Virus record (IMG/VR): IMGVR_UViG_3300032268_000832
Coordinates: 186,001 to 250,000 of that record
Reading direction: 5' to 3' (one strand)
DNA: 64,000 nucleotides
In this document: in pieces, positions 1 through 64,000 of the stretch
Position numbering within the stretch: the stretch's first letter is position 1
Layout of the letters: the number at the start of each line of letters is the position of its first letter
Position numbers and translations under genes: made by a program
Notes under the pieces: model-generated
Told to the model about the DNA's origin: nothing
Database searches by the model: none
Seen by the model: the letters and a program-made list of their open reading frames with translations, nothing else

Positions 1-58
1 AGAAGGGTGGACAGTTCCAGAGGACCCAGCAATCACTAAAGTTAAGGGTGATGAAGGA

Positions 59-574
59 ATGAATTACTATATGATTTATAGTGAAAAAAAAGGGATTGGG
101 ATTGATGAATTATTGTCTTTTGTTGATAAAACAATTAAATTAAATCTTGAAAGAGAAAAAAAACATGAATTATTAAGAGTTAAAGTTGAAGAACTTAAAA
201 AATTATTTAAAGAAAATTCATTAACAAAACTTTCTAGATTAAAATTTAGTTTTTCAGAAGAAGACATAGTGCCGTCTTTAGGTGAGTTTGATTTAAACAT
301 AGACGAAGATGTTGAACCACAAGACATCCAACCAAGTGAAAATTATCAAGAACCTATTATCTATACTTCTGAAATGATAGACAATATGGGTGTTGAAGAA
401 ATGTCTGAAACAATGACAACTCCACAATACTTAGATGAAAACGGAAAACCAATTCAATTTACAGAAGAAGAATTGGAAATGATGGAAGAAGAAGCGAGAG
501 CTGAAAGAAATCGAAAAATGTTTAAAAACAAAAAAAACGGGATGGCTAGCAAAATAGAGTTACCACCTAGATAA
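59..574 (+). CDS. hypothetical acidic protein, probably starts upstream of the window
   Basis: ORF track; followed by hairpin and T-run. Confidence 0.6.
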   Translation: MNYYMIYSEKKGIGIDELLSFVDKTIKLNLEREKKHELLRVKVEELKKLFKENSLTKLSRLKFSFSEEDIVPSLGEFDLNIDEDVEPQDIQPSENYQEPIIYTSEMIDNMGVEEMSETMTTPQYLDENGKPIQFTEEELEMMEEEARAERNRKMFKNKKNGMASKIELPPR

Positions 575-607
575 AAAAAAGCCTTAGAAATTTCTAAGGC
601 TTTTTTA
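573..607. terminator. bidirectional intrinsic terminator
   Basis: AAAAAAAGCCTTAGAAATTTCTAAGGCTTTTTT between convergent genes. Confidence 0.8.
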
Positions 608-622
608 ATTAAAACAATAACA

Positions 623-958
623 TTAAGAAAATGCTCTTTCAAGTAACTCTTGAAAAGTATGTATCAACCAGACTCCTCCAGCTGATAATAATCCGTTTAG
701 GAAAATCACTAAATAAAAATCGGTTACGCCCATAGAGCCAACAGGTGTTAAATCTGAATAACCAAAATAAATAAAAATGAACGATATCGCAAAACCCATC
801 CATGTACCTAAGCACATAAAACAAGTGAATAGTTTATGTAAACTATAACCACCAGTCCCATATTTACTTAAGAAATTTCTGAAACTTTCGAATAAAGACC
901 CATAAATTAAATTATTACATGCCCCATAACAAATCAGTAAAAAAACAATTGTATTCAT
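623..958 (-). CDS. small membrane protein (DUF1360-like, CxxC)
   Basis: hydrophobic helices, LFTCFMCLGTW motif. Confidence 0.55.
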   Translation of the reverse strand: MNTIVFLLICYGACNNLIYGSLFESFRNFLSKYGTGGYSLHKLFTCFMCLGTWMGFAISFIFIYFGYSDLTPVGSMGVTDFYLVIFLNGLLSAGGVWLIHTFQELLERAFS

Positions 959-1018
959 AATTTTTATTAAATATAAACATAATATATAAATTAGTCAATA
1001 TTTATAATAAAAAAAAAC

Positions 1019-1192
1019 ATGAAGAATTTTATAAAAAAATTACTTAGAGAAACCATAGATAGAATCATAAAATGTAAAAAATGTGGTTGGTCTTGGAAAG
1101 AATCTGAATCTTCAAAAGAAGATTTGTATGTTTGTCATAAATGTGGGTTTGATAATGAATCAAATTATATTGACAAAAACAAAAATAACTAG
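1019..1192 (+). CDS. 57-aa zinc-ribbon protein with IKKLLRE N-terminal motif (not in ORF track)
   Basis: manual translation MKNFIKKLLRETIDRIIKCKKCGWSW...VCHKCGFDN; ATATTTATA upstream. Confidence 0.7.
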   Translation: MKNFIKKLLRETIDRIIKCKKCGWSWKESESSKEDLYVCHKCGFDNESNYIDKNKNN

Positions 1193-1212
1193 TATATTTA
1201 ATAAAAAAAAAT

Positions 1213-1428
1213 ATGGACGATAAAATAATAAGTAGAGAACAGTCGTTGGCTGATAAAGATGTGTTGGTTGAAAAATATAAAACAGCACTTAAAAAAACAC
1301 AATTTATAAACGAAGTTAAAAACGGCCTTGGTGATGAGATTAAAAAGAACCCAAAACCTAAAGTGATTAAAAAAAGCTTCACATCAAAAATAATATCAGC
1401 AATAAAAAAAGTGTTTACTAAATTTTAA
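1213..1428 (+). CDS. hypothetical protein
   Basis: ORF track, co-oriented. Confidence 0.55.
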   Translation: MDDKIISREQSLADKDVLVEKYKTALKKTQFINEVKNGLGDEIKKNPKPKVIKKSFTSKIISAIKKVFTKF

Positions 1429-1429
1429 T

Positions 1430-1663
1430 ATGAACTTTGATAAATTAATTGAAACAGTTTCCGAAATATTCGAAAATGAGAAAATAGAAAAAAATGGTCT
1501 GGTGCTAACCTACCAATTACATCCAAAAGCCCACTTGTCGATGAACTTAGAATTACTACAAAAAACACAAGGTGTTAATACCAATTTTGAACCAGTTGAT
1601 GAATTTGAAGTTGAAATTAGTGGTATTTTAATAAAATTTGTTAAAAAAAATTACGAAGAATAA
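1430..1663 (+). CDS. hypothetical protein
   Basis: ORF track, co-oriented. Confidence 0.55.
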   Translation: MNFDKLIETVSEIFENEKIEKNGLVLTYQLHPKAHLSMNLELLQKTQGVNTNFEPVDEFEVEISGILIKFVKKNYEE

Positions 1664-1694
1664 AAAAAAGTAGTATATTTGCCAAAAATAATTA

Positions 1695-2294
1695 ATGGCA
1701 AAGACAAAGAAAATACTTGAAGACTTTGGTGATTACGATTATGTAGTCGGATTAGACGAGGTTGGTCGTGGAGCTGGCGCTGGGCCAGTTGTAACAGCAG
1801 CTGTGATAATGCCTAAGGGTTTTAAATCAGAACTAATAAGAGATAGCAAACAACTTACCGAAAAACAACGCAAAGACGCATACAAATTAATTATGGATAA
1901 TGCGATTGATGTTGTATGCGAAGCTGTCTCAGCCATTGATATCAACGAAATAGGTATCAACCCAGCAACATTCAAAGCAATGCACCTATGTTTAGATAAA
2001 CTAACCAAAACACCAGAACACATACTTGTGGATGGCACCGTATGGGAAAAATACTCAGATACGCCAGTAACAACAGTACCTAAGGGTGACGATACATACA
2101 CATGTATAGCAGCAGCTGCTATAGTAGCTAAAGTTAGACGTGATGAATACATGGGTAAAATACACAAACTACACCCACAATACGAATGGAGTGGTAATAA
2201 GGGTTATTTAAGTGCTGGACACATAGCCGCTATAAAACAATACGGCTCATGTAGGTATCATAGGACACAATATATAAAAAACTTTGTATCCTAA
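1695..2294 (+). CDS. rnhB: ribonuclease HII
   Basis: GLDEVGRG, DSKQL, LVDG, KGD and AAAAIVAKVRRD motifs. Confidence 0.95.
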   Translation: MAKTKKILEDFGDYDYVVGLDEVGRGAGAGPVVTAAVIMPKGFKSELIRDSKQLTEKQRKDAYKLIMDNAIDVVCEAVSAIDINEIGINPATFKAMHLCLDKLTKTPEHILVDGTVWEKYSDTPVTTVPKGDDTYTCIAAAAIVAKVRRDEYMGKIHKLHPQYEWSGNKGYLSAGHIAAIKQYGSCRYHRTQYIKNFVS

Positions 2295-2327
2295 ATCACT
2301 GAAAATCAACAAACAAAAAAATATTTT

Positions 2328-2380
2328 AAAAAAAGTTGCAAAAAAATTTGACACGGACTAAAAAACTTCGTATCTTTGCA
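2328..2380 (+). promoter_or_regulatory. strong host-type promoter (TTGAC...TATCTTTG)
   Basis: Bacteroidota -7 consensus TAnnTTTG; related blocks near 9118, 13057, 22780, 51895 and 53493. Confidence 0.7.
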
Positions 2381-2417
2381 TCACTGAAATAAATAATAAA
2401 CTTTAAAAACAAATATT

Positions 2418-3872
2418 ATGAGCACTTTATTAAAAGCTATGCAAACTAACAATTCTTTAACTGAAAACGGAATGACTACAAATTCAAGTTCTTTGAATTT
2501 ATGTGTTGATTTATTTTTTCAAATTGGTGCAATGAGAGGTCAAGATAAAACTAGACTTATCAATGTGTTTACCAAAGCTTTTGGTGAGAACCCGTTAAAC
2601 GCTATGCGTTTGCTTTTTTGGGCTCGTGATGTTCGTGGTGGTGCTGGTGAGAGACAAATTTTCAGAGACATAATTGAATATTTAGGTAAAAACCGTACAG
2701 AGGTTCTTGCTAAGAACTTACATTTGATTAGTGAGTTTGGTCGTTGGGATGATTTATTTATGATGATTGGAACACCTTTAGAAACACAAGCGTTAGGTTT
2801 ATATGCTGAAGGTTTGACTAGTAAAAATGGTTTAGCTGCAAAATGGGCTCCACGTCCAAATGTTGGTAATCGTGAGAAAAAAAGATGGGCAACCACTTTA
2901 AGAAAATATATGGGTATGTCACCAAAAGACTACCGTAAAATGTTAGTTGAAAATTCTAACACAGTTGAGCAATTAATGTGTTCTAGAGAATTCTCTTTAA
3001 TTGATTACTCTAAATTGCCTTCAAAAGCTATGAGTGATTACATGAAAGCGTTCTCTAAAAACGACTTAGCTCGTTTTCAAGAATACTTAACAAGTGTTGA
3101 AAAAGGTGAAACCAAAATCAATGCTGGTGCCGTATACCCATACGACATCATCAAAAACCTTAAACAAGGTAATACCAAAGGTGCTGATGTTCAATGGAAC
3201 GCGTTACCAAACTACATGGAAAACAACAACGAAAGAGTGTTGCCATTGGTTGACGTATCTGGTTCTATGGAAACACCAGCGGGTAGTAACGCTAATGTTA
3301 CTTGTATGGATGTATCAATCTCATTGGGGTTATACATTTCAGAAAGAAACGTTGGTCCATTCAAAGACGCGTTTATTACTTTCCACGAATCACCATCATT
3401 AGAAATAGTGAAAGGTAGTTTGTCAGAAAGATACCGTCAAATGGCACGTTCAAAATGGGGTGGTAGTACTAATTTAGAAGCAGCTTTCAAGTTGATTTTA
3501 AATAAAGCTGTTGCTTCTAATGTTGCACCTGAGGAAATGCCAACAATGATGTTAATCCTATCAGATATGGAGTTTGACTCTGCTGTAGGTAGTCGTTGGG
3601 GTGGTCAAGGTTCTTGGAACCCAACTGCTCAACAAATGATTGAAAAAATGTATAACGATGCTGGGTACGAAGTGCCAAAAATCGTTTTCTGGAACATTCA
3701 ATCAAGAGGTGATAACAACAAACCAGTTCACTTTGATAAAAATGGAACTGCGCTTGTATCTGGGTTCAGTCCAGCTTTACTTACCAACTTGTTGGCTGGT
3801 AAAGAAATGACACCATTAGCAATGATGATGTCAGTTATCGGCTCAGAGCGTTACGCTAGCGTAACTGTTTAA
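2418..3872 (+). CDS. DUF2828 family protein (TROVE/Ro60-like helical domain plus VWA domain)
   Basis: ARDVRGGAGER, GRWDDL, AAKWAPR; VWA MIDAS DVSGSM, GSTN, LSDMEFD. Confidence 0.85.
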   Translation: MSTLLKAMQTNNSLTENGMTTNSSSLNLCVDLFFQIGAMRGQDKTRLINVFTKAFGENPLNAMRLLFWARDVRGGAGERQIFRDIIEYLGKNRTEVLAKNLHLISEFGRWDDLFMMIGTPLETQALGLYAEGLTSKNGLAAKWAPRPNVGNREKKRWATTLRKYMGMSPKDYRKMLVENSNTVEQLMCSREFSLIDYSKLPSKAMSDYMKAFSKNDLARFQEYLTSVEKGETKINAGAVYPYDIIKNLKQGNTKGADVQWNALPNYMENNNERVLPLVDVSGSMETPAGSNANVTCMDVSISLGLYISERNVGPFKDAFITFHESPSLEIVKGSLSERYRQMARSKWGGSTNLEAAFKLILNKAVASNVAPEEMPTMMLILSDMEFDSAVGSRWGGQGSWNPTAQQMIEKMYNDAGYEVPKIVFWNIQSRGDNNKPVHFDKNGTALVSGFSPALLTNLLAGKEMTPLAMMMSVIGSERYASVTV

Positions 3873-3910
3873 TAAGGGTGAGGTGGGAAACTGCCTCATT
3901 TTTATCAAGA

Positions 3911-4065
3911 TTGTCATTGAAAGATGTATACCGCAAGCTATCTACAAATATTTATGATTCAGTACTTAGTTAATGTAGGTCTTCCCAGCAACCTCTAAAT
4001 TTATTTTTAATGTTGGGAAACTTCAAACAGGGTTTAGAAGTAAAAGCCCCAACATCTTGAGACAA
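3911..4065 (+). ncRNA. Y-RNA-like element copy 1
   Basis: terminal stem TTGTC..AAGATGT / ACATCTT-G-AGACAA then ATACCGCAA; directly after the DUF2828 gene. Confidence 0.55.
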
Positions 4066-4072
4066 TTAAAAT

Positions 4073-4101
4073 AAAACCTTCCATATATGGAGGGTTTTTT
4101 T
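4073..4101 (+). terminator. intrinsic terminator
   Basis: AAAACCTTCCATATATGGAGGGTTTTTTT. Confidence 0.8.
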
Positions 4102-4150
4102 GTTTTATATTATTTACATATTTTTTATTTTTCGGTATATTTAAAATAAA

Positions 4151-4393
4151 ATGAAAAAACTATTAATTAAAGAGGTAGACCGTTATTATAGTAGTAATAA
4201 AAAAGGTAAATATATTAGTGAATTTTTAATCTATGTTAAAATTGATGACCAAAATTTAAAATGTGAAACTGCTATTGGTGATAATGAAAAAAAAGAAATT
4301 GTTAACGAACTAATTTTAATACATTTTTACGATTACAACACAAAAGAAATCCTTAATTCAATAGAAGAAATAACATTATTTAATAAAAACTAA
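4151..4393 (+). CDS. hypothetical protein
   Basis: ORF track. Confidence 0.5.
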   Translation: MKKLLIKEVDRYYSSNKKGKYISEFLIYVKIDDQNLKCETAIGDNEKKEIVNELILIHFYDYNTKEILNSIEEITLFNKN

Positions 4394-4394
4394 A

Positions 4395-4733
4395 ATGGAA
4401 AACAACCACCCACTTATCCTAGTATTTTACTTGGACGCTGAAATGATGCAAAACCAACAAATTATTCAACCATTTGCCGAATCGGTAAATCATATGATTG
4501 AACAAAAAAATTCTAACATGATGGCATTCTTTTTACCAACTACTGGTGAAGAACGAGTAGAATGTATCAACCCAGTAATGCTTTCAGAACCAGATATGGA
4601 GAAAGTACAACAAATGATTAAAGAGATTCAAGAACAGTTTTCAGTAGGTGTTGATATGGATATTGAAGATATTGAAATTGAAAATAATCCATGCGAATGC
4701 GGTGGAGATTGTAATTGTGGTAAATATGAATAA
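4395..4733 (+). CDS. hypothetical protein with Cys-rich C-terminus
   Basis: ORF track; CECGGDCNCG tail. Confidence 0.6.
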   Translation: MENNHPLILVFYLDAEMMQNQQIIQPFAESVNHMIEQKNSNMMAFFLPTTGEERVECINPVMLSEPDMEKVQQMIKEIQEQFSVGVDMDIEDIEIENNPCECGGDCNCGKYE

Positions 4734-4914
4734 TCAAGATAAAGCAATAATATATGACAATTGTCTTAGAGAAAGTGATTCACTTCAAAGACAAAATTCT
4801 AAATTAAAATCTGAATATGCTGGTAATATACCAAATAATATTCAACAACAAATAGATAGAAATGATAAGAGAATAGCTGAGTTGGTAACAAAATTAGAAA
4901 ACTTATTTAAATAA
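4726..4914 (+). CDS. hypothetical coiled-coil protein
   Basis: ATG at 4726 within track ORF 4648..4914. Confidence 0.55.
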   Translation: MNNQDKAIIYDNCLRESDSLQRQNSKLKSEYAGNIPNNIQQQIDRNDKRIAELVTKLENLFK

Positions 4915-4942
4915 AATTAAACCCAGAAATTTTCTGGGTTTT

Positions 4943-5602
4943 TTAATGTAACGTACTTTGTCTTCGTATTTTAGGGTAAGGCCAACCTGTTTCATCATGT
5001 ATCACATCATATAATCTACCTATATTAGACTTAGTTGCTGTCCCCATAAATAAAAGACTTTTTATTTTTTGTTTTTTAGCTATTTTAGCAAGTGTATGGT
5101 GTAACCTTTGAGCTTCTTCTAAATTCTTACATAAAACCATATCAAATTGGTCCTCATTATATATTAACAATTTGTTATAAACAACTATGATTTGTTTAAC
5201 AGTTTTTTTAGAATGTGCGTTAAGCATAAGTCTTTTAACTATTTCACGTATTGTTGGTCTTTCACCGTTTTTATAACCAATACCATAAATCATAAATGTT
5301 TCTTCAAGCTCATAATCTTGAGATGTTAAAATAGTCCAATCACCCAAGGGTTCTTCAGTGTATAACTTACCATAACCATCTCTAAGGGTTCTAAATGTAT
5401 CACCCTCTTCAGTTGGTTTTGTCACAGCAATCTCGTATTTTACAGGTATAATTTTATTACTATTAACAAAACGTTTAGGAAACAAAACATTATTTTCTTC
5501 TTTTATTTTATGGTAACGTGTAAAAATAGTTTCTAGGGTTCTAGCTCTATGAATTGTCTTTTTATATTCGCCGTTACACAATAATACAACTCTATATGTC
5601 AT
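4943..5602 (-). CDS. hypothetical protein
   Basis: 219-aa ORF; terminator-like hairpin at 4919-4943. Confidence 0.7.
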   Translation of the reverse strand: MTYRVVLLCNGEYKKTIHRARTLETIFTRYHKIKEENNVLFPKRFVNSNKIIPVKYEIAVTKPTEEGDTFRTLRDGYGKLYTEEPLGDWTILTSQDYELEETFMIYGIGYKNGERPTIREIVKRLMLNAHSKKTVKQIIVVYNKLLIYNEDQFDMVLCKNLEEAQRLHHTLAKIAKKQKIKSLLFMGTATKSNIGRLYDVIHDETGWPYPKIRRQSTLH

Positions 5603-5657
5603 CTATTTGCATTTTTAATATAATTTAAGTATATTTGCTAAAAAATAAATACAAACT

Positions 5658-6689
5658 ATGAGCAAAAAAGATTATTATGAAGTTTTAGGTCTTAATAAGG
5701 CTGCTACTGCTGAAGAAATCAAAAAAACCTATAGAAAATTAGCAAAAGAACACCATCCAGATAAGGGCGGTGATGAAACACTATTTAAAGAAATTTCAGA
5801 AGCTTATGAAGTTTTATCTGATAAAGATAAAAAAGCCAAATACGATAGATTTGGTCATTCTCATGATAATATAGGTGGGTATGATGATATGCAAAATGGT
5901 TTCCATGATATGTTCAGTCAATTTTTTAGACAAAAACAAGCTAGAGAACGCGTTGGTGAAAATATGACCTTAACTGTAAAATTAACACTAGAAGAAATTT
6001 TTACAGGTGTTAAAAAGAAATATAACTACAATAGAAATGTTTCTTGTACTGACTGTTCTGGACATGGTGGTTCTGAACCACAAGAATGTTCTACATGTAA
6101 TGGAAGTGGTCAGATTAGACAAGTCACTAGAACACCTTTTGGTTTTATGGAAAACATAAATGATTGTCATGTTTGTAGTGGTACTGGAACAACTTTTAAA
6201 AACGAATGTAAAACTTGTAGTGGTAGTGGTTTAGTAAAAAAACAAGAACTAGTTGAAGTAGACATACCAACTGGAATCCAAGATGGTATGGCATTTGTTA
6301 TGGGTGGTAAAGGCCATGGTGTTAAAAGCGGAAGAGAAGGTGATTTAATTATACGAATATCCGAATTACCACACGAAAAATTCACTAGAGTTGGTTCGGA
6401 ACTAAAATTAAAACTTAAATTAGAATACCATCAGTTGGTATTGGGTGATAAAGTTGAAATAAACACCATAGAAGGTGGTAAAATTAGAATACCAATATCA
6501 GAATACAGTCAAATTGGGCAAAACCTTAAAATACCGTTTAAAGGTCTCAGAGAGCTAAATACAGACAAACGTGGTGATTTAATTGTTACTTTGGATGTGA
6601 ATATACCAAAAACTCTAGATGATAGCTTAAAAGCTATTATAATCGATTTAAAAGAAGAGTACGAAAAAAAACAAACGGAAAGTTTGTAA
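5658..6689 (+). CDS. dnaJ: DnaJ chaperone
   Basis: J domain with HPD, four CxxCxGxG repeats, C-terminal domain. Confidence 0.95.
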   Translation: MSKKDYYEVLGLNKAATAEEIKKTYRKLAKEHHPDKGGDETLFKEISEAYEVLSDKDKKAKYDRFGHSHDNIGGYDDMQNGFHDMFSQFFRQKQARERVGENMTLTVKLTLEEIFTGVKKKYNYNRNVSCTDCSGHGGSEPQECSTCNGSGQIRQVTRTPFGFMENINDCHVCSGTGTTFKNECKTCSGSGLVKKQELVEVDIPTGIQDGMAFVMGGKGHGVKSGREGDLIIRISELPHEKFTRVGSELKLKLKLEYHQLVLGDKVEINTIEGGKIRIPISEYSQIGQNLKIPFKGLRELNTDKRGDLIVTLDVNIPKTLDDSLKAIIIDLKEEYEKKQTESL

Positions 6690-6750
6690 ATTAGAATATT
6701 AATTAGTATTTTTGTAAAACAATAACATTATATAAAATTTTTTAAAAACA

Positions 6751-7176
6751 ATGGCTAGATACGAAGAACCATTTGAAGACACAACAGACTTGTATACTAA
6801 ACACATAGAAAGAGCAGGTCTATCTAATTTCATTAACATTACTGTGTTAACTAACAATAAAGCTAAAGACGTTTACAAGGTAAACAAAGCTAACGAATTG
6901 TTAAAATACAGAACTGGTGATGATATCATCATCGTTATCAACGAAAACGTCTTAGATAAACTTGATGACGCTGATAAAGAAATGGTGATTGAAGAATCTA
7001 TTTCTTCAATCCACTATAACACTGAAAAAGACAGAATTGAGATTTCTAAACCAGACGTTGTTACGTTTAGTGGTATTTTATCTAAACACGGTTTCGATAA
7101 ATGGAATCGAGTTAGAGAAACTATAAGTTTGTTATTCGAATCAGAAAAACAAACAGAGGCAGAAAACGCTGAGTAA
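6751..7176 (+). CDS. hypothetical phage protein
   Basis: ORF track; TAnnTTTG promoter upstream. Confidence 0.65.
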   Translation: MARYEEPFEDTTDLYTKHIERAGLSNFINITVLTNNKAKDVYKVNKANELLKYRTGDDIIIVINENVLDKLDDADKEMVIEESISSIHYNTEKDRIEISKPDVVTFSGILSKHGFDKWNRVRETISLLFESEKQTEAENAE

Positions 7177-7472
7177 TGTTCAAAGAACAGATTGCTGAAA
7201 TAAACCCAGAAGCGTTATTAGTTGATGGGTTTGACGAAGCTATTATAGGCATGGCCGAGAGAATAAATCTCGGCCCTGTTGTTGCCTATGACGTAGAAAA
7301 AATAATCGAAATACTTGCTAAAGACATGGAAGTTGATATTGACGACATTACGGATGGTCAATCAATTGAAGAAGTTCAAATTAGTATGGCTTACGAATAT
7401 TTTTATTTTAATATCCAAGGAGCTTGGATGGGTGACTACACACCAATTTTTATTAGTAAACTACAAAATTAA
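7176..7472 (+). CDS. hypothetical phage protein
   Basis: DGFDEAIIG...AYEYFYFNIQGAWMG resembles a recurrent phage family. Confidence 0.65.
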   Translation: MFKEQIAEINPEALLVDGFDEAIIGMAERINLGPVVAYDVEKIIEILAKDMEVDIDDITDGQSIEEVQISMAYEYFYFNIQGAWMGDYTPIFISKLQN

Positions 7473-7477
7473 ATAAA

Positions 7478-8173
7478 ATGAATTACGCACAAGAATTTAA
7501 AGATTACGCTATCAAACACATGGGTATTAGCTCATGTCAATTTCAAGCATGGGAAGATGTTCAAACTAGAATATATGGTCCATCAGCTTCACTAACACCT
7601 TACATCTTAGAAGAAAGAGAATTGCGTGTTACACAAATGGATATTTTTTCCAGACTTATGATGGATAGAATCATTTGGTTAGCTGGACCTGTTAACGATA
7701 GAATGAGTACTGTTGTTCAAGCACAGTTAATGTTCTTAGACAATTTAGAAGTTAAGGATGTTACGTTACATGTTGATACACCAGGTGGGTCAGTAAAATC
7801 AGGTCTTTCAATCGTTGATGTAATGAACTATGTTTCATCTGATATCATTACAGTAAACACTGGTATGGCTGCAAGTATGGGTAGTATCTTATTAGGTGCT
7901 GGTACCAAAGGTAAACGCTTCACATTACCAAATAGTAGAGTAATGTTACACCAAGTATCAACAGGTGCCCAAGGTAACATTCAAGATATCAGACGTTCAA
8001 TCGCTGAGGGTGAAAAATATAACACAACATTATTTAACATGCTTGGAGAATTTACTGACAAAACACCAGAACAAGTTCTTAAAGATGCTGAAAGAGATTT
8101 TTGGATGAATGGTGAAGAAGCGTTGGCTTATGGTATTGTTGATGGTGTTATAACAAACAAAAAGAAAAAATAA
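7478..8173 (+). CDS. clpP: ATP-dependent Clp protease proteolytic subunit
   Basis: DIFSRLMMDRII, TPGGSV, AASMGS, MLHQ, ERDFWM. Confidence 0.95.
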   Translation: MNYAQEFKDYAIKHMGISSCQFQAWEDVQTRIYGPSASLTPYILEERELRVTQMDIFSRLMMDRIIWLAGPVNDRMSTVVQAQLMFLDNLEVKDVTLHVDTPGGSVKSGLSIVDVMNYVSSDIITVNTGMAASMGSILLGAGTKGKRFTLPNSRVMLHQVSTGAQGNIQDIRRSIAEGEKYNTTLFNMLGEFTDKTPEQVLKDAERDFWMNGEEALAYGIVDGVITNKKKK

Positions 8174-8291
8174 TTATAAATAAACTTGCATTTTATAAAA
8201 AATGTTAGTATATTTGTAAAAAGATTTAGGATATGCGGGTTTTTTAATGTGTGCCCGCATATTTATAAATCACAAGTTCTTAGAAAAATAT

Positions 8292-8642
8292 GGGGTTGGT
8301 TGGTTTTGATTGGGTATAGTCGTAAACTGTAAGCATGTAGTGCTAGATTGGAAGCACTTTAATCTGTCTATTAAACATTGAATTGACAACGATTTTATCG
8401 TATCTGAAAATTTCCTTGATGAAGCTGTAATGGTTTCTAACGGAGAGTTAGCAGTAGCTTAAAACTGCAAATAGTGGTAATCCACTTGATAGTGATAATT
8501 CACTAAATAATGGTACACCATTCATCTTTATTATTGGATGCCATCGATAATATATTCTGGCGCTAGAAGAAAAATTGTAGCTAAACATGTAGAAAACATT
8601 TGAAGAATACTCAAGACGCGGGTTCGATTCCCGTCAGCTCCT
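8292..8642 (+). ncRNA. ssrA: tmRNA; tag ORF 8385-8462 DNDFIVSENFLDEAVMVSNGELAVA*
   Basis: GGGGTTG/CAGCTCC acceptor with G3-U70, GACGCGGGTTCGATTCCCGT T arm, tag ending AVA-stop. Confidence 0.9.
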
Positions 8643-8787
8643 CGAGTACTTTTTTGGGTGTATTAGGTTAATTCTTATTATACTCAACTCTTTAAAAAGA
8701 TTCAGTTAATTTTACCGAAAACATACTGAAATAAAAACCCCTAGTAAATTGTCGCTTACTAGGGGTTTAACTTTTTAATGCAATACC

Positions 8788-8829
8788 TTATTTTTTAGGT
8801 GGTTTGCATCCACATCCTTTGTTTTTCAT
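8788..8829 (-). CDS. putative 13-aa microprotein MKNKGCGCKPPKK
   Basis: manual translation; ATATTTATA motif upstream on the minus strand (about 8863-8871). Confidence 0.35.
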   Translation of the reverse strand: MKNKGCGCKPPKK

Positions 8830-8890
8830 AGTACTAATTATTTAATGAAGTGTTATAACAATTATAAATATCTTATAAAAAATATTAATT

Positions 8891-9115
8891 ATGTTTTTCG
8901 ATAAAAAATATACTGTCACATTCCTAAATAGTAAATGGGAAATTGTAAAATCTAATGTCAAATTAATCTCAATTCCACAAAGAAACGAATATATTTACAT
9001 TAATAATAAATATTACGATGTTATCAACGTGATTCATTCGATTGATAAAACACATAAAATACATATTGTTATAGAAGAAACTGAGGAAAAATATGATTTA
9101 AATAAAAAAAAATAA
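8891..9115 (+). CDS. hypothetical protein
   Basis: ORF track. Confidence 0.55.
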   Translation: MFFDKKYTVTFLNSKWEIVKSNVKLISIPQRNEYIYINNKYYDVINVIHSIDKTHKIHIVIEETEEKYDLNKKK

Positions 9116-9197
9116 AAAAAGTTGTAAAAAAACTTGACATGAGTCGAAACTTTTAGTATCTTTGCATATATTTATTACAATACGTTCTTAAACAACA

Positions 9198-9408
9198 TAT
9201 CTAAAAAGATGATTTCTGCAAACAGATATCTACAACTATGAGAAGGAGTAACTAGTCTCCATCGGACATTACTGACAACATTGAAATACCATGAGTCGCT
9301 ATTGTCACACGAAAGTGAAAAAAACTGGGAGTGTTGTGAGGACACTTTAAATCTACTACCGTGAGCACGTTAGTCACGTAAAACAAAGCGAACTATCATC
9401 TTGAGATA
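9198..9408 (+). ncRNA. Y-RNA-like element copy 2
   Basis: TATCT-AAA-AAGATGAT / ATCATCTT-G-AGATA stem then TTCTGCAA; promoter directly upstream. Confidence 0.6.
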
Positions 9409-9415
9409 ACTTATA

Positions 9416-9494
9416 TGGTTAAAGAATCTTTTCAGCAAACTAAAACTCTATTTTTAATTTGATAAAAAACACAGAAAAAAAGAGATTCTGACCA
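9416..9494 (+). ncRNA. Y-RNA-like element copy 3
   Basis: TGGT-TAA-AGAATCT / AGATTCT-G-ACCA stem then TTCAGCAA. Confidence 0.6.
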
Positions 9495-9497
9495 AAA

Positions 9498-9579
9498 GTG
9501 GTAGAAGTTAAGTCTTTATCTGAAAGATTGCCTTAAAAAGCATTTTCTAGGATAGCTGGTTCATAGCCAGCCTACCGCA
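9498..9579 (+). ncRNA. degenerate tRNA-like RNA
   Basis: acceptor GTGGTAG/CTACCGC and T arm GCTGG-TTCATAG-CCAGC; non-canonical D and anticodon arms. Confidence 0.5.
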
Positions 9580-9586
9580 CTAACAT

Positions 9587-9659
9587 TGCGGGGTAGAGCA
9601 GTAGGTAGCTCGCAAGGCTCATAACCTTGAGGTCGTCCGTTCGAGTCGGGCCCCCGCTA
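9587..9659 (+). tRNA. tRNA-Met(CAT), initiator-like
   Basis: cloverleaf, loop CTCATAA, 1:72 mismatch. Confidence 0.9.
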
Positions 9660-9717
9660 CTGGAGACTTTTTTGTACTTTTCAGTTTTCTGAGATATTTA
9701 TTATTAAAGAAATTGAA

Positions 9718-10377
9718 ATGGCAAGAAAAGAAAAAAACATACACTACATTTATAAAACAACGTGTAATATAACAGGACGATGGTACATCGGAATGCATAG
9801 CACGTATAACTTAGAAGATGGTTATATAGGTAGTGGTAAAACATTAAGACGTTCTATTAGAAAATACGGTAAAGAAAATCACACAAAAGAGATTCTAGAA
9901 TTTTTAGAAAATAGAGAAGAATTAGCTAAAAGAGAAAAAGAAATTGTTAATAAAGAATTAATTTCAGATTCCAAATGTATGAATTTGGCTCTTGGTGGTG
10001 AAGGTGGTGGTTTTATCAATGAAGAACATATGTTTAAATGTGTTAAAGCTGGTAGAAAAAAAACTGACGAAGTTTTAAAAGAAAAGTTCGGTGGTGATGA
10101 AAACTGGTTAAGTAGATTCAATTCTCATGTTAATAAAATAGCTTGGGAAAATGAAGAATACAGACAGAATAAATTAAAAAATCTAGATTGGACTGGTAAA
10201 AATCATGCTGAAGAATCTAAACGTTTAATCTCTGAAAAAAGAAAAGGTACTGGTATTGGTGAAACAAATAGTCAATACGGTACGTGTTGGATAACCAGAG
10301 ACGGTGCTAACAAAAAGATAAAAAAAGAAAACCTTGAAACTTATCTGAACGAAGGTTGGGTTAAGGGTAGAAAATAA
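9718..10377 (+). mobile_element. GIY-YIG homing endonuclease (Seg-like)
   Basis: YIYKTT...WYIGMH...YIGSG, NUMOD3-like GKNHAEESK; sits between two tRNA-Met genes. Confidence 0.85.
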
Positions 10378-10384
10378 AATACAT

Positions 10385-10472
10385 CGCGGAATGGTGGAAA
10401 TGGTAACATGCTAGGCTCATAACCTAGAGGAGCAGTAACACTGTGTTGTAGGTTCGAATCCTACTTCCGCAA
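10385..10472 (+). tRNA. tRNA-Met(CAT) with C1:A72 mismatch and long variable arm
   Basis: CTAGG-CTCATAA-CCTAG; variable hairpin GCAG-TAACA-CTGT. Confidence 0.8.
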
Positions 10473-10473
10473 C

Positions 10474-10528
10474 TAGAAGAATAGATTCAGCAATTTAATG
10501 TTTAGGATACAAAAAAGACTATTCTGTA
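10474..10528 (+). ncRNA. Y-RNA-like element copy 4 (minimal)
   Basis: AGAATAG / CTATTCT-G stem then ATTCAGCAA. Confidence 0.5.
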
Positions 10529-10597
10529 AAAATTAAAACCCATAGCAATATGGGTTTTTCTATTTAAACTAATAATTAATTTAAAACACAAAAACCA

Positions 10598-11275
10598 ATG
10601 GAAAAGATTAAACTTGAAATTCGTGGTGCAGAGGGCGGGACCGATGCAAAGCTATTGGTGTGTGAAATGAAAGACATTTACACCAAAGCAGCAAACATTA
10701 ATAACATCGGATGAATAACCGATGAAGAAAGAGATGGCTATGTTAGCATATGACTAACTGGTAAAAATGTCAAAAAAATCTTCGAAAACGAAATTGGTAA
10801 CCACAGGTGGCAAAGAGTCCCACCAACCGAACGTAAGGGAAGAGTCCACACTAGTTCAATAACAGTAGCACTTATGCAAGAAAACGATTACAAAGAAGTA
10901 GAGATACATCCAAGTGAATATCGTTTAGAAACAACTAGAGGGACTGGTCCAGGTGGGCAGCACCGCAACACTACTGACTCTACAGTAATTGTAACTCATG
11001 AAGCAACAGGTATTAAAGTTGTAAGAAACGGAAGATGCCAACATAAAAATAAAGAAGAAGCTCTTGTCGAATTAAAAAAACGAGTAAACGATTTTTATAG
11101 AAGCGGTCATGATAATGAAGCTAGTGAACAAAGAAAAGACCAAATCGGGAAGGGTGATAGAGGTGATAAACGAAGAACCTACAGAGTTAAAGATGGTGTT
11201 GTAATCGACCATATCACAGAAAAGACTGCAAATATAAAAGACATATACAGAGGTAAAATACAATTACTATCGTAA
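10598..11275 (+). CDS. class I peptide chain release factor (RF1-like PxT and GGQ; no domain 1) with in-frame TGA at 10712 and 10751
   Basis: manual translation [45 protein letters not shown], in frame with track ORF 10874 ([12 protein letters not shown]). Confidence 0.85.
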
Positions 11276-11359
11276 TAAAAAAAAAAGGGTGAAATTTTCA
11301 CCCTTTTTTATTTGTACATAAGTAAAAAAATCGGTATCTTTGTAAAAAAATCTTTAAAT

Positions 11360-11554
11360 ATGAAAAACAATCCTTTAATTATTGTTATTTTTTGGATATT
11401 ATGGGTGGTTGGGTTAGATTACATTTCCGAGTATGTGATTAGCAGACCAACAGACGGTTCTGTTCAATTCTTATCCTTAATCTTTGTATTAGCAATGACT
11501 GTATTGTTAGTTAAAAAGACTTATTTGTATATTATTAACAATTTAAATAAATAA
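11360..11554 (+). CDS. small two-helix membrane protein
   Basis: hydrophobic segments. Confidence 0.55.
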   Translation: MKNNPLIIVIFWILWVVGLDYISEYVISRPTDGSVQFLSLIFVLAMTVLLVKKTYLYIINNLNK

Positions 11555-11559
11555 AAACC

Positions 11560-12498
11560 ATGATTTCAACAATTATTATTGTTTTATCGCTAATAATGGC
11601 GATAGTAATCGCTCTTTCCACAAGGGAATCGAGCACAAAACAAACCAACTGGGGAACAGAATTTAATAGTGTTTGGTTAATTAAACCAATACTAATATTA
11701 GTTTTGGGCCTTACGTTAGGTTTTACTCAACCTTACAAATTAGATAGGGTCGATGCTGGTAACGTAGGTATCAAAGTCAACTTATCTGGTGATGCACGCG
11801 GTGTATCAAAGTATGAATACAAAACTGGTTGGGTAGTATTCAATACATGGACTGAACAACTTTATCAGTTTCCAGTTTTCCAACAAACTATTGGATATGA
11901 AAAACAACAAGTTATAACCAAAGGTGGTTTCCCAGCGACAATTCACCCAAGTTTTAACTATTCATTAAAAGCTGGTGCTGTTGGTGATATGTTCCAGAAT
12001 TTACGTTTGGATATTAAATCAGTAGAACAAGGTTGGTTACAAACAGCCATAGTTGGTGCTATTAATGACGTTGCTAATAAATGGGAGGTTGATAAAATCT
12101 TTAACGAGCGTGAACAATTTGAAGCTGCGATTAAAACTGAATGTAACAAGCGTTTATCTAAATGGTTTACCGTGTCACAATTAAGAACAAACATTGTTCC
12201 ACCACAATCCTTACAAGAAACAATTATAGCTAAAACTAGAGCGATTCAACAAGCACAAGCTGAGGACCAAAAAGCTCTTACAGCTGAAGCTGAAGCTAGA
12301 AAGAAAGTGGCTATTGCTAATGGTGATGCACAACAAACAATTATCGCGGCTAAAGCACAAGCAGAAGCTATGAGAATTAGAAAACAAGAAATCACTCCGT
12401 TGTATGTTGAATACTTAAAATGGATTGACATCAACCCTAACACACCAAGGGTACCACAAGTTGTGGGTAGCACAGCAGTGTTAAACCAACTTAAATAA
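11560..12498 (+). CDS. SPFH/band 7 (prohibitin-like) membrane protein
   Basis: N-terminal TM, VDAGNVGIKV, Ala/Glu/Gln-rich coiled coil. Confidence 0.85.
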   Translation: MISTIIIVLSLIMAIVIALSTRESSTKQTNWGTEFNSVWLIKPILILVLGLTLGFTQPYKLDRVDAGNVGIKVNLSGDARGVSKYEYKTGWVVFNTWTEQLYQFPVFQQTIGYEKQQVITKGGFPATIHPSFNYSLKAGAVGDMFQNLRLDIKSVEQGWLQTAIVGAINDVANKWEVDKIFNEREQFEAAIKTECNKRLSKWFTVSQLRTNIVPPQSLQETIIAKTRAIQQAQAEDQKALTAEAEARKKVAIANGDAQQTIIAAKAQAEAMRIRKQEITPLYVEYLKWIDINPNTPRVPQVVGSTAVLNQLK

Positions 12499-12551
12499 AC
12501 CAAGAACTCTACTGTGAAAGGTAGGGTTTCTTCTAATTTAAAAAAATAGAT

Positions 12552-13055
12552 ATGTTTAAAAAAATGCTTATTATAGGTCACGCTCGCCACGCGAAAGATA
12601 CGTTAGCTGAAATATGGCGAGATAATTATGGTCTTACGTTCAAATCATCATCACAAGCTGCTGCTGATATTTTCTTGTATGACACCTTAAAAGACAAGTA
12701 TGGTTATACAACACCAGAAGAATGTTTCGAGGATAGAGTAAACCACAGAGCTGAATGGAAACAATTGATTTGTGATTACAACAAAGACGACAGAGCTAGA
12801 TTAGCTAAGAGTATACTAGAACAATCAGATTGTTATGTAGGTATGCGTGATAGAGAAGAAATAAACGAGTGTATGCGCCAAGGGTTGTTTGATATAATCA
12901 TTTGGGTTGACGCATCAGAAAGATTACCGTTGGAAGACCCTTCATCATTTGATATTGACAAAACATGCGCTGATATCATCATTGAAAACAATGGAACTTT
13001 CGAAGAATTCAAAGAGAAAGTTTTAAGACTTGGAAAATTTTTGAAAAAAAATTAG
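12552..13055 (+). CDS. P-loop deoxynucleotide monophosphate kinase-like protein
   Basis: IIGHARHAKDT P-loop, ADIIIENNG. Confidence 0.65.
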   Translation: MFKKMLIIGHARHAKDTLAEIWRDNYGLTFKSSSQAAADIFLYDTLKDKYGYTTPEECFEDRVNHRAEWKQLICDYNKDDRARLAKSILEQSDCYVGMRDREEINECMRQGLFDIIIWVDASERLPLEDPSSFDIDKTCADIIIENNGTFEEFKEKVLRLGKFLKKN

Positions 13056-13105
13056 AAAAAAAGTTGCACAATTAAAAAAGTTGTGGTATCTTTGTATCAC
13101 AATAA

Positions 13106-13178
13106 GGTTCTATAGTATTAACGTGAATACGCCCGCCTCTAAAACGGAGAAATATCGGTTCGAGTCCGATTAGAACTA
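13106..13178 (+). tRNA. amber suppressor tRNA (anticodon CTA)
   Basis: acceptor GGTTCTA/TAGAACT, loop CTCTAAA, T arm ATCGG-TTCGAGT-CCGAT; anticodon stem only 3 bp. Confidence 0.7.
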
Positions 13179-13238
13179 CAAACACTTTACATTTTTTAGA
13201 AAAATGATATATTTATAAACAAAAAACAAATAGAACAA

Positions 13239-13589
13239 ATGACTTAGATTAACAATCAAAAATTAAGAGTTGTCACAAGACGTGACTTACCAATTTCCAC
13301 ACAAGCGGTGCAATCGGCACACGCAGCCATTGATTTTCAACATGACCACCCAGAAGTGGCATCACAATGGCAAACAAAATCAAATTATTTAGCATTATTA
13401 ACTGTCGCTGATGAAGAAGAGTTAATCAAATTGATTACCAAAGCTATCTTTATTGGTATCAAACACACTATTTTCCGTGAACCAGATTTGGGTAACGTGA
13501 TTACAGCAGTAGCCTTTGAACCAACAGACGCGGCTAAAAAACTTACCAGTTCATGTCCGTTATTAGGAAAGGAGGTTCAATATGCTTAA
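13239..13589 (+). CDS. peptidyl-tRNA hydrolase Pth2-like protein with in-frame TAG at codon 3 (13245)
   Basis: MT*INNQKLRVVTRRDLPISTQAVQSAHAA...FREPDLGNVITAVAF. Confidence 0.75.
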
Positions 13590-13839
13590 TATTCAATCCA
13601 GAACAGAAATCATTTTCCATTTTAACAAAATGTCTTTACAAGACCCTAGTATACCTATGTGGGTAATCAAAGCCAAGGGTGAAACATATTATGTAGACCA
13701 CGTAGATATGGAATCTGGTGTAGGTTTTACTACCAAAGAAACACCAGACAACCCAAGTACAAAGGGTTCTATTAAATTCAAAGCTAAATTGAAAATTGAA
13801 AAAATAAACAATAGGGTAGTCGCAACGATTTACCCTTAA
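13582..13839 (+). CDS. hypothetical protein
   Basis: ORF track. Confidence 0.6.
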   Translation: MLNIQSRTEIIFHFNKMSLQDPSIPMWVIKAKGETYYVDHVDMESGVGFTTKETPDNPSTKGSIKFKAKLKIEKINNRVVATIYP

Positions 13840-13845
13840 TTAAAT

Positions 13846-13915
13846 GGTTTGGTGACCGAGTGGTAGGTACAGTTCCGCAAGAACTGGCACGGTGGTTCGA
13901 ATCCACCCCAAACCT
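13846..13915 (+). tRNA. tRNA-Cys(GCA), atypical C33
   Basis: GGTTTGG/CCAAACC, CAGTT-CCGCAAG-AACTG, U73. Confidence 0.75.
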
Positions 13916-14049
13916 CTAATAATAATTTAAAACATAGAAATCATGATGTAGATTGCAAGACCACCGAATTAAGTTTATTATAACTTGGACATTATCTTGG
14001 ACAACTTGTCCAACTACTAACAATTATAATAAATTTAAAAAGAAAACAA

Positions 14050-14463
14050 ATGAAAACACAAGAACAAGTTCAACAAGAATTGAATACATATTTAAACAAA
14101 ACAGCACAACACGTGTTTGTAAAAACAATAAACGATAAAAAAGTAGTATTTAGACTTTTTGATGTTAAAACAAAAGATGGTAAAACCTATTGGATGGGTT
14201 TATTATTAAATGAAGATTTAACCCCAAACAGAATAAACATCCAAGTCAATATTGATGGTTGGTCAAGTTCTAACGCTAAGAATGGTCTTAAACACCTTAT
14301 GTTTTTGAATCAAGGTTACATGAGTGTTAGACTTAAAAGAAAAACACAACCTATCATTGATAGTTTAAAAGAAATTGTTGCGTCAATGGACGCTCCAGAT
14401 GTAAATTGGAGAGTGATGGAACAATACAAAAAAGATTTAATTGAAAAGCTACATGTAGCGTAA
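14050..14463 (+). CDS. hypothetical protein
   Basis: ORF track; terminator follows. Confidence 0.65.
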   Translation: MKTQEQVQQELNTYLNKTAQHVFVKTINDKKVVFRLFDVKTKDGKTYWMGLLLNEDLTPNRINIQVNIDGWSSSNAKNGLKHLMFLNQGYMSVRLKRKTQPIIDSLKEIVASMDAPDVNWRVMEQYKKDLIEKLHVA

Positions 14464-14513
14464 TAAATTAGGGCCACTGAGGCCCTTTTTTATTTTATTG
14501 AATATTTATAGGT

Positions 14514-15725
14514 ATGAAAGATACGATTAAACAATTACTTAGAGAGGCATTAGGTGTGCCAGACAATATAACAAATGTTGGTGTTGAAGTTTATAATAAA
14601 GTTTTAGATTATTTAAACCAACAACCAGCAGATATGCTTATGACTGATATTCCAAATAAAATTAAAATAACTGGTGAGTATAAAGTTGGTGATGCTGTGT
14701 TTAATAAAGTTAAACTTAAATTAAATACTAAGGTATTAAACCGTCATGACAACAATTTACCTAAAGTTTATGGTATGGCTTTTAGAAATAAAAGCGAGTT
14801 TGATGTTCAATTATTTAGAAATATTTCTGTAGGTAAAGACGGCTCTGTTTATCTATTCATTGAAATTGCAATAAACAAAACAACAACGGTAGAAGAAGTA
14901 TTAGAAGAATTTGCTAAAGAAAAGATTAAATTAACAATGGCTTTAACTCATGAGTTAAAACATGCTTACGATATGTATAAAAAGAAAGTGTCTAAAATAC
15001 ATAGAAATAGTGAATATGGTGTTTTTACCGATATGAGAACAAACATACCACCTTTGGACCAATTTATACATGATTTATATTTTACTACTAATGCTGAAAA
15101 TTTAGTTAGAGCAACAGAAGTAGCATCAAATATAGAACAAGTAGGTATCACCAAAAAACAATTTTTAAATTTTTTGGAAACTGATGACACGTATCAAAAC
15201 CTAAAAAGGATAAATTCATTCTCTTTAGATGAGTTGATAAATGAATTGAAACAACACAAAGATAGGATAATTAAGGTGTTGGATGATGCTGGGTACAAAA
15301 TACCTTCATCTGAGGATGATTTAATTAGTCTTTTATTGAAACTTACATATGAATTAATACAAAAGCGTAAATTTGAGTCTTATAAAGCCGCTGCTAGATT
15401 AAATGTCCCTTTTGTTGCTATGTTATTACAAGGTGATTCGGTTTCTAGAAAAGAAATTAAAGATTATGTTGACACTTTAAAACGATTTGATAATTATCAA
15501 CAGTTCTTCAATTATGAACAAAAAAACTTTAAAACCGTAACCGATAAGTTATTAAAGAAAATTCATAAATTATACGCTATGGCAAAAGATGATAACCAGT
15601 CAGATGTAATGCAAAAAATAAACGCTAGAACAACCAATGAATCTATTTTAGATTGGGATTTATACTACGAAGCAAATAACATAAGTGAAACAAACCCTTT
15701 TAAAAAAAATGAAGAATTTAATTAA
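14514..15725 (+). CDS. IKQLLRE-motif protein with HExxH motif
   Basis: MKDTIKQLLRE; THELKHAYD. Confidence 0.7.
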   Translation: MKDTIKQLLREALGVPDNITNVGVEVYNKVLDYLNQQPADMLMTDIPNKIKITGEYKVGDAVFNKVKLKLNTKVLNRHDNNLPKVYGMAFRNKSEFDVQLFRNISVGKDGSVYLFIEIAINKTTTVEEVLEEFAKEKIKLTMALTHELKHAYDMYKKKVSKIHRNSEYGVFTDMRTNIPPLDQFIHDLYFTTNAENLVRATEVASNIEQVGITKKQFLNFLETDDTYQNLKRINSFSLDELINELKQHKDRIIKVLDDAGYKIPSSEDDLISLLLKLTYELIQKRKFESYKAAARLNVPFVAMLLQGDSVSRKEIKDYVDTLKRFDNYQQFFNYEQKNFKTVTDKLLKKIHKLYAMAKDDNQSDVMQKINARTTNESILDWDLYYEANNISETNPFKKNEEFN

Positions 15726-17637
15726 ACAATTACTTAGAGAAAACTTACAATTGGCTGATAAGGTTTATTTCAATTCTGGGAAGTTATCACCTAGAGTTAG
15801 AGAAATAATTACACGTATCACCAATGGTGACCCATATACCAAAATAATGACTGACATCTACTATACGATGTTAACCAATAATCATAGAACTGGTGAATGG
15901 GCTCTTAAACAATTAGACCCAGAACATCAAGAAACTGAAAAACCAGAAAATGATGTGATGAGTACACCTGATTTGCAAAAATTAAGACCAATATACAACC
16001 AATTAAAAGAATACGATAAAAATGTATTCCCCATCAAAGGTTTCAACATCAATGGTGTTCAAGATACAAATGATTTAATTAGAGGGTTGATTCAGCGTGA
16101 AAAAATACTTAATATCTTTAATGAATGGCCTTCAATAGCTAAACGTAATATGAAAACTGATATTAGAACTGAAAGAGATAGCTCCCAAATGAATAGTTAT
16201 AGAGATGATTTAGAACATGCTGATGCGCATATTAGTCAGTTGAATAATAGAAACGAAGAAGCTAGAAACAGCATATTAAGAAAGATGTTTACTAACAACA
16301 CAACACTTGATGATGTATTGGATTTTGTACAAGAGAAAGAAAACTTACTTGGTGGTGTTGACTTAACTAGAAAACAAATAGGACAAATACTTAAACATGA
16401 TAAAGAAAACTATGACGAATTAAAAGTTAAATATAATAAAGGTAACATAATGATTATTGAAGTTTCTGGTCCAAATGGGATAAAAGAAATTGGTTGTAAT
16501 TCTCTTTGGTGTTTTACTTATAATAGAAAAGGTGGTTCTACTAATTGGGAAGATTGGTCTAGGAATTCAACTAACGGATATTGTTATATAATAATAGATT
16601 TTTCAGAGCCTTCAGATTCTGAATTGTTTATGCATGTCCTTACAAAACCACTTAGATATGATTATTCAGATTATGGTGAAACTGGTGATGAAAGACTTTA
16701 TACTATGTCAAACAGAGATATTCATGATGACGATGAGGACTATGGTAGAAGTGTTAACGAATACATAGAGTACCTAATTGATTTACCAACTGCAATGAAA
16801 GTAATGAACTTTGGAGTAAAAAAACCAAAAGAAAAAAAGAAAAAACAAAAATTCGTTGACCCTAACCAGTTATCATTAGATTTAAACGAAGTAAAAAATA
16901 CACTCAGAGAAGGTTTGATAACTGAAGCTCTTTACAATATAGACGATGATGTAGATTTAATTTATGATAATTTTTTTGCTGAGGATTTAGATACATTACT
17001 TAAAACTAGAAAATTAAATAATAGTATGTTTTATAACACAATTATAAGCACTAGTATTTTAAGTAATCCATTATGTGTTAAAGCAAATGAAATAAACCCT
17101 TGTAAAATATTAATTAACTTTGACAACAATATTTATAACCCAAACACTAAAACAATTTCAATTACAGCATCTAAAAGAGCGTTAGAATTTATAAAAGATA
17201 ACAATAATGATTTTGATAAAGCTTTAGATAATTTAGAATGGGATGATGCTAAAAAAATAAAATCAGATTTATCGGAAGAAAAAATCAAAGGTTCTATACA
17301 TCATGAATTAACACATTGGTTAGATGATACGTTTAACAACAATAGAATAAAAAGAGCTGTTGATAAATTCATCAAAAAAAATAAAAAAGTTGGTAGAAAT
17401 AACATACCAATTGATGCTGATACTTTAGAAATACAAGCACAAATACATAATATTCATCAATTAAAAAGAAAATATCAAGATGTTTGGGATAATTTAACTT
17501 TTAATGAAATGATGAATATGTCAGTAACGATTAGAGTTGTTTACAATAATTTACCTTTAAAATATAGAAACAGATGGGTTCGAGATTTAAAAACTAGAAT
17601 GTATCGTGAAGGCTTGTTAGGTAAAAATATGTATTAA
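15709..17637 (+). CDS. IKQLLRE-motif two-module protein with HExxH motif
   Basis: MKNLIKQLLRE; internal VKNTLREGLITE; HHELTH. Confidence 0.7.
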   Translation: MKNLIKQLLRENLQLADKVYFNSGKLSPRVREIITRITNGDPYTKIMTDIYYTMLTNNHRTGEWALKQLDPEHQETEKPENDVMSTPDLQKLRPIYNQLKEYDKNVFPIKGFNINGVQDTNDLIRGLIQREKILNIFNEWPSIAKRNMKTDIRTERDSSQMNSYRDDLEHADAHISQLNNRNEEARNSILRKMFTNNTTLDDVLDFVQEKENLLGGVDLTRKQIGQILKHDKENYDELKVKYNKGNIMIIEVSGPNGIKEIGCNSLWCFTYNRKGGSTNWEDWSRNSTNGYCYIIIDFSEPSDSELFMHVLTKPLRYDYSDYGETGDERLYTMSNRDIHDDDEDYGRSVNEYIEYLIDLPTAMKVMNFGVKKPKEKKKKQKFVDPNQLSLDLNEVKNTLREGLITEALYNIDDDVDLIYDNFFAEDLDTLLKTRKLNNSMFYNTIISTSILSNPLCVKANEINPCKILINFDNNIYNPNTKTISITASKRALEFIKDNNNDFDKALDNLEWDDAKKIKSDLSEEKIKGSIHHELTHWLDDTFNNNRIKRAVDKFIKKNKKVGRNNIPIDADTLEIQAQIHNIHQLKRKYQDVWDNLTFNEMMNMSVTIRVVYNNLPLKYRNRWVRDLKTRMYREGLLGKNMY

Positions 17638-17674
17638 TTTTTGTTTTTTAAAAATAAAATTGTATCTTTGCAAA

Positions 17675-18847
17675 ATGAAAACACAGATAAAACAAATACT
17701 TAGAGAAGGACTTACAATGGAAGAAAGAATTAAATTTGACTTCCAAATACCATCAGATATAATTGAAATCCAAAAGGTGTTCACCAAAAACGGATATAAA
17801 TTATATGTGGTTGGTGGAGCTGTGCGCGATGCCCTATTAGGAAAAACACCTAAGGATTTTGATTTAGCTACAGATGCTGTTCCTGACAAAGTAGAAGAAA
17901 TGATGCAAGATGCTGGGTTCAGAACCCTACCAACTGGTAAAGCTTTTGGTGTTATCAACGTATTCACTGACCAAGGAGAATATGAAGTAGCTACGTTTCG
18001 AAATGATATTGGTTCTGGTAGAAGACCAGACAGTGTTGAATTTACAAATATAGATGGTGATGTAAAAAGACGTGACCTTACAATCAACGCTTTGTTCTAT
18101 GATATAGACACAAAAGAAATAGTTGACCTTGTAGGTGGTGTAGACGACCTTAAAAACGGTGTTGTGAGAACTGTTGGTGCCCCAGAAGATAGATTTGGTG
18201 AAGATAGGCTTAGAATTCTAAGAGCGATTAGATTTGCTGGTAGATTTGGTTCTGATTTAGACCCAGCAACAGATATGGCATTACAAAAAGATGCAAGTCT
18301 TGAAGGTATTTCTGGTGAGCGTATTAGAGATGAGTTTATCAAAGGATTAATCTCAGCTAAGTCATTTAAAAAATACATGGAAATGTTAGATAAATATGAC
18401 TTATTCAAATGGGTGTTACCTAACATGTTATTGAATAAAAAATCATACATGAGAAACTCTGGTAAAGTTGACAATTACATTGTTGAATTGGCTAGTTTAT
18501 TAAAAGATAACGAAATTGATTTGTTAAGAAGAAAATTAAATGAATTGAAATACTCAGCAGACGAAATAAAAGCGATTGTGTTTTTAATTTCATTCTTAAA
18601 ATTGAGTGTTGATACCGCATACTTGTTGAAAAAAATGCAACAAACTGCTGGTGTTTCTGATAAACAAATTAGAGAATTTGGTGAGAAAGAAAACATACCA
18701 GAAAAATTGTTAAACGCTTTTGAACAATATAGACTTAGCGTTAGCGGACCAGAGGCTATGGAAAAATTTGATTTGAAACCAAGTCCTGAGTTGGGAAAAG
18801 CCATCCAAAAAATGGAAACAGCTAACTTTGAAAAATTATTAAAATAA
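17675..18847 (+). CDS. cca: CCA-adding tRNA nucleotidyltransferase
   Basis: VGGAVRD, DFDLAT, RRDLTINA, EDRLRILRAIRF, ERIRDE. Confidence 0.92.
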   Translation: MKTQIKQILREGLTMEERIKFDFQIPSDIIEIQKVFTKNGYKLYVVGGAVRDALLGKTPKDFDLATDAVPDKVEEMMQDAGFRTLPTGKAFGVINVFTDQGEYEVATFRNDIGSGRRPDSVEFTNIDGDVKRRDLTINALFYDIDTKEIVDLVGGVDDLKNGVVRTVGAPEDRFGEDRLRILRAIRFAGRFGSDLDPATDMALQKDASLEGISGERIRDEFIKGLISAKSFKKYMEMLDKYDLFKWVLPNMLLNKKSYMRNSGKVDNYIVELASLLKDNEIDLLRRKLNELKYSADEIKAIVFLISFLKLSVDTAYLLKKMQQTAGVSDKQIREFGEKENIPEKLLNAFEQYRLSVSGPEAMEKFDLKPSPELGKAIQKMETANFEKLLK

Positions 18848-18899
18848 TATTGATTTCGTTTAGTGTATTAGTATATTTATTCGTATAAACAAAAAGAAT

Positions 18900-19277
18900 A
18901 TGGCAAAATTTTTAGTAACATTTACCGACACGTTAGATGACATTGAAATTAACGGTTTTACCGTAATGACAGAAAAAGAAGTTGAAAGCTTTGAAGAAAC
19001 TGCGATGAGCATTACATGGCCTTTTATTTACGCCATGGGTCAAGATGAATTAGAATTCTCAAGTGGAGATGATTTCTTATCTAGAGTTGATTTTAAAGAA
19101 ATTACAAATGAAGAAGCTAAATCACTTAAAAAATTATTTGGTGACTCATTCGGAGTATTTATTGATGAAGCGTTCTTAGAAGAAGTTATTGGTGATGAAG
19201 ATGATTCTGATTTTGATGATGAAGATGATATGGATGATATGTACGACAATTACGGTGATGAAGAAGATTACGATTAG
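18900..19277 (+). CDS. acidic hypothetical protein
   Basis: ORF track; Asp/Glu-rich tail. Confidence 0.65.
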   Translation: MAKFLVTFTDTLDDIEINGFTVMTEKEVESFEETAMSITWPFIYAMGQDELEFSSGDDFLSRVDFKEITNEEAKSLKKLFGDSFGVFIDEAFLEEVIGDEDDSDFDDEDDMDDMYDNYGDEEDYD

Positions 19278-19737
19278 TTATAAACAACAACCAACTGGCA
19301 ATACATGTGGACCAACATGTATCTACATGGCACTAAACTACATAATCAACAAACCAAACGACTTACCCTTTGACGTATACATCACAAAACCCATAGAAGA
19401 AATAGCCGATGATTGCGGAACTGATTGGGTGGTAGGAACACCACCAGAAAGAATGATTAAAGGTTTTGATAAGTATGATATGAAATATGTGGAATACACA
19501 CACTCTCCTAACCCATATATGTTATTGAGAAGCGTTATCGATTCAGACAACATTCCAATTGTTAGAACAATCACACAAGGTGTTCCACATTGGATAATAG
19601 TAAATGGATTTGATGATGAAAAATACAATATACTTGACCCATGGCTTGGGCAAATACAATACACACAAGAACAACTAGACTACATTTGGTCACCAAGACA
19701 ATATCAATTTTTTGAAATAATAACCGATGAAAATTAA
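19258..19737 (+). CDS. C39-like cysteine peptidase
   Basis: QQPTGNTCGPTC, HWIIVNG, ILDPW. Confidence 0.8.
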   Translation: MKKITISYKQQPTGNTCGPTCIYMALNYIINKPNDLPFDVYITKPIEEIADDCGTDWVVGTPPERMIKGFDKYDMKYVEYTHSPNPYMLLRSVIDSDNIPIVRTITQGVPHWIIVNGFDDEKYNILDPWLGQIQYTQEQLDYIWSPRQYQFFEIITDEN

Positions 19738-20170
19738 ACAAGGAATCCCAGAAGACTTAATCCAATATGTTTTGGATTTTACATACCCAAATTTTAAACA
19801 CTTAATGTCCAGACAAGGTTATGATTTTTATTTAAAAGGTGTTACAAATTGGGGTATATCAGCGATGCTTGTAACAGACGATGATACAATATTAGGTGTT
19901 TATTTGTTGGGTGATACTCAATTAACCGATTATGTCGATGCACCAAAATATGAAGTTTTAAGAGGTGTTGAAGGTGTTCTATTGTTTATCGATTCATCAA
20001 TAAGAGGGTTAGGTTACGGTAATAAACTTAAAGACTATCCAAGGACACTTGGATATGATTATATCTGGGGTCAGCAGTTTAAGGGTCTTAATAACTTAAA
20101 TGATTGGCTTAAGCGTAGAGAATTGGTTGCAACAACTGGTGAAGTTTATATAACTGCTGAAATTTTTTAA
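19727..20170 (+). CDS. GNAT-like acetyltransferase
   Basis: LFIDSSIRGLGYGNKL motif A. Confidence 0.6.
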   Translation: MKIKQGIPEDLIQYVLDFTYPNFKHLMSRQGYDFYLKGVTNWGISAMLVTDDDTILGVYLLGDTQLTDYVDAPKYEVLRGVEGVLLFIDSSIRGLGYGNKLKDYPRTLGYDYIWGQQFKGLNNLNDWLKRRELVATTGEVYITAEIF

Positions 20171-20202
20171 TTTTATTTAGATATTTATAAATAAAATTAA
20201 AG

Positions 20203-20802
20203 ATGAGAAAATTTGATAAAATTAAAAATATTAAAAAAGCTAATTTACTATCTGAACAAAGATACTTAGAATCTAAAGGGTTCTTAAAAGAAAATATCAA
20301 CACAGCTTTAGATAACTTATTAAAAACTGCTGATTTTGATAAATTATCAGAAGTTGATAAAGTTGTATTGTTATCAGCTGGTAACGATATTGAAAAGTTA
20401 AAAAAAATTGATTTAATAAAATTTTATAGAGATAACGGAAACACATTCGGTGATTTGAAATTAAGAGTTAAAGTAAAAGAAGTGAATGAACAACCAATAA
20501 CACAAAGATATTCAATTGAAAACGCTGGGAAAATTGGTTATGTTTTCCCATCATTACGCAAATCACCAGATGGTGTTTATTTTGTGATTATAAAATTGGA
20601 AGAGGGTGTAGAAGATGAAATTCAATTTGGTGGTGAATACCATCAAGATGTTTTAATTTTAATAGATAATATGTATCCTTTAAGTTATGGTAATCTTAGT
20701 GAAGAATTTGAAAAATTTATGGACAGACATAATTTTGAATTGGGTAATTTTAGAAAAGATAATGATTTACCACCAAACGGTTTTTTTGATGATTTTAAAT
20801 AA
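20203..20802 (+). CDS. hypothetical protein (KANLLSE N-terminal motif)
   Basis: ORF track; ATATTTATA upstream. Confidence 0.65.
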   Translation: MRKFDKIKNIKKANLLSEQRYLESKGFLKENINTALDNLLKTADFDKLSEVDKVVLLSAGNDIEKLKKIDLIKFYRDNGNTFGDLKLRVKVKEVNEQPITQRYSIENAGKIGYVFPSLRKSPDGVYFVIIKLEEGVEDEIQFGGEYHQDVLILIDNMYPLSYGNLSEEFEKFMDRHNFELGNFRKDNDLPPNGFFDDFK

Positions 20803-20841
20803 AAAACAATAATTACATTATATAAAAGAATATACAAACAA

Positions 20842-21117
20842 ATGAAAAAGAAACAATTTTTAACAGAATCAGACAGAAAACAAATACTAGCTGATAAAGA
20901 GAAAGCCATATTAGAAAACTTTGCAAAGACATTTAATTCTATTAAACGTGTTGACGAAGCTGAAATAACGGAAAATAACGAATCAACAGTTTTAACGTCT
21001 ACAGATAAAAATGATTTGAAACAAGACATAGCTAAACTAAAAAAAGAAAAACCAGACGCTAAAGTTGGTGAAATAACTAAAAATGGTAAAATTTTTAGTG
21101 TTAGAATAACTTTTTAA
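20842..21117 (+). CDS. hypothetical protein
   Basis: ORF track. Confidence 0.55.
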   Translation: MKKKQFLTESDRKQILADKEKAILENFAKTFNSIKRVDEAEITENNESTVLTSTDKNDLKQDIAKLKKEKPDAKVGEITKNGKIFSVRITF

Positions 21118-21160
21118 GTCAAACATAAAAAAAAAATGAAAAACAAACAATTTTTAACAA

Positions 21161-22354
21161 ATGAATAGAAAAAATAAAATATCCATTATTAACAAAGCTA
21201 ATATTTTATTAGAAAATAAATTCATTGAAGAAAAAATTGGTAAAGACTCAATGATTAATGATTTAACAAACAAGGTTAATGATTTAACAAAAAGAGTAAA
21301 TTCAGGTGAAAATTTAGAAAATGAACTTAAAAATGTAATAAATAAGTTAATATTAGTTTTAAAAGACGATTCTATTGATGAAAATAAAATAGTTGAAGGG
21401 GTATTTGATTATGCTAAAATTGCTTTAATAAGTGGTTTGATGGCTTTAGGTATGACTAATACACAAGCACAATCAAAAATAGATAACTCAATTAATATAT
21501 CTTCTGTAAATAAAAGTGCTGAAGTTGAGTTATCGGATAATATAAAATTAGATGTTTCTAGAACTATTAACAGGTATCTTAATCAAGATAAAGGTGTTAA
21601 CCAAATAATTATTGAGATTGTTGGTAAAGCTTCCCTAGTAACACCACCAGCAGGTATGACAAATGAAGAATTAGCAACAAAAAGAGCGGAAAAAGCTAAA
21701 GAATATATTGAAGCTAAATATGGTAATAAAGTAATTGTGTCAAATATCACGACTAAAATAGGTGATACCAAATATATTAGTGGTTTGGATTCAAAAGATT
21801 CTCAAAAGTTTACGAAAGAACAAGGTGTTTCTATAAACATTGTTGCTAGTTTTGGTGGTAATTTAAATGGTTATTTTAATTCGATTATTATCTCCCCAGG
21901 TAAGAATCCAGATAATTTATTAGTATACAATTCTAGAGGTGAATTAATTACCAGTACTGGTTTTTTTGGTGATGGTGACAAATACCATCCACATTATTTG
22001 GTGTCAACAACGATGGGAATTGTTAAAGATAATGAATTGGGAAATAATACTAAACTTTTTGAAGGTACTTTAGATGAATTAAAAACTTTATTGACACAAC
22101 CCTTAGCGGATAACGACACTTATTATAATAATGCTTTAAAAATATTAATAGATAGGTATAATAACAATAAACCTATTTACTTATATGACTTACACACCCC
22201 AAAGACTTTAGATTTAAGTGATTTAGGTTTTGTAACGATTAAAGTTGTAACCAGTGATAAAGATACTGAGGGGAGTGTTATAATTAATGGTAGTAATAAT
22301 CAAAAAATTAAAGGAATTTACAACAAAAAAGGTTTTTCATTTTATGGTTTTTAA
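21161..22354 (+). CDS. protein with hydrophobic segment and OmpA-C-like region
   Basis: NEELATKRAEKAKEYI resembles the OmpA NxxLSxxRA motif; KANILLE N-terminus. Confidence 0.55.
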   Translation: MNRKNKISIINKANILLENKFIEEKIGKDSMINDLTNKVNDLTKRVNSGENLENELKNVINKLILVLKDDSIDENKIVEGVFDYAKIALISGLMALGMTNTQAQSKIDNSINISSVNKSAEVELSDNIKLDVSRTINRYLNQDKGVNQIIIEIVGKASLVTPPAGMTNEELATKRAEKAKEYIEAKYGNKVIVSNITTKIGDTKYISGLDSKDSQKFTKEQGVSINIVASFGGNLNGYFNSIIISPGKNPDNLLVYNSRGELITSTGFFGDGDKYHPHYLVSTTMGIVKDNELGNNTKLFEGTLDELKTLLTQPLADNDTYYNNALKILIDRYNNNKPIYLYDLHTPKTLDLSDLGFVTIKVVTSDKDTEGSVIINGSNNQKIKGIYNKKGFSFYGF

Positions 22355-22428
22355 AAAAAAACCATAAAACATTTTTTTATTAAAAAAAAATGTATATCTT
22401 TGCACTATTAATTTTAAAACAAAAAACC

Positions 22429-22785
22429 ATGAAAGTATTTTTTATTGCTTTTTTAATGTTTTCTTTATCGATTAAAGCCCAAAAACTAAAGAATGAATTA
22501 TTTACGTTTAATGTTGATTATACAAACAAAGAGTTTATAGTTAGGGTTGGTGATATAGATGAAAATAAATCACAAGTTGAAGTTGAAATTAAGTGTTCTA
22601 AAATAATTCTAGACTATAAAAAGGAAAAACATTTTGTGGAAGTTTTTAATATAAAACAACATGTTAATAATAGCAATGTTTTTTTTGGTGGTAAATTGAT
22701 TGAAGGTGAATATGTTATAACGTTAACATATGTTGAAAATGGTAAAAAAATAAAAAAAATAGAAAAAAAATTAATAAAAACTTGA
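22429..22785 (+). CDS. putative secreted protein
   Basis: signal peptide MKVFFIAFLMFSLSIKAQ. Confidence 0.6.
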   Translation: MKVFFIAFLMFSLSIKAQKLKNELFTFNVDYTNKEFIVRVGDIDENKSQVEVEIKCSKIILDYKKEKHFVEVFNIKQHVNNSNVFFGGKLIEGEYVITLTYVENGKKIKKIEKKLIKT

Positions 22786-22866
22786 CTTGTATTAAAATAG
22801 TTAGTATATTTGCATAACTTTTTAAAACAAGGATATATTTATAAACAAATACAAAAATAAAACAAA

Positions 22867-22968
22867 ATGAGAACAATTAACATACATATGATATCGATTT
22901 CGAATTGGAGACGCAATAGTCACCAAATGTCGGGTATGTCTAATTGCCAAGGTGGGACTGAAGTATAA
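22867..22968 (+). CDS. attenuator leader peptide 1 MRTINIHMISISNWRRNSHQMSGMSNCQGGTEV
   Basis: codons 4-19 are all read by tRNAs of the downstream cluster; contains antiterminator GTCGGGT (22929-22935). Confidence 0.85.
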   Translation: MRTINIHMISISNWRRNSHQMSGMSNCQGGTEV

Positions 22969-22993
22969 TTCAGAAACACATATAACAATACAC

Positions 22994-23027
22994 AACCCGA
23001 CTAGTTAAAAGCTTAGTCGGGTTTTTT
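22994..23027 (+). terminator. attenuator terminator 1
   Basis: AACCCGACTA..TAGTCGGGTT plus T-run. Confidence 0.85.
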
Positions 23028-23038
23028 ATTTTAAAACT

Positions 23039-23230
23039 ATGGGTGAATTAGTAAGAAAATTAGGAACTGAAAAAAGTGTCAACTTAGTTAAAGACTTTAA
23101 CCTAATAGTTGACAAGTACAGAAAAATAGCAGATGCCAGTGGATATCACGGAGAGCTAAAATTTCAAAAAGAAGGTGGGTTCACCGTAATATTTGTAGAT
23201 ATTAAAACGGACGATAATTTGGAGGAGTAA
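23039..23230 (+). CDS. hypothetical protein
   Basis: ORF track. Confidence 0.55.
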   Translation: MGELVRKLGTEKSVNLVKDFNLIVDKYRKIADASGYHGELKFQKEGGFTVIFVDIKTDDNLEE

Positions 23231-23308
23231 AGCGTAATGGTTGACCGCTCTAGTCTTGAAAACTAGTCTCGCGAAAGTGGGTTGCAGGTTCGAGTCCTGT
23301 CTCCTCCG
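23221..23308 (+). tRNA. tRNA-Ser(TGA)
   Basis: GGAGGAG/CTCCTCC, CTAGT-CTTGAAA-ACTAG, long variable arm. Confidence 0.9.
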
Positions 23309-23378
23309 CAAAAATTTACACATGCGGTGAATAGTAAAAATTATCCGCACTTTTACAAAATGTAATATATTTATTAGT

Positions 23379-23813
23379 ATGGAAATAAATATAAACGTTA
23401 AAAGGTGTTCCAAATGTCAAGAAGAAAAAAGTATTGATTTATTTGGTGTAAAAAATTATAATAAAGATGGTTTAAATCATTATTGTAAAGAATGTGAAAA
23501 TAATAGGAATAAGGTTAGATATCAAGACCCTATTCAAAAAGAAAAAATAAAGTATAATTCAATTTTAAGAAATTATGGTCTTACTAAAGAAGAATATTTA
23601 TTAAAATTAGATAAACAAGAACATAAATGTTCTATCTGTAGTGATGTTTTAAAAAATGATAAAAAAACACACGTAGACCATTGTCATTTGACTGGTGTTG
23701 TTAGAGATATTTTATGTGATAAATGTAATAAATTATTGGGTAACGTAAAAGAAGATGTTAATTACCTAAAAAATTTAATAAATTACATTGAAAAATATTC
23801 ACCGCAAAAATAA
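23379..23813 (+). mobile_element. endonuclease VII-like homing endonuclease
   Basis: CSIC..HVDHCHLTGVVRDILCDKCNKLLG; inserted in the tRNA array. Confidence 0.8.
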
Positions 23814-23866
23814 GGCGAATAGAAAAGATAATCACCGCAAAAATGCGGTGATTGTAAATTAAACAT

Positions 23867-23939
23867 GGTGGCTATAGTGTAACGGTTAACACGCTAGATT
23901 GTGGTTCTGGAAATGGGAGTTCGATTCTCCTTAGTCACC
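23867..23939 (+). tRNA. tRNA-His(GTG)
   Basis: G-1, CTAGA-TTGTGGT-TCTGG, C73. Confidence 0.9.
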
Positions 23940-23946
23940 CTTTTAT

Positions 23947-24018
23947 ACTTCGCTGGTGAAATGGCTATCATCTTGGTCTCCAAAACCAAGGTTTCAGGTT
24001 CGAGTCCTGAGCGTAGTG
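23947..24018 (+). tRNA. tRNA-Trp(CCA)
   Basis: TTGGT-CTCCAAA-ACCAA. Confidence 0.9.
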
Positions 24019-24027
24019 CTAAAACAT

Positions 24028-24100
24028 AGGCGTGTGGTGAAATTGGTTATCACGCAAGACTGATACTTTTGTATTTCGAGTTCGAGTCTCGACATGCCTA
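24028..24100 (+). tRNA. tRNA-Ile(GAT)
   Basis: CAAGA-CTGATAC-TTTTG. Confidence 0.85.
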
Positions 24101-24105
24101 CAAAC

Positions 24106-24189
24106 TGTGATGTGGATGAATGGTTTAGTCACCAGCCTGATACGCTGGGTGTTTATAACACAATGTGGGTTCGAGTCCCACCGTCACAA
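24106..24189 (+). tRNA. tRNA-Ile(GAT) with long variable arm
   Basis: CCAGC-CTGATAC-GCTGG; variable hairpin GTGTT-TAT-AACAC. Confidence 0.8.
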
Positions 24190-24191
24190 CT

Positions 24192-24425
24192 ATGAAAAGA
24201 CAATATAGTGAAAATGAAAAAGGATTGGTAGAAGCCATAGTTGGATTGTTCATTTTGCTTCCTAACCCACAATTGAAGGGTAAAGAACAAGAAATAATGA
24301 AAATTGCTTTTAAAATTCTGGACGAAATGTTAGATGAAGACTTTGAACCAGAAGAAAATGAAGATGAAGACGATGATGATGGATACGAAGATTACATCAA
24401 GTATATTGTTGAAAAACGTAAATAA
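24192..24425 (+). CDS. acidic hypothetical protein
   Basis: ATG at 24192 after the tRNA. Confidence 0.55.
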   Translation: MKRQYSENEKGLVEAIVGLFILLPNPQLKGKEQEIMKIAFKILDEMLDEDFEPEENEDEDDDDGYEDYIKYIVEKRK

Positions 24426-24499
24426 GGTCCTCTGGCGCAATTGGTTAGCGCAGCGCGCTCATAACGCGACGGTTTCGGGTTCGAGTCCCGAGGGGACCA
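24426..24499 (+). tRNA. tRNA(CAT), elongator Met or Ile2
   Basis: GCGCG-CTCATAA-CGCGA, paired 1-72. Confidence 0.85.
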
Positions 24500-24604
24500 C
24501 ACCCTATCAAATGGTGTAACCACGGGTAAAAACAGCAACGCTGGCGAATGGACCAGAGGCGCACCGTAATTGTGGTACTCGGTGTATTGATAAAAATATA
24601 AAAT

Positions 24605-24690
24605 TCTGGTTTGGCCGAGTGGACGATGGCAGCAGACTGTTAATCTGCTAGGGTACACCCTCAACGTAGGTTCGAATCCTACAGCCAGAG
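24605..24690 (+). tRNA. tRNA-Asn(GTT) with long variable arm
   Basis: GCAGA-CTGTTAA-TCTGC; variable hairpin AGGGT-AC-ACCCT. Confidence 0.8.
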
Positions 24691-24757
24691 CGAAAATTTT
24701 TTTGTTAATCTATTGACTTTTTGTTCGAATTTATTATATTTATAATAAAAACAAATT

Positions 24758-25312
24758 ATGAAAGAAAAAATATTAGAATTAAGAAAAAAAGGTTTAAAAA
24801 TTGATGAAATTGTTAAAGAATTGGGTTGTGCTAAAAGCACCGTATCATATCACATTAACAATAATGGTTTAGGTGGTAAGGTTATAACTGACAGTTTAAT
24901 TTCTAAAATTAATGAGTATTATTTAACTCATAGTAAAGCTGAAACAGCTAAACATTTCGGGATTGGAGCTTCAACTGTAACTAAATATACTGAAAATAAA
25001 AGAGTCTATTTAAGCGAAGAAGAGAGGAAAGAAAAAGCTGTTAAAGCCGTTGTAAAAAGAAGACAAAAAGTCAAAGAGATGGCAGTTGAATACAAAGGCG
25101 GTTCATGTCAGAGATGTGGTTATAATAAATACATAGGTGCTTTAGAGTTTCACCATATGGACCCAAATGAAAAAGATTTTTTAATAAGCAGAAAAGGTCA
25201 TTGTACATCTTGGGAAAAAATAAAAAAAGAATTAGATAAATGTATTTTAGTTTGTGCTAATTGTCACAGAGAAGTACACGAAGAAGAAAGAAATAACAAG
25301 GGGCTGTCGTAG
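24758..25312 (+). mobile_element. HTH-HNH homing endonuclease
   Basis: CQRCGY..LEFHH..CILVCANCHREVH; sits between two tRNA-Asn genes. Confidence 0.85.
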
Positions 25313-25373
25313 CAGCGGTCTAATACGGAGGACTGTTAATCCTTTTACATGGGTTCGAATCCCATCGGCCCCG
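25300..25373 (+). tRNA. tRNA-Asn(GTT)
   Basis: GAGGA-CTGTTAA-TCCTT. Confidence 0.85.
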
Positions 25374-25387
25374 CAAAATAAAAGAAG

Positions 25388-25540
25388 ATGGAAAAGACAA
25401 GTGAAGCTGATATGCAGCGTCTTTATGATTACTTGGATAAAATGGGTGTATCTTATACGGTAGACCGAAATCCAAGTCCAGAAAAGATTGCTAGAATCAA
25501 AGCACAAATTGAAAAGAACAAAAAAATAAGAATGTGTTAA
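25388..25540 (+). CDS. 50-aa hypothetical protein (not in track)
   Basis: manual translation MEKTSEADMQRLYDYLDKMG... Confidence 0.5.
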   Translation: MEKTSEADMQRLYDYLDKMGVSYTVDRNPSPEKIARIKAQIEKNKKIRMC

Positions 25541-25640
25541 TGCTGATAAACTACAACAGCACCAGACGAAAAACTGGCGTGGAGCATGGGACTAGTTAAC
25601 CACCACAATTGTAGGAGAATACCCTACCACATTCACAAAT

Positions 25641-25713
25641 GCCGAGGCTTATAGGAAAAGAGCCATCCCTCATAAAGATGGTCAAGTCGGTTCGACTCCG
25701 ATACTCGGTACCA
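25641..25713 (+). tRNA. tRNA-Met(CAT), atypical D arm
   Basis: loop CTCATAA, T arm GTCGG-TTCGACT-CCGAT, encoded CCA. Confidence 0.7.
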
Positions 25714-25718
25714 AAATT

Positions 25719-25791
25719 GGCTCTATCGTTCAACTGGATAGGACCTCGGTCTACGAAATCGAAAATACAGGTTCGAATCCTGTTAGAGTCA
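25719..25791 (+). tRNA. tRNA-Arg(ACG)
   Basis: TCGGT-CTACGAA-ATCGA. Confidence 0.9.
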
Positions 25792-25840
25792 CAACATCAG
25801 TCAAATCTATAATTTATATGTATCATTTGGCTAACAATAT

Positions 25841-25913
25841 GCCTCCATAGCATAAATGGAAATGCAACATCCTTCTAAGATGTCCAATCGGGGTTCGAAT
25901 CCCTGTGGGGGTA
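25841..25913 (+). tRNA. tRNA-Arg(TCT)
   Basis: ACATC-CTTCTAA-GATGT. Confidence 0.9.
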
Positions 25914-26117
25914 CAAATAAAATAGCAATCAAGGTTTGTTTCACCTTCAAGATATTCCTGAAAAGAAACTAGGTGTGTTGATAGGGGTAGCCTCCCAACA
26001 GTGACTGATTAAATTCAAGGTAGATACGGACTGGTACAGTGGTGACTTACACACGGAATTCCACTAATCCCTTTGTAGCCCGTCACGACCCAAGGGCGGG
26101 ATTGTTATTTTATTTAT

Positions 26118-26204
26118 GGAGAGTTGCCAGAGTGGTAATGGAGCGGATTGCTAATCCGTGGTCGTTAGTTCGGCCCATGGGTTCGAATCCCATACTCTCC
26201 ACCA
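26118..26204 (+). tRNA. tRNA-Ser(GCT)
   Basis: GCGGA-TTGCTAA-TCCGT, long variable arm, encoded CCA. Confidence 0.9.
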
Positions 26205-26248
26205 CGTCTTATTCATTATTTCTAGATATTTATTTAAAAATATTGATA

Positions 26249-27043
26249 ATGAAAAAATATATTAAAAATTTGCTTAGAGAAAATATTTTAAAAGAGTATA
26301 TCAATCAAGACATGGTATCTCTTAAGAGATATTTTTCTATGTCAGATGAACAAAAGAAGTCTTATTTACCACATGAATATCCATATGAATTTGATAGGTT
26401 CTTAGATGAAGAAGGTATAGAAACAGATATTGAGGGTGAAACATATGAAATATCAGATATTCTATTTGATAAAAACCCAGAATTATACAATAGATTTGCT
26501 GAATGGTTATTTAGAGAAATTGAACAAAACACACTAAACGTTCCAGACTCTGATTATCCAGCATGGGCCTATTTTGATAACCCAAGACTTGTTAAGAATC
26601 AATGGTTAATTCATTTCACTGATAATGCTGAGAGTATTGCAAGACAAGGTTTTAAATATGGTGTTGATGAAATTGATAAATTGGCGTTAACAACACATTT
26701 GGGAGAGTTCGAAAAAAAATATGGTGGTTATAATTTTGCTTATGATATTGAGAGATATGATAGATATGCACATAGCAATCGTGGTTCTGGTTTTAAATAT
26801 GGTAAAGAAGCTGTTATATTTAGAGCATCTGGTATAGAATTATGGCATTATAGTGATGAGGAACCACAAGTTATTTTTTATGGTAATACAGCTAGAAACA
26901 TAATACCAATAATAAGAGGTGAGAATGCTGATTGGGCGGTTTATAGCACAAAGAGTGGTCGTATCTTATATGAGAACGATGATTTTGACAATGTAGTTGT
27001 ATGGGTTTTAAGAAATTACGTTCAATATAGAAAACAAGTGTAA
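26249..27043 (+). CDS. IKNLLRE-motif hypothetical protein
   Basis: start reassigned to ATG 26249 (MKKYIKNLLRE). Confidence 0.7.
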   Translation: MKKYIKNLLRENILKEYINQDMVSLKRYFSMSDEQKKSYLPHEYPYEFDRFLDEEGIETDIEGETYEISDILFDKNPELYNRFAEWLFREIEQNTLNVPDSDYPAWAYFDNPRLVKNQWLIHFTDNAESIARQGFKYGVDEIDKLALTTHLGEFEKKYGGYNFAYDIERYDRYAHSNRGSGFKYGKEAVIFRASGIELWHYSDEEPQVIFYGNTARNIIPIIRGENADWAVYSTKSGRILYENDDFDNVVVWVLRNYVQYRKQV

Positions 27044-27045
27044 AT

Positions 27046-27723
27046 ATGAAAGATTTTATTAAACAAAAATTATCAGAGAATTTAGTACATGAGGTAATCG
27101 AATCTTATTTAGAAGAGGATTACCCATCCAATTTTGATTTAGAAGAATTTTCAAAATTAAATAGTTTTAACAAAAGAATCCAATACTGTCAAGAAAGACT
27201 TAAAAGAATATCATCTGGCTCATCTAGGATTGTCTATATGGTTGACGATACTAAAGTGCTTAAGATTGCGAGAAATAAAAAGGGTCTTGCACAAAACGAA
27301 ATTGAAATTGATTATTCAAATTACTATGATTTAAAAGACATCACAGCACAAGTATTTGCTTATGACCAAAATAATTTATGGGTTGAAATGGAGTTGGCTA
27401 AAAAAGTAACGCCAGCAATATTTGAAAGAGTTGTTGGTTTTACATTTGCTGATTATTGTGCTGGCCTTAGAAAACATCATGATGAAATAAACCCAAAAAG
27501 AGGTTCATGGTTTAGTTCTGATGTAAGCAAAGAAGTTTATGAAGCTATGTGGGAAGATGAATTTACTTATGAAATGTTAAGTTTTATTGGTGGTTATGAT
27601 ATTCCAGTTGGTGATTTGTGTAAACTTAACACATATGGTCTTGTAAAAAGAAATGGTGAAGACACGATTGTTATGATTGATTACGGATTAAATAATGATG
27701 TTTGGCAAGACTATTATAAATAA
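27046..27723 (+). CDS. protein-kinase-like fold protein
   Basis: SSGSSRIVY, VLKIA, QNEIE, GDL, IDYG. Confidence 0.65.
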   Translation: MKDFIKQKLSENLVHEVIESYLEEDYPSNFDLEEFSKLNSFNKRIQYCQERLKRISSGSSRIVYMVDDTKVLKIARNKKGLAQNEIEIDYSNYYDLKDITAQVFAYDQNNLWVEMELAKKVTPAIFERVVGFTFADYCAGLRKHHDEINPKRGSWFSSDVSKEVYEAMWEDEFTYEMLSFIGGYDIPVGDLCKLNTYGLVKRNGEDTIVMIDYGLNNDVWQDYYK

Positions 27724-27761
27724 TTTTTGTATAGTTAAAAAATAAGTAGTATATTTGCATC

Positions 27762-28700
27762 ATGAAAAAAGAAATAAGAACAATATTAAGAGAAGGTATG
27801 TTAAAGAATTCATTAGGGGTTGCGGTTTCAAGACCAGACCAAGTGCTTATCGTGATGCGTGGTATACCAGGCTCGGGTAAATCAACAAAAGCCAAAGAAC
27901 TAGTAGGTGAAGGAGTAATCCATTCAACTGATGCTGTTATAGAGTCACAAGGTGATTACAACAAATTCTTTCAATTAATGTTTGAATCTAAAGACTTTAC
28001 ACCATTGTCAAGAGCTCACTCTACCAATTTAAAAAACGTTGTTGGTTCGTTAAAAGAAGGTGTTTCACCAGTTATCCTAGATAACACAAACATCAAACAA
28101 AACGAATCAAAGGCCGCTATTAAGGCTGCTTTGGAAATGGGGTTGGCTGACAACAACATAAAGTTTGTGGATATAGGTACAGCTGGTCTTACAGCTGAGC
28201 AATTAGCTGAAAGAAACACTCATGGTGTACCGCTTGAAAAAATACAATCAATGATTGAATCACACAAGGGTCAAGGTCCATTAACGCTTAAAAGCGTTTT
28301 AGAATCGAAAGACATGTACAAAGAATCAAACATTTTGTATTCTGCTGTTGTATTGGATGGTGGGTCTAGAGCAGCTTTGTTGTCAAGAATTGAGGGTATG
28401 ATACCTGATGGTTGGAAAGTAATTGCGCACCACATGACTATAGTGTTTGGTAAACCAGTACCAAACCAAGAAGATTTAGGTAAAGAAGTTACTTTGTATG
28501 TTGAAGCTATAGGGATTAGCGATATGGCTATGGCTGTTAGGGTTGAAGGTTATCCATCAACCAATGCGATTCCACATATAACAATTGCGATAAACCCAGA
28601 TGGTGGAAAACCAGTGATGTCGAATGATATCACCAAATGGCAAAAAATAAAGAACTTTGCCATTAAGGGTAGAGTTACTGAAATTAAGAAAGGGTCGTAA
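27762..28700 (+). CDS. polynucleotide kinase-like P-loop fused to 2H phosphoesterase (RNA end healing)
   Basis: GIPGSGKST, ILDNTN, RNTHGVP; HMT and HIT 2H motifs. Confidence 0.85.
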   Translation: MKKEIRTILREGMLKNSLGVAVSRPDQVLIVMRGIPGSGKSTKAKELVGEGVIHSTDAVIESQGDYNKFFQLMFESKDFTPLSRAHSTNLKNVVGSLKEGVSPVILDNTNIKQNESKAAIKAALEMGLADNNIKFVDIGTAGLTAEQLAERNTHGVPLEKIQSMIESHKGQGPLTLKSVLESKDMYKESNILYSAVVLDGGSRAALLSRIEGMIPDGWKVIAHHMTIVFGKPVPNQEDLGKEVTLYVEAIGISDMAMAVRVEGYPSTNAIPHITIAINPDGGKPVMSNDITKWQKIKNFAIKGRVTEIKKGS

Positions 28701-28758
28701 AGACCCTTTTTTATTTGCATATAATAAAAATATGTTGTATCTTTGTAAAAAATATATT

Positions 28759-29394
28759 ATGATAACAGCGCAAGTAGTATTAATTAACGAAGAAGGTTTA
28801 ATTCTTGGAGTGTCTAGAAAAGACAACCATTCTGATTTCGGATTACCTGGAGGTAAGATGGACCCAGAAGACGACAATGACCCTACAACAACGGCAATAA
28901 GAGAATGTAAAGAAGAAACTGGTTTGGATATTTTTAATTTACAATTAGTTTTTGCTATCCATAAAAATGGTAACATGGGTTACACTTATTTGGCTAAGTA
29001 TTCTGGTGAAATAAACCATAACGAACCACATGTAGTTAAATGGGTGGCTATGGAAGTTCTAATTAACGGAAGCTTCGGTAGATACAATCAAATGGTGTCT
29101 GAATCACTTACGGATTTGGGTGTTGATTATCAATTGGATGTTGATTTGGATAGTTTAACTAACGAAGTTAAAGAGTATGCTGCTAATAATAAGCTGTTGG
29201 GGATGACTTTTAACGTTGACCATCTTTATAAACAGTATGGTTTTACTGGTAAAACTTCTTATGTTGTTTATTTTGATATAGATTACGATGAATTTTTGTG
29301 GGATTTTGACAATGACTTTATAATTGGTTTGGAAGCTATTGGTAAAAAATATGGGGTTGGTGTTCAATTACCACATCATTATTATACAAAATAG
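28759..29394 (+). CDS. NUDIX hydrolase
   Basis: LPGGKMDPED..AIRECKEETGL. Confidence 0.85.
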   Translation: MITAQVVLINEEGLILGVSRKDNHSDFGLPGGKMDPEDDNDPTTTAIRECKEETGLDIFNLQLVFAIHKNGNMGYTYLAKYSGEINHNEPHVVKWVAMEVLINGSFGRYNQMVSESLTDLGVDYQLDVDLDSLTNEVKEYAANNKLLGMTFNVDHLYKQYGFTGKTSYVVYFDIDYDEFLWDFDNDFIIGLEAIGKKYGVGVQLPHHYYTK

Positions 29395-29440
29395 TTGTAA
29401 CAATAGAAATTAATTAGTATATTTGCAAAAACTTATAAAT

Positions 29441-29827
29441 ATGAAAAATGCTGAAAGACGTCTTCAACTAACGTCAAAATTTGTACAGATGGGTAAAGCT
29501 CTAGTTGAAGAGGGTAGAGAATCCAATGATTTAATTATCGCTCAGTTGGGTAGTATGATAATCTTTTTAGGTGGGATTTGTTTTGATGATGAAGATGTCA
29601 CAAAATTTGGTGAATTGGTTTCTATGTATTCAGCAAAAAAATTGGTTGAATCTTTAGAAGAAAACAATGACCCTGAAATTATGGCTATCAGAAGAAAAGC
29701 TGAAGCTGACACTTATGAAAACATCTTAGATGGGATTGATGGTTTAATTGATGATGCTAAGAGAGGTAAATTGGATGATGAGGATGAAATCAATTTTGAC
29801 CAAGATGATGACGATGATAATGATTAA
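29441..29827 (+). CDS. hypothetical protein
   Basis: ORF track. Confidence 0.6.
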   Translation: MKNAERRLQLTSKFVQMGKALVEEGRESNDLIIAQLGSMIIFLGGICFDDEDVTKFGELVSMYSAKKLVESLEENNDPEIMAIRRKAEADTYENILDGIDGLIDDAKRGKLDDEDEINFDQDDDDDND

Positions 29828-29887
29828 TTAACGCAAATATTTTGTGCATTAAAATAAACACATATATTTGCACAAAAAATACATGTT

Positions 29888-31012
29888 ATGTTAAAAATAC
29901 AAAAATTTATAAAAGAAAACGGTTTTGAAAAAGCTGTTAAAGAGTTTCAATTAAAAACTCGTGAATACGAACACAAAGTGTTATTGAAATATGACCAATT
30001 AGTGTCACCAACTATTATGTCGAACATAGAAGTTCAAGAATGTAGAGGTCTTATCCTTGAAAAAGGTACATGGGATGTTATGTCGTTGGCTTTCACAAAA
30101 TTCTTCAATGCTGAAGAAGGAAACGCTGCTAAAATAGATTGGAACACAGCTCACGTTTTAGAGAAACTTGACGGTACTCTTATACAAGTGTATTGGGACT
30201 GGGTAAACGAAGAATGGTATGCTGGTACTACTGGTACAGCTGAGGGTGAGGGTGAAGTTAACAACAAAATGGGAACTACTTTTAACTCATTGTTTTGGGA
30301 CACTGTAACAAAACAATATGCGTTGAATACATGTATGTTCGACAAAAACCATGTATATGTGTTTGAGTTAACAACTCCATATAATATTGTTGTAAAACCA
30401 CACGGAGAATCATCAGCAACTTTGTTGACTGTTAGAAACCGTGTTACATTACAAGAGGTTTCTTGGAAAAACTTAACTATGATTGCAGAATCGTTAAGAG
30501 TACCATTGGTTAAAAGATTTGACTTGAATGCTAAAGATGTGGGTACTTTGTTACGTACATTTGAAGGTATGCCATGGTCAGAAGAAGGTTACGTTGTTGT
30601 AGACGCTAATTTTAACCGTATCAAGATAAAAAACCCAGCTTACGTTGCGGTTCACCACTTGAAAGGTAAAACAGCTGAACACAACATCATAACTATCGTT
30701 AAATCTAACGAGATAGAAGAATTCGCTTCAACTTTCCCAGAAAGAAAAGATGAATTGCTTAGACTTAAAGATAACTACGATAAATTAACTGACAAGTTAA
30801 ATGATGTTTGGGTTGAGTTAAGTGCTCGTAAACCAAAAAACATAACCAAAGAAGAAAAGAAAAGATACGCTGCGGCTGTATTTGAAGTTTGTGGTAAACA
30901 CGACTTAAAACAATTCACTGGATTGTATTTCGGATTGGTTGATGGTAAAGTTGGTTCCGTAGAAGACTTCATTGTAAACTACGATGACAAATTATTATAC
31001 AAAATGCTCTAA
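29888..31012 (+). CDS. RNA ligase, T4 Rnl1-like
   Basis: ECRGLIL, KFFN, EKLDGTLI, FEL, EGYVV, KIK. Confidence 0.85.
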   Translation: MLKIQKFIKENGFEKAVKEFQLKTREYEHKVLLKYDQLVSPTIMSNIEVQECRGLILEKGTWDVMSLAFTKFFNAEEGNAAKIDWNTAHVLEKLDGTLIQVYWDWVNEEWYAGTTGTAEGEGEVNNKMGTTFNSLFWDTVTKQYALNTCMFDKNHVYVFELTTPYNIVVKPHGESSATLLTVRNRVTLQEVSWKNLTMIAESLRVPLVKRFDLNAKDVGTLLRTFEGMPWSEEGYVVVDANFNRIKIKNPAYVAVHHLKGKTAEHNIITIVKSNEIEEFASTFPERKDELLRLKDNYDKLTDKLNDVWVELSARKPKNITKEEKKRYAAAVFEVCGKHDLKQFTGLYFGLVDGKVGSVEDFIVNYDDKLLYKML

Positions 31013-31050
31013 CTCTTTGGGGTTAGAGCTTAACCTTTAAAAATAAAAAA

Positions 31051-31692
31051 ATGGCAAAAAATCATAAACTAAATGAACGTTTATTAATAGAATACGTTAA
31101 TTCTGGTGAATGGACTATTAATGATAGTGGTGAAATATGGTCTAAAATTAAAAGGGTTGGTGCTGGGTTTTATGAAGTAGAACCATACAGAATTGAGAGA
31201 AAGACCAAGGAAGGTTATTTAAGTATAAGAGGTTCTGTTAATGGAAAAAGATATAGTAGTTTTGCACATAGATTAGTTTGGCAATATTTTAACGGTGATA
31301 TAAACGATGGTTTAACAATAAACCATAAAGATGGTGATAAAACTAATAACAAATTATCAAATTTAGAACTAGCAACATATAAAGAACAATCCAAGCATTC
31401 TAGAGAAGTTCTCGGTAACGTGATAGACCAATATGGTGAAAAAAACCCTTCCTTTAAACTAAAAGATTCAGAGGTAGAAGAAATTAGAGAATTATATAAA
31501 ACCAAAAACTACACTCAAGTACAAATTGGGGAAATGTACGGTGTTGCACATCAAACAATATCTAAAATAGTAAATGGTGATAGAAGAAATAAAGATTTAA
31601 AAACAGTAAAACAAGATTATAGAAACTGCCTTAAAAGCGTTAGAAACGATAAAGGTAGGTTTATATTAAAAACAAATAAAGATAACATTTAA
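31051..31692 (+). mobile_element. HNH homing endonuclease with C-terminal HTH
   Basis: HRLVW..INHKDGDKTNNKLSNLE. Confidence 0.85.
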
Positions 31693-31702
31693 TTAGTTTA
31701 TA

Positions 31703-32044
31703 ATGGCAAAAATAACACCTTTATATCCACAATTCGTAACTGTTGATGGTAATTGTGCGTTACGTTTAATCTACGATGGTGGAAAATATAAATATTACAG
31801 AGATGGCGGTCAATGGGGTGTTGATTGTTATAGAGACTCAGAAGGTATTTTACGAGCATATTGTAGGGATATTAAATCGTTAGATGATAAACCATTGCTT
31901 TCAATATCTGAAAAAGAATGGAGACTATGTAACGGTAAATACGTGCCACATAAGTTTGAACGATACGGTTCTGAACGTGACACCACTGGAGATGTAAAAA
32001 AAGAAGTACCAAAAAACAAAAATAAATACCTTTTAATACGATAA
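31703..32044 (+). CDS. hypothetical protein ending KYLLIR
   Basis: ORF track. Confidence 0.6.
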   Translation: MAKITPLYPQFVTVDGNCALRLIYDGGKYKYYRDGGQWGVDCYRDSEGILRAYCRDIKSLDDKPLLSISEKEWRLCNGKYVPHKFERYGSERDTTGDVKKEVPKNKNKYLLIR

Positions 32045-32046
32045 AA

Positions 32047-32217
32047 ATGGAAAAAGAAAATAACTATGAAGGTATAAAGTCGATTTACCATTATATTCCT
32101 CATTATGATATTGAGACTTTGATTGATTTTGATAGGGTATCTAAAAATCCTTGTTCCGAAATTGAATTACCAAAACAAAAAGAAAACAAACGTAAATACC
32201 TTTTAATTGCAAGATAA
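32047..32217 (+). CDS. 56-aa protein ending KYLLIAR (not in track)
   Basis: manual translation MEKENNYEG...NPCSEIELPKQKENKRKYLLIAR. Confidence 0.55.
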   Translation: MEKENNYEGIKSIYHYIPHYDIETLIDFDRVSKNPCSEIELPKQKENKRKYLLIAR

Positions 32218-32720
32218 TGACTTATACAGACAAAACTTACGAAGAAGCAAAATTGGTTGCTATAAAAGCGCATAGCAACCAATCCTATGATGAAATATTC
32301 CCATACCACAAACACTTACAAGACGTTGTGGATGTAATCAAAAGATTTGGATACTCTGGGAAATACATCGTGGCATCTTGGTTGCATGATGCAATCGAGG
32401 ACGATGGTATAAGCTACAACGACATAAAGAAACACTTCGGTATTGAAGTTGCTGAAATGGTTTTCTGTGTTACTGATGAGCTTGGGAGAAACAGAAAAGA
32501 GAAAAAAGAGAAAACTTTACCTAAAACTGCTAGCAATCCAGATGCAATTATTCTTAAGTTGGCTGATAGAATCGCAAACATTGAACATGGTGGTAAAATT
32601 GACATGTATGCCAAGGAATACGCGGAGTTCAAAGGTGCTTTGTACTTAAACACACCAATCGCTGCCAAACCAATGTGGGAACACTTAGAAAAATTATTGG
32701 GAAAAAGTTTGGAGGATTAA
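32217..32720 (+). CDS. HD-domain hydrolase, Mesh1/SpoT-like
   Basis: AHSNQ, PYHKH, WLHDAIED, KLADRIAN. Confidence 0.8.
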   Translation: MTYTDKTYEEAKLVAIKAHSNQSYDEIFPYHKHLQDVVDVIKRFGYSGKYIVASWLHDAIEDDGISYNDIKKHFGIEVAEMVFCVTDELGRNRKEKKEKTLPKTASNPDAIILKLADRIANIEHGGKIDMYAKEYAEFKGALYLNTPIAAKPMWEHLEKLLGKSLED

Positions 32721-32758
32721 AAATAAGTAGTATATTTGCAATCTAAAACAAAAACATT

Positions 32759-33070
32759 ATGGCAGGTGAAATAATTGGTGAATTGATAGCGGGGGTAGCT
32801 GAAGTTGGGTTTGAAGCCGCTTCAATCTCAAACAACAAAAAAAATGGTATTGGGTGTCTAATAATGACAATTCTTTTAATAGGGTTGATTATTGGTGTAT
32901 ACTACATGGCCACTAAAGAACCAACACAACCAACACATGGTCTTGTGACCAAAAAATTACCCGATGACAAGATGGTTATCAAAACCAAAAAAGGTGAAGA
33001 CGTTTATACAATAACACATGAGTTATACCTTAACAAAAAAGTAGGTGACTCAATAATTCTAAATAATTAA
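32759..33070 (+). CDS. single-TM membrane protein
   Basis: hydrophobic segment. Confidence 0.6.
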   Translation: MAGEIIGELIAGVAEVGFEAASISNNKKNGIGCLIMTILLIGLIIGVYYMATKEPTQPTHGLVTKKLPDDKMVIKTKKGEDVYTITHELYLNKKVGDSIILNN

Positions 33071-33071
33071 T

Positions 33072-34472
33072 ATGACAATCAAACAAATTTTTGATGAGAT
33101 TGCTGCTGAAAGCGGTAACAACGCTAAGATTGAAATTCTTAGAAAGTACCAAGACAACGAACTATTGAAAAAAGTTCTTTATATGGCTAACTCTAAAAGA
33201 GTTAAATTTTATATCAAAAGAATCCCTGAATATACACCTATTTTAGAATATCCAGAAGGTATTGATTTTATAGGTCAATTAGGTAGATTAGATGGTTTAT
33301 CATTAAGAGTTACTACTGGTTCTTATGCTACTTTATTATTAAAAGATATTTTATCACATATGACAGCTGATGATGCTTATATCGTAGAACGTATAATTGA
33401 GAAAGATTGTAAAATTGGTATGGGTACCACATTTATGAACAAAGTATTCAAAGACCTTATTGAAGACACACCTTATATGGGTGCTGTTTCTTTTGATGAG
33501 AAGAAAGCTCGTAAAATCTTCGAAAAAGGTGCTAAGGGTTTTTCACAAATTAAAATGGATGGCCGTTACTGTAATGCCGTTATCCGAAATGGTGAAGTTG
33601 AAATGGAATCACGCCAAGGTGAACCAACAACACTTACTGGTGCTAAATTTTTAGAAGAATTAGAATCGTTTGAAGACTGTGTACTTAATGGTGAGTTAAC
33701 AATGGTTGATACACCTAGATATGAGTCTAACGGTATCATAGCTTCTCTTATCGACATCTTAGGTAAAAAAGACTCTAGAACTGAAAAAGAGAACGAAAAG
33801 AAATTAAAAGCGTTCAATGACAAACATGGTTCGTTGGAAGAAGCGTTAGATAAAATCCGTTACACAGTATGGGACCGATTAACCGTAGATGAATACTTCA
33901 ACAAATCATCAAAACTTAAATATGTTGAGCGTTTAGCAACACTAGAAAAAGTGATTCAAGATGCTGGTTCTACATGTGTTAATTTGATTGAGAGTATGAT
34001 TGTTCATAACTATAAGCAAGCTATGAATCACTTCAAAGAAGTGTTAGCGTTAGGTGAAGAAGGTACAATCCTTAAAGCGTGGGATGGTGAGTGGAAAGAT
34101 GGTAAACCAACATGGCAAATTAAGCTTAAATTGGAATTAACGTTAGATTTGGTTATTACTGGATTCAACTACGGAACCAAAGGAACTAAAAACGAAAACG
34201 TTGTTAGTTCATTGAACGCCGAAACATCATGTGGTAAATTAAAAACTAGACCACAAGGGTTAAAAGAAGACTTAATGAAAGAAATTACTAAAAACCAAGA
34301 TAATTTGTTAGGTACAATTATTGAGGTTAAGTGTTCTGGTCTTTCATTTGATAACACAGGTGCTTATTCATTGTTATATCCAGCGTTTAAACACTTTAGA
34401 GATGATAAGAGTGAGGCTAATTCTTTAGATGAGTGTATTGAAATTCAAAATGCTGCGTTAGGTTTATCATAA
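33072..34472 (+). CDS. ATP-dependent DNA ligase
   Basis: KMDG, LNGEL, EGTILK, KLK, FRDDK. Confidence 0.9.
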   Translation: MTIKQIFDEIAAESGNNAKIEILRKYQDNELLKKVLYMANSKRVKFYIKRIPEYTPILEYPEGIDFIGQLGRLDGLSLRVTTGSYATLLLKDILSHMTADDAYIVERIIEKDCKIGMGTTFMNKVFKDLIEDTPYMGAVSFDEKKARKIFEKGAKGFSQIKMDGRYCNAVIRNGEVEMESRQGEPTTLTGAKFLEELESFEDCVLNGELTMVDTPRYESNGIIASLIDILGKKDSRTEKENEKKLKAFNDKHGSLEEALDKIRYTVWDRLTVDEYFNKSSKLKYVERLATLEKVIQDAGSTCVNLIESMIVHNYKQAMNHFKEVLALGEEGTILKAWDGEWKDGKPTWQIKLKLELTLDLVITGFNYGTKGTKNENVVSSLNAETSCGKLKTRPQGLKEDLMKEITKNQDNLLGTIIEVKCSGLSFDNTGAYSLLYPAFKHFRDDKSEANSLDECIEIQNAALGLS

Positions 34473-34576
34473 ATTAACAAAAAATAAACAATAAAAATTT
34501 GGTATATCAAATTTAACTTAGTATATTTGTAACCTAATAACAAAAAAATTTAATTATTAAAAAAAAAAGAAAAATT

Positions 34577-35053
34577 ATGAAAAAATTATTTTACGTATTA
34601 ATTGCGTTTATCGCATTAACAGTTACAGCACAAGGTCAAACAGATTCTACAAAAGTTAAAACAACTAAATATGTTTCGGTTGGGTTATCAATGTCAAATT
34701 TTGACGAAACTTTTTCTGATAACTCTTATCCAAGTGTTGAAGTTGGTTTCACAAAAAATGATATTTCTTATGGTGTGGTTTTAGGTAGAGCATCGTTAAG
34801 AGATTTAGGTAGTTTTAGTGATAACATCCAAAATTATTTTTATGAAATTAAGATATCTCCATCTACATCTTTAGGTTACTTAAACGGTAATTTAATTTTA
34901 GGTCTTGGGGGTTACATTAATCAAGGGAATAGACATTTTGTAGAATATGGCGCTGGTTTATCTAAAACTTTTGGTAACGTAAGTTATGGTTTATCATATT
35001 CTAATTGGGATGGTGTTGATTATGTTACACCAAGTGTTAGTTTAAGTTTCTAA
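34577..35053 (+). CDS. putative small outer-membrane beta-barrel protein
   Basis: signal peptide, alternating beta pattern, C-terminal Phe. Confidence 0.55.
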   Translation: MKKLFYVLIAFIALTVTAQGQTDSTKVKTTKYVSVGLSMSNFDETFSDNSYPSVEVGFTKNDISYGVVLGRASLRDLGSFSDNIQNYFYEIKISPSTSLGYLNGNLILGLGGYINQGNRHFVEYGAGLSKTFGNVSYGLSYSNWDGVDYVTPSVSLSF

Positions 35054-35134
35054 TAAACAAAAAACATATAAAAACAAAAATGGGTGTGTAATAACACCCT
35101 TTTTTACTAGTAAAAATTAAATAAAAAGAACAAG

Positions 35135-36187
35135 ATGAAAAAAATGATTAAATTTCCGTCTATCGAACAATTCAGAAGCGTTGTAGCTACTGTTCTTAGA
35201 AAATATAATTTTGTTGGTCTTGATGAGAATGGTGATGCGATTTACGACACCACAAAACCAAAACCAACGCTTACCTTCAAGGGCACTGTGAAACTTCACG
35301 GAACCAATGCTGGTGTTTCTTTCAAATACGGTTATGATAACACTAGTGAGTATTGGGTACAATCTCGTGAAAACATTATCACACCAGAAAAAGACAATGC
35401 TGGTTTTGCTTTCTTTGTTGAATCACATAAAGAAGCGTTTAAAAAATTTGCTAGTCAAATTGATTCGTTGGGGATGTTTGATGTCCGTCATAACATCGTT
35501 ACGATTTATGGTGAATGGGCTGGTGGTAACATTCAGAAGGGTGTTGGTATTTCAAATCTACCAAAATCATTCTTTATCTTTGGTGTTAAAGTAACTCCGA
35601 TTACTGAAACTGAAGAAGAAGCTAGACAAAAACCAGCTTATTGGATTCCTTCACACTTTTTGAAAAGTCCTGAGGATAACATTTACAATATCGAAGATTT
35701 CCAAACTTGGGAAATCGATATTGACTTTAACATGCCACAATTGGTTCAAAACAAATTGTCAGAACTTACACTAGCTGTTGAAGAAGAATGTCCAGTTGCT
35801 AAGGCTTTTGGGTTCTCTGGAATCGGTGAAGGTATTGTTTGGTCAACAACGCTTAACGGAAACGTACACCGCTTCAAGGTGAAGGGCGAACGCCACTCTA
35901 GTTCAAAGGTTAAAACACTTGCAGCTGTAGACACTGAAAAATTGGAATCAATCCAAAGCTTTGTTGAATACGCAGTAACTGAAAGTCGTTTCAATCAAGC
36001 ACTTGAAAATGTATTCCCTAACGAAGAACCAATTGAAAACAAAAAATTGGGTGATGTAATTCGTTGGGTTGTAAACGACGTAATCAAAGAGGAAATGGAC
36101 ACCATGACTGATAACAAAATCGAACCAAAAGATGTGAACAAATACATCTCTTCTAAGGTTAGAGATATGTTCTTTAAGTTGGTGTAA
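35135..36187 (+). CDS. RNA ligase, Rnl2-like
   Basis: VKLHGTN, IYGEW, GEGIVW, FKVK. Confidence 0.8.
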   Translation: MKKMIKFPSIEQFRSVVATVLRKYNFVGLDENGDAIYDTTKPKPTLTFKGTVKLHGTNAGVSFKYGYDNTSEYWVQSRENIITPEKDNAGFAFFVESHKEAFKKFASQIDSLGMFDVRHNIVTIYGEWAGGNIQKGVGISNLPKSFFIFGVKVTPITETEEEARQKPAYWIPSHFLKSPEDNIYNIEDFQTWEIDIDFNMPQLVQNKLSELTLAVEEECPVAKAFGFSGIGEGIVWSTTLNGNVHRFKVKGERHSSSKVKTLAAVDTEKLESIQSFVEYAVTESRFNQALENVFPNEEPIENKKLGDVIRWVVNDVIKEEMDTMTDNKIEPKDVNKYISSKVRDMFFKLV

Positions 36188-36281
36188 ATCAAAGAGTTAG
36201 TAGCTGAAAAAAGTTAATTTTTTTTAGTGAAAACTCTTTATTTTTATATAAAATAACGTATATTAATAATAAAAAAAACGG

Positions 36282-37622
36282 ATGAATTCAAAATTATTTA
36301 TTGCAGAAAAAGTTAAGGTTGGTTTTAACCCAAGAACCGATACTTATAGTGGAAAATTGGGTTATGTTATCGGCTTTGACGGTAAAAAATGGCGTAAAGA
36401 ACCTTCATGGGAAGGTTGGAGGTATCACCACATGGATGATGATACGTATCAGCAAAAACGTAGAGAGCAATACAATGACCGTGTGGCTAAGTCTAAAAAA
36501 GACCATGCTTATTATGTTCAAGAATCTTCAAAAAATAAAAATAATTGGTATAAGCAATATGCTGATATGACTGAGGAAGAATATGTTGATAAATTTGTTG
36601 GTTCTTATGATAAATTCACACCTAGTCTTGGTAGAGTTTCTTCTGACGAATCACTTAAACCAATTGAATTTGACAACGTACCAACAGAAGGTTTTGTATT
36701 AAACAAAAAAGTTGGTGGTTACTCTAACGGTTGGGACCATAGGTCAACTTATTGTCGTGTGTACGACCCGAGAGGTTTCGAGTTTGAAATCAGTGTTCCT
36801 AATTTGTTGTTTATTCTTCAAGAGTGTAACGCGATGAAAGGAAAAGGTCTAGAAGGGGCTTTTGTGTATGCTTGGGATGGTAAGGATTTAGTGTTGTTAC
36901 CAACAACCAGTCTTGATTATCAAGAATCACAGAAGTTTACTGAAATGCAATCACAAAAAATCGGGGTTAAGGATTTGGTTGAGGGTTGTACTTACAAAAC
37001 AAAACAAATGGAAGAATACATCTATTTGGGTAAATTCAACTGGTTTGATGAACATTACAGATATAGTCATGATAGATACGACAAAGTTAGTTGTGGGAAA
37101 AGACAGGTGTTTTATAAAGTTCAAAAACCTAATTATGGTGAAAGAATTGAATCGTTTACTAGTTTAGCTAAATTTGCAATTAAAACAAATGACACACCAG
37201 TTTCAAACTACGCTGAATTGTTGGATGAATTTAATAAATCAAAATTTAGTGGTATTATTGATAACCTTGAAGAAATCGATGCTTTTATACCAACAGAATT
37301 AACATATTCTCACCATTCGCATGAAGATTATGGGTATTGTTATTTACCATTGGGTAATAACCAATACGAACAGTATGCTTTAGAAACGGACGAAGTTGAA
37401 TACTCTAACGCTAGTTACTATTATAATAGAAATAGTAAAAATAAGATTAAGACATACAAGTTAACAGCTAAAAAAGTTGTTACGGTTAAAGACGGTGAGA
37501 TTAAATTGAAAACAATCAAACCAAAGTTAATTGAAAAGATTTCATATCAAACTATTAAGGATATGAAATTAAAATTAGTTACGATAAATAAAAATAACAA
37601 AAATAGAGTATTAGTATTTTAA
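36282..37622 (+). CDS. hypothetical phage protein
   Basis: 446-aa ORF. Confidence 0.75.
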   Translation: MNSKLFIAEKVKVGFNPRTDTYSGKLGYVIGFDGKKWRKEPSWEGWRYHHMDDDTYQQKRREQYNDRVAKSKKDHAYYVQESSKNKNNWYKQYADMTEEEYVDKFVGSYDKFTPSLGRVSSDESLKPIEFDNVPTEGFVLNKKVGGYSNGWDHRSTYCRVYDPRGFEFEISVPNLLFILQECNAMKGKGLEGAFVYAWDGKDLVLLPTTSLDYQESQKFTEMQSQKIGVKDLVEGCTYKTKQMEEYIYLGKFNWFDEHYRYSHDRYDKVSCGKRQVFYKVQKPNYGERIESFTSLAKFAIKTNDTPVSNYAELLDEFNKSKFSGIIDNLEEIDAFIPTELTYSHHSHEDYGYCYLPLGNNQYEQYALETDEVEYSNASYYYNRNSKNKIKTYKLTAKKVVTVKDGEIKLKTIKPKLIEKISYQTIKDMKLKLVTINKNNKNRVLVF

Positions 37623-37624
37623 TT

Positions 37625-38062
37625 ATGAGTGCAAACAACGACAAATTAGTACAAGAGTTAACCAAGATTGTTAACGAGAAAAAAGCAGCCATCGCTAAGG
37701 CTGAAAGACCTAACTGGAACACTAACTGTGCTTTCAGATACAGCAAAGATTCCTCAGCTAGTATCAACCTACAAGTATGTAGTGCGGTAGAAGAATTGGT
37801 TTATATTTTAGGTTTCTTGTGTGAGAAACGTAACGCGTTTAACGAAGCACAAAAAATCATCGGTACAAACCTAGAATTTAAGTGGTTTGGTTTTACCTTT
37901 GATGATTGGGCCGAAGACATCAAAACAAGAATCGACAAAATCGAGATTACAACCAAGAAAAAAGAGTTGGAAATGCTTGAGGAACGTCTTAACAAATTAA
38001 TCAGCCCAGAGCTTAGAGCACAAATGGAGCTTGAAGAAATCAGAAAATCTCTTGGTGTATAA
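37625..38062 (+). CDS. hypothetical coiled-coil protein
   Basis: ORF track. Confidence 0.65.
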   Translation: MSANNDKLVQELTKIVNEKKAAIAKAERPNWNTNCAFRYSKDSSASINLQVCSAVEELVYILGFLCEKRNAFNEAQKIIGTNLEFKWFGFTFDDWAEDIKTRIDKIEITTKKKELEMLEERLNKLISPELRAQMELEEIRKSLGV

Positions 38063-38268
38063 TGATTACCAATAAAGTATACAGATTGACCAAAAATGTT
38101 GAAGTGGCTAGAGATATGCCACTTAAAGCTGGTCAAGAACTTGAAGTTGTGATGGATGTGGTTTATATTAATGGGTTTCCATTACAACCAGAACTACAAC
38201 CATTATTCTTACGTTTTGTCAATGAAAACCAAAGTATTTTGGAAGACGTGACAAAAAAATGGAAATAA
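38062..38268 (+). CDS. hypothetical protein
   Basis: ORF track. Confidence 0.55.
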   Translation: MITNKVYRLTKNVEVARDMPLKAGQELEVVMDVVYINGFPLQPELQPLFLRFVNENQSILEDVTKKWK

Positions 38269-38320
38269 ATTTGGAAGTATAAAAAAGATTTAATATCTTT
38301 GCAAAAATAAATGTAGAAGT

Positions 38321-39610
38321 ATGATAACTAAAGAAAACGGCTTAAAATACGCTAAATTAATTCACGTATCGGTTGATAACGGAAAAACAGATAATAGCAA
38401 CAAAGTCTATATAATGGAAGAGCTTGCTGACGGTAGAATCAAATGTGAATACGGTAGAGTTGGTAAAAGTCTCACTACTGAGTATAAAGATAGTTCTAAA
38501 TGGAGTAGTGTTTACAAACAAAAGACTGGTGCTAGTAAAGGTTACACTGATGTAACAGAGTTATTAGCAGAACCAGTAGTTGATAATTCAAACGGTGGTT
38601 CACAAAACAACACTGTTGAAGCGATAAAAGATGCTATGGTTAAGAAATTAGTTCAAGACCTTATGGCATACGCAAATAAATCTATTCAAAAGAATTATAA
38701 AGTTACTCAAGACGCTGTTTCTGAACAACAAGTTGAAGCAGCACAAGAGGTTTTGTCTAAAGTTACAGCTATGCTTAAAGTTGGTGGTGACCTTAAAGAA
38801 GTGAACAACGAATTGTTAAGACTTTTTACCGTTATTCCTAGAAAAATGGATAACGTTAAAAATCACTTGGTTCAAGGTCTTGATAACGATGACGAATTGG
38901 AAAAAGCTCAAAGATTGTTGGGTGAAGAACAAAGTGCGCTGGATACCATGGCTGGTCAGGTTAAACTTATCAAACAACAAAAACAAACTATTGAAACCAC
39001 TGGTGAAGAAATGTCAGATATTGACATCCTTACTCAAATGGGTCTTAAGATTGAAGTTGAGAAAGATAGCGAAACACTTAGCCTTATCACCAAATTATTG
39101 GGTGATAATTCGTCAAAAGCCAAAAAGATTTTCAAAGTTGTTAATATTGCCACACAAGCCAAATTTGATAACCATTTTAAAACAGCTAAAGTTAAAAAGA
39201 AAAGACTTTACTGGCATGGTTCTCGAAACGAGAACTGGTTTAACATTATCCAGACTGGTCTTATGATTAGACCTTCTGGTGCTGTTTACACTGGTTCTAT
39301 GTTCGGTGATGGTGTGTATTTCGCTAACAAGAGTCAAAAATCATTGGGGTATAGTTCACTATCAGGTTCACATTGGACTAGAGGTAACTCTCAAGTAGGT
39401 TTCTTGGCATTGTTCGATGTACATTTAGGAAACGAGAAACACATTCACAAACATGATTCATCATGTTATAGTTTGAGTTACTCTAACATCCAAAAGGATG
39501 GTTTTGATAGCGTATACGCTCATGGTGGTGCTGACCTTAGAAATGACGAGTTCATTATCTACAATCCAGTACAATGTACAATTTCTCACTTAATACAAAT
39601 GGAACACTAA
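38321..39610 (+). CDS. WGR-domain poly(ADP-ribose) polymerase
   Basis: YGRVG; regulatory helices (FTVIPR); WHGSR, MFGDGVYFA, NDEFIIY triad. Confidence 0.9.
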   Translation: MITKENGLKYAKLIHVSVDNGKTDNSNKVYIMEELADGRIKCEYGRVGKSLTTEYKDSSKWSSVYKQKTGASKGYTDVTELLAEPVVDNSNGGSQNNTVEAIKDAMVKKLVQDLMAYANKSIQKNYKVTQDAVSEQQVEAAQEVLSKVTAMLKVGGDLKEVNNELLRLFTVIPRKMDNVKNHLVQGLDNDDELEKAQRLLGEEQSALDTMAGQVKLIKQQKQTIETTGEEMSDIDILTQMGLKIEVEKDSETLSLITKLLGDNSSKAKKIFKVVNIATQAKFDNHFKTAKVKKKRLYWHGSRNENWFNIIQTGLMIRPSGAVYTGSMFGDGVYFANKSQKSLGYSSLSGSHWTRGNSQVGFLALFDVHLGNEKHIHKHDSSCYSLSYSNIQKDGFDSVYAHGGADLRNDEFIIYNPVQCTISHLIQMEH

Positions 39611-40332
39611 TGGAAGAATTAGAATTTAAAACACCTTATCAATGGTGTTTAGAACTTAACATAAGGGTCTTAGACCTAAACGAATGGCCACTAGAGTGGT
39701 TCGGTTCAAAGGAGATGCATTATTTTATGTTTCCTACAATGCCTAAAGGTGAATTCCTTGAAGCGTTGTCACAATGCAAGGTAAAAGCTAACTCGATGCC
39801 AAGAAAAACTGAAATGTATTTGGAATACAGAATGTATGGTCTGGTTCCTTACAATATAAGTCCAATTCAACAAGGTATCCAATTTGGTCATGCTGTGGTT
39901 GAGTACGGTCAAACAGTTAAAGGTCTATCTAATTTAGAGAAGATTTATAATAAATGGGCCAAAGAAGATAAAACTTTTATTATCCTTAATGGTGGTACTA
40001 CTAACAATACACCAGATAAGTTAGGAAGTCTTAACCAACATTTAAGAACACTTACTGATAATGGTGTCGCTACAGCTGTTTTCCATGAACCAGACTTAGG
40101 GGACCAGTTAACAGCAGTTGTGTTCTTGGTTGACGAGAGAGTTTTCAATAGAGAACTTTACCCAGAGTTCCAAGAAGAAAAGTTACCTTATGGTACTCGT
40201 AAGCCGTCCAAAAAAGCTCAACTTGAATTGGAAGAAAGAAATGAATCCAACTACCAAAAATGGGTTGAAAAGATTGGAGGTCCTAAAAACGCTTTCTTGA
40301 GAGAGTTTTTAAAACCACTTAGGTTGGCTTAA
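39610..40332 (+). CDS. Pth2-like domain protein
   Basis: QQGIQFGHAV, FHEPDLGDQLTAVVF; similar to the 13239 gene. Confidence 0.65.
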   Translation: MEELEFKTPYQWCLELNIRVLDLNEWPLEWFGSKEMHYFMFPTMPKGEFLEALSQCKVKANSMPRKTEMYLEYRMYGLVPYNISPIQQGIQFGHAVVEYGQTVKGLSNLEKIYNKWAKEDKTFIILNGGTTNNTPDKLGSLNQHLRTLTDNGVATAVFHEPDLGDQLTAVVFLVDERVFNRELYPEFQEEKLPYGTRKPSKKAQLELEERNESNYQKWVEKIGGPKNAFLREFLKPLRLA

Positions 40333-40369
40333 ACCTTTACTAATTTCCTTGGGTTTCATATAATTGTGT

Positions 40370-40822
40370 ATGAAACCCATTGAGATTAAAAAAATACTAG
40401 ACAAATATTTAAATAAACATTATGTAGTTTGTAATAACAAATTTTATCATGTTAACACAACTCAGTTAGAATATGGTCAAGACATCGTTATAGAATGTCA
40501 TGTTGTTTTTGATTTTGATATTTTAGAATGTGAAAAAATATTTAGAAAATGGTCGTTTTCAAATGGGTTGCAAAAAAAAGAGTTTGGTTCAGCGTATAAA
40601 AAACCATTTTGGACTGTTGAAATGTCTGATGACTTGCATGCTTTTCATCATATAGATGCTGAGGCTGAACTAATTAATATGTTATCACAAGAAATTTCAA
40701 ACGAAATTGATAGAGAGATTATTAACGATTTAATAGCTATAAATGGAAACGAAATTGATAGAGAGATTATTACTGATTTAATAACAATAAATGGAAACCA
40801 AAATATTACACCTTACAGGTAA
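40370..40822 (+). CDS. small protein containing a T4 gp23-like major capsid segment
   Basis: WTVEMSDDLHAFHHIDAEAELINMLSQEISNEIDREII. Confidence 0.6.
   Translation: MKPIEIKKILDKYLNKHYVVCNNKFYHVNTTQLEYGQDIVIECHVVFDFDILECEKIFRKWSFSNGLQKKEFGSAYKKPFWTVEMSDDLHAFHHIDAEAELINMLSQEISNEIDREIINDLIAINGNEIDREIITDLITINGNQNITPYR
40699..40798 (+). repeat. 48-nt tandem duplication
   Basis: AAACGAAATTGATAGAGAGATTATTA at 40699 and 40747. Confidence 0.85.
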
Positions 40823-41312
40823 GATTGAGTTTGAACCTGAGGACAAAACAAAAAAACACTTAAATCAAGCGTCATGGAAAAAAATAGCCATGGTTATGGT
40901 AGATGGAGAGATATGCGAATACTACAATTGGTTCATAAAAAGAAGATACAATCTAACACTAAATAAACCGCTTAGAGGGGCTCATATTTCGTTTATTAAC
41001 GACAGCATGAGGGATTTAACCCAGAATGGACAAAAGTCCGTTGAAGAGGCTCTAAATGCGTGGGATATAACAAAACAAAAATGGCATGGTAAAACTATAC
41101 CTATCGTTATTGATTTGGACCCTAGGACTGATGGTAGAACATGGTGGTTTAACGTTCCTCATGAAGAGAGAGAATCATTACAATCCATAAGAACTGAATT
41201 GGGTTTAGGGAAACCATTCTTTGGAATGCACATGAGTATTGGTTATGCTAACGAAAAAAACATAGAACACTCTGAATACTTACATGATTTAATAAAAAAG
41301 GGCTACATTTAG
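40791..41312 (+). CDS. 2H phosphoesterase-like protein
   Basis: AHISF and MHMSI motifs. Confidence 0.65.
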   Translation: METKILHLTGKIEFEPEDKTKKHLNQASWKKIAMVMVDGEICEYYNWFIKRRYNLTLNKPLRGAHISFINDSMRDLTQNGQKSVEEALNAWDITKQKWHGKTIPIVIDLDPRTDGRTWWFNVPHEERESLQSIRTELGLGKPFFGMHMSIGYANEKNIEHSEYLHDLIKKGYI

Positions 41313-41740
41313 CCCTTTTTATTTTTTGCGTTATTGATTAACCATGGTTCCACGTTAGGTATCTTTTCTAGGAATTTCAATTCCACTTCATAAGCTCTAG
41401 ATTCTTCTTCTAGTTCTGTTAACCCATAATTATCATGTAATGCTTTAAGATGAAAAGATTCATGTACGATTACAGCAGCTATATTATTTATTGAAACGCT
41501 ATTCATATCGTTTGTTGTTATGAGTACTGTATCACCATTTTGTGTTGTTGAGAATGTGCTAAGTATATAACTTATTTTTTTACAATGTTTTTTAACCATA
41601 TCATAAGCTTCGGTATCGTTGTTCTGAATGATTAGTAAAGCTTGTTCAACTTTAACTTTCCAACCAGTTCCAACATCGTCAATCTTTATTTGCCCATAAG
41701 ATGTGATAGACAAAAGTAATATAAATAATATTTTTTTCAT
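41309..41740 (-). CDS. secreted HExxH metallopeptidase-like protein
   Basis: signal peptide; VHESFH. Confidence 0.6.
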   Translation of the reverse strand: MKKILFILLLSITSYGQIKIDDVGTGWKVKVEQALLIIQNNDTEAYDMVKKHCKKISYILSTFSTTQNGDTVLITTNDMNSVSINNIAAVIVHESFHLKALHDNYGLTELEEESRAYEVELKFLEKIPNVEPWLINNAKNKKG

Positions 41741-43383
41741 TAGTTGGCGTATCCTGTATTAACAATATAATAATTTGAACTTCCACCAGACACTGGGGAA
41801 TTTATAACAATAGATTGAACACCAGAATAGGTGGTTTTTAAATTACTATTTGATGAGTTTATTATAGAAAATTGGGTCGGTGTGAATATCCTAGTGTTAA
41901 CCAAAGTTGGTTTCCACGAAGTAAATTTACCTATTTTTTTAGCGTAAATATAATAAACGTCTGAAATGTTTATTTTAGAATCATCATTAACATCAAATTT
42001 ATAATAATCCCAAGCATTTATATTTCTACTTAAAACCTTAGAGTTTGCTGAAATAGCGTCAAAAGTTGTTATAGCGTTAGGTGTTGGTGCATCAATTTGA
42101 ATATACCATTCTATTGATGGGTTAGTAGTTTCTGTGATAGTATATTTTCCATTAGAATCTGTGTATATTGTTTTATATAACTCCCATGAACCTGTGCTAA
42201 ATATATAATCAAATTCCAAGACATAATTTAAAGAATTGTTATTATTTAAATCATTCCAACGACCACTACCAACAAACTGAATATAATCTTCACCACCAGA
42301 ATTGTTAGGTTCACCACCATTCCAATTAGAATAAGGATAAACACCAAATCTCCATGCTGTTGACATGTAATTACGATTCATCTCATCAGCTGTAAGAGCG
42401 TTAGAATATACTTGAAAACTACCTAATCTAAAATTACCATAAGCGCCAGAACCCATGTTTGTAAAATCGGTTAACCCAATACCATAATATAAACCATTTC
42501 CGTAATAATATGGTGCTTGTCTAGCTGTATTTATAGTAGCAAAAGCAACACCATCTTTATAACCAGTAAGTGTTGTTCCATCGTAAGTAAAACCAACTAA
42601 ATGCCAAGCGTTTAATGTTATACTAGTAGAAACTTGTACCATTCCACCGTTCCAAAGCCCACATCTAAGTGTGTTACCACCAGTTATTTCTATTTGTGCG
42701 TCGTGCCAACCAGATGATGGGCTACCAGCACCTAATTCAGTTACAACAACACCATTTCCAGTTGGATAAATCCACGCTAATAATGAAACTTTAGTTGATG
42801 TAAATTTTGAGGCTAAATTACCCGTAATACCATATTGGTTAATACCGTTGAATGTTAAGTATTTACCACCACTATTAGTATATGTAGGGTTGTTTGTTAA
42901 TGTAGTGTTAATACTAGATTTAATATCTGTTAGTATATTTCCTGATGTGTAGGACGCTACATCATAATCAGCTTGTTGGTTTGTGGTGACATAATTTTCT
43001 GTCCATCTCCACCCAGCATTTGGTTCCCCATAAAAATTACCTGTTTTGTCTTGATAATATCCTATCCATCCACTAGGCCATGTGTTAAAAACAAAGGTAT
43101 TTTCAGCAGCGTTAGAAATTGTCACTAAATGACCATTCATAGCTACACAGTTAGCTTGGGCTGTAGTCCAATTAGCGGTGGTTGTTGAACGATAATATGA
43201 ATGACCGTTATAATTTGTTTGTGAAGTAAATCCAGCTAAATTTGACGTTGTTCTTTTAAAAAGTTTTATAGGTATATTAGGAATACCTACACTATTTGAG
43301 TTGTAGATATAACCAGAATAATTAAATTGACCAAATAATTGGTTAGTCAATAATAATATGAATACCACTAACTTTTTCATCAT
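41740..43383 (-). CDS. secreted protein with C-type lectin, LamG and dockerin-like domains
   Basis: YNGHSYY..CVAMNGHLVTI, WNGGEPNN..WNDL; WHLVGFTYDG; DVNDDSKINISD. Confidence 0.8.
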   Translation of the reverse strand: MMKKLVVFILLLTNQLFGQFNYSGYIYNSNSVGIPNIPIKLFKRTTSNLAGFTSQTNYNGHSYYRSTTTANWTTAQANCVAMNGHLVTISNAAENTFVFNTWPSGWIGYYQDKTGNFYGEPNAGWRWTENYVTTNQQADYDVASYTSGNILTDIKSSINTTLTNNPTYTNSGGKYLTFNGINQYGITGNLASKFTSTKVSLLAWIYPTGNGVVVTELGAGSPSSGWHDAQIEITGGNTLRCGLWNGGMVQVSTSITLNAWHLVGFTYDGTTLTGYKDGVAFATINTARQAPYYYGNGLYYGIGLTDFTNMGSGAYGNFRLGSFQVYSNALTADEMNRNYMSTAWRFGVYPYSNWNGGEPNNSGGEDYIQFVGSGRWNDLNNNNSLNYVLEFDYIFSTGSWELYKTIYTDSNGKYTITETTNPSIEWYIQIDAPTPNAITTFDAISANSKVLSRNINAWDYYKFDVNDDSKINISDVYYIYAKKIGKFTSWKPTLVNTRIFTPTQFSIINSSNSNLKTTYSGVQSIVINSPVSGGSSNYYIVNTGYAN

Positions 43384-43829
43384 ATTTTAGAAATAGCGTC
43401 TTGTAAGGCTTTTTTTAACGCACCAGAAAAAGCTGATTTTTCGAAAGGTAGGGTTTCATCTTGTAATTCAATAAATGTTGAACTAACATCAGTATTTGTA
43501 TCACCTTCACCTTCATATTCATCACCATCTATTTTTACTATTAATTTAACTGTTGTTTTTTTTCTTTTTTTCTCAAAAGGACCTAAAGACACACTATTGG
43601 TTGGTGCTTCAATACTTTCAATTAAAACACTAACAGGTTTCCCATCTTGACAAATAGAATAACTATTAGAAAGAATTTCTTCGGTAATTTGTTTTACACC
43701 TAGCAAAAATCTATTAGGGTTCACTCCTTCAATTTCACCTTCGTTTTTAACATCTTTAACTGAATAACATTCTTGAGAATATCCTCTTAAAGAAATAAAT
43801 ATTGTTAATATAATTAAAATTTTTTTCAT
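43380..43829 (-). CDS. secreted hypothetical protein
   Basis: signal peptide. Confidence 0.65.
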   Translation of the reverse strand: MKKILIILTIFISLRGYSQECYSVKDVKNEGEIEGVNPNRFLLGVKQITEEILSNSYSICQDGKPVSVLIESIEAPTNSVSLGPFEKKRKKTTVKLIVKIDGDEYEGEGDTNTDVSSTFIELQDETLPFEKSAFSGALKKALQDAISKI

Positions 43830-43834
43830 ATGTA

Positions 43835-45232
43835 TTATAATATTGCTTTTGCTCCTGTTAAAATTTGGTAAGATAACGGTTTATCATTTATTTGTTGAAC
43901 ACCGCTTATACTTATATTTAACTTGAATTTTTTTGTTATTTTATAATCAGCTGATACAAAAGGTATTGCTAACAATCCTGAATTATACCACATACCTTGA
44001 TAATAGTAAACATATGGTGAATAAACAGCAACAAACATAGTTGTTAATTTTATTTTTTTATTTAATTTAAAATCACTATAAACACCACCTAACATTGAAA
44101 TACTTTTAAATCTAGATTCACCTAAATTCCCAGTTGTTAAATTAACACCAATTGTTGATGTTACTTTACGATACTTATATGATTCCATAAAAGAAATAGT
44201 GTTGAAAAAGTCTTTATCAAAATTCAACATAGTTGAATTAGCCAGTATACTGGTAAATTTCTTATGTCTATATGAAACAAACAAAGTTATGTTTGAATTA
44301 TTAATATAACTCGTAAAATTAACTAACACACCTTTAGCGAATGTGTTTTTAGTGTTTGATGAAACAATACTAGCGTTTAATTTAAACTGACTAGGGTCGG
44401 CCCCATCTGCACTACCTATAACAACGACATCACCATTCATCATTAGATTACCTTTTTTCGCTCCAGCTACTTTACTTTTTGTCGTAGATGAAGATTGAGA
44501 AGAAGATACTAACGCGTTATTAGCTTGTTCTTTATTTTTTTCTGAAGTTTCTGATTTTTCAGTATTGTCTAACCTTACAGAATTAACACCTCCTGTAATA
44601 TTACTTATGGGTGTTTGACTTTCTTGTGTTCCTGTTGTAGTTGTGCTAGTCTGAGTTGGATTAGTAGTTCCTTCATTTCCACTATTTGTTCCAGTTCCAT
44701 TATTAGAGGTATTATTTCCGTTGGTAACTGGTGTTTTTTTATCTCCGTTACTATTTCCTGTATTTCCGATAGAATTGGTCCCATTTTTATTATCTTTTTT
44801 TTCTTCATTGTTATTTGCTGAAACCTTCTCGTCAGCTTCAACAATCCCTGAAATTGTTGAACCACCACTTATGGCTTCCATGTCACTTAAAATAGACAAA
44901 ACACTGGTCACCACAGCTATATTGTTTTGCGCAATTAAAACATTCATAGTGGTATCTAAGGTTAAACCAACACCACTACATGGACCTGCTGGGTTTTGAG
45001 AATTTACAGTATTAATCCAATCTTGAAAAACACCCGATTGTAATTCAGCATCAGTAAATGAACGTACTTGGCCGTTATAAGTTACTGGTACCGAACCAGA
45101 AGATGTATCAATATAGATTTGTTTAGTTTTAGAGGTGCAAGGGTCGGTATAAGAATACATAAACCCTTGCGCCACAGCTAAAACCGATGTGAATAATAAT
45201 AAAATTGTATATATAAATTTATTAACATTCAT
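43835..45232 (-). CDS. secreted protein with Asn/Thr-rich linker and C-terminal beta-barrel-like region
   Basis: signal peptide, low-complexity linker, alternating beta pattern. Confidence 0.65.
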   Translation of the reverse strand: MNVNKFIYTILLLFTSVLAVAQGFMYSYTDPCTSKTKQIYIDTSSGSVPVTYNGQVRSFTDAELQSGVFQDWINTVNSQNPAGPCSGVGLTLDTTMNVLIAQNNIAVVTSVLSILSDMEAISGGSTISGIVEADEKVSANNNEEKKDNKNGTNSIGNTGNSNGDKKTPVTNGNNTSNNGTGTNSGNEGTTNPTQTSTTTTGTQESQTPISNITGGVNSVRLDNTEKSETSEKNKEQANNALVSSSQSSSTTKSKVAGAKKGNLMMNGDVVVIGSADGADPSQFKLNASIVSSNTKNTFAKGVLVNFTSYINNSNITLFVSYRHKKFTSILANSTMLNFDKDFFNTISFMESYKYRKVTSTIGVNLTTGNLGESRFKSISMLGGVYSDFKLNKKIKLTTMFVAVYSPYVYYYQGMWYNSGLLAIPFVSADYKITKKFKLNISISGVQQINDKPLSYQILTGAKAIL

Positions 45233-45237
45233 TTTAA

Positions 45238-45588
45238 TTAATTTTCAGTTGTACTTGACATAGAAATTCCGTCTTCTTCATCAACTTTTTGGATAAGCAT
45301 TTTATCTCTATCTTCTGAGTTAAACCAATAGTCAACAACTTTGTTTAAGTTACCAACAAAAGCACCTAATAAGATAAGTAACATTTCTTTCCAATCTTCA
45401 TTAATAGTAGCGCCAAAAAAAACACCAGCGTTAATCCCTAATATAATCATTGTAAATAAACCTAACACAATTGCTGTAATTTTCCAACGATTATTTTGCA
45501 TTTCAACAAGCATATAATAGAATCTATTTTTTTCATCTATTTTTTTTGGTATTTCTTTACCTGTTATCATTTGTTTTAATTTGTTCAT
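45238..45588 (-). CDS. two-TM membrane protein
   Basis: hydrophobic helices. Confidence 0.6.
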   Translation of the reverse strand: MNKLKQMITGKEIPKKIDEKNRFYYMLVEMQNNRWKITAIVLGLFTMIILGINAGVFFGATINEDWKEMLLILLGAFVGNLNKVVDYWFNSEDRDKMLIQKVDEEDGISMSSTTEN

Positions 45589-45591
45589 TTT

Positions 45592-46296
45592 TTAATTTTT
45601 AAATATTCCATTTTTTATTAATTTTGAAATTACCCTAGAAGCAGCTGTTTCTAAGGCTTTTTTTGTTGATATACCGATTGTTGATTGATTAAATTTAATT
45701 TCATCCACACCATCTAATAACGAAGATGTTTTTACAGTTGAAGCTTCACCTAATCCACTACCAGTATAAATTTCACCAGTTTCAGCATCTACAAATCTAA
45801 CTTGTAATCCTAATCTAGTTGTTTGTGTTGTTTTAGAACCATCTGTTAGTTTAACCTCTTCATCTTCTGATACACTGAAGTCATATACTTCAATATAAAC
45901 AAAGAATTTTGCTAAAATGACATTACCCTTCACTTCTATTTTATTTGATGAAATACCCTTATCTGAAGCTTTATCTTGAGCTATCATTTTTTGTTTTATT
46001 TCATTTTTATCTTCAGTAAATTTGAATCTGTCTGTTGTTTCTAAGAACTCTAAAACAATATTTGCAACCCCAAGTCCAACACGTTTGTCTTTTAACTCTG
46101 GGTACATTTCATATAATTCCTCGTTGATACCTATTTTAAGTACTTGAACTGGAATAGCCTCACCTTCATAGCCACTAACTACATCAAGTGATTGTTTCTT
46201 TTCAAAATCAGCCTTATAATCCTCGGTCTTTACAGTGCCAATTTGACCGTAAAGACCGAAAGATGATAATAATAAGGTTAAAAGCAATTTTTTCAT
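45592..46296 (-). CDS. CsgG-like protein
   Basis: LETTDRF, VYDFS, LQVRFVDAETGEI. Confidence 0.7.
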   Translation of the reverse strand: MKKLLLTLLLSSFGLYGQIGTVKTEDYKADFEKKQSLDVVSGYEGEAIPVQVLKIGINEELYEMYPELKDKRVGLGVANIVLEFLETTDRFKFTEDKNEIKQKMIAQDKASDKGISSNKIEVKGNVILAKFFVYIEVYDFSVSEDEEVKLTDGSKTTQTTRLGLQVRFVDAETGEIYTGSGLGEASTVKTSSLLDGVDEIKFNQSTIGISTKKALETAASRVISKLIKNGIFKN

Positions 46297-46297
46297 A

Positions 46298-46612
46298 TTA
46301 CCAAGGGTCCTCTTCTGTTTTTTTAGGAGCGGGTGCTGGAGCTGCTACTGGCGCAGCAACTGAAGTTTTTTGGTTATTAGTATTATTACTTTGTTGTTTT
46401 TGTTGGTTGGTATTGTTATTAGATAAATTGATAACAACAGGAGCAGCTGCTGGAGCTGCTTGTTCTGTTTTTGTTTCTTCTTTATCTTCACCTTCACCAC
46501 CAAATAAATGAGTAGACACCCAAATACCTGCACCACCAATTACAGTGGTTAATGTTCCTAGGATAGTTTTTTTAAGACCTGACCATCCTTCTTCTGTTTT
46601 GTTTTCTTCCAT
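46298..46612 (-). CDS. single-TM protein with Ala/Pro-rich tail
   Basis: ORF track. Confidence 0.6.
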   Translation of the reverse strand: MEENKTEEGWSGLKKTILGTLTTVIGGAGIWVSTHLFGGEGEDKEETKTEQAAPAAAPVVINLSNNNTNQQKQQSNNTNNQKTSVAAPVAAPAPAPKKTEEDPW

Positions 46613-46618
46613 TTTTTT

Positions 46619-48511
46619 TTAATATTTAGCAATTTTATCAGTTTCAATTTTACTTATAGTATTTAATTTAGCAATATATAACCCACTAGCTAAAGAAGAT
46701 AAGTTAGTAGAATAAACATATTGACCCTTAGCCATATATTTGTTTATTATAGTAAATACTTTTCTTCCCGCTACATCGAACAAACATAGTTCAGTTTCAC
46801 CGCTTTTATCTACTTTAAAATTTACAAATACATCACCATTTGTTGGGTTAGGATAAACAATCATATCACCAGTGATAAATGTTTGATTACCAATTTTATT
46901 GATTTCAACAACACCATTGGTAGGTACAATATTCATATCTGAAGAAGTTTCGTTTCCTACAAATTTTCTAGATGTGTATAATGGACTAGAGTTCCATTCG
47001 CTTTGTGGTGATTTAGCTGTAAAATATAATGTGAAAAGAGTTTCCCCGTCTTCAACAAAGTTATTATTACTAGCATCATAACCACCCCACTCAATAACAT
47101 CATCATGAGGGTTAACAAAACTTAACCATGACATTGCTTTTTGTGAGTTTCTTACTTCATTAAATTCTAATAAATTAGAATCATAATATAAAGCTAATTG
47201 TAGAGAACCTAATTTATTATTACCAGTAAGTGTTTTAACAGGTATTTCAACCATATTACCTTCACTCACAGTTAAACTAGGTAAATTAATTTCAACTGTT
47301 GGTAAAGGTCTATCATACTCAACTTTTTCATCAATAACATAACTAGAAGCATTAGCTGGGTTATTAATTTCAATAGGTGTTAAACGAGCCATATGATAAC
47401 CAGTTCTATTTGCGTCACCAGTAACCATAACATAATATGTTATACTAGTTTCACCAAAAGGTATTTCATATGTAAAGTCAGTAACACCAGCAATACTTGA
47501 AGTCATGTTTGTGTTAGGTGAACCCATAACAGTAGTGTATTCACTAGATGTAAAGAATTTAATATTGTTTACACCATTTGGCCATACGCTAAATCTACCA
47601 GAGATTTTACCAAAAACACCATAAGCATCAGATATTGTAATGTTATTGTTACCATTTACGTCAGCAGCGTAAAAATCAAAATCACTTGGTTGTCCAGTAC
47701 CTAACACCCATTGATTAATTTGCTGTGCATCCGCAACTGAAATAACGTTACCAACATCCATAGTACCACCGTTTACAACTAATCTTATATCATAAAACGT
47801 AGCGTCAATTTGCTCATTAATAGCATAAGAACCGTTTAAATCAGTAAGATAATTGTTAACTAAAGTCCATGGACCGCCAGTTTTAAGTTTTTTCTCTAAT
47901 GAGAATGGTAAATTTTTAGCTGGAGTATCGTTTACGTTCACAAAATTTGCTGTGTAAGTAAAAGTTTGTCTTAAGAAGTTACCACCATAATTGTGAAGTG
48001 ATAACACTAAGTCATTACCAGCTTGGTCAGCACCCATTTGAGGAAAAGTTTGAACACCAGTCCATGTTAAGTTTCCAATAGACGGCAAAGAATCAAAAGT
48101 TCCAGCAGCAACATGGGTAAAAGCAATATTAAACAAATTACCGATTGGTAATGTGTATGTACTATCACTACCTGTGTATACTACAGTTATAGTTACGTAA
48201 CCATTAGCATTGTTATCAACAAATTGTAAATCTAAATTGGTTGTAGAACCAATTAAAGATACAGCTGCTGATGAAAATGCTGTTTTATCATAAAACACTC
48301 TAAATTGAAGACCTGTAACTAACGAAGTAGTTGTATTAGCATAGGTTAATTTAGTGTTAGTAACACCTTGTACACTAGTACCAACGGTATAGTTCGTGTC
48401 AATTAAAACCCAAACACCGTTAGACGGTGCAACAGGTTCTTGTGCGAAAGTTGGTGTTATGAAACTAAATAATAGTAACGCAACACTAACTAATTTTTTA
48501 ATGTTTTTCAT
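46619..48511 (-). CDS. secreted cohesin/dockerin-like protein with type IX secretion C-terminal sorting domain
   Basis: signal peptide; DVNGNNNITISD; VYPNPT..FDVAGR..LASGLYIAKL. Confidence 0.8.
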   Translation of the reverse strand: MKNIKKLVSVALLLFSFITPTFAQEPVAPSNGVWVLIDTNYTVGTSVQGVTNTKLTYANTTTSLVTGLQFRVFYDKTAFSSAAVSLIGSTTNLDLQFVDNNANGYVTITVVYTGSDSTYTLPIGNLFNIAFTHVAAGTFDSLPSIGNLTWTGVQTFPQMGADQAGNDLVLSLHNYGGNFLRQTFTYTANFVNVNDTPAKNLPFSLEKKLKTGGPWTLVNNYLTDLNGSYAINEQIDATFYDIRLVVNGGTMDVGNVISVADAQQINQWVLGTGQPSDFDFYAADVNGNNNITISDAYGVFGKISGRFSVWPNGVNNIKFFTSSEYTTVMGSPNTNMTSSIAGVTDFTYEIPFGETSITYYVMVTGDANRTGYHMARLTPIEINNPANASSYVIDEKVEYDRPLPTVEINLPSLTVSEGNMVEIPVKTLTGNNKLGSLQLALYYDSNLLEFNEVRNSQKAMSWLSFVNPHDDVIEWGGYDASNNNFVEDGETLFTLYFTAKSPQSEWNSSPLYTSRKFVGNETSSDMNIVPTNGVVEINKIGNQTFITGDMIVYPNPTNGDVFVNFKVDKSGETELCLFDVAGRKVFTIINKYMAKGQYVYSTNLSSLASGLYIAKLNTISKIETDKIAKY

Positions 48512-48520
48512 TTTTCCGTT

Positions 48521-48769
48521 TTAAGCTTCGTTTGAGTTGTCTTTGTTAGATTTACCAAAAACTTTGTCAACCGATGCTAAACCTAGACATCCGAATGATA
48601 ACATTGCGACAGCATTAACTAATGTGTCAGAAGGTTTGATATCACCATGTGAATAACTATTTACGAACATTGTTGCACATAAAGTTAATCCAGCGATGAT
48701 TCCAACAAACCTTTTTGATGAGAAATTTCCTGTCTCATCTTGGAAAATTTGTGTAAAGAATTTTTTCAT
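48521..48769 (-). CDS. small two-TM protein (holin-like)
   Basis: SSKRFVG and two hydrophobic helices. Confidence 0.5.
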   Translation of the reverse strand: MKKFFTQIFQDETGNFSSKRFVGIIAGLTLCATMFVNSYSHGDIKPSDTLVNAVAMLSFGCLGLASVDKVFGKSNKDNSNEA

Positions 48770-48905
48770 TTTTTTTAATTTTATTCTTTTGTTATTTTTT
48801 TGATGAAACATTTGCTTTCGCTTAAATATAAATATTGAAAAAAAGTTTAAAAAAAATCTTTATTTAAAAAAAAAGTAGTATCTTTGCATAAAATTATTTA
48901 ATGCG

Positions 48906-49167
48906 ATGAAATTGATTTTTAAATATAATTGGTGTGTACCCTACGAAGCTAGTGGTACTGAAATTTTTATAATAGAATGTGATAGTAAAATTAAATTACA
49001 AGTTTACGTTTTAGATAAAATAAAAGAAGTTAGGCAAAAAAAAAAATAACTACCTAACATTATTTAATTTTGAATTTTATAATTTAGATGAATTAGAGTA
49101 CCAAATAGAATATAACGTATACACCTTAGATGAATGGTGTGAAAAAGAAATAATAAAAATAGAATAA
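48906..49167 (+). pseudogene. ORF split by an A11 homopolymer (49036-49046)
   Basis: removing one A joins MKLIFKYNW..VRQKK to NNYLTLF..KIE*. Confidence 0.55.
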
Positions 49168-49168
49168 A

Positions 49169-50392
49169 ATGAGCAAACAACTAACACACGAGTTTCTAGT
49201 AGAAAATGGGTTAATACTTTTTGAAACCATAATTGGTTCTCAAGCATATGGTACCCAAACACCTACTAGTGATGTAGACAAAAAATTCGTATACATATTA
49301 CCTATGGATTATATCTTGGGTACTGGATATGTTGAACAAATAAATGTAAATAAAGACTACACAGGTTGGGAACTTAGACGTTTCCTAGAATTAATGGAAA
49401 CAAACAACCCAACGGTTCTAGAACTTTTAAACAGCCCAGGAGACTGTATAATCAGCAAACACCCTTTGTTTGACCTAATCCTTGCACATAAGGAGGATTT
49501 CATAACAAAACTATGTAAAAATAGCTTTGGTGGATACGCTAGACAACAAATTGTTAAAGCTAAAGGTCTTAACAAGAAACAAAACTGGGAAAAAGACAAA
49601 GTAACTAGAAAAGACTTGTTAGATTTCTGTTATGTTATTCAAGGTGATAAATCAATCCCATGGAGAGCGTGGAATGCTAACAAATATGATGAAAAATTTG
49701 TTGGTGCTGTGAATATCCCAAATGCGAGAGATACCTACGCTTTATTTTATGACAGCGTTGCTGAAATGCTTCATTCTGAAAATACTGATGAAGAACTTAG
49801 AGAGACTTATAAAGAAGCACTGAGAAAAGCTGGTAAATCAATGGGTATGGGTTATAAAGGACTTATCAATACTGGTCATGAAGATGAAGATGGTAAGATT
49901 AACTACGGTATCTCAAATCAATTACGTCTTTCTAGCGTACCTAAAGGTGAGAAAGTTATTGCAACAATAGTGTATAACAAAGATGGTTATTCAGAACATT
50001 GTAAAGACTATAAAGAGTATCAAGAATGGCTTGAAAACCGTAACGAAGCTCGTTATGTTGAAACACAAGAACATGGGCAAAGAATTGATGGTAAGAATAT
50101 GATGCACTGTATGCGTCTTATCAGAATGGCAACAGAAATTGGTCAAGGTAAAGGGATTCAAGTAAGAAGAGAAGATAGAGAATATCTATTATCAATTCGT
50201 AGAGGTGAACTAGACTTAGATAAATTAATCGAAGAAGCGGATAATGCAATTAAAAATATGGATGAAGTTTTTGATAATTCCACTCTACCTGACAGAGTCC
50301 CTAAGGGTTTGGTAAATGCTCTTTTAGTTACTATCAGAAGAGAATTTTATGATTTGCCAATATCGGCAACAACACTTGAAAAAAGACTTTAA
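49169..50392 (+). CDS. Pol beta-like nucleotidyltransferase (YcgL/RlaP-like)
   Basis: GSQAYGTQTPTSDVD, NPTVLE, KNMMHCMRL. Confidence 0.8.
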   Translation: MSKQLTHEFLVENGLILFETIIGSQAYGTQTPTSDVDKKFVYILPMDYILGTGYVEQINVNKDYTGWELRRFLELMETNNPTVLELLNSPGDCIISKHPLFDLILAHKEDFITKLCKNSFGGYARQQIVKAKGLNKKQNWEKDKVTRKDLLDFCYVIQGDKSIPWRAWNANKYDEKFVGAVNIPNARDTYALFYDSVAEMLHSENTDEELRETYKEALRKAGKSMGMGYKGLINTGHEDEDGKINYGISNQLRLSSVPKGEKVIATIVYNKDGYSEHCKDYKEYQEWLENRNEARYVETQEHGQRIDGKNMMHCMRLIRMATEIGQGKGIQVRREDREYLLSIRRGELDLDKLIEEADNAIKNMDEVFDNSTLPDRVPKGLVNALLVTIRREFYDLPISATTLEKRL

Positions 50393-50393
50393 G

Positions 50394-50897
50394 ATGGATA
50401 TATTTGACGCACCTAAAAATTGTATAAGAACCAACAGTGGTTTATATATAAATGTTTTTGAACCAAAATCTGAAATGATTAATATTGAAGACATCGCACA
50501 TGCGTTAGCTTCTTTGCCCAGATTTGGCGGTCATTTAAACAAACACTATTCAGTGGCGCAACATTGTATAAGATGTTGCGAAATGGCTGAAGGGTTTGAA
50601 GACAAAAAAGCAGCTTTGCTCCATGATGCTAGCGAAGCGTATATGTTAGATATACCAACACCAATAAAATCAATGTTACCAGATTATAAAAAATATGAGG
50701 GTAATTTAATGATGTTTATTGCAAATCATTTTGATTTTGAATACCCATTAAACGAAAAAGTTCACACTATAGATAGAGATATGTTAGTATATGAATGGGA
50801 AAATTTAGTGGTAAATGAATCTGAGGAATTTGAATGTTGGGACCATGCAACAGCTAAGTCTAGATTTATAGATGAATTTAATAATTTATTTAAATAA
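50394..50897 (+). CDS. HD-domain deoxynucleotidase-like protein (YfbR/YfdR-like)
   Basis: DIAHAL, RFGGH, YSVAQH, LLHDASEAY, DIPTPIK. Confidence 0.85.
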   Translation: MDIFDAPKNCIRTNSGLYINVFEPKSEMINIEDIAHALASLPRFGGHLNKHYSVAQHCIRCCEMAEGFEDKKAALLHDASEAYMLDIPTPIKSMLPDYKKYEGNLMMFIANHFDFEYPLNEKVHTIDRDMLVYEWENLVVNESEEFECWDHATAKSRFIDEFNNLFK

Positions 50898-51215
50898 ACT
50901 GTTATTTTCTAATAAAAATTGTATATTATCATCGGCTGTTTGACAGTCATCTATGAAGGAGAATATTTGCTCATTGGTAAGTATTCTCCATTCATTTTTA
51001 GCTTCAGTCTTAGTTTGGTGTTTTCTATGAAGCCATTGTTCTACTTTTAAGTAATTTTTACTTTCATATTGCTTTAATAATACAATCTTATTAGGGTTAC
51101 CAGTTTGTAATTCCGATAATCTAATTTTTATATCTCTTTTTGTGACACCTATCTTGTAGGATTCATTTCCATCAATGTCTGTTTGTAGTAATAAATATAC
51201 ATGTCCCATAATCAC
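50886..51215 (-). CDS. GIY-YIG nuclease (T5orf172/MUG113-like)
   Basis: VYLL..YKIGVT..RLSELQTGNP..E..LH..EW. Confidence 0.8.
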   Translation of the reverse strand: MIMGHVYLLLQTDIDGNESYKIGVTKRDIKIRLSELQTGNPNKIVLLKQYESKNYLKVEQWLHRKHQTKTEAKNEWRILTNEQIFSFIDDCQTADDNIQFLLENNSLFK

Positions 51216-51265
51216 AAATATATTAGAGTTTTTGTATTTTGTAAATATTTATAAATAAAAAAAAT

Positions 51266-51853
51266 ATGAAAGACTTTATAAAAAATAGACTTAGAGAATC
51301 TTTAGAACATGAAGAAGATTTACAAGAAATAAATTGGAAAGGATTAGCCGCTGGTGCTGCTATGACGTTGGGTACGTTAGGTGCGCAAGGACAAACGACA
51401 GAACCAACTACACAAACACAAACACCAACAACTCAAACAACACAACAAAAACCAATGTTCGGTACACCAGAACAAAGAGCTGCTGCTAAGGCTAAAAGAG
51501 AAGCTCAACGTAAAAAGAATTTTGATATTTCTGTAAATAATGCTTATGGAATGGGATTTGTTGAAGATATTGAAGAAGAAGAATTTAACACTGGTTGTAA
51601 CATAGCCAATAATCAAGAATTAAAATATTTAGATGGTTCATCACCTGAATTCCCTAATTTTGTATATAGAGAAATGGAAGATGGTACCAAAGTTAAGATT
51701 AATATGAAAAAATATCTTAATTATATTAGAAAACAAAATAAACAAGCTGATGTGCCTTTAGATGGTTTACAAGGTCCTAATTTTAAATCAACAAAATGTG
51801 GTGTTTCTAAAGATGCTGCAAAACAAAGCAAAAGCGATTGGAGTAAAAAATAA
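51266..51853 (+). CDS. IKNRLRE-motif protein
   Basis: MKDFIKNRLRE; hydrophobic segment then Thr/Gln-rich linker. Confidence 0.65.
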   Translation: MKDFIKNRLRESLEHEEDLQEINWKGLAAGAAMTLGTLGAQGQTTEPTTQTQTPTTQTTQQKPMFGTPEQRAAAKAKREAQRKKNFDISVNNAYGMGFVEDIEEEEFNTGCNIANNQELKYLDGSSPEFPNFVYREMEDGTKVKINMKKYLNYIRKQNKQADVPLDGLQGPNFKSTKCGVSKDAAKQSKSDWSKK

Positions 51854-51894
51854 CCATTTTAATGGTTTTTTTAAAAAATCATATATTTATTATA

Positions 51895-51945
51895 AAAAAG
51901 TTGCAAAAAAACTTGACTTGTATTAAAACAGTTCGTATATTTGCA
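51895..51945 (+). promoter_or_regulatory. promoter of the Cys/Val/Leu tRNA operon
   Basis: AAAGTTGCAAAAAACTTGACTTGTATTAAAACAGTTCGTATATTTGCA, near-identical to 53493-53543. Confidence 0.75.
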
Positions 51946-51982
51946 TCGTATTAAATTTTAACGAAAAAAGAAACAAAACAAA

Positions 51983-52063
51983 ATGAGAAATACTTTTAAC
52001 ATATTAGTCCTTTTAAGCTTATGCTTGCTAGTGGTAAACACAGCAGGGCTTTGCGTATGTTAA
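51983..52063 (+). CDS. attenuator leader peptide 2 MRNTFNILVLLSLCLLVVNTAGLCVC
   Basis: 10 of codons 8-18 are Leu/Val/Cys; antiterminator GGGCTTT (52046-52052). Confidence 0.85.
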   Translation: MRNTFNILVLLSLCLLVVNTAGLCVC

Positions 52064-52093
52064 ACTCATCTGAATAAGATAAGTATCTCTCAC

Positions 52094-52125
52094 AAAAAGC
52101 CCATCCTAACCAGATGGGTTTTTTT
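52094..52125 (+). terminator. attenuator terminator 2
   Basis: AAAAAGCCCATC-CTAACCA-GATGGGTTTTTTT. Confidence 0.85.
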
Positions 52126-52138
52126 ATTGAATAATAAT

Positions 52139-52219
52139 GCCGTGGTTCCTGAGTGGTCAAAGGGGGCGGACTGCAAATCCGCTGCGAAAGCTTCGTGGGT
52201 TCGAATCCCTCTCACGGCT
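52139..52219 (+). tRNA. tRNA-Cys(GCA) with extended variable arm
   Basis: GCGGA-CTGCAAA-TCCGC; variable TGCGAAAGCTTC; U73. Confidence 0.85.
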
Positions 52220-52240
52220 CAATGATAAACTGAAAAAAAA

Positions 52241-52621
52241 ATGGAAGGTAAAGATTACTTAGTTGGTTCATTTAGAACCAAAAACGGTGCTCAAGTTAAC
52301 GTTTATAGAAATATTAAAAATATGGAAAAGAATGAAATTAAAAAGGACTTGTATAAGTCAAAGAATCTGGCTAAATTTAGCCACTATGTAAACGGAAACC
52401 TGTATTATAAGGTAGACGTGATGGACGGAACTTATCAGTTCCCAATAAAAACAGTACAGAAATCATATGTAATGGATACTAGACAAGTTGAAAAGATTCC
52501 AACACTAGTATTAGCAGAAGATTTAGGAACAACAAGTTTTGACGCTGAAATAAAGGGTTCTGAATTGATTAGATGGATTGAAAAAGCTATCGATAATGAA
52601 GATTTTATAAAAGTAGGGTAA
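52241..52621 (+). CDS. hypothetical protein
   Basis: ORF track. Confidence 0.65.
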   Translation: MEGKDYLVGSFRTKNGAQVNVYRNIKNMEKNEIKKDLYKSKNLAKFSHYVNGNLYYKVDVMDGTYQFPIKTVQKSYVMDTRQVEKIPTLVLAEDLGTTSFDAEIKGSELIRWIEKAIDNEDFIKVG

Positions 52622-52634
52622 AACCTACTTAAAT

Positions 52635-52723
52635 GGGACTATGGTGTAGTTGGTTAAACATCCCATCCTTACAAGATGGAGACGAGAAGTATAACGCTGG
52701 TTCGAATCCAGCTAGTCCTACCA
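52635..52723 (+). tRNA. tRNA-Val(TAC) with 16-nt variable region
   Basis: CCATC-CTTACAA-GATGG; encoded CCA. Confidence 0.8.
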
Positions 52724-52731
52724 AAATAAAT

Positions 52732-52818
52732 GGCCTTGTGGCGAAACTGGCAGTACGCACTAGACTTAAAATCTAGGGTCCCGAAGGGGGCGTGTGGGTT
52801 CGACTCCCACCAAGGCTA
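52732..52818 (+). tRNA. tRNA-Leu(TAA)
   Basis: CTAGA-CTTAAAA-TCTAG, long variable arm. Confidence 0.9.
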
Positions 52819-52826
52819 CACAATAT

Positions 52827-52909
52827 GCGGATATGGTGGAATGGTAGACACACTAGCCTTAGAAGCTAGGGCTCATTTGGGCATGCGAGTTCGAGTCTCG
52901 CTATCCGTA
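52827..52909 (+). tRNA. tRNA-Leu(TAG)
   Basis: CTAGC-CTTAGAA-GCTAG, long variable arm. Confidence 0.9.
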
Positions 52910-52915
52910 CAAATC

Positions 52916-52990
52916 GCATCTGTAACTCAGTGGTTCAGTAGTGCTTCCTTTACACGGAAGAAGTCGGGGGTTCGAATCCCTCCAGATGCA
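52916..52990 (+). tRNA. tRNA-Val(TAC)
   Basis: CTTCC-TTTACAC-GGAAG. Confidence 0.9.
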
Positions 52991-52992
52991 CT

Positions 52993-53083
52993 AAAAGATA
53001 GTTTCAGCAAACAAAAACTGGTTAAAAATTCACACTTAAAATGCGAACGAAGCGGTTCAAATCCGCAAAATATAACTATCTTG
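52993..53083 (+). ncRNA. Y-RNA-like element copy 5 with tRNA-derived cargo
   Basis: AAGATAGTT / AACTATCTT-G, TCAGCAA; internal CTTAAAA loop and T arm GCGG-TTCAAAT-CCGC. Confidence 0.65.
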
Positions 53084-53088
53084 TTTTT

Positions 53089-53172
53089 GGCCGAGTGGCG
53101 TAATTGGTAGCCGCGCCAGTCTAAGAAGCTGGTTCTCGAAAGGGAGTGTGGGTTCGAGTCCCACCTTGGTCA
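53089..53172 (+). tRNA. tRNA-Leu(AAG)
   Basis: CCAGT-CTAAGAA-GCTGG, long variable arm. Confidence 0.85.
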
Positions 53173-53201
53173 CAAATTGAAATATCAACATATTTATTAG
53201 T

Positions 53202-53483
53202 ATGAAAACACTAATAAAACAATTGTTAAGAGAAAACATACTTGAATTACCAGATTACGCTGTTATTGAAATTACAATACCAATAGCATACATGGACCCT
53301 AAGTATTATTATCAAGCTGTACCAATAAATCAGTTGGATTCTGATAGGATATACATTTGGAAAGGTGCTGCTGGTGGTAAATCAATATCAACCAAGAGTG
53401 TTAGAGTATTAAAAACATTCAAATACAACGAAAAAGATGAAATGGACGTTTATCTTAATCAATTGAGAAACAACGAAATATAA
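53202..53483 (+). CDS. IKQLLRE-motif protein
   Basis: MKTLIKQLLRE; ATATTTATT upstream. Confidence 0.65.
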   Translation: MKTLIKQLLRENILELPDYAVIEITIPIAYMDPKYYYQAVPINQLDSDRIYIWKGAAGGKSISTKSVRVLKTFKYNEKDEMDVYLNQLRNNEI

Positions 53484-53492
53484 AATATTTCA

Positions 53493-53543
53493 AAAAAAGT
53501 TGCAAAAAAACTTGACTTGTATTAAAACAGTTCGTATCTTTGC
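53493..53543 (+). promoter_or_regulatory. promoter of the Phe/Glu/Asp/Ala tRNA operon
   Basis: TTGACTTGTATTAAAACAGTTCGTATCTTTGCA. Confidence 0.75.
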
Positions 53544-53623
53544 ACTATAATTAAAAACAAAGAAAAAAAATGACTTTTTAAAAAAAGTCGCATATTTATA
53601 AACAAATACAAAAAGAAAACACA

Positions 53624-53713
53624 ATGAGAACTTTAACTAACATATTTGATTTCGCATTTTTTGCAGCCGAGGAGGATTACTCTTTCGGAAGGTCAAACAC
53701 TGTCATAAGTTAA
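53624..53713 (+). CDS. attenuator leader peptide 3 MRTLTNIFDFAFFAAEEDYSFGRSNTVIS
   Basis: codons 8-18 are all Phe/Asp/Ala/Glu; antiterminator AGGTCAAAC (53690-53698). Confidence 0.88.
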   Translation: MRTLTNIFDFAFFAAEEDYSFGRSNTVIS

Positions 53714-53738
53714 CGTTTAAATTAACGATATAAATGAT

Positions 53739-53768
53739 AAGTCTGACCTAATAAGTCAGACTTTTTTT
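53739..53768 (+). terminator. attenuator terminator 3
   Basis: AAGTCTGAC-CTAATAA-GTCAGACTTTTTTT. Confidence 0.85.
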
Positions 53769-53783
53769 ATGCAATAAATAATT

Positions 53784-53856
53784 GGTTCTGTAGCTCAGTT
53801 GGTAGAGCACTAGATTGAAGCTCTAGGTGTCGTGGGTTCGAGTCCCACTGGAACCA
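53784..53856 (+). tRNA. tRNA-Phe(GAA)
   Basis: CTAGA-TTGAAGC-TCTAG. Confidence 0.9.
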
Positions 53857-53865
53857 CAAAAAAAT

Positions 53866-53940
53866 GGCCCCGTCTTCTAAACGGAATAGGAAGCCACCCT
53901 TTCAAGGTGTGTAATGCGAGTTCGAGTCTCGTCAGGGCTA
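53866..53940 (+). tRNA. tRNA-Glu(TTC)
   Basis: CACC-CTTTCAA-GGTG. Confidence 0.85.
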
Positions 53941-53977
53941 CAATCTGGTTAAGATTCCAGTAATCAAAAATCTAAAT

Positions 53978-54050
53978 GGTCTATTCGTCTAGTCGGTCAG
54001 GACGTGCCCCTTTCACGGGTAAAACACGGGTTCGAATCCCGTATAGACTA
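53978..54050 (+). tRNA. tRNA-Glu(TTC)
   Basis: TGCCC-CTTTCAC-GGGTA. Confidence 0.9.
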
Positions 54051-54059
54051 CAATAAAAA

Positions 54060-54131
54060 GGTCCTATCGTTCATCGGCTAGGATGCCTCCCTGTCACGGA
54101 GGTGAGGAGGGTTCGATTCCCTCTAGGACCG
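54060..54131 (+). tRNA. tRNA-Asp(GTC)
   Basis: CCTCC-CTGTCAC-GGAGG. Confidence 0.9.
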
Positions 54132-54215
54132 CTGGTAACATCTGGTAATTTTAATACCAGTAAAAACCATTAAAAACAGGGATTATTAGTTTTATCTGGT
54201 AATGTCTGGTAATTT

Positions 54216-54287
54216 GGGGTCATAGCTCAACGGCTGAGCGCTTCCCTTGCACGGAAGAGGATGTGGGTTCGAATCCCATTGGCTCCA
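54216..54287 (+). tRNA. tRNA-Ala(TGC)
   Basis: CTTCC-CTTGCAC-GGAAG; G3-U70. Confidence 0.9.
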
Positions 54288-54340
54288 CTAATTAGTTTCT
54301 ATCTTTTTAATTTTTAAAGATATTTATAGATAAAAAAAGT

Positions 54341-56683
54341 ATGAAATTATCACATATATTCAAGGATTTGTTAAATGAGGATTTTAAAACTCAAACACAG
54401 AAATTCATCTCTCAAGGTTATGAACCAGAAATTGTTAGGTCGTATATTGAAAAATTTAAATATATTAGAGATGGTAAGTATCGTGAGGCGCTTAACCCTG
54501 ACTTAAACATCAACGTTCCAGTTGAAAAACGATTTGATATTGATGCGTACCCAACGTTTAATTCTCTTGAAACCCTAGTTGATTATGTGTCAGGTCAAAG
54601 ACCAGTTAAAACCACTATGTCAAAACAAAATGATATTGAAGTTACTGGTGAAGCTGTTTATAACAAAGATGGTGTTGAAGTATTTTATGCTGACAATCCA
54701 AGAGCGTGTATTAAATATAAGGGTAGTATGCCATATAGTTGGTGTGTTGCTAGGTCAGATTCTTCAAACATGTTCTATACATACAGATTTAAACCATATG
54801 AACCAGCTTTTTATTTTGTTAAGGATGTAAAAGCTACTGAAAAAGAATTGGCAGATATTGCTAAAACTGGTACTGTTAGTGGTGGTTTTAAAAATAGATA
54901 TCATTTCTTTGTTATTCAAGTACCTAAAAACCTTAACCCTGAAGATGACAACACCCCACAATACATAGTTACTTCAGCTAACAATGACGGGGATAATCAA
55001 TTAAGTTGGAATCAAATTCTAGAAATAAACCCAAAATTAGCTGCTATAAAAAATGTATTGATTCCTAAACCTTTTACACCACAAGAAAGGGCGCAACATG
55101 AAAGGTTTAAAAAGGGTATAAATGATAATGAATTTAGGAAACTTAGTTACGAAGATAAGAAAGCTTATTTGGATATATACCCAACAATTGCTAAACCAAT
55201 TACAACTAATCAATTTTTGATATTACCAGACGATTTAAAGAATCTATATGTTTCATTTGGTATTGGATTAGACGATGAACAATTTGATAGTATTAAAAAC
55301 AACCCTAAATTACTTAAGCGTTATGTACAAATTAGTGATAGAAAGTTAGATGTTTATTTAAAAGCTGATAATTGGAATAGAACTAGTTATCGTATGATGT
55401 ATACTGAATTGATAGTACTTCCAGAGGAAAAAATATCAGAATACTTAAACACTTTAAATAAAAAAGAAATTGGTAGTTTTATTGCGAATAACGGTGTTGA
55501 TAAATTAGAAATGCTAGAGAAACTTGCTTCTGGTAAATTGGTTGGTAATTATTCTGATATTAAACCGATAATTGATGGTTTAAGAAAAAATAGTGGAATT
55601 AGATATAGAAGCAAATATAATGAAGAAACAGATGTAATAGAACTGTTAAACGAAATGCTTCCAGATAGTGTATCTGTTGAATATGGTGAATATTCAAATG
55701 AAATTATGTTTGAACTTTCTTCCGAAATAAAATTTGGTTATGATTTAGAAGGTGTTTTATCCAGCTTATCACAAGATAGTTGGGATTCATGGAATGATAG
55801 TTATTTTGATGGTTGGTCTGAAGGACTTAAAGAAGAATACGAAAACCAAATAGAATCAGTACTTAAAGACCAAAATTTAGTTAATGATTTAAGAAAAAAT
55901 GGTATAAACCCAACACCAAAAATAGTAGAAACGTTATTAGAAAAATTTAATGCGAGTGAAAAAATAAAAGAACACATTGATGAAGTTTATACTGAAGCTC
56001 AATCTGTTAGTGAAAATCGAATATTTAGAGAGTTACATAATAAATTTACAAAGATAATAACTTACGAGAATAGTAATAGCGGTGGTTATTATGGTTCTAG
56101 TAGAAGAAATTTTACTGAGGTTACTATAAATATATCTAATTTTATTGGTGCTTTAATTTCAGATTCTGACATATTAACAAAAGATAAAACACAATTTGAA
56201 AGCGCTTTTGAATCATTATTAGAAGACTTATTAGAACAAGCCGATTTACCTACAACTCAAGAAGAGATAGACGAAGAAGTTAGAAATGGTGGTGTAGATA
56301 TTGATAATGAAGCTATGAGTAACTACATAAAGGAAAAAATATATGAGATTATAGATGAAAAAATTTATAATAATGACGATGAATATAATGACGAAGAACG
56401 TGAAGAAATAAAAAAAACAAAATATGATATTCTTACAGCTTTTGAAAAAACACTTAAAGGGTTAGGTCAAGATGAAAATACTAATGAAATAGAAAATGAT
56501 TTAGTTCGTATTGTATTTGATAGAAGTAAAATTAAAACCAATGGGTCGATTTATACCTCTGTTATTCATAAGAAAGATAATAGTACTTTTAATGGTTATA
56601 TGTTTATTAATGACATCCCATCTTATTTTAAAAACTACAAATTATTTGAAGAAATAAAAAAAATGAAAAATTTAATCAATTAA
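54341..56683 (+). CDS. large hypothetical protein (FKDLLNE N-terminal motif)
   Basis: 780-aa ORF; YSWCV segment resembles SLWCF of the 15709 gene. Confidence 0.75.
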   Translation: MKLSHIFKDLLNEDFKTQTQKFISQGYEPEIVRSYIEKFKYIRDGKYREALNPDLNINVPVEKRFDIDAYPTFNSLETLVDYVSGQRPVKTTMSKQNDIEVTGEAVYNKDGVEVFYADNPRACIKYKGSMPYSWCVARSDSSNMFYTYRFKPYEPAFYFVKDVKATEKELADIAKTGTVSGGFKNRYHFFVIQVPKNLNPEDDNTPQYIVTSANNDGDNQLSWNQILEINPKLAAIKNVLIPKPFTPQERAQHERFKKGINDNEFRKLSYEDKKAYLDIYPTIAKPITTNQFLILPDDLKNLYVSFGIGLDDEQFDSIKNNPKLLKRYVQISDRKLDVYLKADNWNRTSYRMMYTELIVLPEEKISEYLNTLNKKEIGSFIANNGVDKLEMLEKLASGKLVGNYSDIKPIIDGLRKNSGIRYRSKYNEETDVIELLNEMLPDSVSVEYGEYSNEIMFELSSEIKFGYDLEGVLSSLSQDSWDSWNDSYFDGWSEGLKEEYENQIESVLKDQNLVNDLRKNGINPTPKIVETLLEKFNASEKIKEHIDEVYTEAQSVSENRIFRELHNKFTKIITYENSNSGGYYGSSRRNFTEVTINISNFIGALISDSDILTKDKTQFESAFESLLEDLLEQADLPTTQEEIDEEVRNGGVDIDNEAMSNYIKEKIYEIIDEKIYNNDDEYNDEEREEIKKTKYDILTAFEKTLKGLGQDENTNEIENDLVRIVFDRSKIKTNGSIYTSVIHKKDNSTFNGYMFINDIPSYFKNYKLFEEIKKMKNLIN

Positions 56684-56752
56684 ATTTGCAAGATTAAAAA
56701 TTTACTCGTATATTTGCATCATAATTAATATAAAACTTAAAATAAAAACAAG

Positions 56753-57091
56753 ATGAGTAAATTTGAAAAAATGATTTCGGCTAGTAATTCAACAACATTA
56801 GCAAACAGAGCTAGCGATTTAGCTGAAGAAGTGTCTTTAGAGTTAAACTCTTTCATCAACAATTTGAAAAGAGAAAAATCTCAGTTGAAAAGTAAAATCA
56901 ACAAGTTAACGGATTTAGCACCAGAGAACACTACATCTTTGAGACCTGGTCATCCAGAATTCAATGCTTCGAATTGGGTAGCTGAGTTACATCAATGTCG
57001 TATGGATTTAGCATTGAAAGATGTTGAATTAGCAGAAGCACAAGCTATCCACGATGAATACTTTGGTGAAGAAGCTGAAAACGCTAAGTAA
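56753..57091 (+). CDS. hypothetical coiled-coil protein
   Basis: ORF track. Confidence 0.65.
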   Translation: MSKFEKMISASNSTTLANRASDLAEEVSLELNSFINNLKREKSQLKSKINKLTDLAPENTTSLRPGHPEFNASNWVAELHQCRMDLALKDVELAEAQAIHDEYFGEEAENAK

Positions 57092-57093
57092 TC

Positions 57094-57579
57094 ATGAGTA
57101 CAAAACCGAAAGTGTATTTGGCGAAATCAAACAGAGCTAATCCAGAATTGGTTAGTAGAGTTCGCCAAACTCTTTCCAAATATGATATAGAAATCGTTGA
57201 ATTTAAGGGTGGTCAATTTAGTCACAAACCAATGTTAGAATGTGAACAATTAGTAGTTGTACCAGACTTATCAGATGAAGAAAATATCGTAATTGGGAAA
57301 GGGTTGTATGAGCAAATTGAAAGATTTGGTTCCTCAAAAGGTTTTGAATATGTTTTAACTATCACTAGTGATAACATGTTGATTAAAGAACTTGATGATA
57401 TTGATATAATTGATTATGATGATTACGTTGAATACGCTCTTCTACATTTTCAATCATCATGGGGTTCTGAACACTTGAAGGACGTTTTAGATGAAATTGG
57501 TTATAACCCAAAATCATCAAATACTTTAAAAACGTCTGGTAAATCAAATTATTATATGTTAATTGGTAAAAAAGTTTAA
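57094..57579 (+). CDS. hypothetical protein, possible TIR or deoxyribosyltransferase-like fold
   Basis: KPKVYLAKS..VRQTLSKYDIEIV N-terminus; weak. Confidence 0.45.
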   Translation: MSTKPKVYLAKSNRANPELVSRVRQTLSKYDIEIVEFKGGQFSHKPMLECEQLVVVPDLSDEENIVIGKGLYEQIERFGSSKGFEYVLTITSDNMLIKELDDIDIIDYDDYVEYALLHFQSSWGSEHLKDVLDEIGYNPKSSNTLKTSGKSNYYMLIGKKV

Positions 57580-57768
57580 AAAAAACTTGCAAGATTGAAA
57601 AACACTTAGTATATTTGCATTGTAATTTTAAATAAACATCGTAGAGTGTTTGAGAGTAGTAGCTATTAGGAAAGTTCCTCCTCTTTATCGAAAGATAAAT
57701 GAAACTTTGTACTGGCGGTGGTATCAAACACAAAGACGTAAGTATTGGGGTCTTACAACCCCAAGAAT

Positions 57769-57841
57769 GGTACCGTAGCTCAGTTGGTAGAGCAATGGAC
57801 TGAAAATCCATGTGTCACTGGTTCGATTCCAGTCGGTACCA
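57769..57841 (+). tRNA. tRNA-Phe(GAA)
   Basis: ATGGA-CTGAAAA-TCCAT. Confidence 0.92.
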
Positions 57842-58014
57842 CTACAGTAAGACGGTTAGCCTTACGTAAAGAACTTTAAGACACCATGGAAGGTTTTAAA
57901 GGGAAATGACGCTAACAGCTGAGGAAGTGCTAGAACTTCTGGGTTTGCAGTTCGGACCCTCTCCCAAAGAAAACACTGCAATGGTACTATCATGGGAACG
58001 ATAGTACCAAAACA

Positions 58015-58090
58015 CGGGGATAGCATAAGGGCGGCAGTTCCTTGCAGAACGTATACTAGTTGCCGAGGGGTTCGACTCCCTTCTCCCCGA
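58015..58090 (+). ncRNA. degenerate tRNA-like RNA
   Basis: CGGGGA/TCCCCG acceptor and GAGGG-GTTCGACT-CCCTT T arm; non-canonical middle. Confidence 0.5.
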
Positions 58091-58104
58091 CTAAATTATT
58101 AACT

Positions 58105-58278
58105 ATGGCTACATTAGCACAAAAATCTAGACAAGCTAGAGCGTTAGCAATGCTTGAAACACAACTTAAAAGTGGTGTTAAAACTCAGAAAGGAACTTCT
58201 GACGTTAAAATCGAATTGACAGATGCGGATAGAAAACGTATCAACAAAGAGATTAGTAACTTAAAAGCGAAAGCTTAA
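58105..58278 (+). CDS. small basic protein
   Basis: ATG at 58105, MATLAQKSRQAR... Confidence 0.6.
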   Translation: MATLAQKSRQARALAMLETQLKSGVKTQKGTSDVKIELTDADRKRINKEISNLKAKA

Positions 58279-58282
58279 AAAA

Positions 58283-58428
58283 TAGGTAAAGAAAGATTAT
58301 TTCAGCAATTTAAATCAACAGCCTCCTAAGCTCGTGGTCGCAGGTTCGAATCCTGTCTAGTTTTTCCTAGGAAAAGCAAGTAGCTCAGTTGGATAGAGCA
58401 CGTATGAAAAAATTAATCTTGTTACCTA
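58283..58428 (+). ncRNA. Y-RNA-like element copy 6 containing a circularly permuted tRNA-Arg(CCT)
   Basis: TAGGTAA-AGA-AAGATTA / TAATCTT-G-TTACCTA, TTCAGCAA; internal order is anticodon arm, T arm, closed acceptor, D arm. Confidence 0.75.
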
Positions 58429-58431
58429 CAT

Positions 58432-58507
58432 ATGAGGATAGCTCAGTTGGTAGAGCGCTCGGTGGTTCGCTGCCGAGAGGTTGCAGGTTCGAGTCCTGCT
58501 CCTTGTA
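58432..58507 (+). ncRNA. tRNA-like RNA with the anticodon loop replaced by a UUCG tetraloop
   Basis: canonical D and T arms; CTCGGTGG-TTCG-CTGCCGAG. Confidence 0.7.
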
Positions 58508-58599
58508 CAAAAAAATTTTTAACTATTATTTAACAAAAAAATTTTGTAGTTACAAAAATACTTAGTATATTTGCATTGTAAAACATAAACAATAACAAA

Positions 58600-59319
58600 A
58601 TGAGTTTTTTTAAAAATCTAATCTTCGCTCAAGATGAAAATCCTAGTGAGGGTACTAGTACACCAGCACCAGTGAAACAACAAACAACAAGTAAGTTTCC
58701 TGATTCTGGTCAAGCAACAACTGTTGCAACACCTGTTTTTTCGTTTCCAAATTCTGAAACGACACCAACACCTACAACCTTTGTTTCTCAAGCAAATGTT
58801 TCTCACGAACACTTAGAGAAAGCTATTGAGTTATATGAAAAGGGTTTTGATTCTTTAAACCAAAATGGTTTTGATTTCTACGAGTTTTTCCAATCAGTAT
58901 CACAAGGTGGTATCGCAAACCCTCAAGTATATACTATGGCTTATGCTATGGGAACAGCAATGGATAAAACTATTAACAAAGAGAAACTTACCTCACAAGC
59001 TGATTACTATATCGCTGAAATTACCAAAGTATACGATGAAAACGTTGCTAAAGGTCAAGGTAAAAAAGAAAGTTTATTGAGACAAAAAGAGTCTGAAAAT
59101 CAAACATTAGCAAATGAGTTAACTATGTTCCAACAACAATTGGAAGCGTTGCAAATTCAAATTGTTGATAGACAAAATAAACTTCAAGCTATCAATGGTA
59201 AATACCAACCACAATTGGATGAAGTTGATAGTAAATTAAATGCCAACACAATTGCCAAGAGTAAAATTGTTGAGGCTATTGAAATTGTAAAATCAGGGAT
59301 TAACACAAACATTAAATAA
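58600..59319 (+). CDS. coiled-coil protein, first gene of the ABC/OmpA operon
   Basis: ORF track; TAnnTTTG promoter upstream. Confidence 0.7.
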   Translation: MSFFKNLIFAQDENPSEGTSTPAPVKQQTTSKFPDSGQATTVATPVFSFPNSETTPTPTTFVSQANVSHEHLEKAIELYEKGFDSLNQNGFDFYEFFQSVSQGGIANPQVYTMAYAMGTAMDKTINKEKLTSQADYYIAEITKVYDENVAKGQGKKESLLRQKESENQTLANELTMFQQQLEALQIQIVDRQNKLQAINGKYQPQLDEVDSKLNANTIAKSKIVEAIEIVKSGINTNIK

Positions 59320-59320
59320 G

Positions 59321-60454
59321 ATGAGTTCACAAACACAATTTAAACAACCAACTACATTAAACGCAAATTTAATGGAGTTACCAATCCTTAAGCACTTTGA
59401 CCAAAATCAAATTGCAACTAAGGTAGACACATTCCGTAAAGGTGAGAAAAATCTTTTCTGGTTCATGAAATTAGCCGCATTTGGTGCTATTGGTTACGGA
59501 TTATGGAAGTATGTATTACCAACCGTATTCCAAGCCATAGGTCATATGTTAGCAGTTGCCGCTACTGGGGTGATGATTGTAGGTCTTATAATCGCAGCAC
59601 CAGTAATTCTTAAAGGGCTTAGAGCCTTGACTAGAAGTCTTCATAAGATGATTATCCGTCACGACCCTTTTGCTCAGTTGGAAATTGAGCGTCATAAGAT
59701 GATTTCTAACCAAACAACATTTAGAGTTGCTAAAGGAAACATTGCTCAGTTAAAAAATGATATGGAATTAGAATCAAGCAGAGCGCAAACAGAAGCTGAG
59801 GAAGGGCAAAAGTCAATTCTTAGACTTCAAGCCAAAGCACAAAAAATCAAAACCAGAATGGACGAAATGGTTCAAAAAGGTGGTGTAGAAGCTAGAGGTG
59901 AAGATGAATATGTAAACTTGGCGTCTGAATTTCAAAAAGTAAACGCTGAAGCATTGCGTGTTTCAAATAAATTAACGCAAGCTAAAGACTTCGTTCAAAA
60001 ATACGGTACACGTGCCAACATCATGAAGAAAATGGGTCAAAAGCTTACAATGGTTGAGACTGCTATGGAGATTAAAATCTCTGACTTTGATGCTACTGTA
60101 GAAATGCTTAAGAAAGACTATGAATTTGGTCAAAAATCTAACGCTGCTACAACTGCCGCTAAAAATGCAATGGGCTTCACCAAAGGATGGGAATTCGATT
60201 ATGCTCTTGACGTTGTAACATCAACGATTGCCGCTGATATCGCGATTACAGCTGGTAACTTGAAAGACATCGAAACGCTTACAACTAACTATACGTTAGA
60301 TTCTGATGAGTTGTTCGCTAACTTGAATGCTGTGGCTGACAAAATCAAAGTTGGTGAAGATATTATTCCAAGTTCAAAACAATACAACAACCCTGAGTAC
60401 GTTTTGTCATCAACTGACAGACAAAAATCAGGTGGGTTTGGTGAGTTGTTCTAA
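59321..60454 (+). CDS. two-TM long coiled-coil protein (PspA-like architecture)
   Basis: two TM helices then extended coiled coil. Confidence 0.65.
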   Translation: MSSQTQFKQPTTLNANLMELPILKHFDQNQIATKVDTFRKGEKNLFWFMKLAAFGAIGYGLWKYVLPTVFQAIGHMLAVAATGVMIVGLIIAAPVILKGLRALTRSLHKMIIRHDPFAQLEIERHKMISNQTTFRVAKGNIAQLKNDMELESSRAQTEAEEGQKSILRLQAKAQKIKTRMDEMVQKGGVEARGEDEYVNLASEFQKVNAEALRVSNKLTQAKDFVQKYGTRANIMKKMGQKLTMVETAMEIKISDFDATVEMLKKDYEFGQKSNAATTAAKNAMGFTKGWEFDYALDVVTSTIAADIAITAGNLKDIETLTTNYTLDSDELFANLNAVADKIKVGEDIIPSSKQYNNPEYVLSSTDRQKSGGFGELF

Positions 60455-60707
60455 TCAAAGATAAAAAAGAACTGTTCGAGTACCTTTTGTTGACCATACA
60501 TCCAAAAGTGAAGTGGTGGACAAAGATACTATAGGATTGGTGAGCCTAGATGAGTAAGTAACAAGTCAGAAGAGTCTTAGACCGTATGGGTAGTTCCTCT
60601 AACTGGCGAACATTAAAAAAACGTTAAATAGAAAAAAAAGATTTGGTACATTAAAAATATGTTTGTATATTTGTACCATAAAACAATAACATTAAAATTT
60701 AAACAAA

Positions 60708-62522
60708 ATGGGAAGAATCCTTAAAATTCAAAAATTGACTACCTTTGCAGAAGGTGTAATTGTTGCTCTTGGAGCAGTATTGGTAATGGGTATCGTGTAC
60801 TTCGTGTCACCAGGCCTACGTGTAGAAGTGTCTAAAACACTTGGTGGTTTAGAGCTTAATTCAGAAACCTTGAACAATGTAACAGCTGGTACTAAATTGC
60901 CGTTGCCATCTAGTACTCCATCAAGTGAAGTTGCTTCAAAAGGTCTTATTAGAATTGCAGAGTATGCATGGAATGGTAACTCTGGTATGATTGTAGCTAA
61001 CGGTGGACCACGCACAACTGAGGGGTCGCTTATGGAAGCCGCAGGTGTAAACTTAGAAATTGTTCGTCAAGACATGGTTGGTGGTTTACGTGATATGCAA
61101 GTAAAATTCGTTGAAGAATTTGATGGTGGTGCCGCTTATCCTAAATCTGATAAATCAGCTGTTGCTGTATCTATCATGGGTGATGGTGTTCCATTCTATA
61201 TCACAACTACACAAAAATCGTTAGATGAAAAATTCGGTAAGGGTAAATACCACGTACAAGCGATTGCACAATATGGTTTATCATACGGTGAAGATAAGCT
61301 TATCGGACCACAAATTTGGAAAGATAACCCTCAATCATTGAAAGGTGCTGTTATTTCTTCTGTAATCGGTGACGGTGACTGGGTTGTAGCTTGTAACTAT
61401 GCGTTCGCTAACAAAATTCCAGTAAATCCAGACCCAAAAACTTACGACCCTAATGCGATTAACTTCGTACCATCACCAAATGATGACTTTATTGAATCTG
61501 TAAAAGACTTGATTAAATCTCAAACAGCTGGTTATACGGTTCCATTAAAAGAGGTTAAAGATGGTAAATTAACTGGTAAGACGGTTAACCGTAAGATTGA
61601 TGGTGCTACTACGTGGACTCCAGGTGATAAGATGGCTTTCGATGCGTTGACTGGTTTCACAGATGTTGTTTCAACAAAAGAGTTTGTGAATCAAATGGCT
61701 ACTACGCTTGTAATTGTTAAAGAGTGGGCTGTACAACACGATAAAGAAGTTATCAATTTATTGAAACAAACTTATGTTGCTTCTAATCAAATCAAACAAT
61801 ACGATGAATGGGCTCGTAAAGCGGCTGAGTGTGTAGCTAAAACATACAACGCAGAAACTGCTGAATACTGGTATAATATGTTCAAAGGACAAAAAGGTAC
61901 CAAAGCTGGTTTAGGTTACGATGTTGGTGGTACAAGAGTATTCAACTATGCTGATGCAATGCAATACAACGGTATCTCTGATGGTAACAACAGATACAAA
62001 GCAGTATATGACCAAGTTTCCGCTTATTTGACTGACTTGAACCCATGTGGTTTCAATGAAACTTGCCCTGAGGGTGTTATACCTTACGATGACGCGGTTA
62101 ACTTATACTTCTTAAAATCAATTAACATTGGTGATGCAGGTAAAACTGAAAAAATATCATATGCTGAAAACAAAACTAAAGTTTTAGCTAGTGGTCAATG
62201 GAACATCAACTTTGCAACTGGTAGTTCAGCTATCCAAGGGTCTGAAAAAGACTTAGAAACGATATATAACTTGTTAGTGCAAGCTGAGGAAGCAAAACTT
62301 AAAGTTGTTGGTCACACTGATAACGTAGGTAACTCAAATTCTAATATGGACTTGTCAAAAGGACGTGCTAACTCTGTAGTTGCATATTTAACAAGTAGAG
62401 GTATCTCTAAAGAACGTTTCCAATTGGTAGACGGAAAAGGTGATACACAACCTATCGGTGATAACAACACTGTATCAGGTAAAGCTAAAAATAGACGTGT
62501 AGAAATTACTCTATTAAAATAG
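60708..62522 (+). CDS. ABC substrate-binding-like domain fused to OmpA C-terminal domain
   Basis: INFATGS, VVGHTDNVG, NMDLSKGRANSV, KNRRVEI. Confidence 0.85.
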   Translation: MGRILKIQKLTTFAEGVIVALGAVLVMGIVYFVSPGLRVEVSKTLGGLELNSETLNNVTAGTKLPLPSSTPSSEVASKGLIRIAEYAWNGNSGMIVANGGPRTTEGSLMEAAGVNLEIVRQDMVGGLRDMQVKFVEEFDGGAAYPKSDKSAVAVSIMGDGVPFYITTTQKSLDEKFGKGKYHVQAIAQYGLSYGEDKLIGPQIWKDNPQSLKGAVISSVIGDGDWVVACNYAFANKIPVNPDPKTYDPNAINFVPSPNDDFIESVKDLIKSQTAGYTVPLKEVKDGKLTGKTVNRKIDGATTWTPGDKMAFDALTGFTDVVSTKEFVNQMATTLVIVKEWAVQHDKEVINLLKQTYVASNQIKQYDEWARKAAECVAKTYNAETAEYWYNMFKGQKGTKAGLGYDVGGTRVFNYADAMQYNGISDGNNRYKAVYDQVSAYLTDLNPCGFNETCPEGVIPYDDAVNLYFLKSINIGDAGKTEKISYAENKTKVLASGQWNINFATGSSAIQGSEKDLETIYNLLVQAEEAKLKVVGHTDNVGNSNSNMDLSKGRANSVVAYLTSRGISKERFQLVDGKGDTQPIGDNNTVSGKAKNRRVEITLLK

Positions 62523-62629
62523 TGTTCGTGTTTTAATTAAAAAGTCCCTGATTAACATCAGGGATTTTTTTTTATTATTATTTGGTAGTTTGAAAAATAA
62601 ATAGTATTTTTGTATAAAATTATAACACA

Positions 62630-63409
62630 ATGAAAAATATAATTAAAATGTTTGTCCCTTTTCAAACAATAAAAGGGTCTGAAAAAACAATAATGCTAAC
62701 AATATGGTTAGTTTCTTTGTTTGCTATTTGGGGTGTTTGTGCTATGGGTACAACGCACTTGTTTCCAACACCGTCACAAGTGTTGAAAGGGTTTGGAACT
62801 ATATGGACTGATGGTCTTATTGTTCATTTATTCAATTCTTTAGCGTTATGTGCTCAAGCTGTTTTAATTTCAGTTTTTATTTCTTTGTTTGTAACTTATT
62901 TAAGTACGTTACCATTCTTTAAGGGTTGGGCTGACTTTATTTCAAAGCTTAGATTCTTACCGCTAGCTGGTATTACATTTTACATCACTATTATCATTTC
63001 TAGTGCAAGAACTATACAAGTATGGGTACTTGTAATGTTTATGTCGACTTATTTGATTACATCGCTTGTACAGATGATTAAAGACATTTCACAAGAAGAA
63101 TTTGACCATGCAAGAACGCTTGGTTGTAACAGATGGGAAATGCTTTGGGAAGTGGTGATTAAAGGACGTTTTGATTACGTATTTGAATTGGTTAGACAAA
63201 ACCTTGCGATTGTATGGATGATGCTTGTAAGTATTGAGAGTATCCTTATCGCTGCTGGTGGTCTTGGTGTTCTTATTAAGAATGGTGATAAGGTTGGTGA
63301 CAACGGACGTGTTATTGCGGTTCAAATTGTGATTATCCTTGTTGGTATCGTGCTTGACTTCTTGTTAACAAAATTAAGAAAATTAATATTCAGGTATTCT
63401 AACTTTTAA
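62630..63409 (+). CDS. ABC transporter permease (NitT/TauT/SsuC-like)
   Basis: FPTPSQV; EAA loop DHARTLGCNRW; GGLG. Confidence 0.85.
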   Translation: MKNIIKMFVPFQTIKGSEKTIMLTIWLVSLFAIWGVCAMGTTHLFPTPSQVLKGFGTIWTDGLIVHLFNSLALCAQAVLISVFISLFVTYLSTLPFFKGWADFISKLRFLPLAGITFYITIIISSARTIQVWVLVMFMSTYLITSLVQMIKDISQEEFDHARTLGCNRWEMLWEVVIKGRFDYVFELVRQNLAIVWMMLVSIESILIAAGGLGVLIKNGDKVGDNGRVIAVQIVIILVGIVLDFLLTKLRKLIFRYSNF

Positions 63410-63420
63410 AATTAAAAATT

Positions 63421-63612
63421 ATGCTGTATGTTTTAATCATTATTATTTGTGGGTTAATTGGTGGTTTAATAGTTATAACTATTGATTATTTGTTTAATTT
63501 ATTTTCTAATAAAAAAAGTAATATAGTTACTTATGAGAAAATAAAACAAACACCTGAACAATTAAAAATTAGTAAACGTTTAGATGAAATGTTAGAAGAG
63601 TTTAAAAAATAA
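63421..63612 (+). CDS. small single-TM protein
   Basis: ORF track. Confidence 0.5.
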   Translation: MLYVLIIIICGLIGGLIVITIDYLFNLFSNKKSNIVTYEKIKQTPEQLKISKRLDEMLEEFKK

Positions 63613-63617
63613 AAATT

Positions 63618-64000
63618 ATGCCGTATACAACAAATGAAACGCTATTATACGTTGATAACGTAAGCGCAGGTTACGATGGGAAAGTCATTATTAAAGACAT
63701 CAACATCATAGAAAGAAATGTAATAAGAAAAGACTTTGATTCAACTGGTCAAGTTATTGCAGTGTTGGGACGTTCAGGTAGAGGTAAGTCTACATTGTTT
63801 AAAGTTCTTACTGGTTTATTAAAACCAATGAGTGGTCAAATATTATTGGCTGATATGGATACTGACGATTCAAGCGATGCTAAACCTTTAGATGAAGGTG
63901 ATGTTGGTTTTGTTGACCAAAAATACACGCTTTTCAGACATAAAACAGTTACTCAGATTTGTCAATACGCTATGCGTAAATCAACTTACCCTAAAGCAGA
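63618..64000 (+). CDS. ABC transporter ATP-binding protein (runs off the window)
   Basis: manual translation MPYTTNETLLYVDNVSAGY..LGRSGRGKSTLFKVLTGL..VGFVDQ. Confidence 0.88.
   Translation, partial: MPYTTNETLLYVDNVSAGYDGKVIIKDINIIERNVIRKDFDSTGQVIAVLGRSGRGKSTLFKVLTGLLKPMSGQILLADMDTDDSSDAKPLDEGDVGFVDQKYTLFRHKTVTQICQYAMRKSTYPKA

What the first reader, a model, noticed from the sequence alone, without database searches (positions are those of the whole stretch)
22867..26204. Attenuator 1: 16 consecutive codons cover the Ser/His/Trp/Ile/Met/Asn/Arg cluster
Codons 4-19 (ATT AAC ATA CAT ATG ATA TCG ATT TCG AAT TGG AGA CGC AAT AGT CAC) can all be read by the 12 downstream tRNAs. Both Ser types (TCG and AGT) and both Arg types (AGA and CGC) are sampled. 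ATA fits if the CAT tRNA at 24426 is Ile2. GTCGGGT (22929) can pair with ACCCGAC (22995) of the terminator. A single leader would act as a seven-amino-acid OR gate.
Basis: partly seen in the sequence, partly recalled or inferred. Interest (0 to 1): 0.9.

Follow-up and report, generated by a model that had tools for sequence, protein, structure and literature searches.

The report
Leader-peptide switches controlling phage tRNA genes
A giant freshwater phage places a tiny test gene, built from just the codons that the following tRNAs read, in front of each of its tRNA gene clusters. The tRNA genes are therefore probably switched on only when ribosomes run short of those tRNAs, which reuses the textbook amino-acid attenuator for tRNA supply in a way I could not find described.

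Summary

- **The unit:** At 22867-22968 a 33-codon ORF lies behind a promoter and 25 nt ahead of a strong intrinsic terminator. Codons 4-19 all encode S, H, W, I, M, N or R, the amino acids of the tRNA genes that follow.
- **Chance:** This is the only run of 16 or more such codons in any frame of the 306-kb genome (about 0.006 expected).
- **Paralogues:** Three paralogous units precede the other tRNA clusters (C/V/L, F/E/D/A, P/K/G/Q/Y/T). The four leaders partition all 20 amino acids, and the leader-by-cluster table is diagonal.
- **Conservation:** At least 54 related viral contigs carry the motif. Composition is kept while residue order and synonymous codon families change. In relatives, 230 of 237 downstream anticodons are sampled.
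- **Antiterminator:** The in-ORF segment 22929-22935 covaries with the terminator's 5' arm (0 of 500 shuffles), supporting an antiterminator.
- **Read-through:** Terminators end a median 20 nt before the first tRNA. Metatranscriptome contigs cover the leader and cross the terminator.

The best reading is trp/his-type ribosome-mediated attenuation used as a feedback sensor of tRNA supply. Nine literature searches found no such report. Translation, stalling and regulated read-through are untested.

The parts
22782..22812 (+). Promoter of attenuator 1, of the Bacteroidota type (TTG, 20 nt, TAnnTTTG).
   Evidence: The motif occurs 87 times on the + strand of the genome against about 17 in Markov simulations. 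One copy lies 70-112 nt upstream of each of the four leaders. It is repeated almost identically before the other leaders.
22833..22846 (+). Second conserved box (ATATATTTATAAAC) shared by the leaders, the tmRNA gene and the PTH2 gene. It is possibly a second promoter's -7 box.
   Evidence: It is conserved in the paralogous leaders. An RNA-library fragment ends at 22853 with sequencing adapter attached, and contigs start at 22853-22863. The promoter role is an inference.
22867..22968 (+). Leader ORF of 33 codons.
   Evidence: Read. The A-rich, Shine-Dalgarno-free start context matches that of the phage's long ORFs. In the alignment of 15 relatives all gaps inside the ORF are multiples of three.
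22876..22923 (+). Regulatory codons 4-19, all S, H, W, I, M, N or R. They include both Ser codon families and both Arg codon families.
   Evidence: In relatives 95% of residues here stay within the set, against 40% in the tail. TCG swaps with AGT or AGC while remaining Ser.
22880..22885 (+). Core of segment 1 (ACATAC), which pairs with GTATGT at 22934-22939 in the minimum-energy fold and so sequesters segment 2.
   Evidence: Seen in the folds. Both sides are nearly invariant in 37 relatives, so the helix is conserved but shows no covariation.
22929..22939 (+). Segment 2: GTCGGGT (the 5' strand of the antiterminator) overlapping GTATGT (the partner of segment 1).
   Evidence: In alignment A1 the helix is 93% paired, 4 of 7 pairs show changes on both sides, and the covariation score is 0.58 against 0.23 in shuffles, with 0 of 500 shuffles reaching it. 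RNAalifold predicts it independently. Swapping arms among 37 leaders gives P < 0.0002.
22994..23034 (+). Intrinsic terminator (stem 22994-23023 plus T-run). Its 5' arm is segment 3.
   Evidence: -15.7 kcal/mol. The stop-to-stem gap is 20-33 nt in all 45 units examined.
23039..23230 (+). A 63-codon ORF of unknown function between the terminator and the first tRNA. It is absent at this position in many relatives.
   Evidence: No Pfam match. It is covered by RNA contigs up to 23212.
23221..26204 (+). The regulated cluster: 11 tRNA genes plus one atypical CAU tRNA-like gene (25641-25710). Two homing-endonuclease ORFs (23379-23813 and 24758-25312) and small ORFs are interspersed.
51913..52131 (+). 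Attenuator for the Cys/Val/Leu cluster: promoter 51913-51943, 26-codon leader 51983-52063, segment 2 at 52045-52052, terminator 52094-52124. tRNA-Cys starts at 52139.
   Evidence: The fold switches as in the trp model when a ribosome masks codons 6-14: the terminator's 5' arm is paired with probability 0.04 without a ribosome and 0.58 with one.
53512..53772 (+). Attenuator for the Phe/Glu/Asp/Ala cluster: promoter 53512-53542, 29-codon leader 53624-53713, candidate segment 2 at 53689-53699, terminator 53739-53763. tRNA-Phe starts at 53784.
   Evidence: The leader has a run of 11 F/D/A/E codons, the longest in the genome. The antiterminator is weaker in this class.

Best explanation
**What it is.** The unit is a ribosome-mediated (leader-peptide) transcription attenuator of the trp/his/ilv type, but it controls tRNA genes rather than biosynthetic enzymes.

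**Proposed mechanism.**
1. Transcription starts at the promoter upstream of the leader, and a ribosome begins translating the 33-codon leader.
2. If every tRNA species needed for codons 4 to about 16 is plentiful, the ribosome moves on. Segment 1 re-pairs with segment 2 behind it, the terminator hairpin (segments 3 and 4) forms, and RNA polymerase stops before the tRNA genes.
3. If any of those tRNAs is scarce, the ribosome lingers on segment 1. Segment 2 (22929-22935) is then free to pair with the terminator's 5' arm (22995-23001), the terminator cannot form, and the cluster is transcribed.
4. The new tRNAs speed up leader translation and shut the unit off again, which is negative feedback.

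**The whole system.** Four such units divide the 20 amino acids among them: SHWIMNR, CVL, FEDA and PKGQYT. Each samples nearly every anticodon of its own cluster, often through rare or wobble codons. Together they would act as an isoacceptor-resolved regulator of the phage's own tRNA pool.

**Shown here by computation:**
- the anatomy of the units;
- the match between leaders and clusters, and its statistics;
- conservation across relatives;
- covariation of the antiterminator;
- the lack of room for a separate promoter;
- the presence of leader and read-through RNA in environmental RNA libraries.

**Inferred:** translation of the leader, stalling, regulated read-through, and the feedback loop.
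For: **Leader-to-cluster match.**
- The leader-by-cluster table is diagonal: 22 of 32 residues (run of 16), 14 of 25, 12 of 28 (run of 11) and 21 of 32 (run of 17) on the diagonal, against runs of at most 4 off it.
- Three of the four leaders hold the single longest run among 1138 short ORFs, and the longest in any frame of the genome.
- The four units are paralogous and each sits directly upstream of its cluster.

**Conservation in relatives.**
- There are 45 unique units in relatives found through flanking proteins, whose amino-acid identity to the window's copies falls as low as 40%.
- A leader motif search finds 54 viral contigs.
- Composition is conserved while order varies, for example FDFAFFAAEED, FEFDFFAAEAD and FDFAFEFAAEAD.

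**Signs of translation.**
- Ser switches between the TCG and AGY codon families.
- ORF gaps come in threes.
- Start contexts match those of the phage's own genes.

**Sensing at tRNA level.**
- 230 of 237 distinct downstream anticodons are sampled by the cognate leader. That is 92-100% per class, against 34-61% for non-cognate leaders.
- Adjacent AGA and CGY codons are kept in all 15 independently retrieved leaders.
- Regulatory codons are enriched in rare synonymous codons, P about 1e-4.

**The switch.**
- The antiterminator covaries.
- Segment 2 begins within nt 55-65 of the ORF in the 37 SHWIMNR-type leaders and lies at about nt 63-76 in this genome's four leaders.
- The leader's fold has a z-score of -5.15.
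- The CVL and PKGQYT units switch as expected when a ribosome footprint is imposed.

**Dependence on read-through.**
- Terminators end a median 20 nt before the first tRNA, and in 24 of 44 cases no more than 21 nt before it.
- Freshwater metatranscriptome contigs cover 22839-23212 across the terminator, while the flanks 22300-22838 and 23259-23943 have about zero depth.

**Context and control.**
- The phage carries a translation-maintenance island: tmRNA, ArfB-like, PTH2, CCA-adding enzyme, and a kinase plus CPD domain.
- As a negative control, the same scan on a distantly related 595-kb phage with 60 tRNAs finds nothing.

**Established knowledge.** his and trp attenuators respond to the speed of codon reading. 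The his leader is used as a codon-speed reporter (PMC4046918, abstract seen). Regulatory codons cognate to the operon's product are the defining logic of this mechanism (PMC1183508, abstract seen).
Against: - There is no direct evidence that the leader is translated or that read-through varies.
- For attenuator 1, equilibrium folding of the partial transcript forms the antiterminator even without a ribosome (0.81 against 0.65-0.68). Discrimination must then be kinetic, or rest on the segment 1:2 helix, which is conserved but shows no covariation.
- A stall at codons 17-19 would mask segment 2.
- The FEDA-class antiterminator is weak or inconsistent.
- Leader composition does not follow every gain or loss of tRNA genes. 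Some relatives lack detected Ser, Trp or Ile tRNAs yet keep those codons. Extra His, Pro or Cys tRNAs in some clusters are not sampled.
- The RNA contigs show read-through molecules but give no measure of terminated ones.
- The host is unknown. Bacteroidota is inferred only from promoter and start-site signals, and transcription-translation coupling in that host is assumed.
Confidence: 0.8

Rival explanations
1. The hardware is the same, but the signal is amino-acid supply (tRNA charging) rather than tRNA amount. The phage would raise or tune tRNA transcription when the infected cell starves for particular amino acids.
For: Classical leader-peptide attenuators respond to charged tRNA. Sequence alone cannot separate charging from abundance. 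The match at amino-acid level fits both readings.
Against: The leaders sample isoacceptors, not only amino acids. Both Arg, both Ser and both Gly isoacceptors and three Leu isoacceptors are sampled, and both the Watson-Crick and the wobble codon of many tRNAs appear. Making more tRNA does not relieve amino-acid starvation, so the feedback loop would not close.
Confidence: 0.1
2. The terminators are constitutive, leaky dosage setters, and the short ORFs serve another cis role such as keeping the 5' RNA unfolded, protecting it, or aiding processing. Nothing is sensed.
For: Read-through RNA is seen in environmental RNA libraries. For attenuator 1 the antiterminator is already favoured without a ribosome in equilibrium folds.
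Against: This does not explain why each leader is built from the codons of its own cluster and not the others. It also does not explain why composition, but not order, is conserved, or why segment 2 covaries with the terminator arm.
Confidence: 0.07
3. The ORFs encode functional micro-proteins, or the match is chance.
For: The CVL leaders are hydrophobic and could resemble membrane peptides. The N-terminal residues (M, R/K, T/N, then N-I) are shared.
Against: About 0.006 or fewer chance runs are expected, and one was observed exactly at each site. Residue order is not conserved while composition is. The C-terminal halves diverge freely, tracking the terminator sequence.
Confidence: 0.02
4. The leader is a tRNA-binding riboswitch of the T-box type that needs no translation.
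For: T-boxes also sense tRNAs and use a terminator/antiterminator choice.
Against: No T-box or any other Rfam family matches the leader, even at an E-value up to 1. A T-box reads a single specifier codon, whereas these leaders hold 11-17 mixed in-frame codons behind a start codon.
Confidence: 0.01

Closest known systems
Leader-peptide attenuators of amino-acid biosynthesis operons (trpL, hisL, leuL, pheL; the multivalent ilvL with Leu/Val/Ile and thrL with Thr/Ile) in Enterobacteria. The details given here are from my own knowledge. The general logic is as stated in PMC1183508.
   Same: A promoter-proximal short ORF carries a run of regulatory codons, followed by an intrinsic terminator. An alternative antiterminator uses the terminator's 5' arm, and a 1:2 helix resets the switch. 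Rare codons are used. There is precedent for multi-amino-acid (multivalent) leaders.
   Different: The regulated genes are tRNA genes, the direct readers of the regulatory codons, and not enzymes. Up to seven amino acids and nine anticodons are combined in one leader. Four leaders together cover all 20 amino acids. Isoacceptors are sampled individually. The system is encoded by a phage, probably of Bacteroidota.
Attenuation control of the pheST operon (phenylalanyl-tRNA synthetase) through the pheM leader in E. coli (my own knowledge).
   Same: A translation-apparatus gene is controlled by a leader peptide whose codons report the availability of the cognate aminoacyl-tRNA.
   Different: That case has one amino acid and a protein product. 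Here the product is the tRNA itself, and many species are sensed together.
T-box riboswitches
   Same: They sense tRNA status and choose between a terminator and an antiterminator upstream of translation-related genes.
   Different: T-boxes bind uncharged tRNA directly, need no ribosome, and read a single specifier codon. No T-box match was found here.
tRNA gene clusters of large phages such as T4-like phages and huge phages, which are discussed in the literature as codon-usage compensation or as a counter to host tRNA-targeting defences.
   Same: These are large arrays of phage tRNA genes, interspersed with homing endonucleases and accompanied by tRNA repair or maturation enzymes.
   Different: Nine literature searches found no report of codon-matched leader ORFs or attenuators in front of such clusters. 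A distantly related 595-kb phage with 60 tRNAs lacks them.

Membership tests
Ribosome-mediated (leader-peptide) transcription attenuator | A short ORF with a credible start lies directly behind a promoter and ahead of the regulated genes. | tested here: met
   The ORF is 22867-22968 and the promoter 22782-22812. The start context matches that of the phage's own genes. RNA contigs start at 22839-22863.
Ribosome-mediated (leader-peptide) transcription attenuator | A run of regulatory codons is cognate to the product of the regulated genes, beyond chance. | tested here: met
   with the four-way specificity shown.
Ribosome-mediated (leader-peptide) transcription attenuator | An intrinsic terminator lies between the leader ORF and the regulated genes. 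| tested here: met
   It is present in all 45 units, with a stop-to-stem gap of 20-33 nt.
Ribosome-mediated (leader-peptide) transcription attenuator | A mutually exclusive antiterminator helix uses the terminator's 5' arm. | tested here: met
   Covariation. It is weak for the FEDA class.
Ribosome-mediated (leader-peptide) transcription attenuator | An anti-antiterminator (1:2) helix overlaps the regulatory codons, so that a stalled ribosome frees segment 2. | tested here: inconclusive
   It is predicted in the minimum-energy folds and both strands are nearly invariant, but there is no covariation. Imposing a ribosome footprint switches the CVL and PKGQYT units cleanly, and attenuator 1 less so.
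Ribosome-mediated (leader-peptide) transcription attenuator | The regulated genes depend on read-through and have no promoter of their own. | tested here: met
   The median distance from terminator to first tRNA is 20 nt, and only 3 of 44 intervals hold a TAnnTTTG box. In this window's attenuator 1 the interval is 197 nt and contains an ORF.
Ribosome-mediated (leader-peptide) transcription attenuator | The leader is translated, and read-through rises when the cognate aminoacyl-tRNA is limiting. | not testable with these tools
   Only indirect signs are available: gaps in threes, Ser codon-family switches, and substitutions that stay within the set.
T-box riboswitch | A specifier loop and the conserved T-box sequence and structure, as in the Rfam model. 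| tested here: not met
   No match at the gathering score or at an E-value up to 1.

The most novel reading that the evidence does not exclude
The phage carries a complete, self-regulating replacement for the host tRNA pool. Four multi-input attenuators each measure decoding speed for every isoacceptor of one tRNA cluster, and together they cover all 20 amino acids. The phage's tRNAs would then be made on demand. That demand could arise when host tRNAs are cut by anticodon-nuclease defences, when they decay after host shut-off, or when they do not fit the phage's codon usage. Synthesis would switch off again once supply is restored. This would be the first attenuator whose regulated product is the very molecule that reads its regulatory codons.
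Probability: 0.6. Interest if true: 0.92.

Novelty: new variant of a known kind. Interest (0 to 1): 0.9.

Why it matters
**Regulation of tRNA genes.** tRNA genes are generally thought to be controlled at their promoters, and phage tRNA clusters are treated as simply co-expressed cargo. A conserved, codon-matched attenuator in front of each cluster would show that a virus monitors translation speed codon by codon and adjusts its own tRNA supply by direct product feedback.

**Uses.**
- It gives a natural, modular sensor of isoacceptor availability that could serve as a reporter for tRNA depletion or for anticodon-nuclease activity.
- It bears on why large phages carry near-complete tRNA sets.
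- It extends leader-peptide attenuation to a new class of targets, to phages, and probably to Bacteroidota.

**Testability.** The prediction can be tested with synthetic constructs even though the phage is uncultured.

Tried and rejected
- **DNA similarity to sequenced phages.** Megablast and blastn of the region against the phage collection found no relatives beyond short tRNA matches.
- **AT-rich 17-mer scan.** A scan of viral contigs with a 17-mer from the 5' UTR was non-specific, giving more than 119 single hits. I dropped it in favour of protein-anchored retrieval and a leader-specific gapped pattern.
- **Typing the CAU tRNA.** Comparison with E. coli genomes gave no match. Comparison with phages gave only suggestive annotation.
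- **Larger alignment.** In the 37-sequence MAFFT alignment one terminator subfamily is out of register. Column-based pairing therefore fell to 78%, and a slide of -1 scored nearly as well. I used per-sequence duplex energies with swapped arms instead.
- **Host assignment.** The genome-collection scan found the leader motif only on two small metagenome-assembled contigs, binned as Saccharibacteria and as a gammaproteobacterium. I read these as mis-binned phage DNA, so they give no host.
- **Nearest public record.** LR756511.1 (595 kb, 60 tRNAs) shares a protein but has no leader or terminator units. It served as a negative control.
- **Stop-codon recoding.** A crude test treating TAG or TGA as sense codons was uninformative.
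- **Attenuators before other tRNAs.** I found none in front of the initiator-like CAU tRNAs, the amber suppressor, or the solitary Cys and Phe tRNAs. The suppressor and the solitary Phe have plain promoters.
- **Literature.** Nine searches found no prior description.

Full report
**Setting.** The window is bases 186001-250000 of a 306,463-bp viral record with 30.9% G+C. The record carries 38 tRNA genes and a tmRNA. It recurs in lake and other freshwater metagenomes.

The expression signals look like those of Bacteroidota:
- The promoter motif TTG-N19-21-TAnnTTTG occurs 87 times on the coding strand, against about 17 in simulations.
- Only 2% of long ORFs have a Shine-Dalgarno-like motif.
- Start codons sit in A-rich contexts.

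The host assignment is an inference from these signals.

Downstream, from 23221 to 26204, lie 11 confident tRNA genes: Ser-UGA, His, Trp, two Ile-GAU, CAU, two Asn, Arg-ACG, Arg-UCU and Ser-GCU. There is also an atypical CAU tRNA-like gene at 25641-25710 that falls below the Rfam threshold. It is homologous to CAU tRNAs that hold the same position in relatives. With two CAU genes, both ATA and ATG can be served. The gene at 24426 resembles the CAU tRNA of T4-like phages.

The terminator (22994-23023 plus T-run, -15.7 kcal/mol) and the complementarity between 22929-22935 and 22995-23001 are real.

**Chance.**
- The 20 codons readable by the cluster make up 32% of all trinucleotides. A run of 16 is expected about 0.006 times in six frames of the genome.
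- The leader is the only such run.
- Among 1138 short ATG ORFs its run of 16 is the maximum, and the next longest is 11.

**The decisive extension: four units.** A search of the phage's own genome with the leader DNA found paralogous copies of the promoter and 5' part directly upstream of the other tRNA clusters. Reading them showed three more units with the same design.

| Leader | Position | Downstream tRNAs |
|---|---|---|
| MRNTFNILVLLSLCLLVVNTAGLCVC | window 51983-52063 | Cys, Val, Leu, Leu, Val, Leu |
| MRTLTNIFDFAFFAAEEDYSFGRSNTVIS | window 53624-53713 | Phe, an opal suppressor, Glu, Asp, Ala |
| MKTQTTYQTQYQPKGGKPFRSTGCVMFSDLTTI | genome 251079-251180, just outside the window | Pro, Lys, Lys, Pro, Gly, Gln, Tyr, Thr, Gly |

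- The four amino-acid sets (SHWIMNR, CVL, FEDA, PKGQYT) do not overlap and together make up all 20 amino acids.
- The table of leader composition against cluster is diagonal.
- The FEDA and PKGQYT runs, of 11 and 17 codons, are also the longest in the genome.
- The tRNAs left outside this control are two initiator-like CAU tRNAs, an amber suppressor, a tRNA with a four-base anticodon, and second copies of Cys and Phe. The suppressor and the solitary Phe have plain promoters.
- Initiator and suppressor tRNAs are the kinds that an elongation sensor could not report on.

**Relatives.**
- Loci retrieved through two flanking proteins, independently of the leader sequence, gave 45 unique leader-terminator units in the four classes. 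The flanking proteins were as little as 40% identical.
- A leader-specific pattern found 54 viral contigs of up to 368 kb.
- Composition is conserved while residue order is not. Examples are FDFAFFAAEED, FEFDFFAAEAD and FDFAFEFAAEAD, and TTTTTYQTQYQPKGGKP, TTATYQTKQYQPKGGTP and TTTTYTGKQYPQGKQG.
- In SHWIMNR leaders 95% of residues in the regulatory part stay within the set, against 40% in the tail.
- One Ser codon alternates between TCG and AGT or AGC, and gaps inside the ORF are multiples of three.

These are signatures of selection on what is decoded, not on a peptide sequence or on RNA alone.

**Isoacceptor sampling.**
- In 42 leader-cluster pairs, 230 of 237 distinct downstream anticodons are read by at least one codon of the cognate leader. 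That is 92-100% per class, against 34-61% for non-cognate leaders.
- The exceptions are mostly foreign additions: Pro or Cys tRNAs in a FEDA cluster, and suppressors.
- AGA followed by CGY (the two Arg isoacceptors) is kept in all 15 independently retrieved SHWIMNR leaders.
- GGC and GGG, three Leu codon types, and both the Watson-Crick and wobble codons of many tRNAs are used.
- Regulatory codons are biased toward rare synonymous codons: mean usage is 0.41 against an expected 0.53, P about 1e-4.

This points to sensing of tRNA species rather than of amino acids.

**The RNA switch.**
- The leader folds far better than shuffled sequences do, with a z-score of -5.15.
- In the minimum-energy fold the regulatory codons (segment 1) pair with segment 2, and the terminator forms.
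- In transcripts that end before the terminator's 3' arm, masking codons 6-14 with a ribosome footprint frees segment 2 to pair with the terminator's 5' arm. This works cleanly for the CVL and PKGQYT units.
- For attenuator 1 the antiterminator is favoured even without a ribosome, so kinetics or the 1:2 helix must provide the discrimination there.
- Segment 2 begins within nt 55-65 of the ORF in the 37 SHWIMNR-type leaders and lies at about nt 63-76 in this genome's four leaders. The stop-to-terminator gap is 20-33 nt in all units.

The antiterminator is supported by covariation:
- In 15 leaders it is 93% paired, 4 of 7 pairs change on both sides, and the score is 0.58 against 0.23 in shuffles. 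No shuffle of 500 reached it, and slid controls scored at most 0.15.
- RNAalifold predicts this helix unprompted.
- Across 37 leaders at least eight compensated pairs of segment 2 and terminator arm occur. Swapping arms among leaders never reaches the observed mean energy in 5000 permutations.
- Cognate duplexes average -10.4 kcal/mol, against -7.1 for non-cognate ones.

**Dependence on read-through, and RNA evidence.**
- The terminator stem ends a median 20 nt before the first tRNA. In 24 of 44 cases the distance is no more than 21 nt, which leaves no room for a promoter.
- In two freshwater metatranscriptomes, contigs cover 22839-23138 and 22853-23212. They run through the leader and the terminator up to the 5' end of tRNA-Ser.
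- The neighbouring protein-coding stretches on both sides have about zero depth. Adapter sequence marks fragment ends at 22853 and 23138.
- This shows that the leader is transcribed from a start just upstream and that read-through molecules exist.
- Contig depth cannot give the terminated fraction, so regulated and constitutive read-through remain undistinguished.

**Context.** The same region encodes:
- ClpP and a tmRNA;
- an ArfB-like rescue factor;
- a PTH2 peptidyl-tRNA hydrolase;
- a CCA-adding enzyme;
- a protein combining a kinase domain with a tRNA-ligase-type phosphodiesterase domain.

The phage evidently invests heavily in keeping translation running, which fits a regulated tRNA supply.

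**Specificity control and limits.**
- The nearest public phage record is a 595-kb uncultured phage with 60 tRNAs that shares one protein. Under the same scan it shows no codon-matched ORFs or terminators.
- The system is therefore a property of this clade, not of tRNA-rich phages in general.
- Leader composition does not follow every gain or loss of tRNA genes in relatives.
- The FEDA antiterminator is weak.

**Comparison with what is known.** In mechanism this is a leader-peptide attenuator, and most of the defining features that sequence can test are met. The 1:2 helix is inconclusive, and translation-dependent read-through is untestable here.

It differs from all the examples I know (trp, his, leu, phe, thr, ilv, pheST) in several ways:
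- The regulated product is the tRNA that reads the regulatory codons.
- One leader combines up to seven amino acids.
- Four leaders partition the whole code.
- The system is phage-encoded.

It is not a T-box. Nine full-text searches found no description of attenuators or leader peptides controlling phage or cellular tRNA clusters. That is absence of evidence within the held library only.

**Verdict.** I rate it a new variant of a known kind of regulation, of high interest, with a confidence of about 0.8 in the attenuator mechanism.

Noticed in passing
window 24106-24190, 24605-24691, 52635-52723, 10385-10473 (compare 24028, 25300, 52916, 9587): Several tRNAs come in pairs: one canonical copy and one copy with a long, class-II-like variable arm. 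This holds for Ile-GAU, Asn-GUU, Val-UAC and an initiator-like CAU tRNA with a C1/A72 mismatch. Such an arm is unusual for these isoacceptors. Its meaning is unknown; altered synthetase recognition, nuclease evasion or a decoy role are possibilities.
   Followed up: partly
window 13106-13179 and 13239-13589: A PTH2 peptidyl-tRNA hydrolase gene (Pfam E = 7e-8) begins ATG ACT TAG directly after an amber-suppressor tRNA(CUA) gene. The conserved N-terminal part lies upstream of the first standard start codon (GTG at 13308). Expression may therefore need read-through of TAG by the phage's own suppressor. The gene's 5' UTR is paralogous to the leaders' UTR.
   Followed up: partly
window 25915-26117: A stretch of about 200 nt between tRNA-Arg(UCU) and tRNA-Ser(GCU) has the highest or near-highest depth of the region in three of the four libraries laid, two of them metatranscriptomes. 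It matches no Rfam family. It may be a stable structured RNA of unknown kind.
   Followed up: no
window 7478-18847 and 27762-28700: This is a translation-maintenance island. It holds ClpP, a tmRNA (8292-8645), an ArfB-like RF-1-domain protein (10874-11275), PTH2, a CCA-adding enzyme (17660-18847), and a protein combining a kinase domain with a tRNA-ligase phosphodiesterase domain.
   Followed up: partly
window 53866-53941, 58432-58508; genome 286683-286759: An opal-suppressor tRNA(UCA) sits inside the Phe/Glu/Asp/Ala cluster, but TGA is not sampled by that cluster's leader. Two tRNA-like genes are called with four-base anticodons.
   Followed up: no
window 23379-23813 and 24758-25312: Endonuclease VII and HNH/HTH homing-endonuclease ORFs are inserted between tRNA genes. 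This may explain the rapid turnover of cluster content among relatives.
   Followed up: no
window 22833-22846, 8255-8268, 13205-13220, 53590-53605: A box resembling ATATTTATAAAC recurs about 20-25 nt before the leader start codons, the mature tmRNA 5' end and the PTH2 start. RNA fragment ends at 22853 suggest it belongs to a second promoter class.
   Followed up: partly
genome 285822-286100 (outside the window): Another copy of the strong promoter is followed by roughly 250 nt of G+C-richer, apparently structured non-coding sequence, upstream of an odd tRNA-like gene.
   Followed up: no
loci L247, L248: The leader motif also occurs on contigs binned into a Saccharibacteria genome assembled from a metagenome and into a gammaproteobacterial genome assembly. 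These are most likely phage DNA binned by mistake.
   Followed up: no

What the first reader, a model, noticed from the sequence alone, without database searches (positions are those of the whole stretch)
51983..53172. Attenuator 2: Leu/Val/Cys leader before Cys, Val and Leu tRNAs
Codons 8-18 are TTA GTC CTT TTA AGC TTA TGC TTG CTA GTG GTA. They sample all three Leu isoacceptors encoded downstream (TAA, TAG, AAG) plus Val and Cys. GGGCTTT (52046) pairs with AAAGCCC (52096) of the terminator.
Basis: partly seen in the sequence, partly recalled or inferred. Interest (0 to 1): 0.85.

Follow-up and report, generated by a model that had tools for sequence, protein, structure and literature searches.

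The report
Leader-peptide attenuator guarding phage tRNA genes
A 26-codon mini-gene and a transcription stop signal sit in front of a phage's Cys, Val and Leu tRNA genes and appear to release those genes only when ribosomes read Leu, Val and Cys codons slowly; this control logic is known for amino-acid synthesis genes, and I found no report of it for tRNA genes.

Summary

- **Layout at the finding.** The window comes from a 306 kb Bacteroidota-type jumbo phage. A conserved promoter is followed by ORF 51983-52063 (MRNTFNILVLLSLCLLVVNTAGLCVC). An intrinsic terminator lies at 52094-52125. tRNA-Cys starts 13 nt later and is followed by Val, Leu, Leu, Val and Leu.
- **Antiterminator.** GGGCTTT (52046) is complementary to AAAGCCC (52096).
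- **Sister elements.** Taken alone, this leader is only modestly significant. It is one of four paralogous leaders in the genome. Their core residues split the 20 amino acids into four sets, and each set is exactly the tRNA set downstream of that leader.
- **Codon sampling.** Every sense anticodon in each cluster (25 of 25) is sampled by its own leader.
- **Other phages.** In relatives with different tRNA groupings, in huge phage LR745206.1 and in Prevotella megaphage Lak-A1, leader composition follows the local tRNA content. Across 14 leader-cluster pairs, 0 of 200,000 random pairings reached the observed score.
- **Folding.** An ORF segment pairs with the terminator's 5' arm in nearly all leaders, with different sequences in each. 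Nascent-RNA folding predicts antitermination only when a ribosome lingers in the early codons.
- **Literature.** Nine searches found no prior description.

The parts
51912..51943 (+). Conserved promoter, CTTGACTTGTATTAAAACAGTTCGTATATTTG. Its TAtaTTTG -7 box is of the Bacteroidota type.
   Evidence: The same 32-nt motif precedes all four leaders of the genome. Looser copies occur at 9 places. Exact copies occur in related IMG/VR phages. The assignment to the Bacteroidota promoter type rests on my knowledge of the TTG/TAnnTTTG consensus.
51983..52063 (+). Leader ORF, 26 codons, MRNTFNILVLLSLCLLVVNTAGLCVC. It is the first ATG after the promoter and has an A-rich 5' UTR.
   Evidence: The ORF is conserved in relatives.
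52004..52036 (+). Regulatory codons 8-18: Leu x6, Val x3, Cys x1 and one non-cognate Ser.
   Evidence: The enrichment is specific to this reading frame.
52006..52011 (+). Region 1 (AGTCCT, codons 8-10). It pairs with region 2 when no ribosome covers it.
   Evidence: MFE helix 52006-52011:52045-52050.
52045..52052 (+). Region 2 (AGGGCTTT, codons 21-24). It pairs either with region 1 or with the terminator's 5' arm (antiterminator).
   Evidence: In the B-type alignment one pair changes from C:G to U:A, a compensatory change.
52094..52125 (+). Intrinsic terminator: stem 52094-52105:52113-52124 followed by a run of 7 T. Its 5' arm contains AAAGCCC (region 3).
52139..52220 (+). tRNA-Cys (GCA), 82 nt, with a long variable arm. 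It starts 13 nt after the T run, which leaves no room for a promoter of its own.
52241..52621 (+). 126-aa ORF of unknown function embedded in the tRNA cluster.
   Evidence: No Pfam match. Also present in relatives.
52635..53173 (+). tRNA-Val(TAC), Leu(TAA), Leu(TAG), Val(TAC) and Leu(AAG).
22781..23027 (+). Sister attenuator A: promoter, ORF 22867-22968 (MRTINIHMISISNWRRNSHQMSGMSNCQGGTEV) and terminator. It precedes tRNA Ser, His, Trp, Ile, Ile, Met, Asn, Asn, Arg, Arg, Ser.
53511..53770 (+). Sister attenuator C: promoter, ORF 53624-53713 (MRTLTNIFDFAFFAAEEDYSFGRSNTVIS) and terminator. It precedes tRNA Phe, a TCA-anticodon tRNA, Glu, Asp, Ala.

Best explanation
This is a ribosome-mediated (leader-peptide) transcription attenuator whose regulated genes are tRNA genes.

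**Proposed sequence of events.**
1. Transcription starts at the conserved promoter near 51950 and a ribosome begins translating the 26-codon leader.
2. If the Leu, Val and Cys codons are decoded quickly, the ribosome reaches codons 16 to stop. It then covers region 2 (52045-52052) while RNA polymerase makes the terminator. The hairpin 52094-52124 forms and transcription stops 13 nt before tRNA-Cys.
3. If decoding of these codons is slow, because the matching tRNAs are scarce, uncharged or destroyed, the ribosome lingers over region 1. Region 2 is left free and pairs with the terminator's 5' arm (GGGCUUU:AAAGCCC). The terminator cannot form and the Cys/Val/Leu tRNA cluster is transcribed.
4. 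Without any ribosome, region 1 pairs with region 2 and termination follows.

**Net effect.** The result is negative feedback: the phage makes a given module of tRNAs when decoding by exactly those tRNAs is limiting. The genome carries four such modules, which together cover all 20 amino acids.

**Shown.** The sequence layout, the codon/tRNA correspondence, the covariation across phages, and the complementary segments.

**Inferred.** Translation of the ORF, terminator function, coupling of the ribosome to RNA polymerase, and the direction of the response.
For: **Layout.** Promoter, ORF, terminator, then the first tRNA 13 nt later.

**Four paralogous leaders in one genome.**
- The amino-acid sets are disjoint and sum to 20. 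Each equals the tRNA set downstream: HIMNRSW, CLV, ADEF and GKPQTY.
- Core residues 4-19 that fall in the cognate set: 16/16, 10/16, 11/16 and 15/16.
- Leaders A, C and D are the top outliers among 1138 small ORFs of the genome.
- The enrichment exists only in the ORF frame.
- 25 of 25 sense anticodon species are sampled by their own leader.

**Other phages with other tRNA groupings.** Leader composition follows the local tRNA content in:
- G001, leaders F, G and H;
- G004, leader E;
- LR745206.1, four leaders;
- Lak-A1, two leaders.

The cognate pairing is the single best of 40,320 permutations for 8 pairs. For 14 pairs, 0 of 200,000 random pairings reached it.

**Antiterminator.**
- A 6-11 bp segment complementary to the terminator's 5' arm lies just 3' of the regulatory codons. 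This holds in most of the 16 IMG/VR-family leaders, where it sits at about codons 19-26. It also holds in the 8 LR745206.1, Lak-A1, G001-H and G003-B6 leaders, where it sits at codons 19-34.
- The sequence differs in each leader.
- Mean z is -2.0 against dinucleotide shuffles.
- One pair in the B-type alignment changes from C:G to U:A.

**Nascent-transcript folding with a ribosome footprint.** For this leader the antiterminator probability is 0.02 without a ribosome, 0.6 with the ribosome at codons 1-15, and 0.0 from codon 16 to the stop. The same step appears in 19 other leaders.

**Peptide versus RNA.** In relatives the C-terminal peptide is frame-shifted while the RNA stays conserved.
Against: - There is no experimental or transcript evidence. 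The one metatranscriptome that held part of the stretch covered only a tRNA.
- Equilibrium folding of the complete leader always keeps the terminator, so the model needs kinetic, co-transcriptional competition, as for trp.
- For this leader alone the statistics are modest: an in-set run of 6, and antiterminator p about 0.02-0.04.
- In several sister leaders (A, F, B2, B3) the antiterminator is predicted to form even without a ribosome. In A, D and F region 2 is uncovered again when the ribosome reaches the stop codon.
- The complementarity is weak in leaders C4, E and G.
- Whether transcription and translation are coupled in the (unknown) Bacteroidota host is not known.
Confidence: 0.8

Rival explanations
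1. The leader is translated and senses decoding speed, but the output is not hairpin competition at an intrinsic terminator. Possible outputs are Rho-type termination after ribosome uncoupling, which could reverse the polarity, or control of processing or stability of the tRNA precursor.
For: - The codon/tRNA correspondence demands only a translation-based sensor, not a particular output.
- Antiterminator complementarity is weak in some leaders.
- Equilibrium folds always keep the terminator.
Against: - A canonical hairpin plus T run lies 13 nt before the first tRNA in leaders B, C and D.
- The segment complementary to the terminator arm recurs, with different sequence, in distant phages.
- Reversed polarity would give positive feedback, which makes little regulatory sense.
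Confidence: 0.1
2. The ORF encodes a small hydrophobic membrane peptide with its own terminator. Its Leu/Val/Cys richness only reflects hydrophobicity, and the tRNAs are expressed independently.
For: - Taken alone, leader B resembles many Leu/Val-rich small ORFs of this AT-rich genome. Its in-set run of 6 is beaten by other small ORFs.
- The peptide is hydrophobic.
Against: - The three sister leaders are not hydrophobic, yet they mirror their tRNA sets.
- The correspondence holds in 14 leader-cluster pairs.
- The C-terminal third is frame-shifted in relatives while the nucleotides are conserved.
- There is no room for a promoter between the terminator and tRNA-Cys.
Confidence: 0.03
3. The leader RNA binds tRNAs directly, in the manner of a T-box, through codon-anticodon pairing and without a ribosome.
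For: The codons match the downstream anticodons.
Against: - There is no T-box or other Rfam match.
- The cognate codons are in phase within an ATG-to-stop ORF, and the enrichment vanishes in the other two frames.
- Many different codons in a row do not fit a single specifier loop.
Confidence: 0.02

Closest known systems
Leader-peptide attenuators of enterobacterial amino-acid operons (trpL, hisL, leuL, thrL, ilvL/ivbL, pheL)
   Same: Both have a short ORF with regulatory codons, followed by an intrinsic terminator. Both use three overlapping pairings: 1:2, 2:3 (antiterminator) and 3:4 (terminator). A slow ribosome gives readthrough. ilvL and thrL also sense several amino acids at once.
   Different: Here the regulated genes are tRNA genes, not biosynthetic enzymes. 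The leader samples up to 7-14 different amino acids, and every isoacceptor encoded downstream, instead of a run of one or two codons. The element is phage-borne and repeated as modules. It has no sequence or Rfam similarity to those families (Phe_leader 20 bits and Thr_leader 16 bits, against a 55-bit cut-off).
pheST (pheM leader) attenuation of an aminoacyl-tRNA synthetase operon
   Same: It is a leader-peptide attenuator that controls a component of the translation apparatus by sensing charged-tRNA supply.
   Different: It controls a synthetase for one amino acid in a bacterial chromosome, not tRNA genes. This comparison rests on my knowledge and was not tested here.
T-box riboswitches
   Same: Both couple transcription readthrough at a terminator/antiterminator switch to the state of particular tRNAs.
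   Different: A T-box binds one uncharged tRNA directly, without translation, and has a conserved fold. No such fold is present here, and the signal is read in a reading frame.
Candidate Trp leader-peptide attenuators of Bacteroidetes (the 'Bacteroid-trp' motif, recalled from memory)
   Same: They are a precedent that ribosome-mediated attenuation may operate in the host phylum.
   Different: They lie upstream of trp biosynthesis genes in bacteria. No match was found in this window at Rfam gathering thresholds.

Membership tests
Ribosome-mediated (leader-peptide) transcription attenuators | A short ORF lies in the transcribed leader, between the promoter and the regulated genes. | tested here: met
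   ORF 51983-52063 is the first ATG after the conserved promoter 51912-43. It is conserved in relatives.
Ribosome-mediated (leader-peptide) transcription attenuators | Regulatory codons are enriched and cognate to what the operon supplies. | tested here: met
   10 of 11 codons 8-18 are Leu, Val or Cys, and all 5 downstream anticodons are sampled. Across 14 leader-cluster pairs no random pairing matched the observed score.
Ribosome-mediated (leader-peptide) transcription attenuators | An intrinsic terminator lies between the leader ORF and the first regulated gene. | tested here: met
   Hairpin 52094-52124 plus a run of 7 T; the first tRNA starts 13 nt later. Its function as a terminator was not tested.
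Ribosome-mediated (leader-peptide) transcription attenuators | Mutually exclusive antiterminator (2:3) and anti-antiterminator (1:2) pairings exist, placed so that ribosome position decides between them. | tested here: met
   The 1:2 helix is 52006-11:52045-50 and the 2:3 helix is 52046-52:52096-52102. In nascent-RNA folds the antiterminator probability is 0.02 with no ribosome, 0.6 with the ribosome at codons 1-15, and 0.0 at codons 16 and beyond. Region 2 complementarity recurs with different sequences. Single-leader significance is modest.
Ribosome-mediated (leader-peptide) transcription attenuators | Readthrough depends on translation of the leader and on charged-tRNA supply. | not testable with these tools
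   This needs reporter or in-vitro assays. The one RNA run available was uninformative.
Ribosome-mediated (leader-peptide) transcription attenuators | The regulated genes are amino-acid biosynthesis or aminoacyl-tRNA synthetase genes (as in all described members I know of). | tested here: not met
   The downstream genes are six tRNAs and one ORF of unknown function. This is the respect in which the element is a new variant.
Rfam leader families (Leu_leader, Thr_leader, Phe_leader, His_leader, Trp_leader) | A covariance-model score at or above the family's gathering threshold. | tested here: not met
   The best matches are Phe_leader at 20.2 bits and Thr_leader at 15.6 bits, both against a 55-bit cut-off. 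Nothing reached gathering in this region.
T-box riboswitch | A conserved T-box fold with specifier loop and discriminator (Rfam model). | tested here: not met
   No match, even at E-value up to 10, in 51850-52140.

The most novel reading that the evidence does not exclude
Bacteroidota jumbo and mega phages, including the gut Lak phages, split their tRNA genes into modules. Each module is placed behind a 'codon-barcode' leader peptide that samples exactly the tRNAs encoded downstream. Each module would then be transcribed on demand, when decoding by those tRNAs becomes limiting, for example after codon-usage mismatch, host shut-off or tRNA-cleaving host defence. This would be the first leader-peptide attenuation of tRNA genes. 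It would also be a sensor of tRNA supply rather than of amino-acid supply.
Probability: 0.72. Interest if true: 0.92.

Novelty: new variant of a known kind. Interest (0 to 1): 0.9.

Why it matters
Why phages carry tRNA genes, and how those genes are expressed, is an open question.

- **What it would show.** A built-in decoding-speed sensor in front of each tRNA module would mean phages regulate tRNA supply homeostatically and per amino-acid group.
- **Testable link.** It would connect phage tRNAs directly to tRNA depletion during infection, in a way that can be tested.
- **Extension of a textbook mechanism.** Attenuation would gain a new class of target and a new design: many different codons sampled once or twice, effectively a timed track, rather than a run of one codon.
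- **Practical uses.** It gives a simple sequence rule for annotating operon boundaries in tRNA arrays of huge phages. It also provides compact natural parts that report decoding capacity for chosen codon sets.

Tried and rejected
- **Equilibrium folding of the complete leader with a ribosome footprint at each codon.** The terminator is always predicted, so this test cannot discriminate. I replaced it with folding of the nascent transcript before the 3' arm exists.
- **Rfam at gathering and at permissive thresholds.** No family matched. The leader is not a known sRNA or leader family.
- **Direct transcript evidence.** One metatranscriptome held 5% of the sampled words. Its only contig covered tRNA-Val 52916-53007 and came from a relative. 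This is uninformative.
- **BLAST of the region and of other leader types against cultured-phage records.** Only tRNA matches came back. No cultured phage with these leaders was found.
- **Tenacibaculum phage PTm1.** It is the nearest cultured phage by one protein, but it has no tRNA genes.
- **Other tRNAs of the window.** Met 9587 and 10385, CTA 13106, Cys 13846, Phe 57769 and the 8-nt-loop tRNA 58432 have promoter copies but no leader ORF plus terminator. They are not part of this system.
- **Longest-run statistic for leader B alone.** It is not significant, so the case for B rests on the family.
- **Cognate versus non-cognate duplex matrix.** It is noisy because many terminator arms share AACCC. 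Shuffles and position consistency were more useful.
- **Literature (papers read).** Nine full-text searches and three papers gave no description of leader peptides before tRNA genes. The 2025 review 'Phage tRNAs: decoding the enigma' is not held, so it could not be checked.
Full report
**1. The observation**

- The ORF runs from ATG 51983 to TAA 52063 and encodes MRNTFNILVLLSLCLLVVNTAGLCVC.
- ARAGORN and Rfam agree on six downstream tRNAs. They are Cys-GCA (52139), Val-TAC (52635), Leu-TAA (52732), Leu-TAG (52827), Val-TAC (52916) and Leu-AAG (53089).
- GGGCTTT begins at 52046. AAAGCCC begins at 52096, inside the 5' arm of a hairpin (52094-52105:52113-52124) that is followed by seven T.
- tRNA-Cys starts 13 nt after the T run.
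- The leader region folds much better than shuffled versions (z = -4.7).

**2. Context**

- The window is bases 186001-250000 of a 306 kb IMG/VR phage record with 31% G+C and 38 tRNA genes.
- The 32-nt motif at 51912-51943 ends in TATATTTG. I recognise this as the Bacteroidota -7 box, from my own knowledge.
- The motif is repeated before each large tRNA cluster. Looser copies occur at nine places in the genome.
- A neighbouring gene carries a type IX secretion sorting domain, and another is an RlaP-type RNA-repair nucleotidyltransferase. Together with the promoter type, the type IX secretion sorting domain points to a Bacteroidota host.
- The upstream gene ends at 51853, so the terminator at 52094 belongs to the leader transcript.

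**3. Sister elements in the same genome**

The same layout occurs four times: conserved promoter, an ORF of 26-33 codons starting ATGA(A/G)AA, a terminator, then tRNAs.

| Leader | Position | Peptide | tRNAs downstream |
|---|---|---|---|
| A | window 22867-22968 | MRTINIHMISISNWRRNSHQMSGMSNCQGGTEV | Ser His Trp Ile Ile Met Asn Asn Arg Arg Ser |
| B | the finding | MRNTFNILVLLSLCLLVVNTAGLCVC | Cys Val Leu Leu Val Leu |
| C | window 53624-53713 | MRTLTNIFDFAFFAAEEDYSFGRSNTVIS | Phe, a TCA-anticodon tRNA, Glu Asp Ala |
| D | outside the window, G000:251079-251180 | MKTQTTYQTQYQPKGGKPFRSTGCVMFSDLTTI | Pro Lys Lys Pro Gly Gln Tyr Thr Gly |

- The four tRNA sets are disjoint and together make all 20 amino acids.
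- Residues 4-19 fall in the cognate set 16/16 (A), 10/16 (B), 11/16 (C) and 15/16 (D). They almost never fall in the other three sets.
- Among 1138 small ORFs of the genome, A, C and D have by far the longest in-set runs (16, 11 and 17). B does not (run of 6), because hydrophobic Leu/Val-rich ORFs are common in this genome.
- The enrichment exists only in the ORF frame.
- By strict wobble, every sense anticodon species of each cluster is sampled within codons 2-22 of its own leader, 25 of 25. Only the TCA-anticodon tRNA is not sampled.

**4. Covariation across phages**

Two pattern scans of IMG/VR gave close and more distant relatives. Where the tRNAs are grouped differently, the leader differs accordingly.

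| Phage | Leader peptide | tRNAs downstream |
|---|---|---|
| G004 and relatives | MRTSINHISNSVQPQFKNCWSADSYGSGGIS | Gln Phe His Arg Ser Asp Pro Met Ile Asn Lys Val Cys Trp |
| G001 | MKTLTNISLFTLTQVFMVQLQTVFGFGVSNVS | Gln Thr Phe Thr Val Leu Leu Met |
| G001 | MKTNNNIHNINISRNSWITKMTRCV | Asn Ser Ser Ile Arg |
| G001 | MITNKPTYKPSDAKAGTDCGYNHNCRDLRY | Tyr Pro Asp Gly Ala Cys Lys |
| LR745206.1 | MTTNSTHKNFSKSHKWFSNQSFGTESVLSLN | His Phe Trp Lys Arg Ser |
| LR745206.1 | MNTITNIASYESYYEEGNLVRRNNYVVM | Glu Tyr Ile Gly Met |
| LR745206.1 | MTTMNLNMTMNLTLNVVNITLCNIRPTEGSDLFREIVM | Asn Arg Leu Val Ile Thr Met |
| LR745206.1 | MKTINVNIAPVNPQPQDQDPMRKANYVFMIS | Pro Asp Gln |
| Lak-A1 | MKTLNMTYGMHPVCGMVHMFPCGGGRPM... 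| His Pro Arg Arg Gly Cys Met |
| Lak-A1 | MRQFNNIYKNNVDIYADSFNWYEQVR... | a 14-amino-acid array |

- LR745206.1 is a published 635 kb huge phage. I reached it through a shared RlaP-like protein. Its source paper assigns it to a Bacteroidetes-infecting clade (PMC7162821).
- Lak-A1 (MK250016.1) is a Prevotella megaphage.
- For eight pairs, the cognate pairing is the single best of 40,320 permutations.
- For 14 pairs, none of 200,000 random pairings reaches the observed score. The cognate set ranks first for 12 of the 14 leaders.

**5. RNA switch**

- **Region 2 in the first 16 leaders.** In most of the 16 representative IMG/VR-family leaders a 6-11 nt segment is complementary to the terminator's 5' arm. 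It sits at about codons 19-26, just after the regulatory codons. The exceptions are C3, C4 and E.
- **Region 2 in eight further leaders.** The four LR745206.1 leaders, the two Lak-A1 leaders, G001-H and G003-B6 show the same complementarity, at codons 19-34.
- **Different sequences.** Examples are:
  - GUCGGGU/ACCCGAC
  - GGGCUUU/AAAGCCC
  - ACUGGGU/ACCCAGU
  - GGAUUGG/CCAAUCC
  - AUUCGGGUU/AACCCGAAU
  - GUCAGAC/GUCUGAC
  - CUGAGGGUU/AACCCUCAG
  - UACUUGAG/CUCAAGUA

- **Compensatory change.** Within B-type leaders one pair changes from C:G to U:A.
- **Significance.** Against dinucleotide shuffles each leader is only modestly significant. B has z = -2.0 and p about 0.02-0.04. The mean z over 16 leaders is -2.0. 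Three leaders (C4, E, G) are weak.
- **Complete leader.** Equilibrium folding always keeps the terminator. As in trp, any switch must be kinetic.
- **Nascent transcript, leader B.** I folded the transcript up to the terminator loop with a 28-nt ribosome footprint.

| Ribosome position | Antiterminator probability |
|---|---|
| no ribosome | 0.02 |
| codons 1-15 | 0.6 |
| codon 16 to stop | 0.0 |

- In the minimum-energy folds GGGCUUU:AAAGCCC is present with the A site at codons 8-14, and is absent otherwise.
- The other 19 leaders show the same drop once the ribosome passes roughly codons 16-27.
- In several leaders the antiterminator is also predicted without a ribosome, or re-forms when the ribosome sits at a distant stop codon. 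The 'no translation' state and the timing are therefore not settled.

**6. Peptide versus RNA**

- Relatives of leader B (L011, L050) carry a 1-nt deletion after codon 17 and a second one near the stop.
- The C-terminal peptide therefore changes from VVNTAGLCVC to VETQLGFLCVN, while the nucleotides, including region 2, stay conserved.
- Among D-type leaders the same amino acids recur in a different order.
- Selection therefore acts on codon content and on the RNA, not on a peptide sequence.

**7. Mechanism**

The best reading is classical ribosome-mediated attenuation applied to tRNA genes.
- Fast decoding of the module's own codons lets the ribosome cover region 2, and the terminator forms.
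- Slow decoding leaves region 2 free to pair with the terminator arm, and the tRNA module is transcribed.
- Because many different codons are each sampled once or twice, the leader behaves as a timed track. Its transit time sums the waiting times for all tRNAs of the module.
- The output is negative feedback on tRNA supply.
- Shown: the layout, the correspondence, the covariation and the complementary segments.
- Inferred: translation, termination, ribosome-polymerase coupling, and the polarity of the response.

**8. Comparison with known systems**

- The logic is that of the trpL, hisL, leuL, thrL, ilvL and pheL leaders and of the pheST leader (my knowledge).
- The element matches no Rfam leader family and no T-box.
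- Its targets are tRNA genes.
- Nine full-text searches found no description of leader peptides before tRNA genes. Three papers were also read and contain none: a survey of attenuators (PMC2965389), the huge-phage paper (PMC7162821) and a 2026 jumbo-phage review (PMC13282480).
- One relevant 2025 review is not held.
- I therefore rate the element a new variant of a known kind.

**9. Caveats**

- All evidence is computational.
- The host is unknown.
- No cultured phage with these leaders was found.
- Amino-acid identities of some tRNAs are uncertain, because several have unusually long variable arms.
- tRNA cluster boundaries in other phages were set by gaps and by the next leader.
- Background amino-acid frequencies were taken from this genome for all phages.

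Noticed in passing
window 52139-52220, 52635-52723, 10385-10473, 24106-24190, 24605-24691; G000:251254-251349: Several tRNAs with Cys, Val, Met, Ile, Asn or Pro anticodons are 82-96 nt long. In the two examined, the extra bases form a long variable arm of the kind normally restricted to Leu, Ser and Tyr tRNAs. Relatives have a normal-sized tRNA-Cys at the same position.
   Followed up: partly
window 13106-13179 and 53866-53941: There are tRNAs with CTA and TCA anticodons, which would read the TAG and TGA stop codons. This may mean stop-codon recoding in part of the genome. The TCA tRNA sits in cluster C but has no matching codon in leader C.
   Followed up: partly
window 58432-58508; G000:286683-286759; L011, L035, L058: tRNA-like genes have an 8-nt anticodon loop. 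ARAGORN reports four-base 'anticodons' ttcg, gagg and agac. They recur in relatives at the end of the Phe/Glu/Asp/Ala module.
   Followed up: no
window 8292-8645: The phage encodes a tmRNA (Rfam RF00023, 72 bits).
   Followed up: no
window 58320-58430: There are pieces that look like tRNA 3' and 5' halves, just upstream of the 8-nt-loop tRNA.
   Followed up: no
window 52995-53085: Between tRNA-Val and tRNA-Leu(AAG) lies a stretch with acceptor-like and T-arm-like pairings (AGATAGTT...AACTATCT, GCGGTTCAAATCCGC). Neither ARAGORN nor Rfam calls it.
   Followed up: partly
window 9140-9586: A promoter copy is followed by about 440 nt without a convincing ORF or terminator, then tRNA-Met. This may be an unknown RNA. 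There is no Rfam match.
   Followed up: partly
window 22836-22850, 53592-53606; G000:251050-251064; many loci: A second conserved motif, ATATTTATAAACAA, lies between the promoter and the start codon of leaders A, C and D but not B. In relatives it also precedes ordinary protein genes. It may be a second, phage-specific promoter or a 5' UTR element.
   Followed up: partly
window 49169-50392: An RlaP-family nucleotidyltransferase, associated with RNA repair, lies next to the tRNA modules. Its closest relatives are in huge Bacteroidota phages and Lak phages.
   Followed up: partly
L062 3560-5210 (LR745206.1): Long ORFs are embedded within a tRNA module of the huge phage. I did not examine them.
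   Followed up: no

What the first reader, a model, noticed from the sequence alone, without database searches (positions are those of the whole stretch)
53624..54287. Attenuator 3: FDFAFFAAEED leader before Phe, Glu, Glu, Asp and Ala tRNAs
All 11 of codons 8-18 encode Phe, Asp, Ala or Glu, exactly the four downstream tRNA identities. AGGTCAAAC..TGTCAT (from 53690) is largely complementary to ATGATAAGTCTGACCT, which includes the terminator 5' arm.
Basis: partly seen in the sequence, partly recalled or inferred. Interest (0 to 1): 0.87.

Follow-up and report, generated by a model that had tools for sequence, protein, structure and literature searches.

The report
Leader-peptide attenuators controlling phage tRNA operons
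An uncultured 306-kb freshwater phage places, in front of each of its four tRNA gene clusters, a tiny gene whose codons call for exactly the tRNAs in that cluster, followed by a stop-or-go RNA switch, so the phage probably makes more tRNA only when ribosomes run short of it.

Summary
The window is part of a 306,463-bp uncultured jumbo phage.

Each unit has this order:
- a Bacteroidota-type promoter
- an A-rich leader
- a 26-33-codon ORF
- an intrinsic terminator
- a tRNA array, which starts 13-15 nt after the T-run in units B, C and D

The ORFs carry runs of 16, 10 of 12, 11 and 17 codons drawn only from the amino acids of their own array. Together the four arrays partition all 20 amino acids.

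Every regulatory codon can be read by a tRNA of its own operon, and rare codons are enriched.

In all units, ORF nt ~62-84 is complementary to the terminator's 5' arm, which would form an antiterminator. Across 33 leaders (about 20 sequence types) from related metagenomic phages, this segment co-varies with the terminator (0 of 100,000 permutations).

I read this as classical ribosome-mediated attenuation applied to tRNA operons in a virus. I found no description of it in the literature, Rfam or GenBank phages.

Translation, stalling and readthrough are inferred, not shown. A region 1:2 anti-antiterminator is not statistically supported.

The parts
53512..53542 (+). Unit C promoter-like site: -33 TTGAC (53512-16), 20-nt spacer, -7 TATCTTTG (53535-42)
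   Evidence: A 16-mer at this site is identical in units A, B and C. It is also conserved before unit D and in the relatives. The match to the Bacteroidota TTG/TAnnTTTG consensus rests on my own knowledge, not on a test here.
53592..53609 (+). Conserved 5'-UTR box ATATTTATAAACAAATAC
   Evidence: Present about 15-35 nt before the ATG in most units and relatives. Its role is unknown.
53624..53713 (+). Leader ORF C, 29 codons plus TAA
   Evidence: Conserved in relatives, with synonymous Phe and Glu codon changes.
53645..53677 (+). Regulatory run, codons 8-18: F D F A F F A A E E D
   Evidence: Unique extreme among 1,138 small ORFs in the genome. Every codon is readable by a tRNA of this operon.
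53690..53706 (+). Region 2: the antiterminator 5' strand, lying inside the ORF (codons 23-28)
   Evidence: The motif AAGGUCAA is kept in two different reading frames among relatives.
53734..53749 (+). Region 3: the antiterminator 3' strand, overlapping the terminator's 5' arm
53739..53768 (+). Intrinsic terminator: 9-bp stem (53739-47 with 53755-63), 7-nt loop, T-run to 53768
   Evidence: -10.9 kcal/mol.
53784..53857 (+). tRNA-Phe(GAA)
53866..53941 (+). tRNA, most likely Glu(UUC); ARAGORN calls it SeC(tca)
53978..54051 (+). tRNA-Glu(UUC)
54060..54132 (+). tRNA-Asp(GUC)
54216..54288 (+). tRNA-Ala(UGC)
51913..51943 (+). Unit B promoter-like site (TTGAC ... TATATTTG)
51983..52063 (+). Leader ORF B: MRNTFNILVLLSLCLLVVNTAGLCVC
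52045..52057 (+). Unit B region 2: GGGCUUU pairs with AAAGCCC of the terminator arm
52094..52125 (+). Unit B intrinsic terminator
52139..53173 (+). tRNA array B: Cys-GCA, Val-UAC, Leu-UAA, Leu-UAG, Val-UAC, Leu-AAG, with one 126-aa ORF inside
22782..22812 (+). Unit A promoter-like site (TTGAC ... TATATTTG)
22867..22968 (+). Leader ORF A: MRTINIHMISISNWRRNSHQMSGMSNCQGGTEV
22928..22940 (+). Unit A region 2: GUCGGGU pairs with ACCCGAC of the terminator arm
22994..23027 (+). Unit A intrinsic terminator
23221..26204 (+). tRNA array A: Ser-UGA, His, Trp, Ile x2, CAU (Met or Ile2), Asn x2, Arg-ACG, Arg-UCU, Ser-GCU, interspersed with Endonuclease VII and HNH genes

Best explanation
This is a ribosome-mediated (leader-peptide) transcription attenuator that gates a phage tRNA operon. 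It is one of four such gates in the genome.

Proposed mechanism:
1. Transcription starts at a strong promoter of the host (Bacteroidota) type.
2. A ribosome translates the 29-codon leader.
3. If the tRNAs for Phe, Asp, Ala and Glu are plentiful, the ribosome runs on over region 2 (53690-53706). The terminator hairpin (53739-53763 plus T-run) then forms and transcription stops 15 nt before tRNA-Phe.
4. If any of these tRNAs is scarce, the ribosome stalls within codons 8-18 and region 2 stays free. Region 2 pairs with the terminator's 5' arm as an antiterminator, and RNA polymerase reads into the Phe-Glu-Glu-Asp-Ala tRNA genes.
5. The newly made tRNAs relieve the stall, which closes a negative-feedback loop on tRNA supply.

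Shown from sequence:
- the ORFs, their codon composition and their conservation
- the terminators
- the co-varying region 2 / region 3 complementarity
- the lack of room for a promoter before the first tRNA

Inferred:
- that the ORF is translated
- that stalling raises readthrough
- that the signal is tRNA availability
- which polymerase transcribes the unit
For: (1) Codon sets match tRNA sets in four paralogous units, one of them (D) just outside the window at genome 250970-252929.
- The amino-acid sets are A {S,H,W,I,M,N,R}, B {C,V,L}, C {F,E,D,A} and D {P,K,G,Q,Y,T}. Together they cover all 20 amino acids without overlap.
- The in-set runs are 16, 6 (10 of 12), 11 and 17 codons.
- A, C and D are the unique maxima among 1,138 small ORFs in the genome, and off-diagonal matches are near zero.
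- A blind scan of the whole genome and about 100 other loci recovers only these ORFs.

(2) The match holds at the codon level. Every regulatory codon is readable by an own-operon tRNA, and isoacceptors are sampled separately:
- AGA and CGC for Arg-UCU and Arg-ACG
- TCG and AGT for Ser-UGA and Ser-GCU
- GGC and GGG for Gly-GCC and Gly-UCC
- TTA, CTT and CTA for the three Leu tRNAs

Rare codons are enriched (0 of 20,000 simulations).

(3) Relatives conserve composition rather than nucleotides.
- There are synonymous switches, including TCG to AGY.
- 110 of 114 free run positions in 11 unit-D leaders stay in-set, against 64 of 163 in the tails.
- Unit-B leaders differ in residue order but keep L/V/C.

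(4) There is a terminator in every unit. In B, C and D the first tRNA starts 13-15 nt after the T-run.

(5) An antiterminator is supported in every unit.
- Region 2 lies at ORF nt ~62-84 in all four units and pairs with the terminator's 5' arm on transcripts truncated before the 3' arm.
- Shuffle tests give p of about 0.002-0.05.
- Across 33 leaders, the mean duplex energy of a region 2 with its own region 3 is -13.6 kcal/mol, against -9.05 with other leaders' region 3 (0 of 20,000 permutations).
- Across 20 sequence types, 0 of 100,000 permutations reach the observed value.
- Pairs with wholly different sequences stay complementary: GUCGGG/CCCGAC, GGUCAAGG/CCUUGACC, GAGACG/CGUCUC, and GUGGUCG/CGACCAC in a unit-C relative.
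- The unit-C region 2 motif is kept in two different reading frames.

(6) The antiterminator fold and the terminator fold are close in energy: -15.5 against -16.8 kcal/mol for unit C.
Against: - There is no expression or functional data. Metatranscriptome contigs touching the locus are sparse, come from relatives, and could be DNA.
- At thermodynamic equilibrium the terminator wins wherever the ribosome is placed, so the model needs kinetic, co-transcriptional control.
- A region 1:2 stem appears in the MFE folds but is no better than shuffles. Without it, an untranslated leader might default to readthrough.
- In units A and D the stop codon lies 20-25 nt beyond region 2. A ribosome parked at the stop would not mask region 2.
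- Extra tRNAs in some relatives' arrays are not mirrored in the leaders: His in G003 array D, Thr and Arg-CCU in some A arrays.
- For unit C alone the antiterminator is only marginally significant and depends on including loop and flank bases.
- The permutation tests do not fully correct for shared descent.
Confidence: 0.8

Rival explanations
1. The switch is the same, but the physiological signal is amino-acid starvation (uncharged tRNA), as in the trp, his and phe operons. It would not be a shortage of tRNA molecules.
For: Classical attenuators respond to the charged-tRNA level (established knowledge). The architecture here is the same.
Against: The regulated products are tRNAs, and more tRNA does not relieve amino-acid starvation. 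The leaders sample individual isoacceptors of one amino acid (two Arg, two Ser, two Gly, three Leu codon families), matching the operon's anticodons. That sampling is pointless for sensing an amino acid.
Confidence: 0.15
2. The hairpin is a constitutive, leaky terminator or a processing signal. The short ORF affects something else, such as transcript stability, Rho access or RNase processing of the tRNA precursor, rather than termination.
For: The terminator is favoured at equilibrium in every ribosome position tested. No RNA data show regulated readthrough.
Against: This does not explain why a segment inside the ORF stays complementary to the terminator's 5' arm through many sequence replacements. 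It also does not explain why that segment sits at the same ORF position in all four units.
Confidence: 0.07
3. The ORFs are chance ORFs, or small peptides that act in trans, and are unrelated to the tRNAs.
For: Hydrophobic L/V/C runs like that of unit B are not rare among random AT-rich ORFs (19 of 1,138).
Against: Four out of four sets match and partition the 20 amino acids. The runs have chance probabilities of about 1e-8 to 1e-10. Composition, not residue order, is conserved. The C-terminal parts change reading frame while the RNA motif is kept.
Confidence: 0.02
4. The leader RNA binds tRNAs directly, T-box-like, using the displayed codons, without being translated.
For: The codons match the operon's anticodons.
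Against: There is no T-box match in Rfam. All codons lie in one frame behind an ATG and before a stop. Ser switches between TCG and AGY, which keeps the amino acid but not the base-pairing.
Confidence: 0.02

Closest known systems
Leader-peptide attenuators of amino-acid biosynthesis operons (trpL, hisL, leuL, pheL; multivalent thrL and ilvL)
   Same: A short ORF with a run of regulatory codons, an intrinsic terminator, an antiterminator that uses the terminator's 5' arm, rare-codon use, and leaders that sense several amino acids at once.
   Different: The regulated genes are tRNAs, not enzymes. The element is viral. One leader senses 3-7 amino acids, and four leaders together cover all 20. There is no Rfam leader match. 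The region 1:2 stem is not supported.
pheM leader of the E. coli pheST operon (attenuation of an aminoacyl-tRNA synthetase)
   Same: A translation-apparatus gene is controlled by ribosome stalling at codons for its own amino acid. This is the closest match in logic.
   Different: The target there is the charging enzyme and the leader senses one amino acid. Here the target is the tRNA itself, so the feedback acts on tRNA supply.
T-box riboswitches
   Same: Both sense tRNA status and switch between a terminator and an antiterminator upstream of translation-related genes.
   Different: T-boxes bind uncharged tRNA directly and need no translation. No T-box motif is present here, and the evidence points to a translated ORF.
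Phage tRNA arrays as a buffer against host tRNA loss (T4, T5, vibriophage and mycobacteriophage tRNA clusters; viral tRNAs rescuing infection from PARIS, bioRxiv 10.1101/2024.01.02.573894)
   Same: A large phage-encoded tRNA complement that could plausibly replace depleted or cleaved host tRNAs.
   Different: In my literature searches I found no report of demand-sensing control for those arrays. Here each array has its own sensor.

Membership tests
Ribosome-mediated (leader-peptide) transcription attenuator | A short translatable ORF in the 5' leader, downstream of a promoter | tested here: met
   There is an ATG ORF of 26-33 codons 80-110 nt after a conserved promoter-like site in all four units. 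It is conserved in relatives with synonymous changes. Translation itself was not shown.
Ribosome-mediated (leader-peptide) transcription attenuator | A cluster of codons for the amino acid(s) relevant to the regulated genes | tested here: met
   Runs of 16, 10 of 12, 11 and 17 in-set codons; unique extremes in the genome.
Ribosome-mediated (leader-peptide) transcription attenuator | An intrinsic terminator between the leader ORF and the regulated genes | tested here: met
   The first tRNA starts 13-15 nt after the T-run in units B, C and D.
Ribosome-mediated (leader-peptide) transcription attenuator | A mutually exclusive antiterminator that pairs the terminator's 5' arm with a segment a translating ribosome would cover | tested here: met
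   Region 2 lies inside the ORF at nt ~62-84 in all units. It co-varies with the terminator.
Ribosome-mediated (leader-peptide) transcription attenuator | A region 1:2 anti-antiterminator or pause hairpin overlapping the regulatory codons | tested here: inconclusive
   It is present in the MFE folds but is no stronger than dinucleotide shuffles, p = 0.08-0.7.
Ribosome-mediated (leader-peptide) transcription attenuator | Readthrough rises when the cognate charged tRNA is limiting | not testable with these tools
   This needs in vitro or in vivo assays. The public RNA runs are uninformative.
Rfam leader families (Trp_leader, His_leader, Leu_leader, Thr_leader, Phe_leader and related) | A covariance-model score at or above the family's gathering threshold | tested here: not met
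   There was no leader hit at gathering threshold in the 64-kb window. The best sub-threshold hits were Trp_leader at 14.9 bits against a threshold of 41 and L10_leader at 20.2 against 44, both driven by the terminator.
T-box riboswitch | A specifier loop plus the conserved T-box sequence (Rfam RF00230) | tested here: not met
   No match, even at E <= 10.

The most novel reading that the evidence does not exclude
The phage carries a complete, demand-driven 'tRNA homeostat'. Four leader-peptide sensors between them read codons for all 20 amino acids, and for individual isoacceptors. Each sensor switches on only the tRNA operon whose products are running short. This would let the virus detect and repair loss of host tRNAs, whether from host shut-off, codon-usage mismatch or anticodon-nuclease defences. 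In effect the ribosome would serve as a sensor of tRNA supply rather than of amino-acid supply.
Probability: 0.55. Interest if true: 0.93.

Novelty: new variant of a known kind. Interest (0 to 1): 0.88.

Why it matters
Leader-peptide attenuation is a textbook mechanism, but it is known for amino-acid biosynthesis and a few synthetase genes. It has not been reported for tRNA genes or in viruses.

If this is confirmed, it would have several consequences:
- tRNA supply itself would be shown to be under codon-specific feedback control.
- It would explain how a jumbo phage regulates a full tRNA complement instead of expressing it blindly.
- It would link phage tRNA arrays mechanistically to host tRNA depletion and tRNA-targeting defences.
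- It would provide four compact natural sensors, about 250 nt each and each tuned to a defined subset of codons, that could be used to read out tRNA availability.
- It would extend ribosome-mediated attenuation to Bacteroidota-type expression signals, where few such elements are documented.

Tried and rejected
- **Equilibrium folding with a ribosome mask at every codon:** the terminator always wins, so this cannot discriminate between models. I replaced it with folds of transcripts truncated before the terminator's 3' arm.
- **RNAalifold on a MAFFT alignment of 20 truncated unit-A leaders:** no structure was predicted, because the alignment shifts the pairing register by one column between sequence types. 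I used an alignment-free test instead, comparing each region 2 with its own and with other leaders' region 3.
- **Region 1:2 stem:** not better than shuffles, so I do not claim it.
- **Rfam:** no leader or T-box membership.
- **GenBank phages:**
  - No relative carries the element; only tRNA-level hits were found.
  - The one protein-level relative, LR756511.1 (595 kb), has 60 tRNAs in mixed order, with no such promoters or leaders in the 108 kb I examined.
- **RNA evidence:**
  - The RNA runs hold only about 10% of the sampled words, mostly tRNA-like.
  - One 177-nt contig from a freshwater metatranscriptome spans 53622-53799 at about 96% identity. It cannot be distinguished from DNA carry-over.
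- **Other tRNAs in the window:** the Met tRNAs (9587, 10385), tRNA-CUA/Cys (13106, 13846) and Phe/odd tRNA (57769, 58432) have no such leader.
- **Host identification:** a genome-contig hit in a MAG labelled Gammaproteobacteria looks like a mis-binned phage contig, so it does not identify the host.
- **Literature:** five full-text searches found no description of attenuators in front of tRNA genes.

Full report
**What the window is**

The window is bases 186001-250000 of a single 306,463-bp contig with 30.9% G+C. The whole contig carries 38 tRNA genes, and a tmRNA gene lies in the window. Near-identical DNA occurs in lake and freshwater metagenomes. GenBank phages contain no close relative. 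It is therefore an uncultured jumbo phage. Its promoters have the form TTGAC, then about 19-20 nt, then TAnnTTTG. By my own knowledge of Bacteroidota promoters, this points to a host in that phylum. That is an inference, not a test.

**The observation**

The ORF 53624-53713 encodes MRTLTNIFDFAFFAAEEDYSFGRSNTVIS. Codons 8-18 are all Phe, Asp, Ala or Glu.

Five tRNAs follow: Phe-GAA, a second tRNA, Glu-UUC, Asp-GUC and Ala-UGC. ARAGORN labels the second tRNA SeC(tca). The canonical cloverleaf register gives a CUUUCAA loop, which is Glu, and its ortholog in a relative is called Glu.

The terminator is 53739-53763 plus a T-run.

- 53690-95 with 53744-49
- 53697-98 with 53741-42
- 53701-06 with 53734-39

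On a transcript cut before the terminator's 3' arm, this long-range helix is the predicted fold. Its duplex energy is -14.3 kcal/mol against -9.4 +/- 2.2 for shuffles.

**It is one of four units**

The same 16-nt promoter core occurs three times in the window and once more just beyond it. Each copy is followed by an A-rich leader, a short ORF, a terminator and a tRNA array.

| Unit | Leader peptide | tRNAs in the array |
|---|---|---|
| A | MRTINIHMISISNWRRNSH... | Ser, His, Trp, Ile, Ile, CAU, Asn, Asn, Arg, Arg, Ser |
| B | MRNTFNILVLLSLCLLVV... | Cys, Val, Leu, Leu, Val, Leu |
| C | the finding (above) | Phe, Glu-like, Glu, Asp, Ala |
| D (genome 250970-252929) | MKTQTTYQTQYQPKGGKP... | Pro, Lys, Lys, Pro, Gly, Gln, Tyr, Thr, Gly |

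The four tRNA sets partition the 20 amino acids without overlap. 31 of the 38 tRNAs sit behind a leader.

Each leader is rich only in its own set. In-set counts in codons 2-20 are 17, 10, 11 and 17, against 0-6 for the other sets. A, C and D are the single most extreme of 1,138 small ORFs in the genome. A blind scan for any short ORF enriched in the identities of downstream tRNAs, run over the whole genome and about 100 other loci, returns only these leaders and their orthologs.

**Codon level**

Every regulatory codon can be read by a tRNA of its own operon. Where the operon holds two or three isoacceptors, the leader contains a codon for each:
- AGA and CGC for the two Arg tRNAs
- TCG and AGT for the two Ser tRNAs
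- GGC and GGG for the two Gly tRNAs
- TTA/TTG, CTT and CTA for the three Leu tRNAs

The runs are enriched in codons that are rare in this genome, such as TCG 5%, CGC 2%, GGC 3% and CCG 4%. No simulation out of 20,000 was as extreme. Sensitive classical attenuators show the same rare-codon use, although constraints from RNA structure could also contribute.

**Relatives**

Pattern scans recovered the units in many IMG/VR and metagenome contigs from fresh, estuarine and marine water. Four of these are jumbo contigs of 232-369 kb (G001-G004), and all four carry all four units.

The regulatory runs are conserved as amino-acid or tRNA sets rather than as nucleotides:
- There are synonymous switches, including Ser TCG to AGY.
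- Phe and Glu codons vary synonymously.
- Unit-B leaders have different residue orders but keep L/V/C.
- In 11 unit-D leaders, 110 of 114 positions not fixed by my search pattern stay in-set while varying among K, T and Q. In the tails the figure is 64 of 163.

By contrast, the peptide after the run is poorly conserved. In unit C it even changes reading frame (GRSN against EGQ) while the RNA motif AAGGUCAA is retained.

**The RNA switch**

In all four units the best partner of the terminator's 5' arm lies at ORF nt ~62-84, which is inside the ORF and just after the run.

Among relatives this segment and the terminator change together. The pairs observed are:
- GUCGGG/CCCGAC
- GGUCAAGG/CCUUGACC
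- GUAG-CAGGU/ACCUGACUAC
- UGAGUC/GACUCA
- GAGACG/CGUCUC
- GCUA-CGGGU/ACCCGAUAGC
- ACUGGGU/ACCCAGU becoming GCUGGGU/ACCCAGC
- for unit C, AGGUCA/UGACCU against GUGGUCG/CGACCAC

An alignment-free test pairs each region 2 window with its own terminator arm and with the arms of other leaders.
- Over 33 leaders the means are -13.6 kcal/mol (own) and -9.05 (others), with 0 of 20,000 permutations as extreme.
- The result holds with one representative per sequence type: 20 types, 0 of 100,000 permutations.
- Shared descent is not fully removed by these tests, but the number of unrelated sequence pairs is large.

The antiterminator and terminator folds are close in energy. This suits a kinetic switch.

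**Geometry and mechanism**

A ribosome stalled with its A site on most regulatory codons leaves region 2 free. A ribosome that continues covers region 2 while the polymerase is making regions 3 and 4.

In units B, C and D the first tRNA starts 13-15 nt after the T-run. That leaves no room for a separate promoter, so those tRNAs must be made by readthrough.

I therefore conclude that scarcity of any tRNA of the set causes a stall, the antiterminator forms, and the operon is transcribed. Abundance leads to termination. This is negative feedback on tRNA supply.

The following are not shown:
- translation of the ORF
- the stall response
- the identity of the polymerase
- the behaviour of an untranslated leader

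**Weak points**

- At equilibrium the terminator always wins.
- The region 1:2 stem seen in the MFE folds is not better than chance.
- In units A and D the stop codon lies beyond region 2.
- Some relatives' arrays have gained tRNAs that are not mirrored in the leader.
- Unit C's own antiterminator is the weakest of the four.
- RNA-seq support is negligible.

**Comparison with known systems**

The element works like the trp, his, leu, phe, thr and ilv attenuators. In logic it is closest to the pheM-pheST leader.
- It meets the structural criteria of the leader-peptide attenuator class, except for an unproven 1:2 stem.
- It is not a member of any Rfam leader family, nor of the T-box family.
- Its targets are tRNA genes in a virus, which is new.

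Five literature searches found no report of such an arrangement. The only GenBank relative at protein level, the 595-kb LR756511.1, lacks it in the regions I examined.

**Verdict**

The finding is real and much larger than reported. It is a conserved, four-part system of leader-peptide attenuators governing a complete phage tRNA complement. It is a new variant of a known mechanism and merits experimental testing.

Noticed in passing
8292-8645: A phage-encoded tmRNA gene (Rfam, 72 bits). It sits behind a promoter of the same TTG...TAnnTTTG type (about 8186-8217).
   Followed up: no
13106-13179: A tRNA with a CUA anticodon (amber suppressor; ARAGORN labels it 'Pyl'). The genome nevertheless reads as standard code: coverage by ORFs of 100 aa or more is 0.889 under code 11, against 0.910 with TAG as sense and 0.908 with TGA as sense. 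Leader D ends TAG-TAA.
   Followed up: partly
58432-58508: A tRNA with an 8-nt anticodon loop (four-base 'ttcg' anticodon, Glu/Arg-like). This is the shape of a possible frameshift suppressor.
   Followed up: partly
10385-10473; 24106-24190; 24605-24691; 52139-52220; 52635-52723: Oversized tRNAs of 82-89 nt for Met, Ile, Asn, Cys and Val, called without introns. These identities normally have a short variable region, so here they carry long variable regions. tRNA-Pro at genome 251254 is 96 nt.
   Followed up: no
52992-53088 and about 25620-25718: tRNA-like remnants that neither ARAGORN nor Rfam calls. Each has a T-arm-like GGTTC(A/G)A..CC motif flanked by complementary ends. The second ends in ...GGTACCA and has a CTCATAA loop.
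   Followed up: no
9128-9586: A strong promoter of the same type, followed by about 400 nt without an ORF before tRNA-Met. This may be an unrecognised structured RNA or a long tRNA precursor leader. It contains no leader-peptide ORF.
   Followed up: no
49169-50389: A protein with an RlaP domain (RNA-repair-pathway nucleotidyltransferase, E = 4e-22), just upstream of the tRNA units. This fits a theme of tRNA and RNA maintenance.
   Followed up: no
23379-23810 and 24758-25309: Endonuclease VII and HTH+HNH (homing-endonuclease-like) genes lie between the tRNAs of array A. An own promoter-like site is at 24713.
   Followed up: no
23039-23230: A conserved 63-aa ORF with no Pfam match is the first gene after attenuator A. 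It overlaps the start of tRNA-Ser and is conserved in G003 and L148.
   Followed up: partly
L148 (CAUYTX010000233.1) 330-2530: A 20.6-kb contig with 30.6% G+C, binned into a MAG labelled Gammaproteobacteria, carries a complete unit A (leader MATMNIHMISISNWRRNSH..., terminator, tRNAs). It is most likely a mis-binned phage contig.
   Followed up: partly
53622-53799 (run X42): A 177-nt contig from a freshwater metatranscriptome spans the leader ORF, the terminator and the start of tRNA-Phe at about 96% identity. Both differences inside the ORF are synonymous Phe changes. It could be a readthrough transcript or DNA carry-over.
   Followed up: partly
genome 285822 (outside the window): A fifth copy of the promoter type precedes a stretch that has no ORF and higher G+C. 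An odd tRNA call lies about 860 nt downstream.
   Followed up: no
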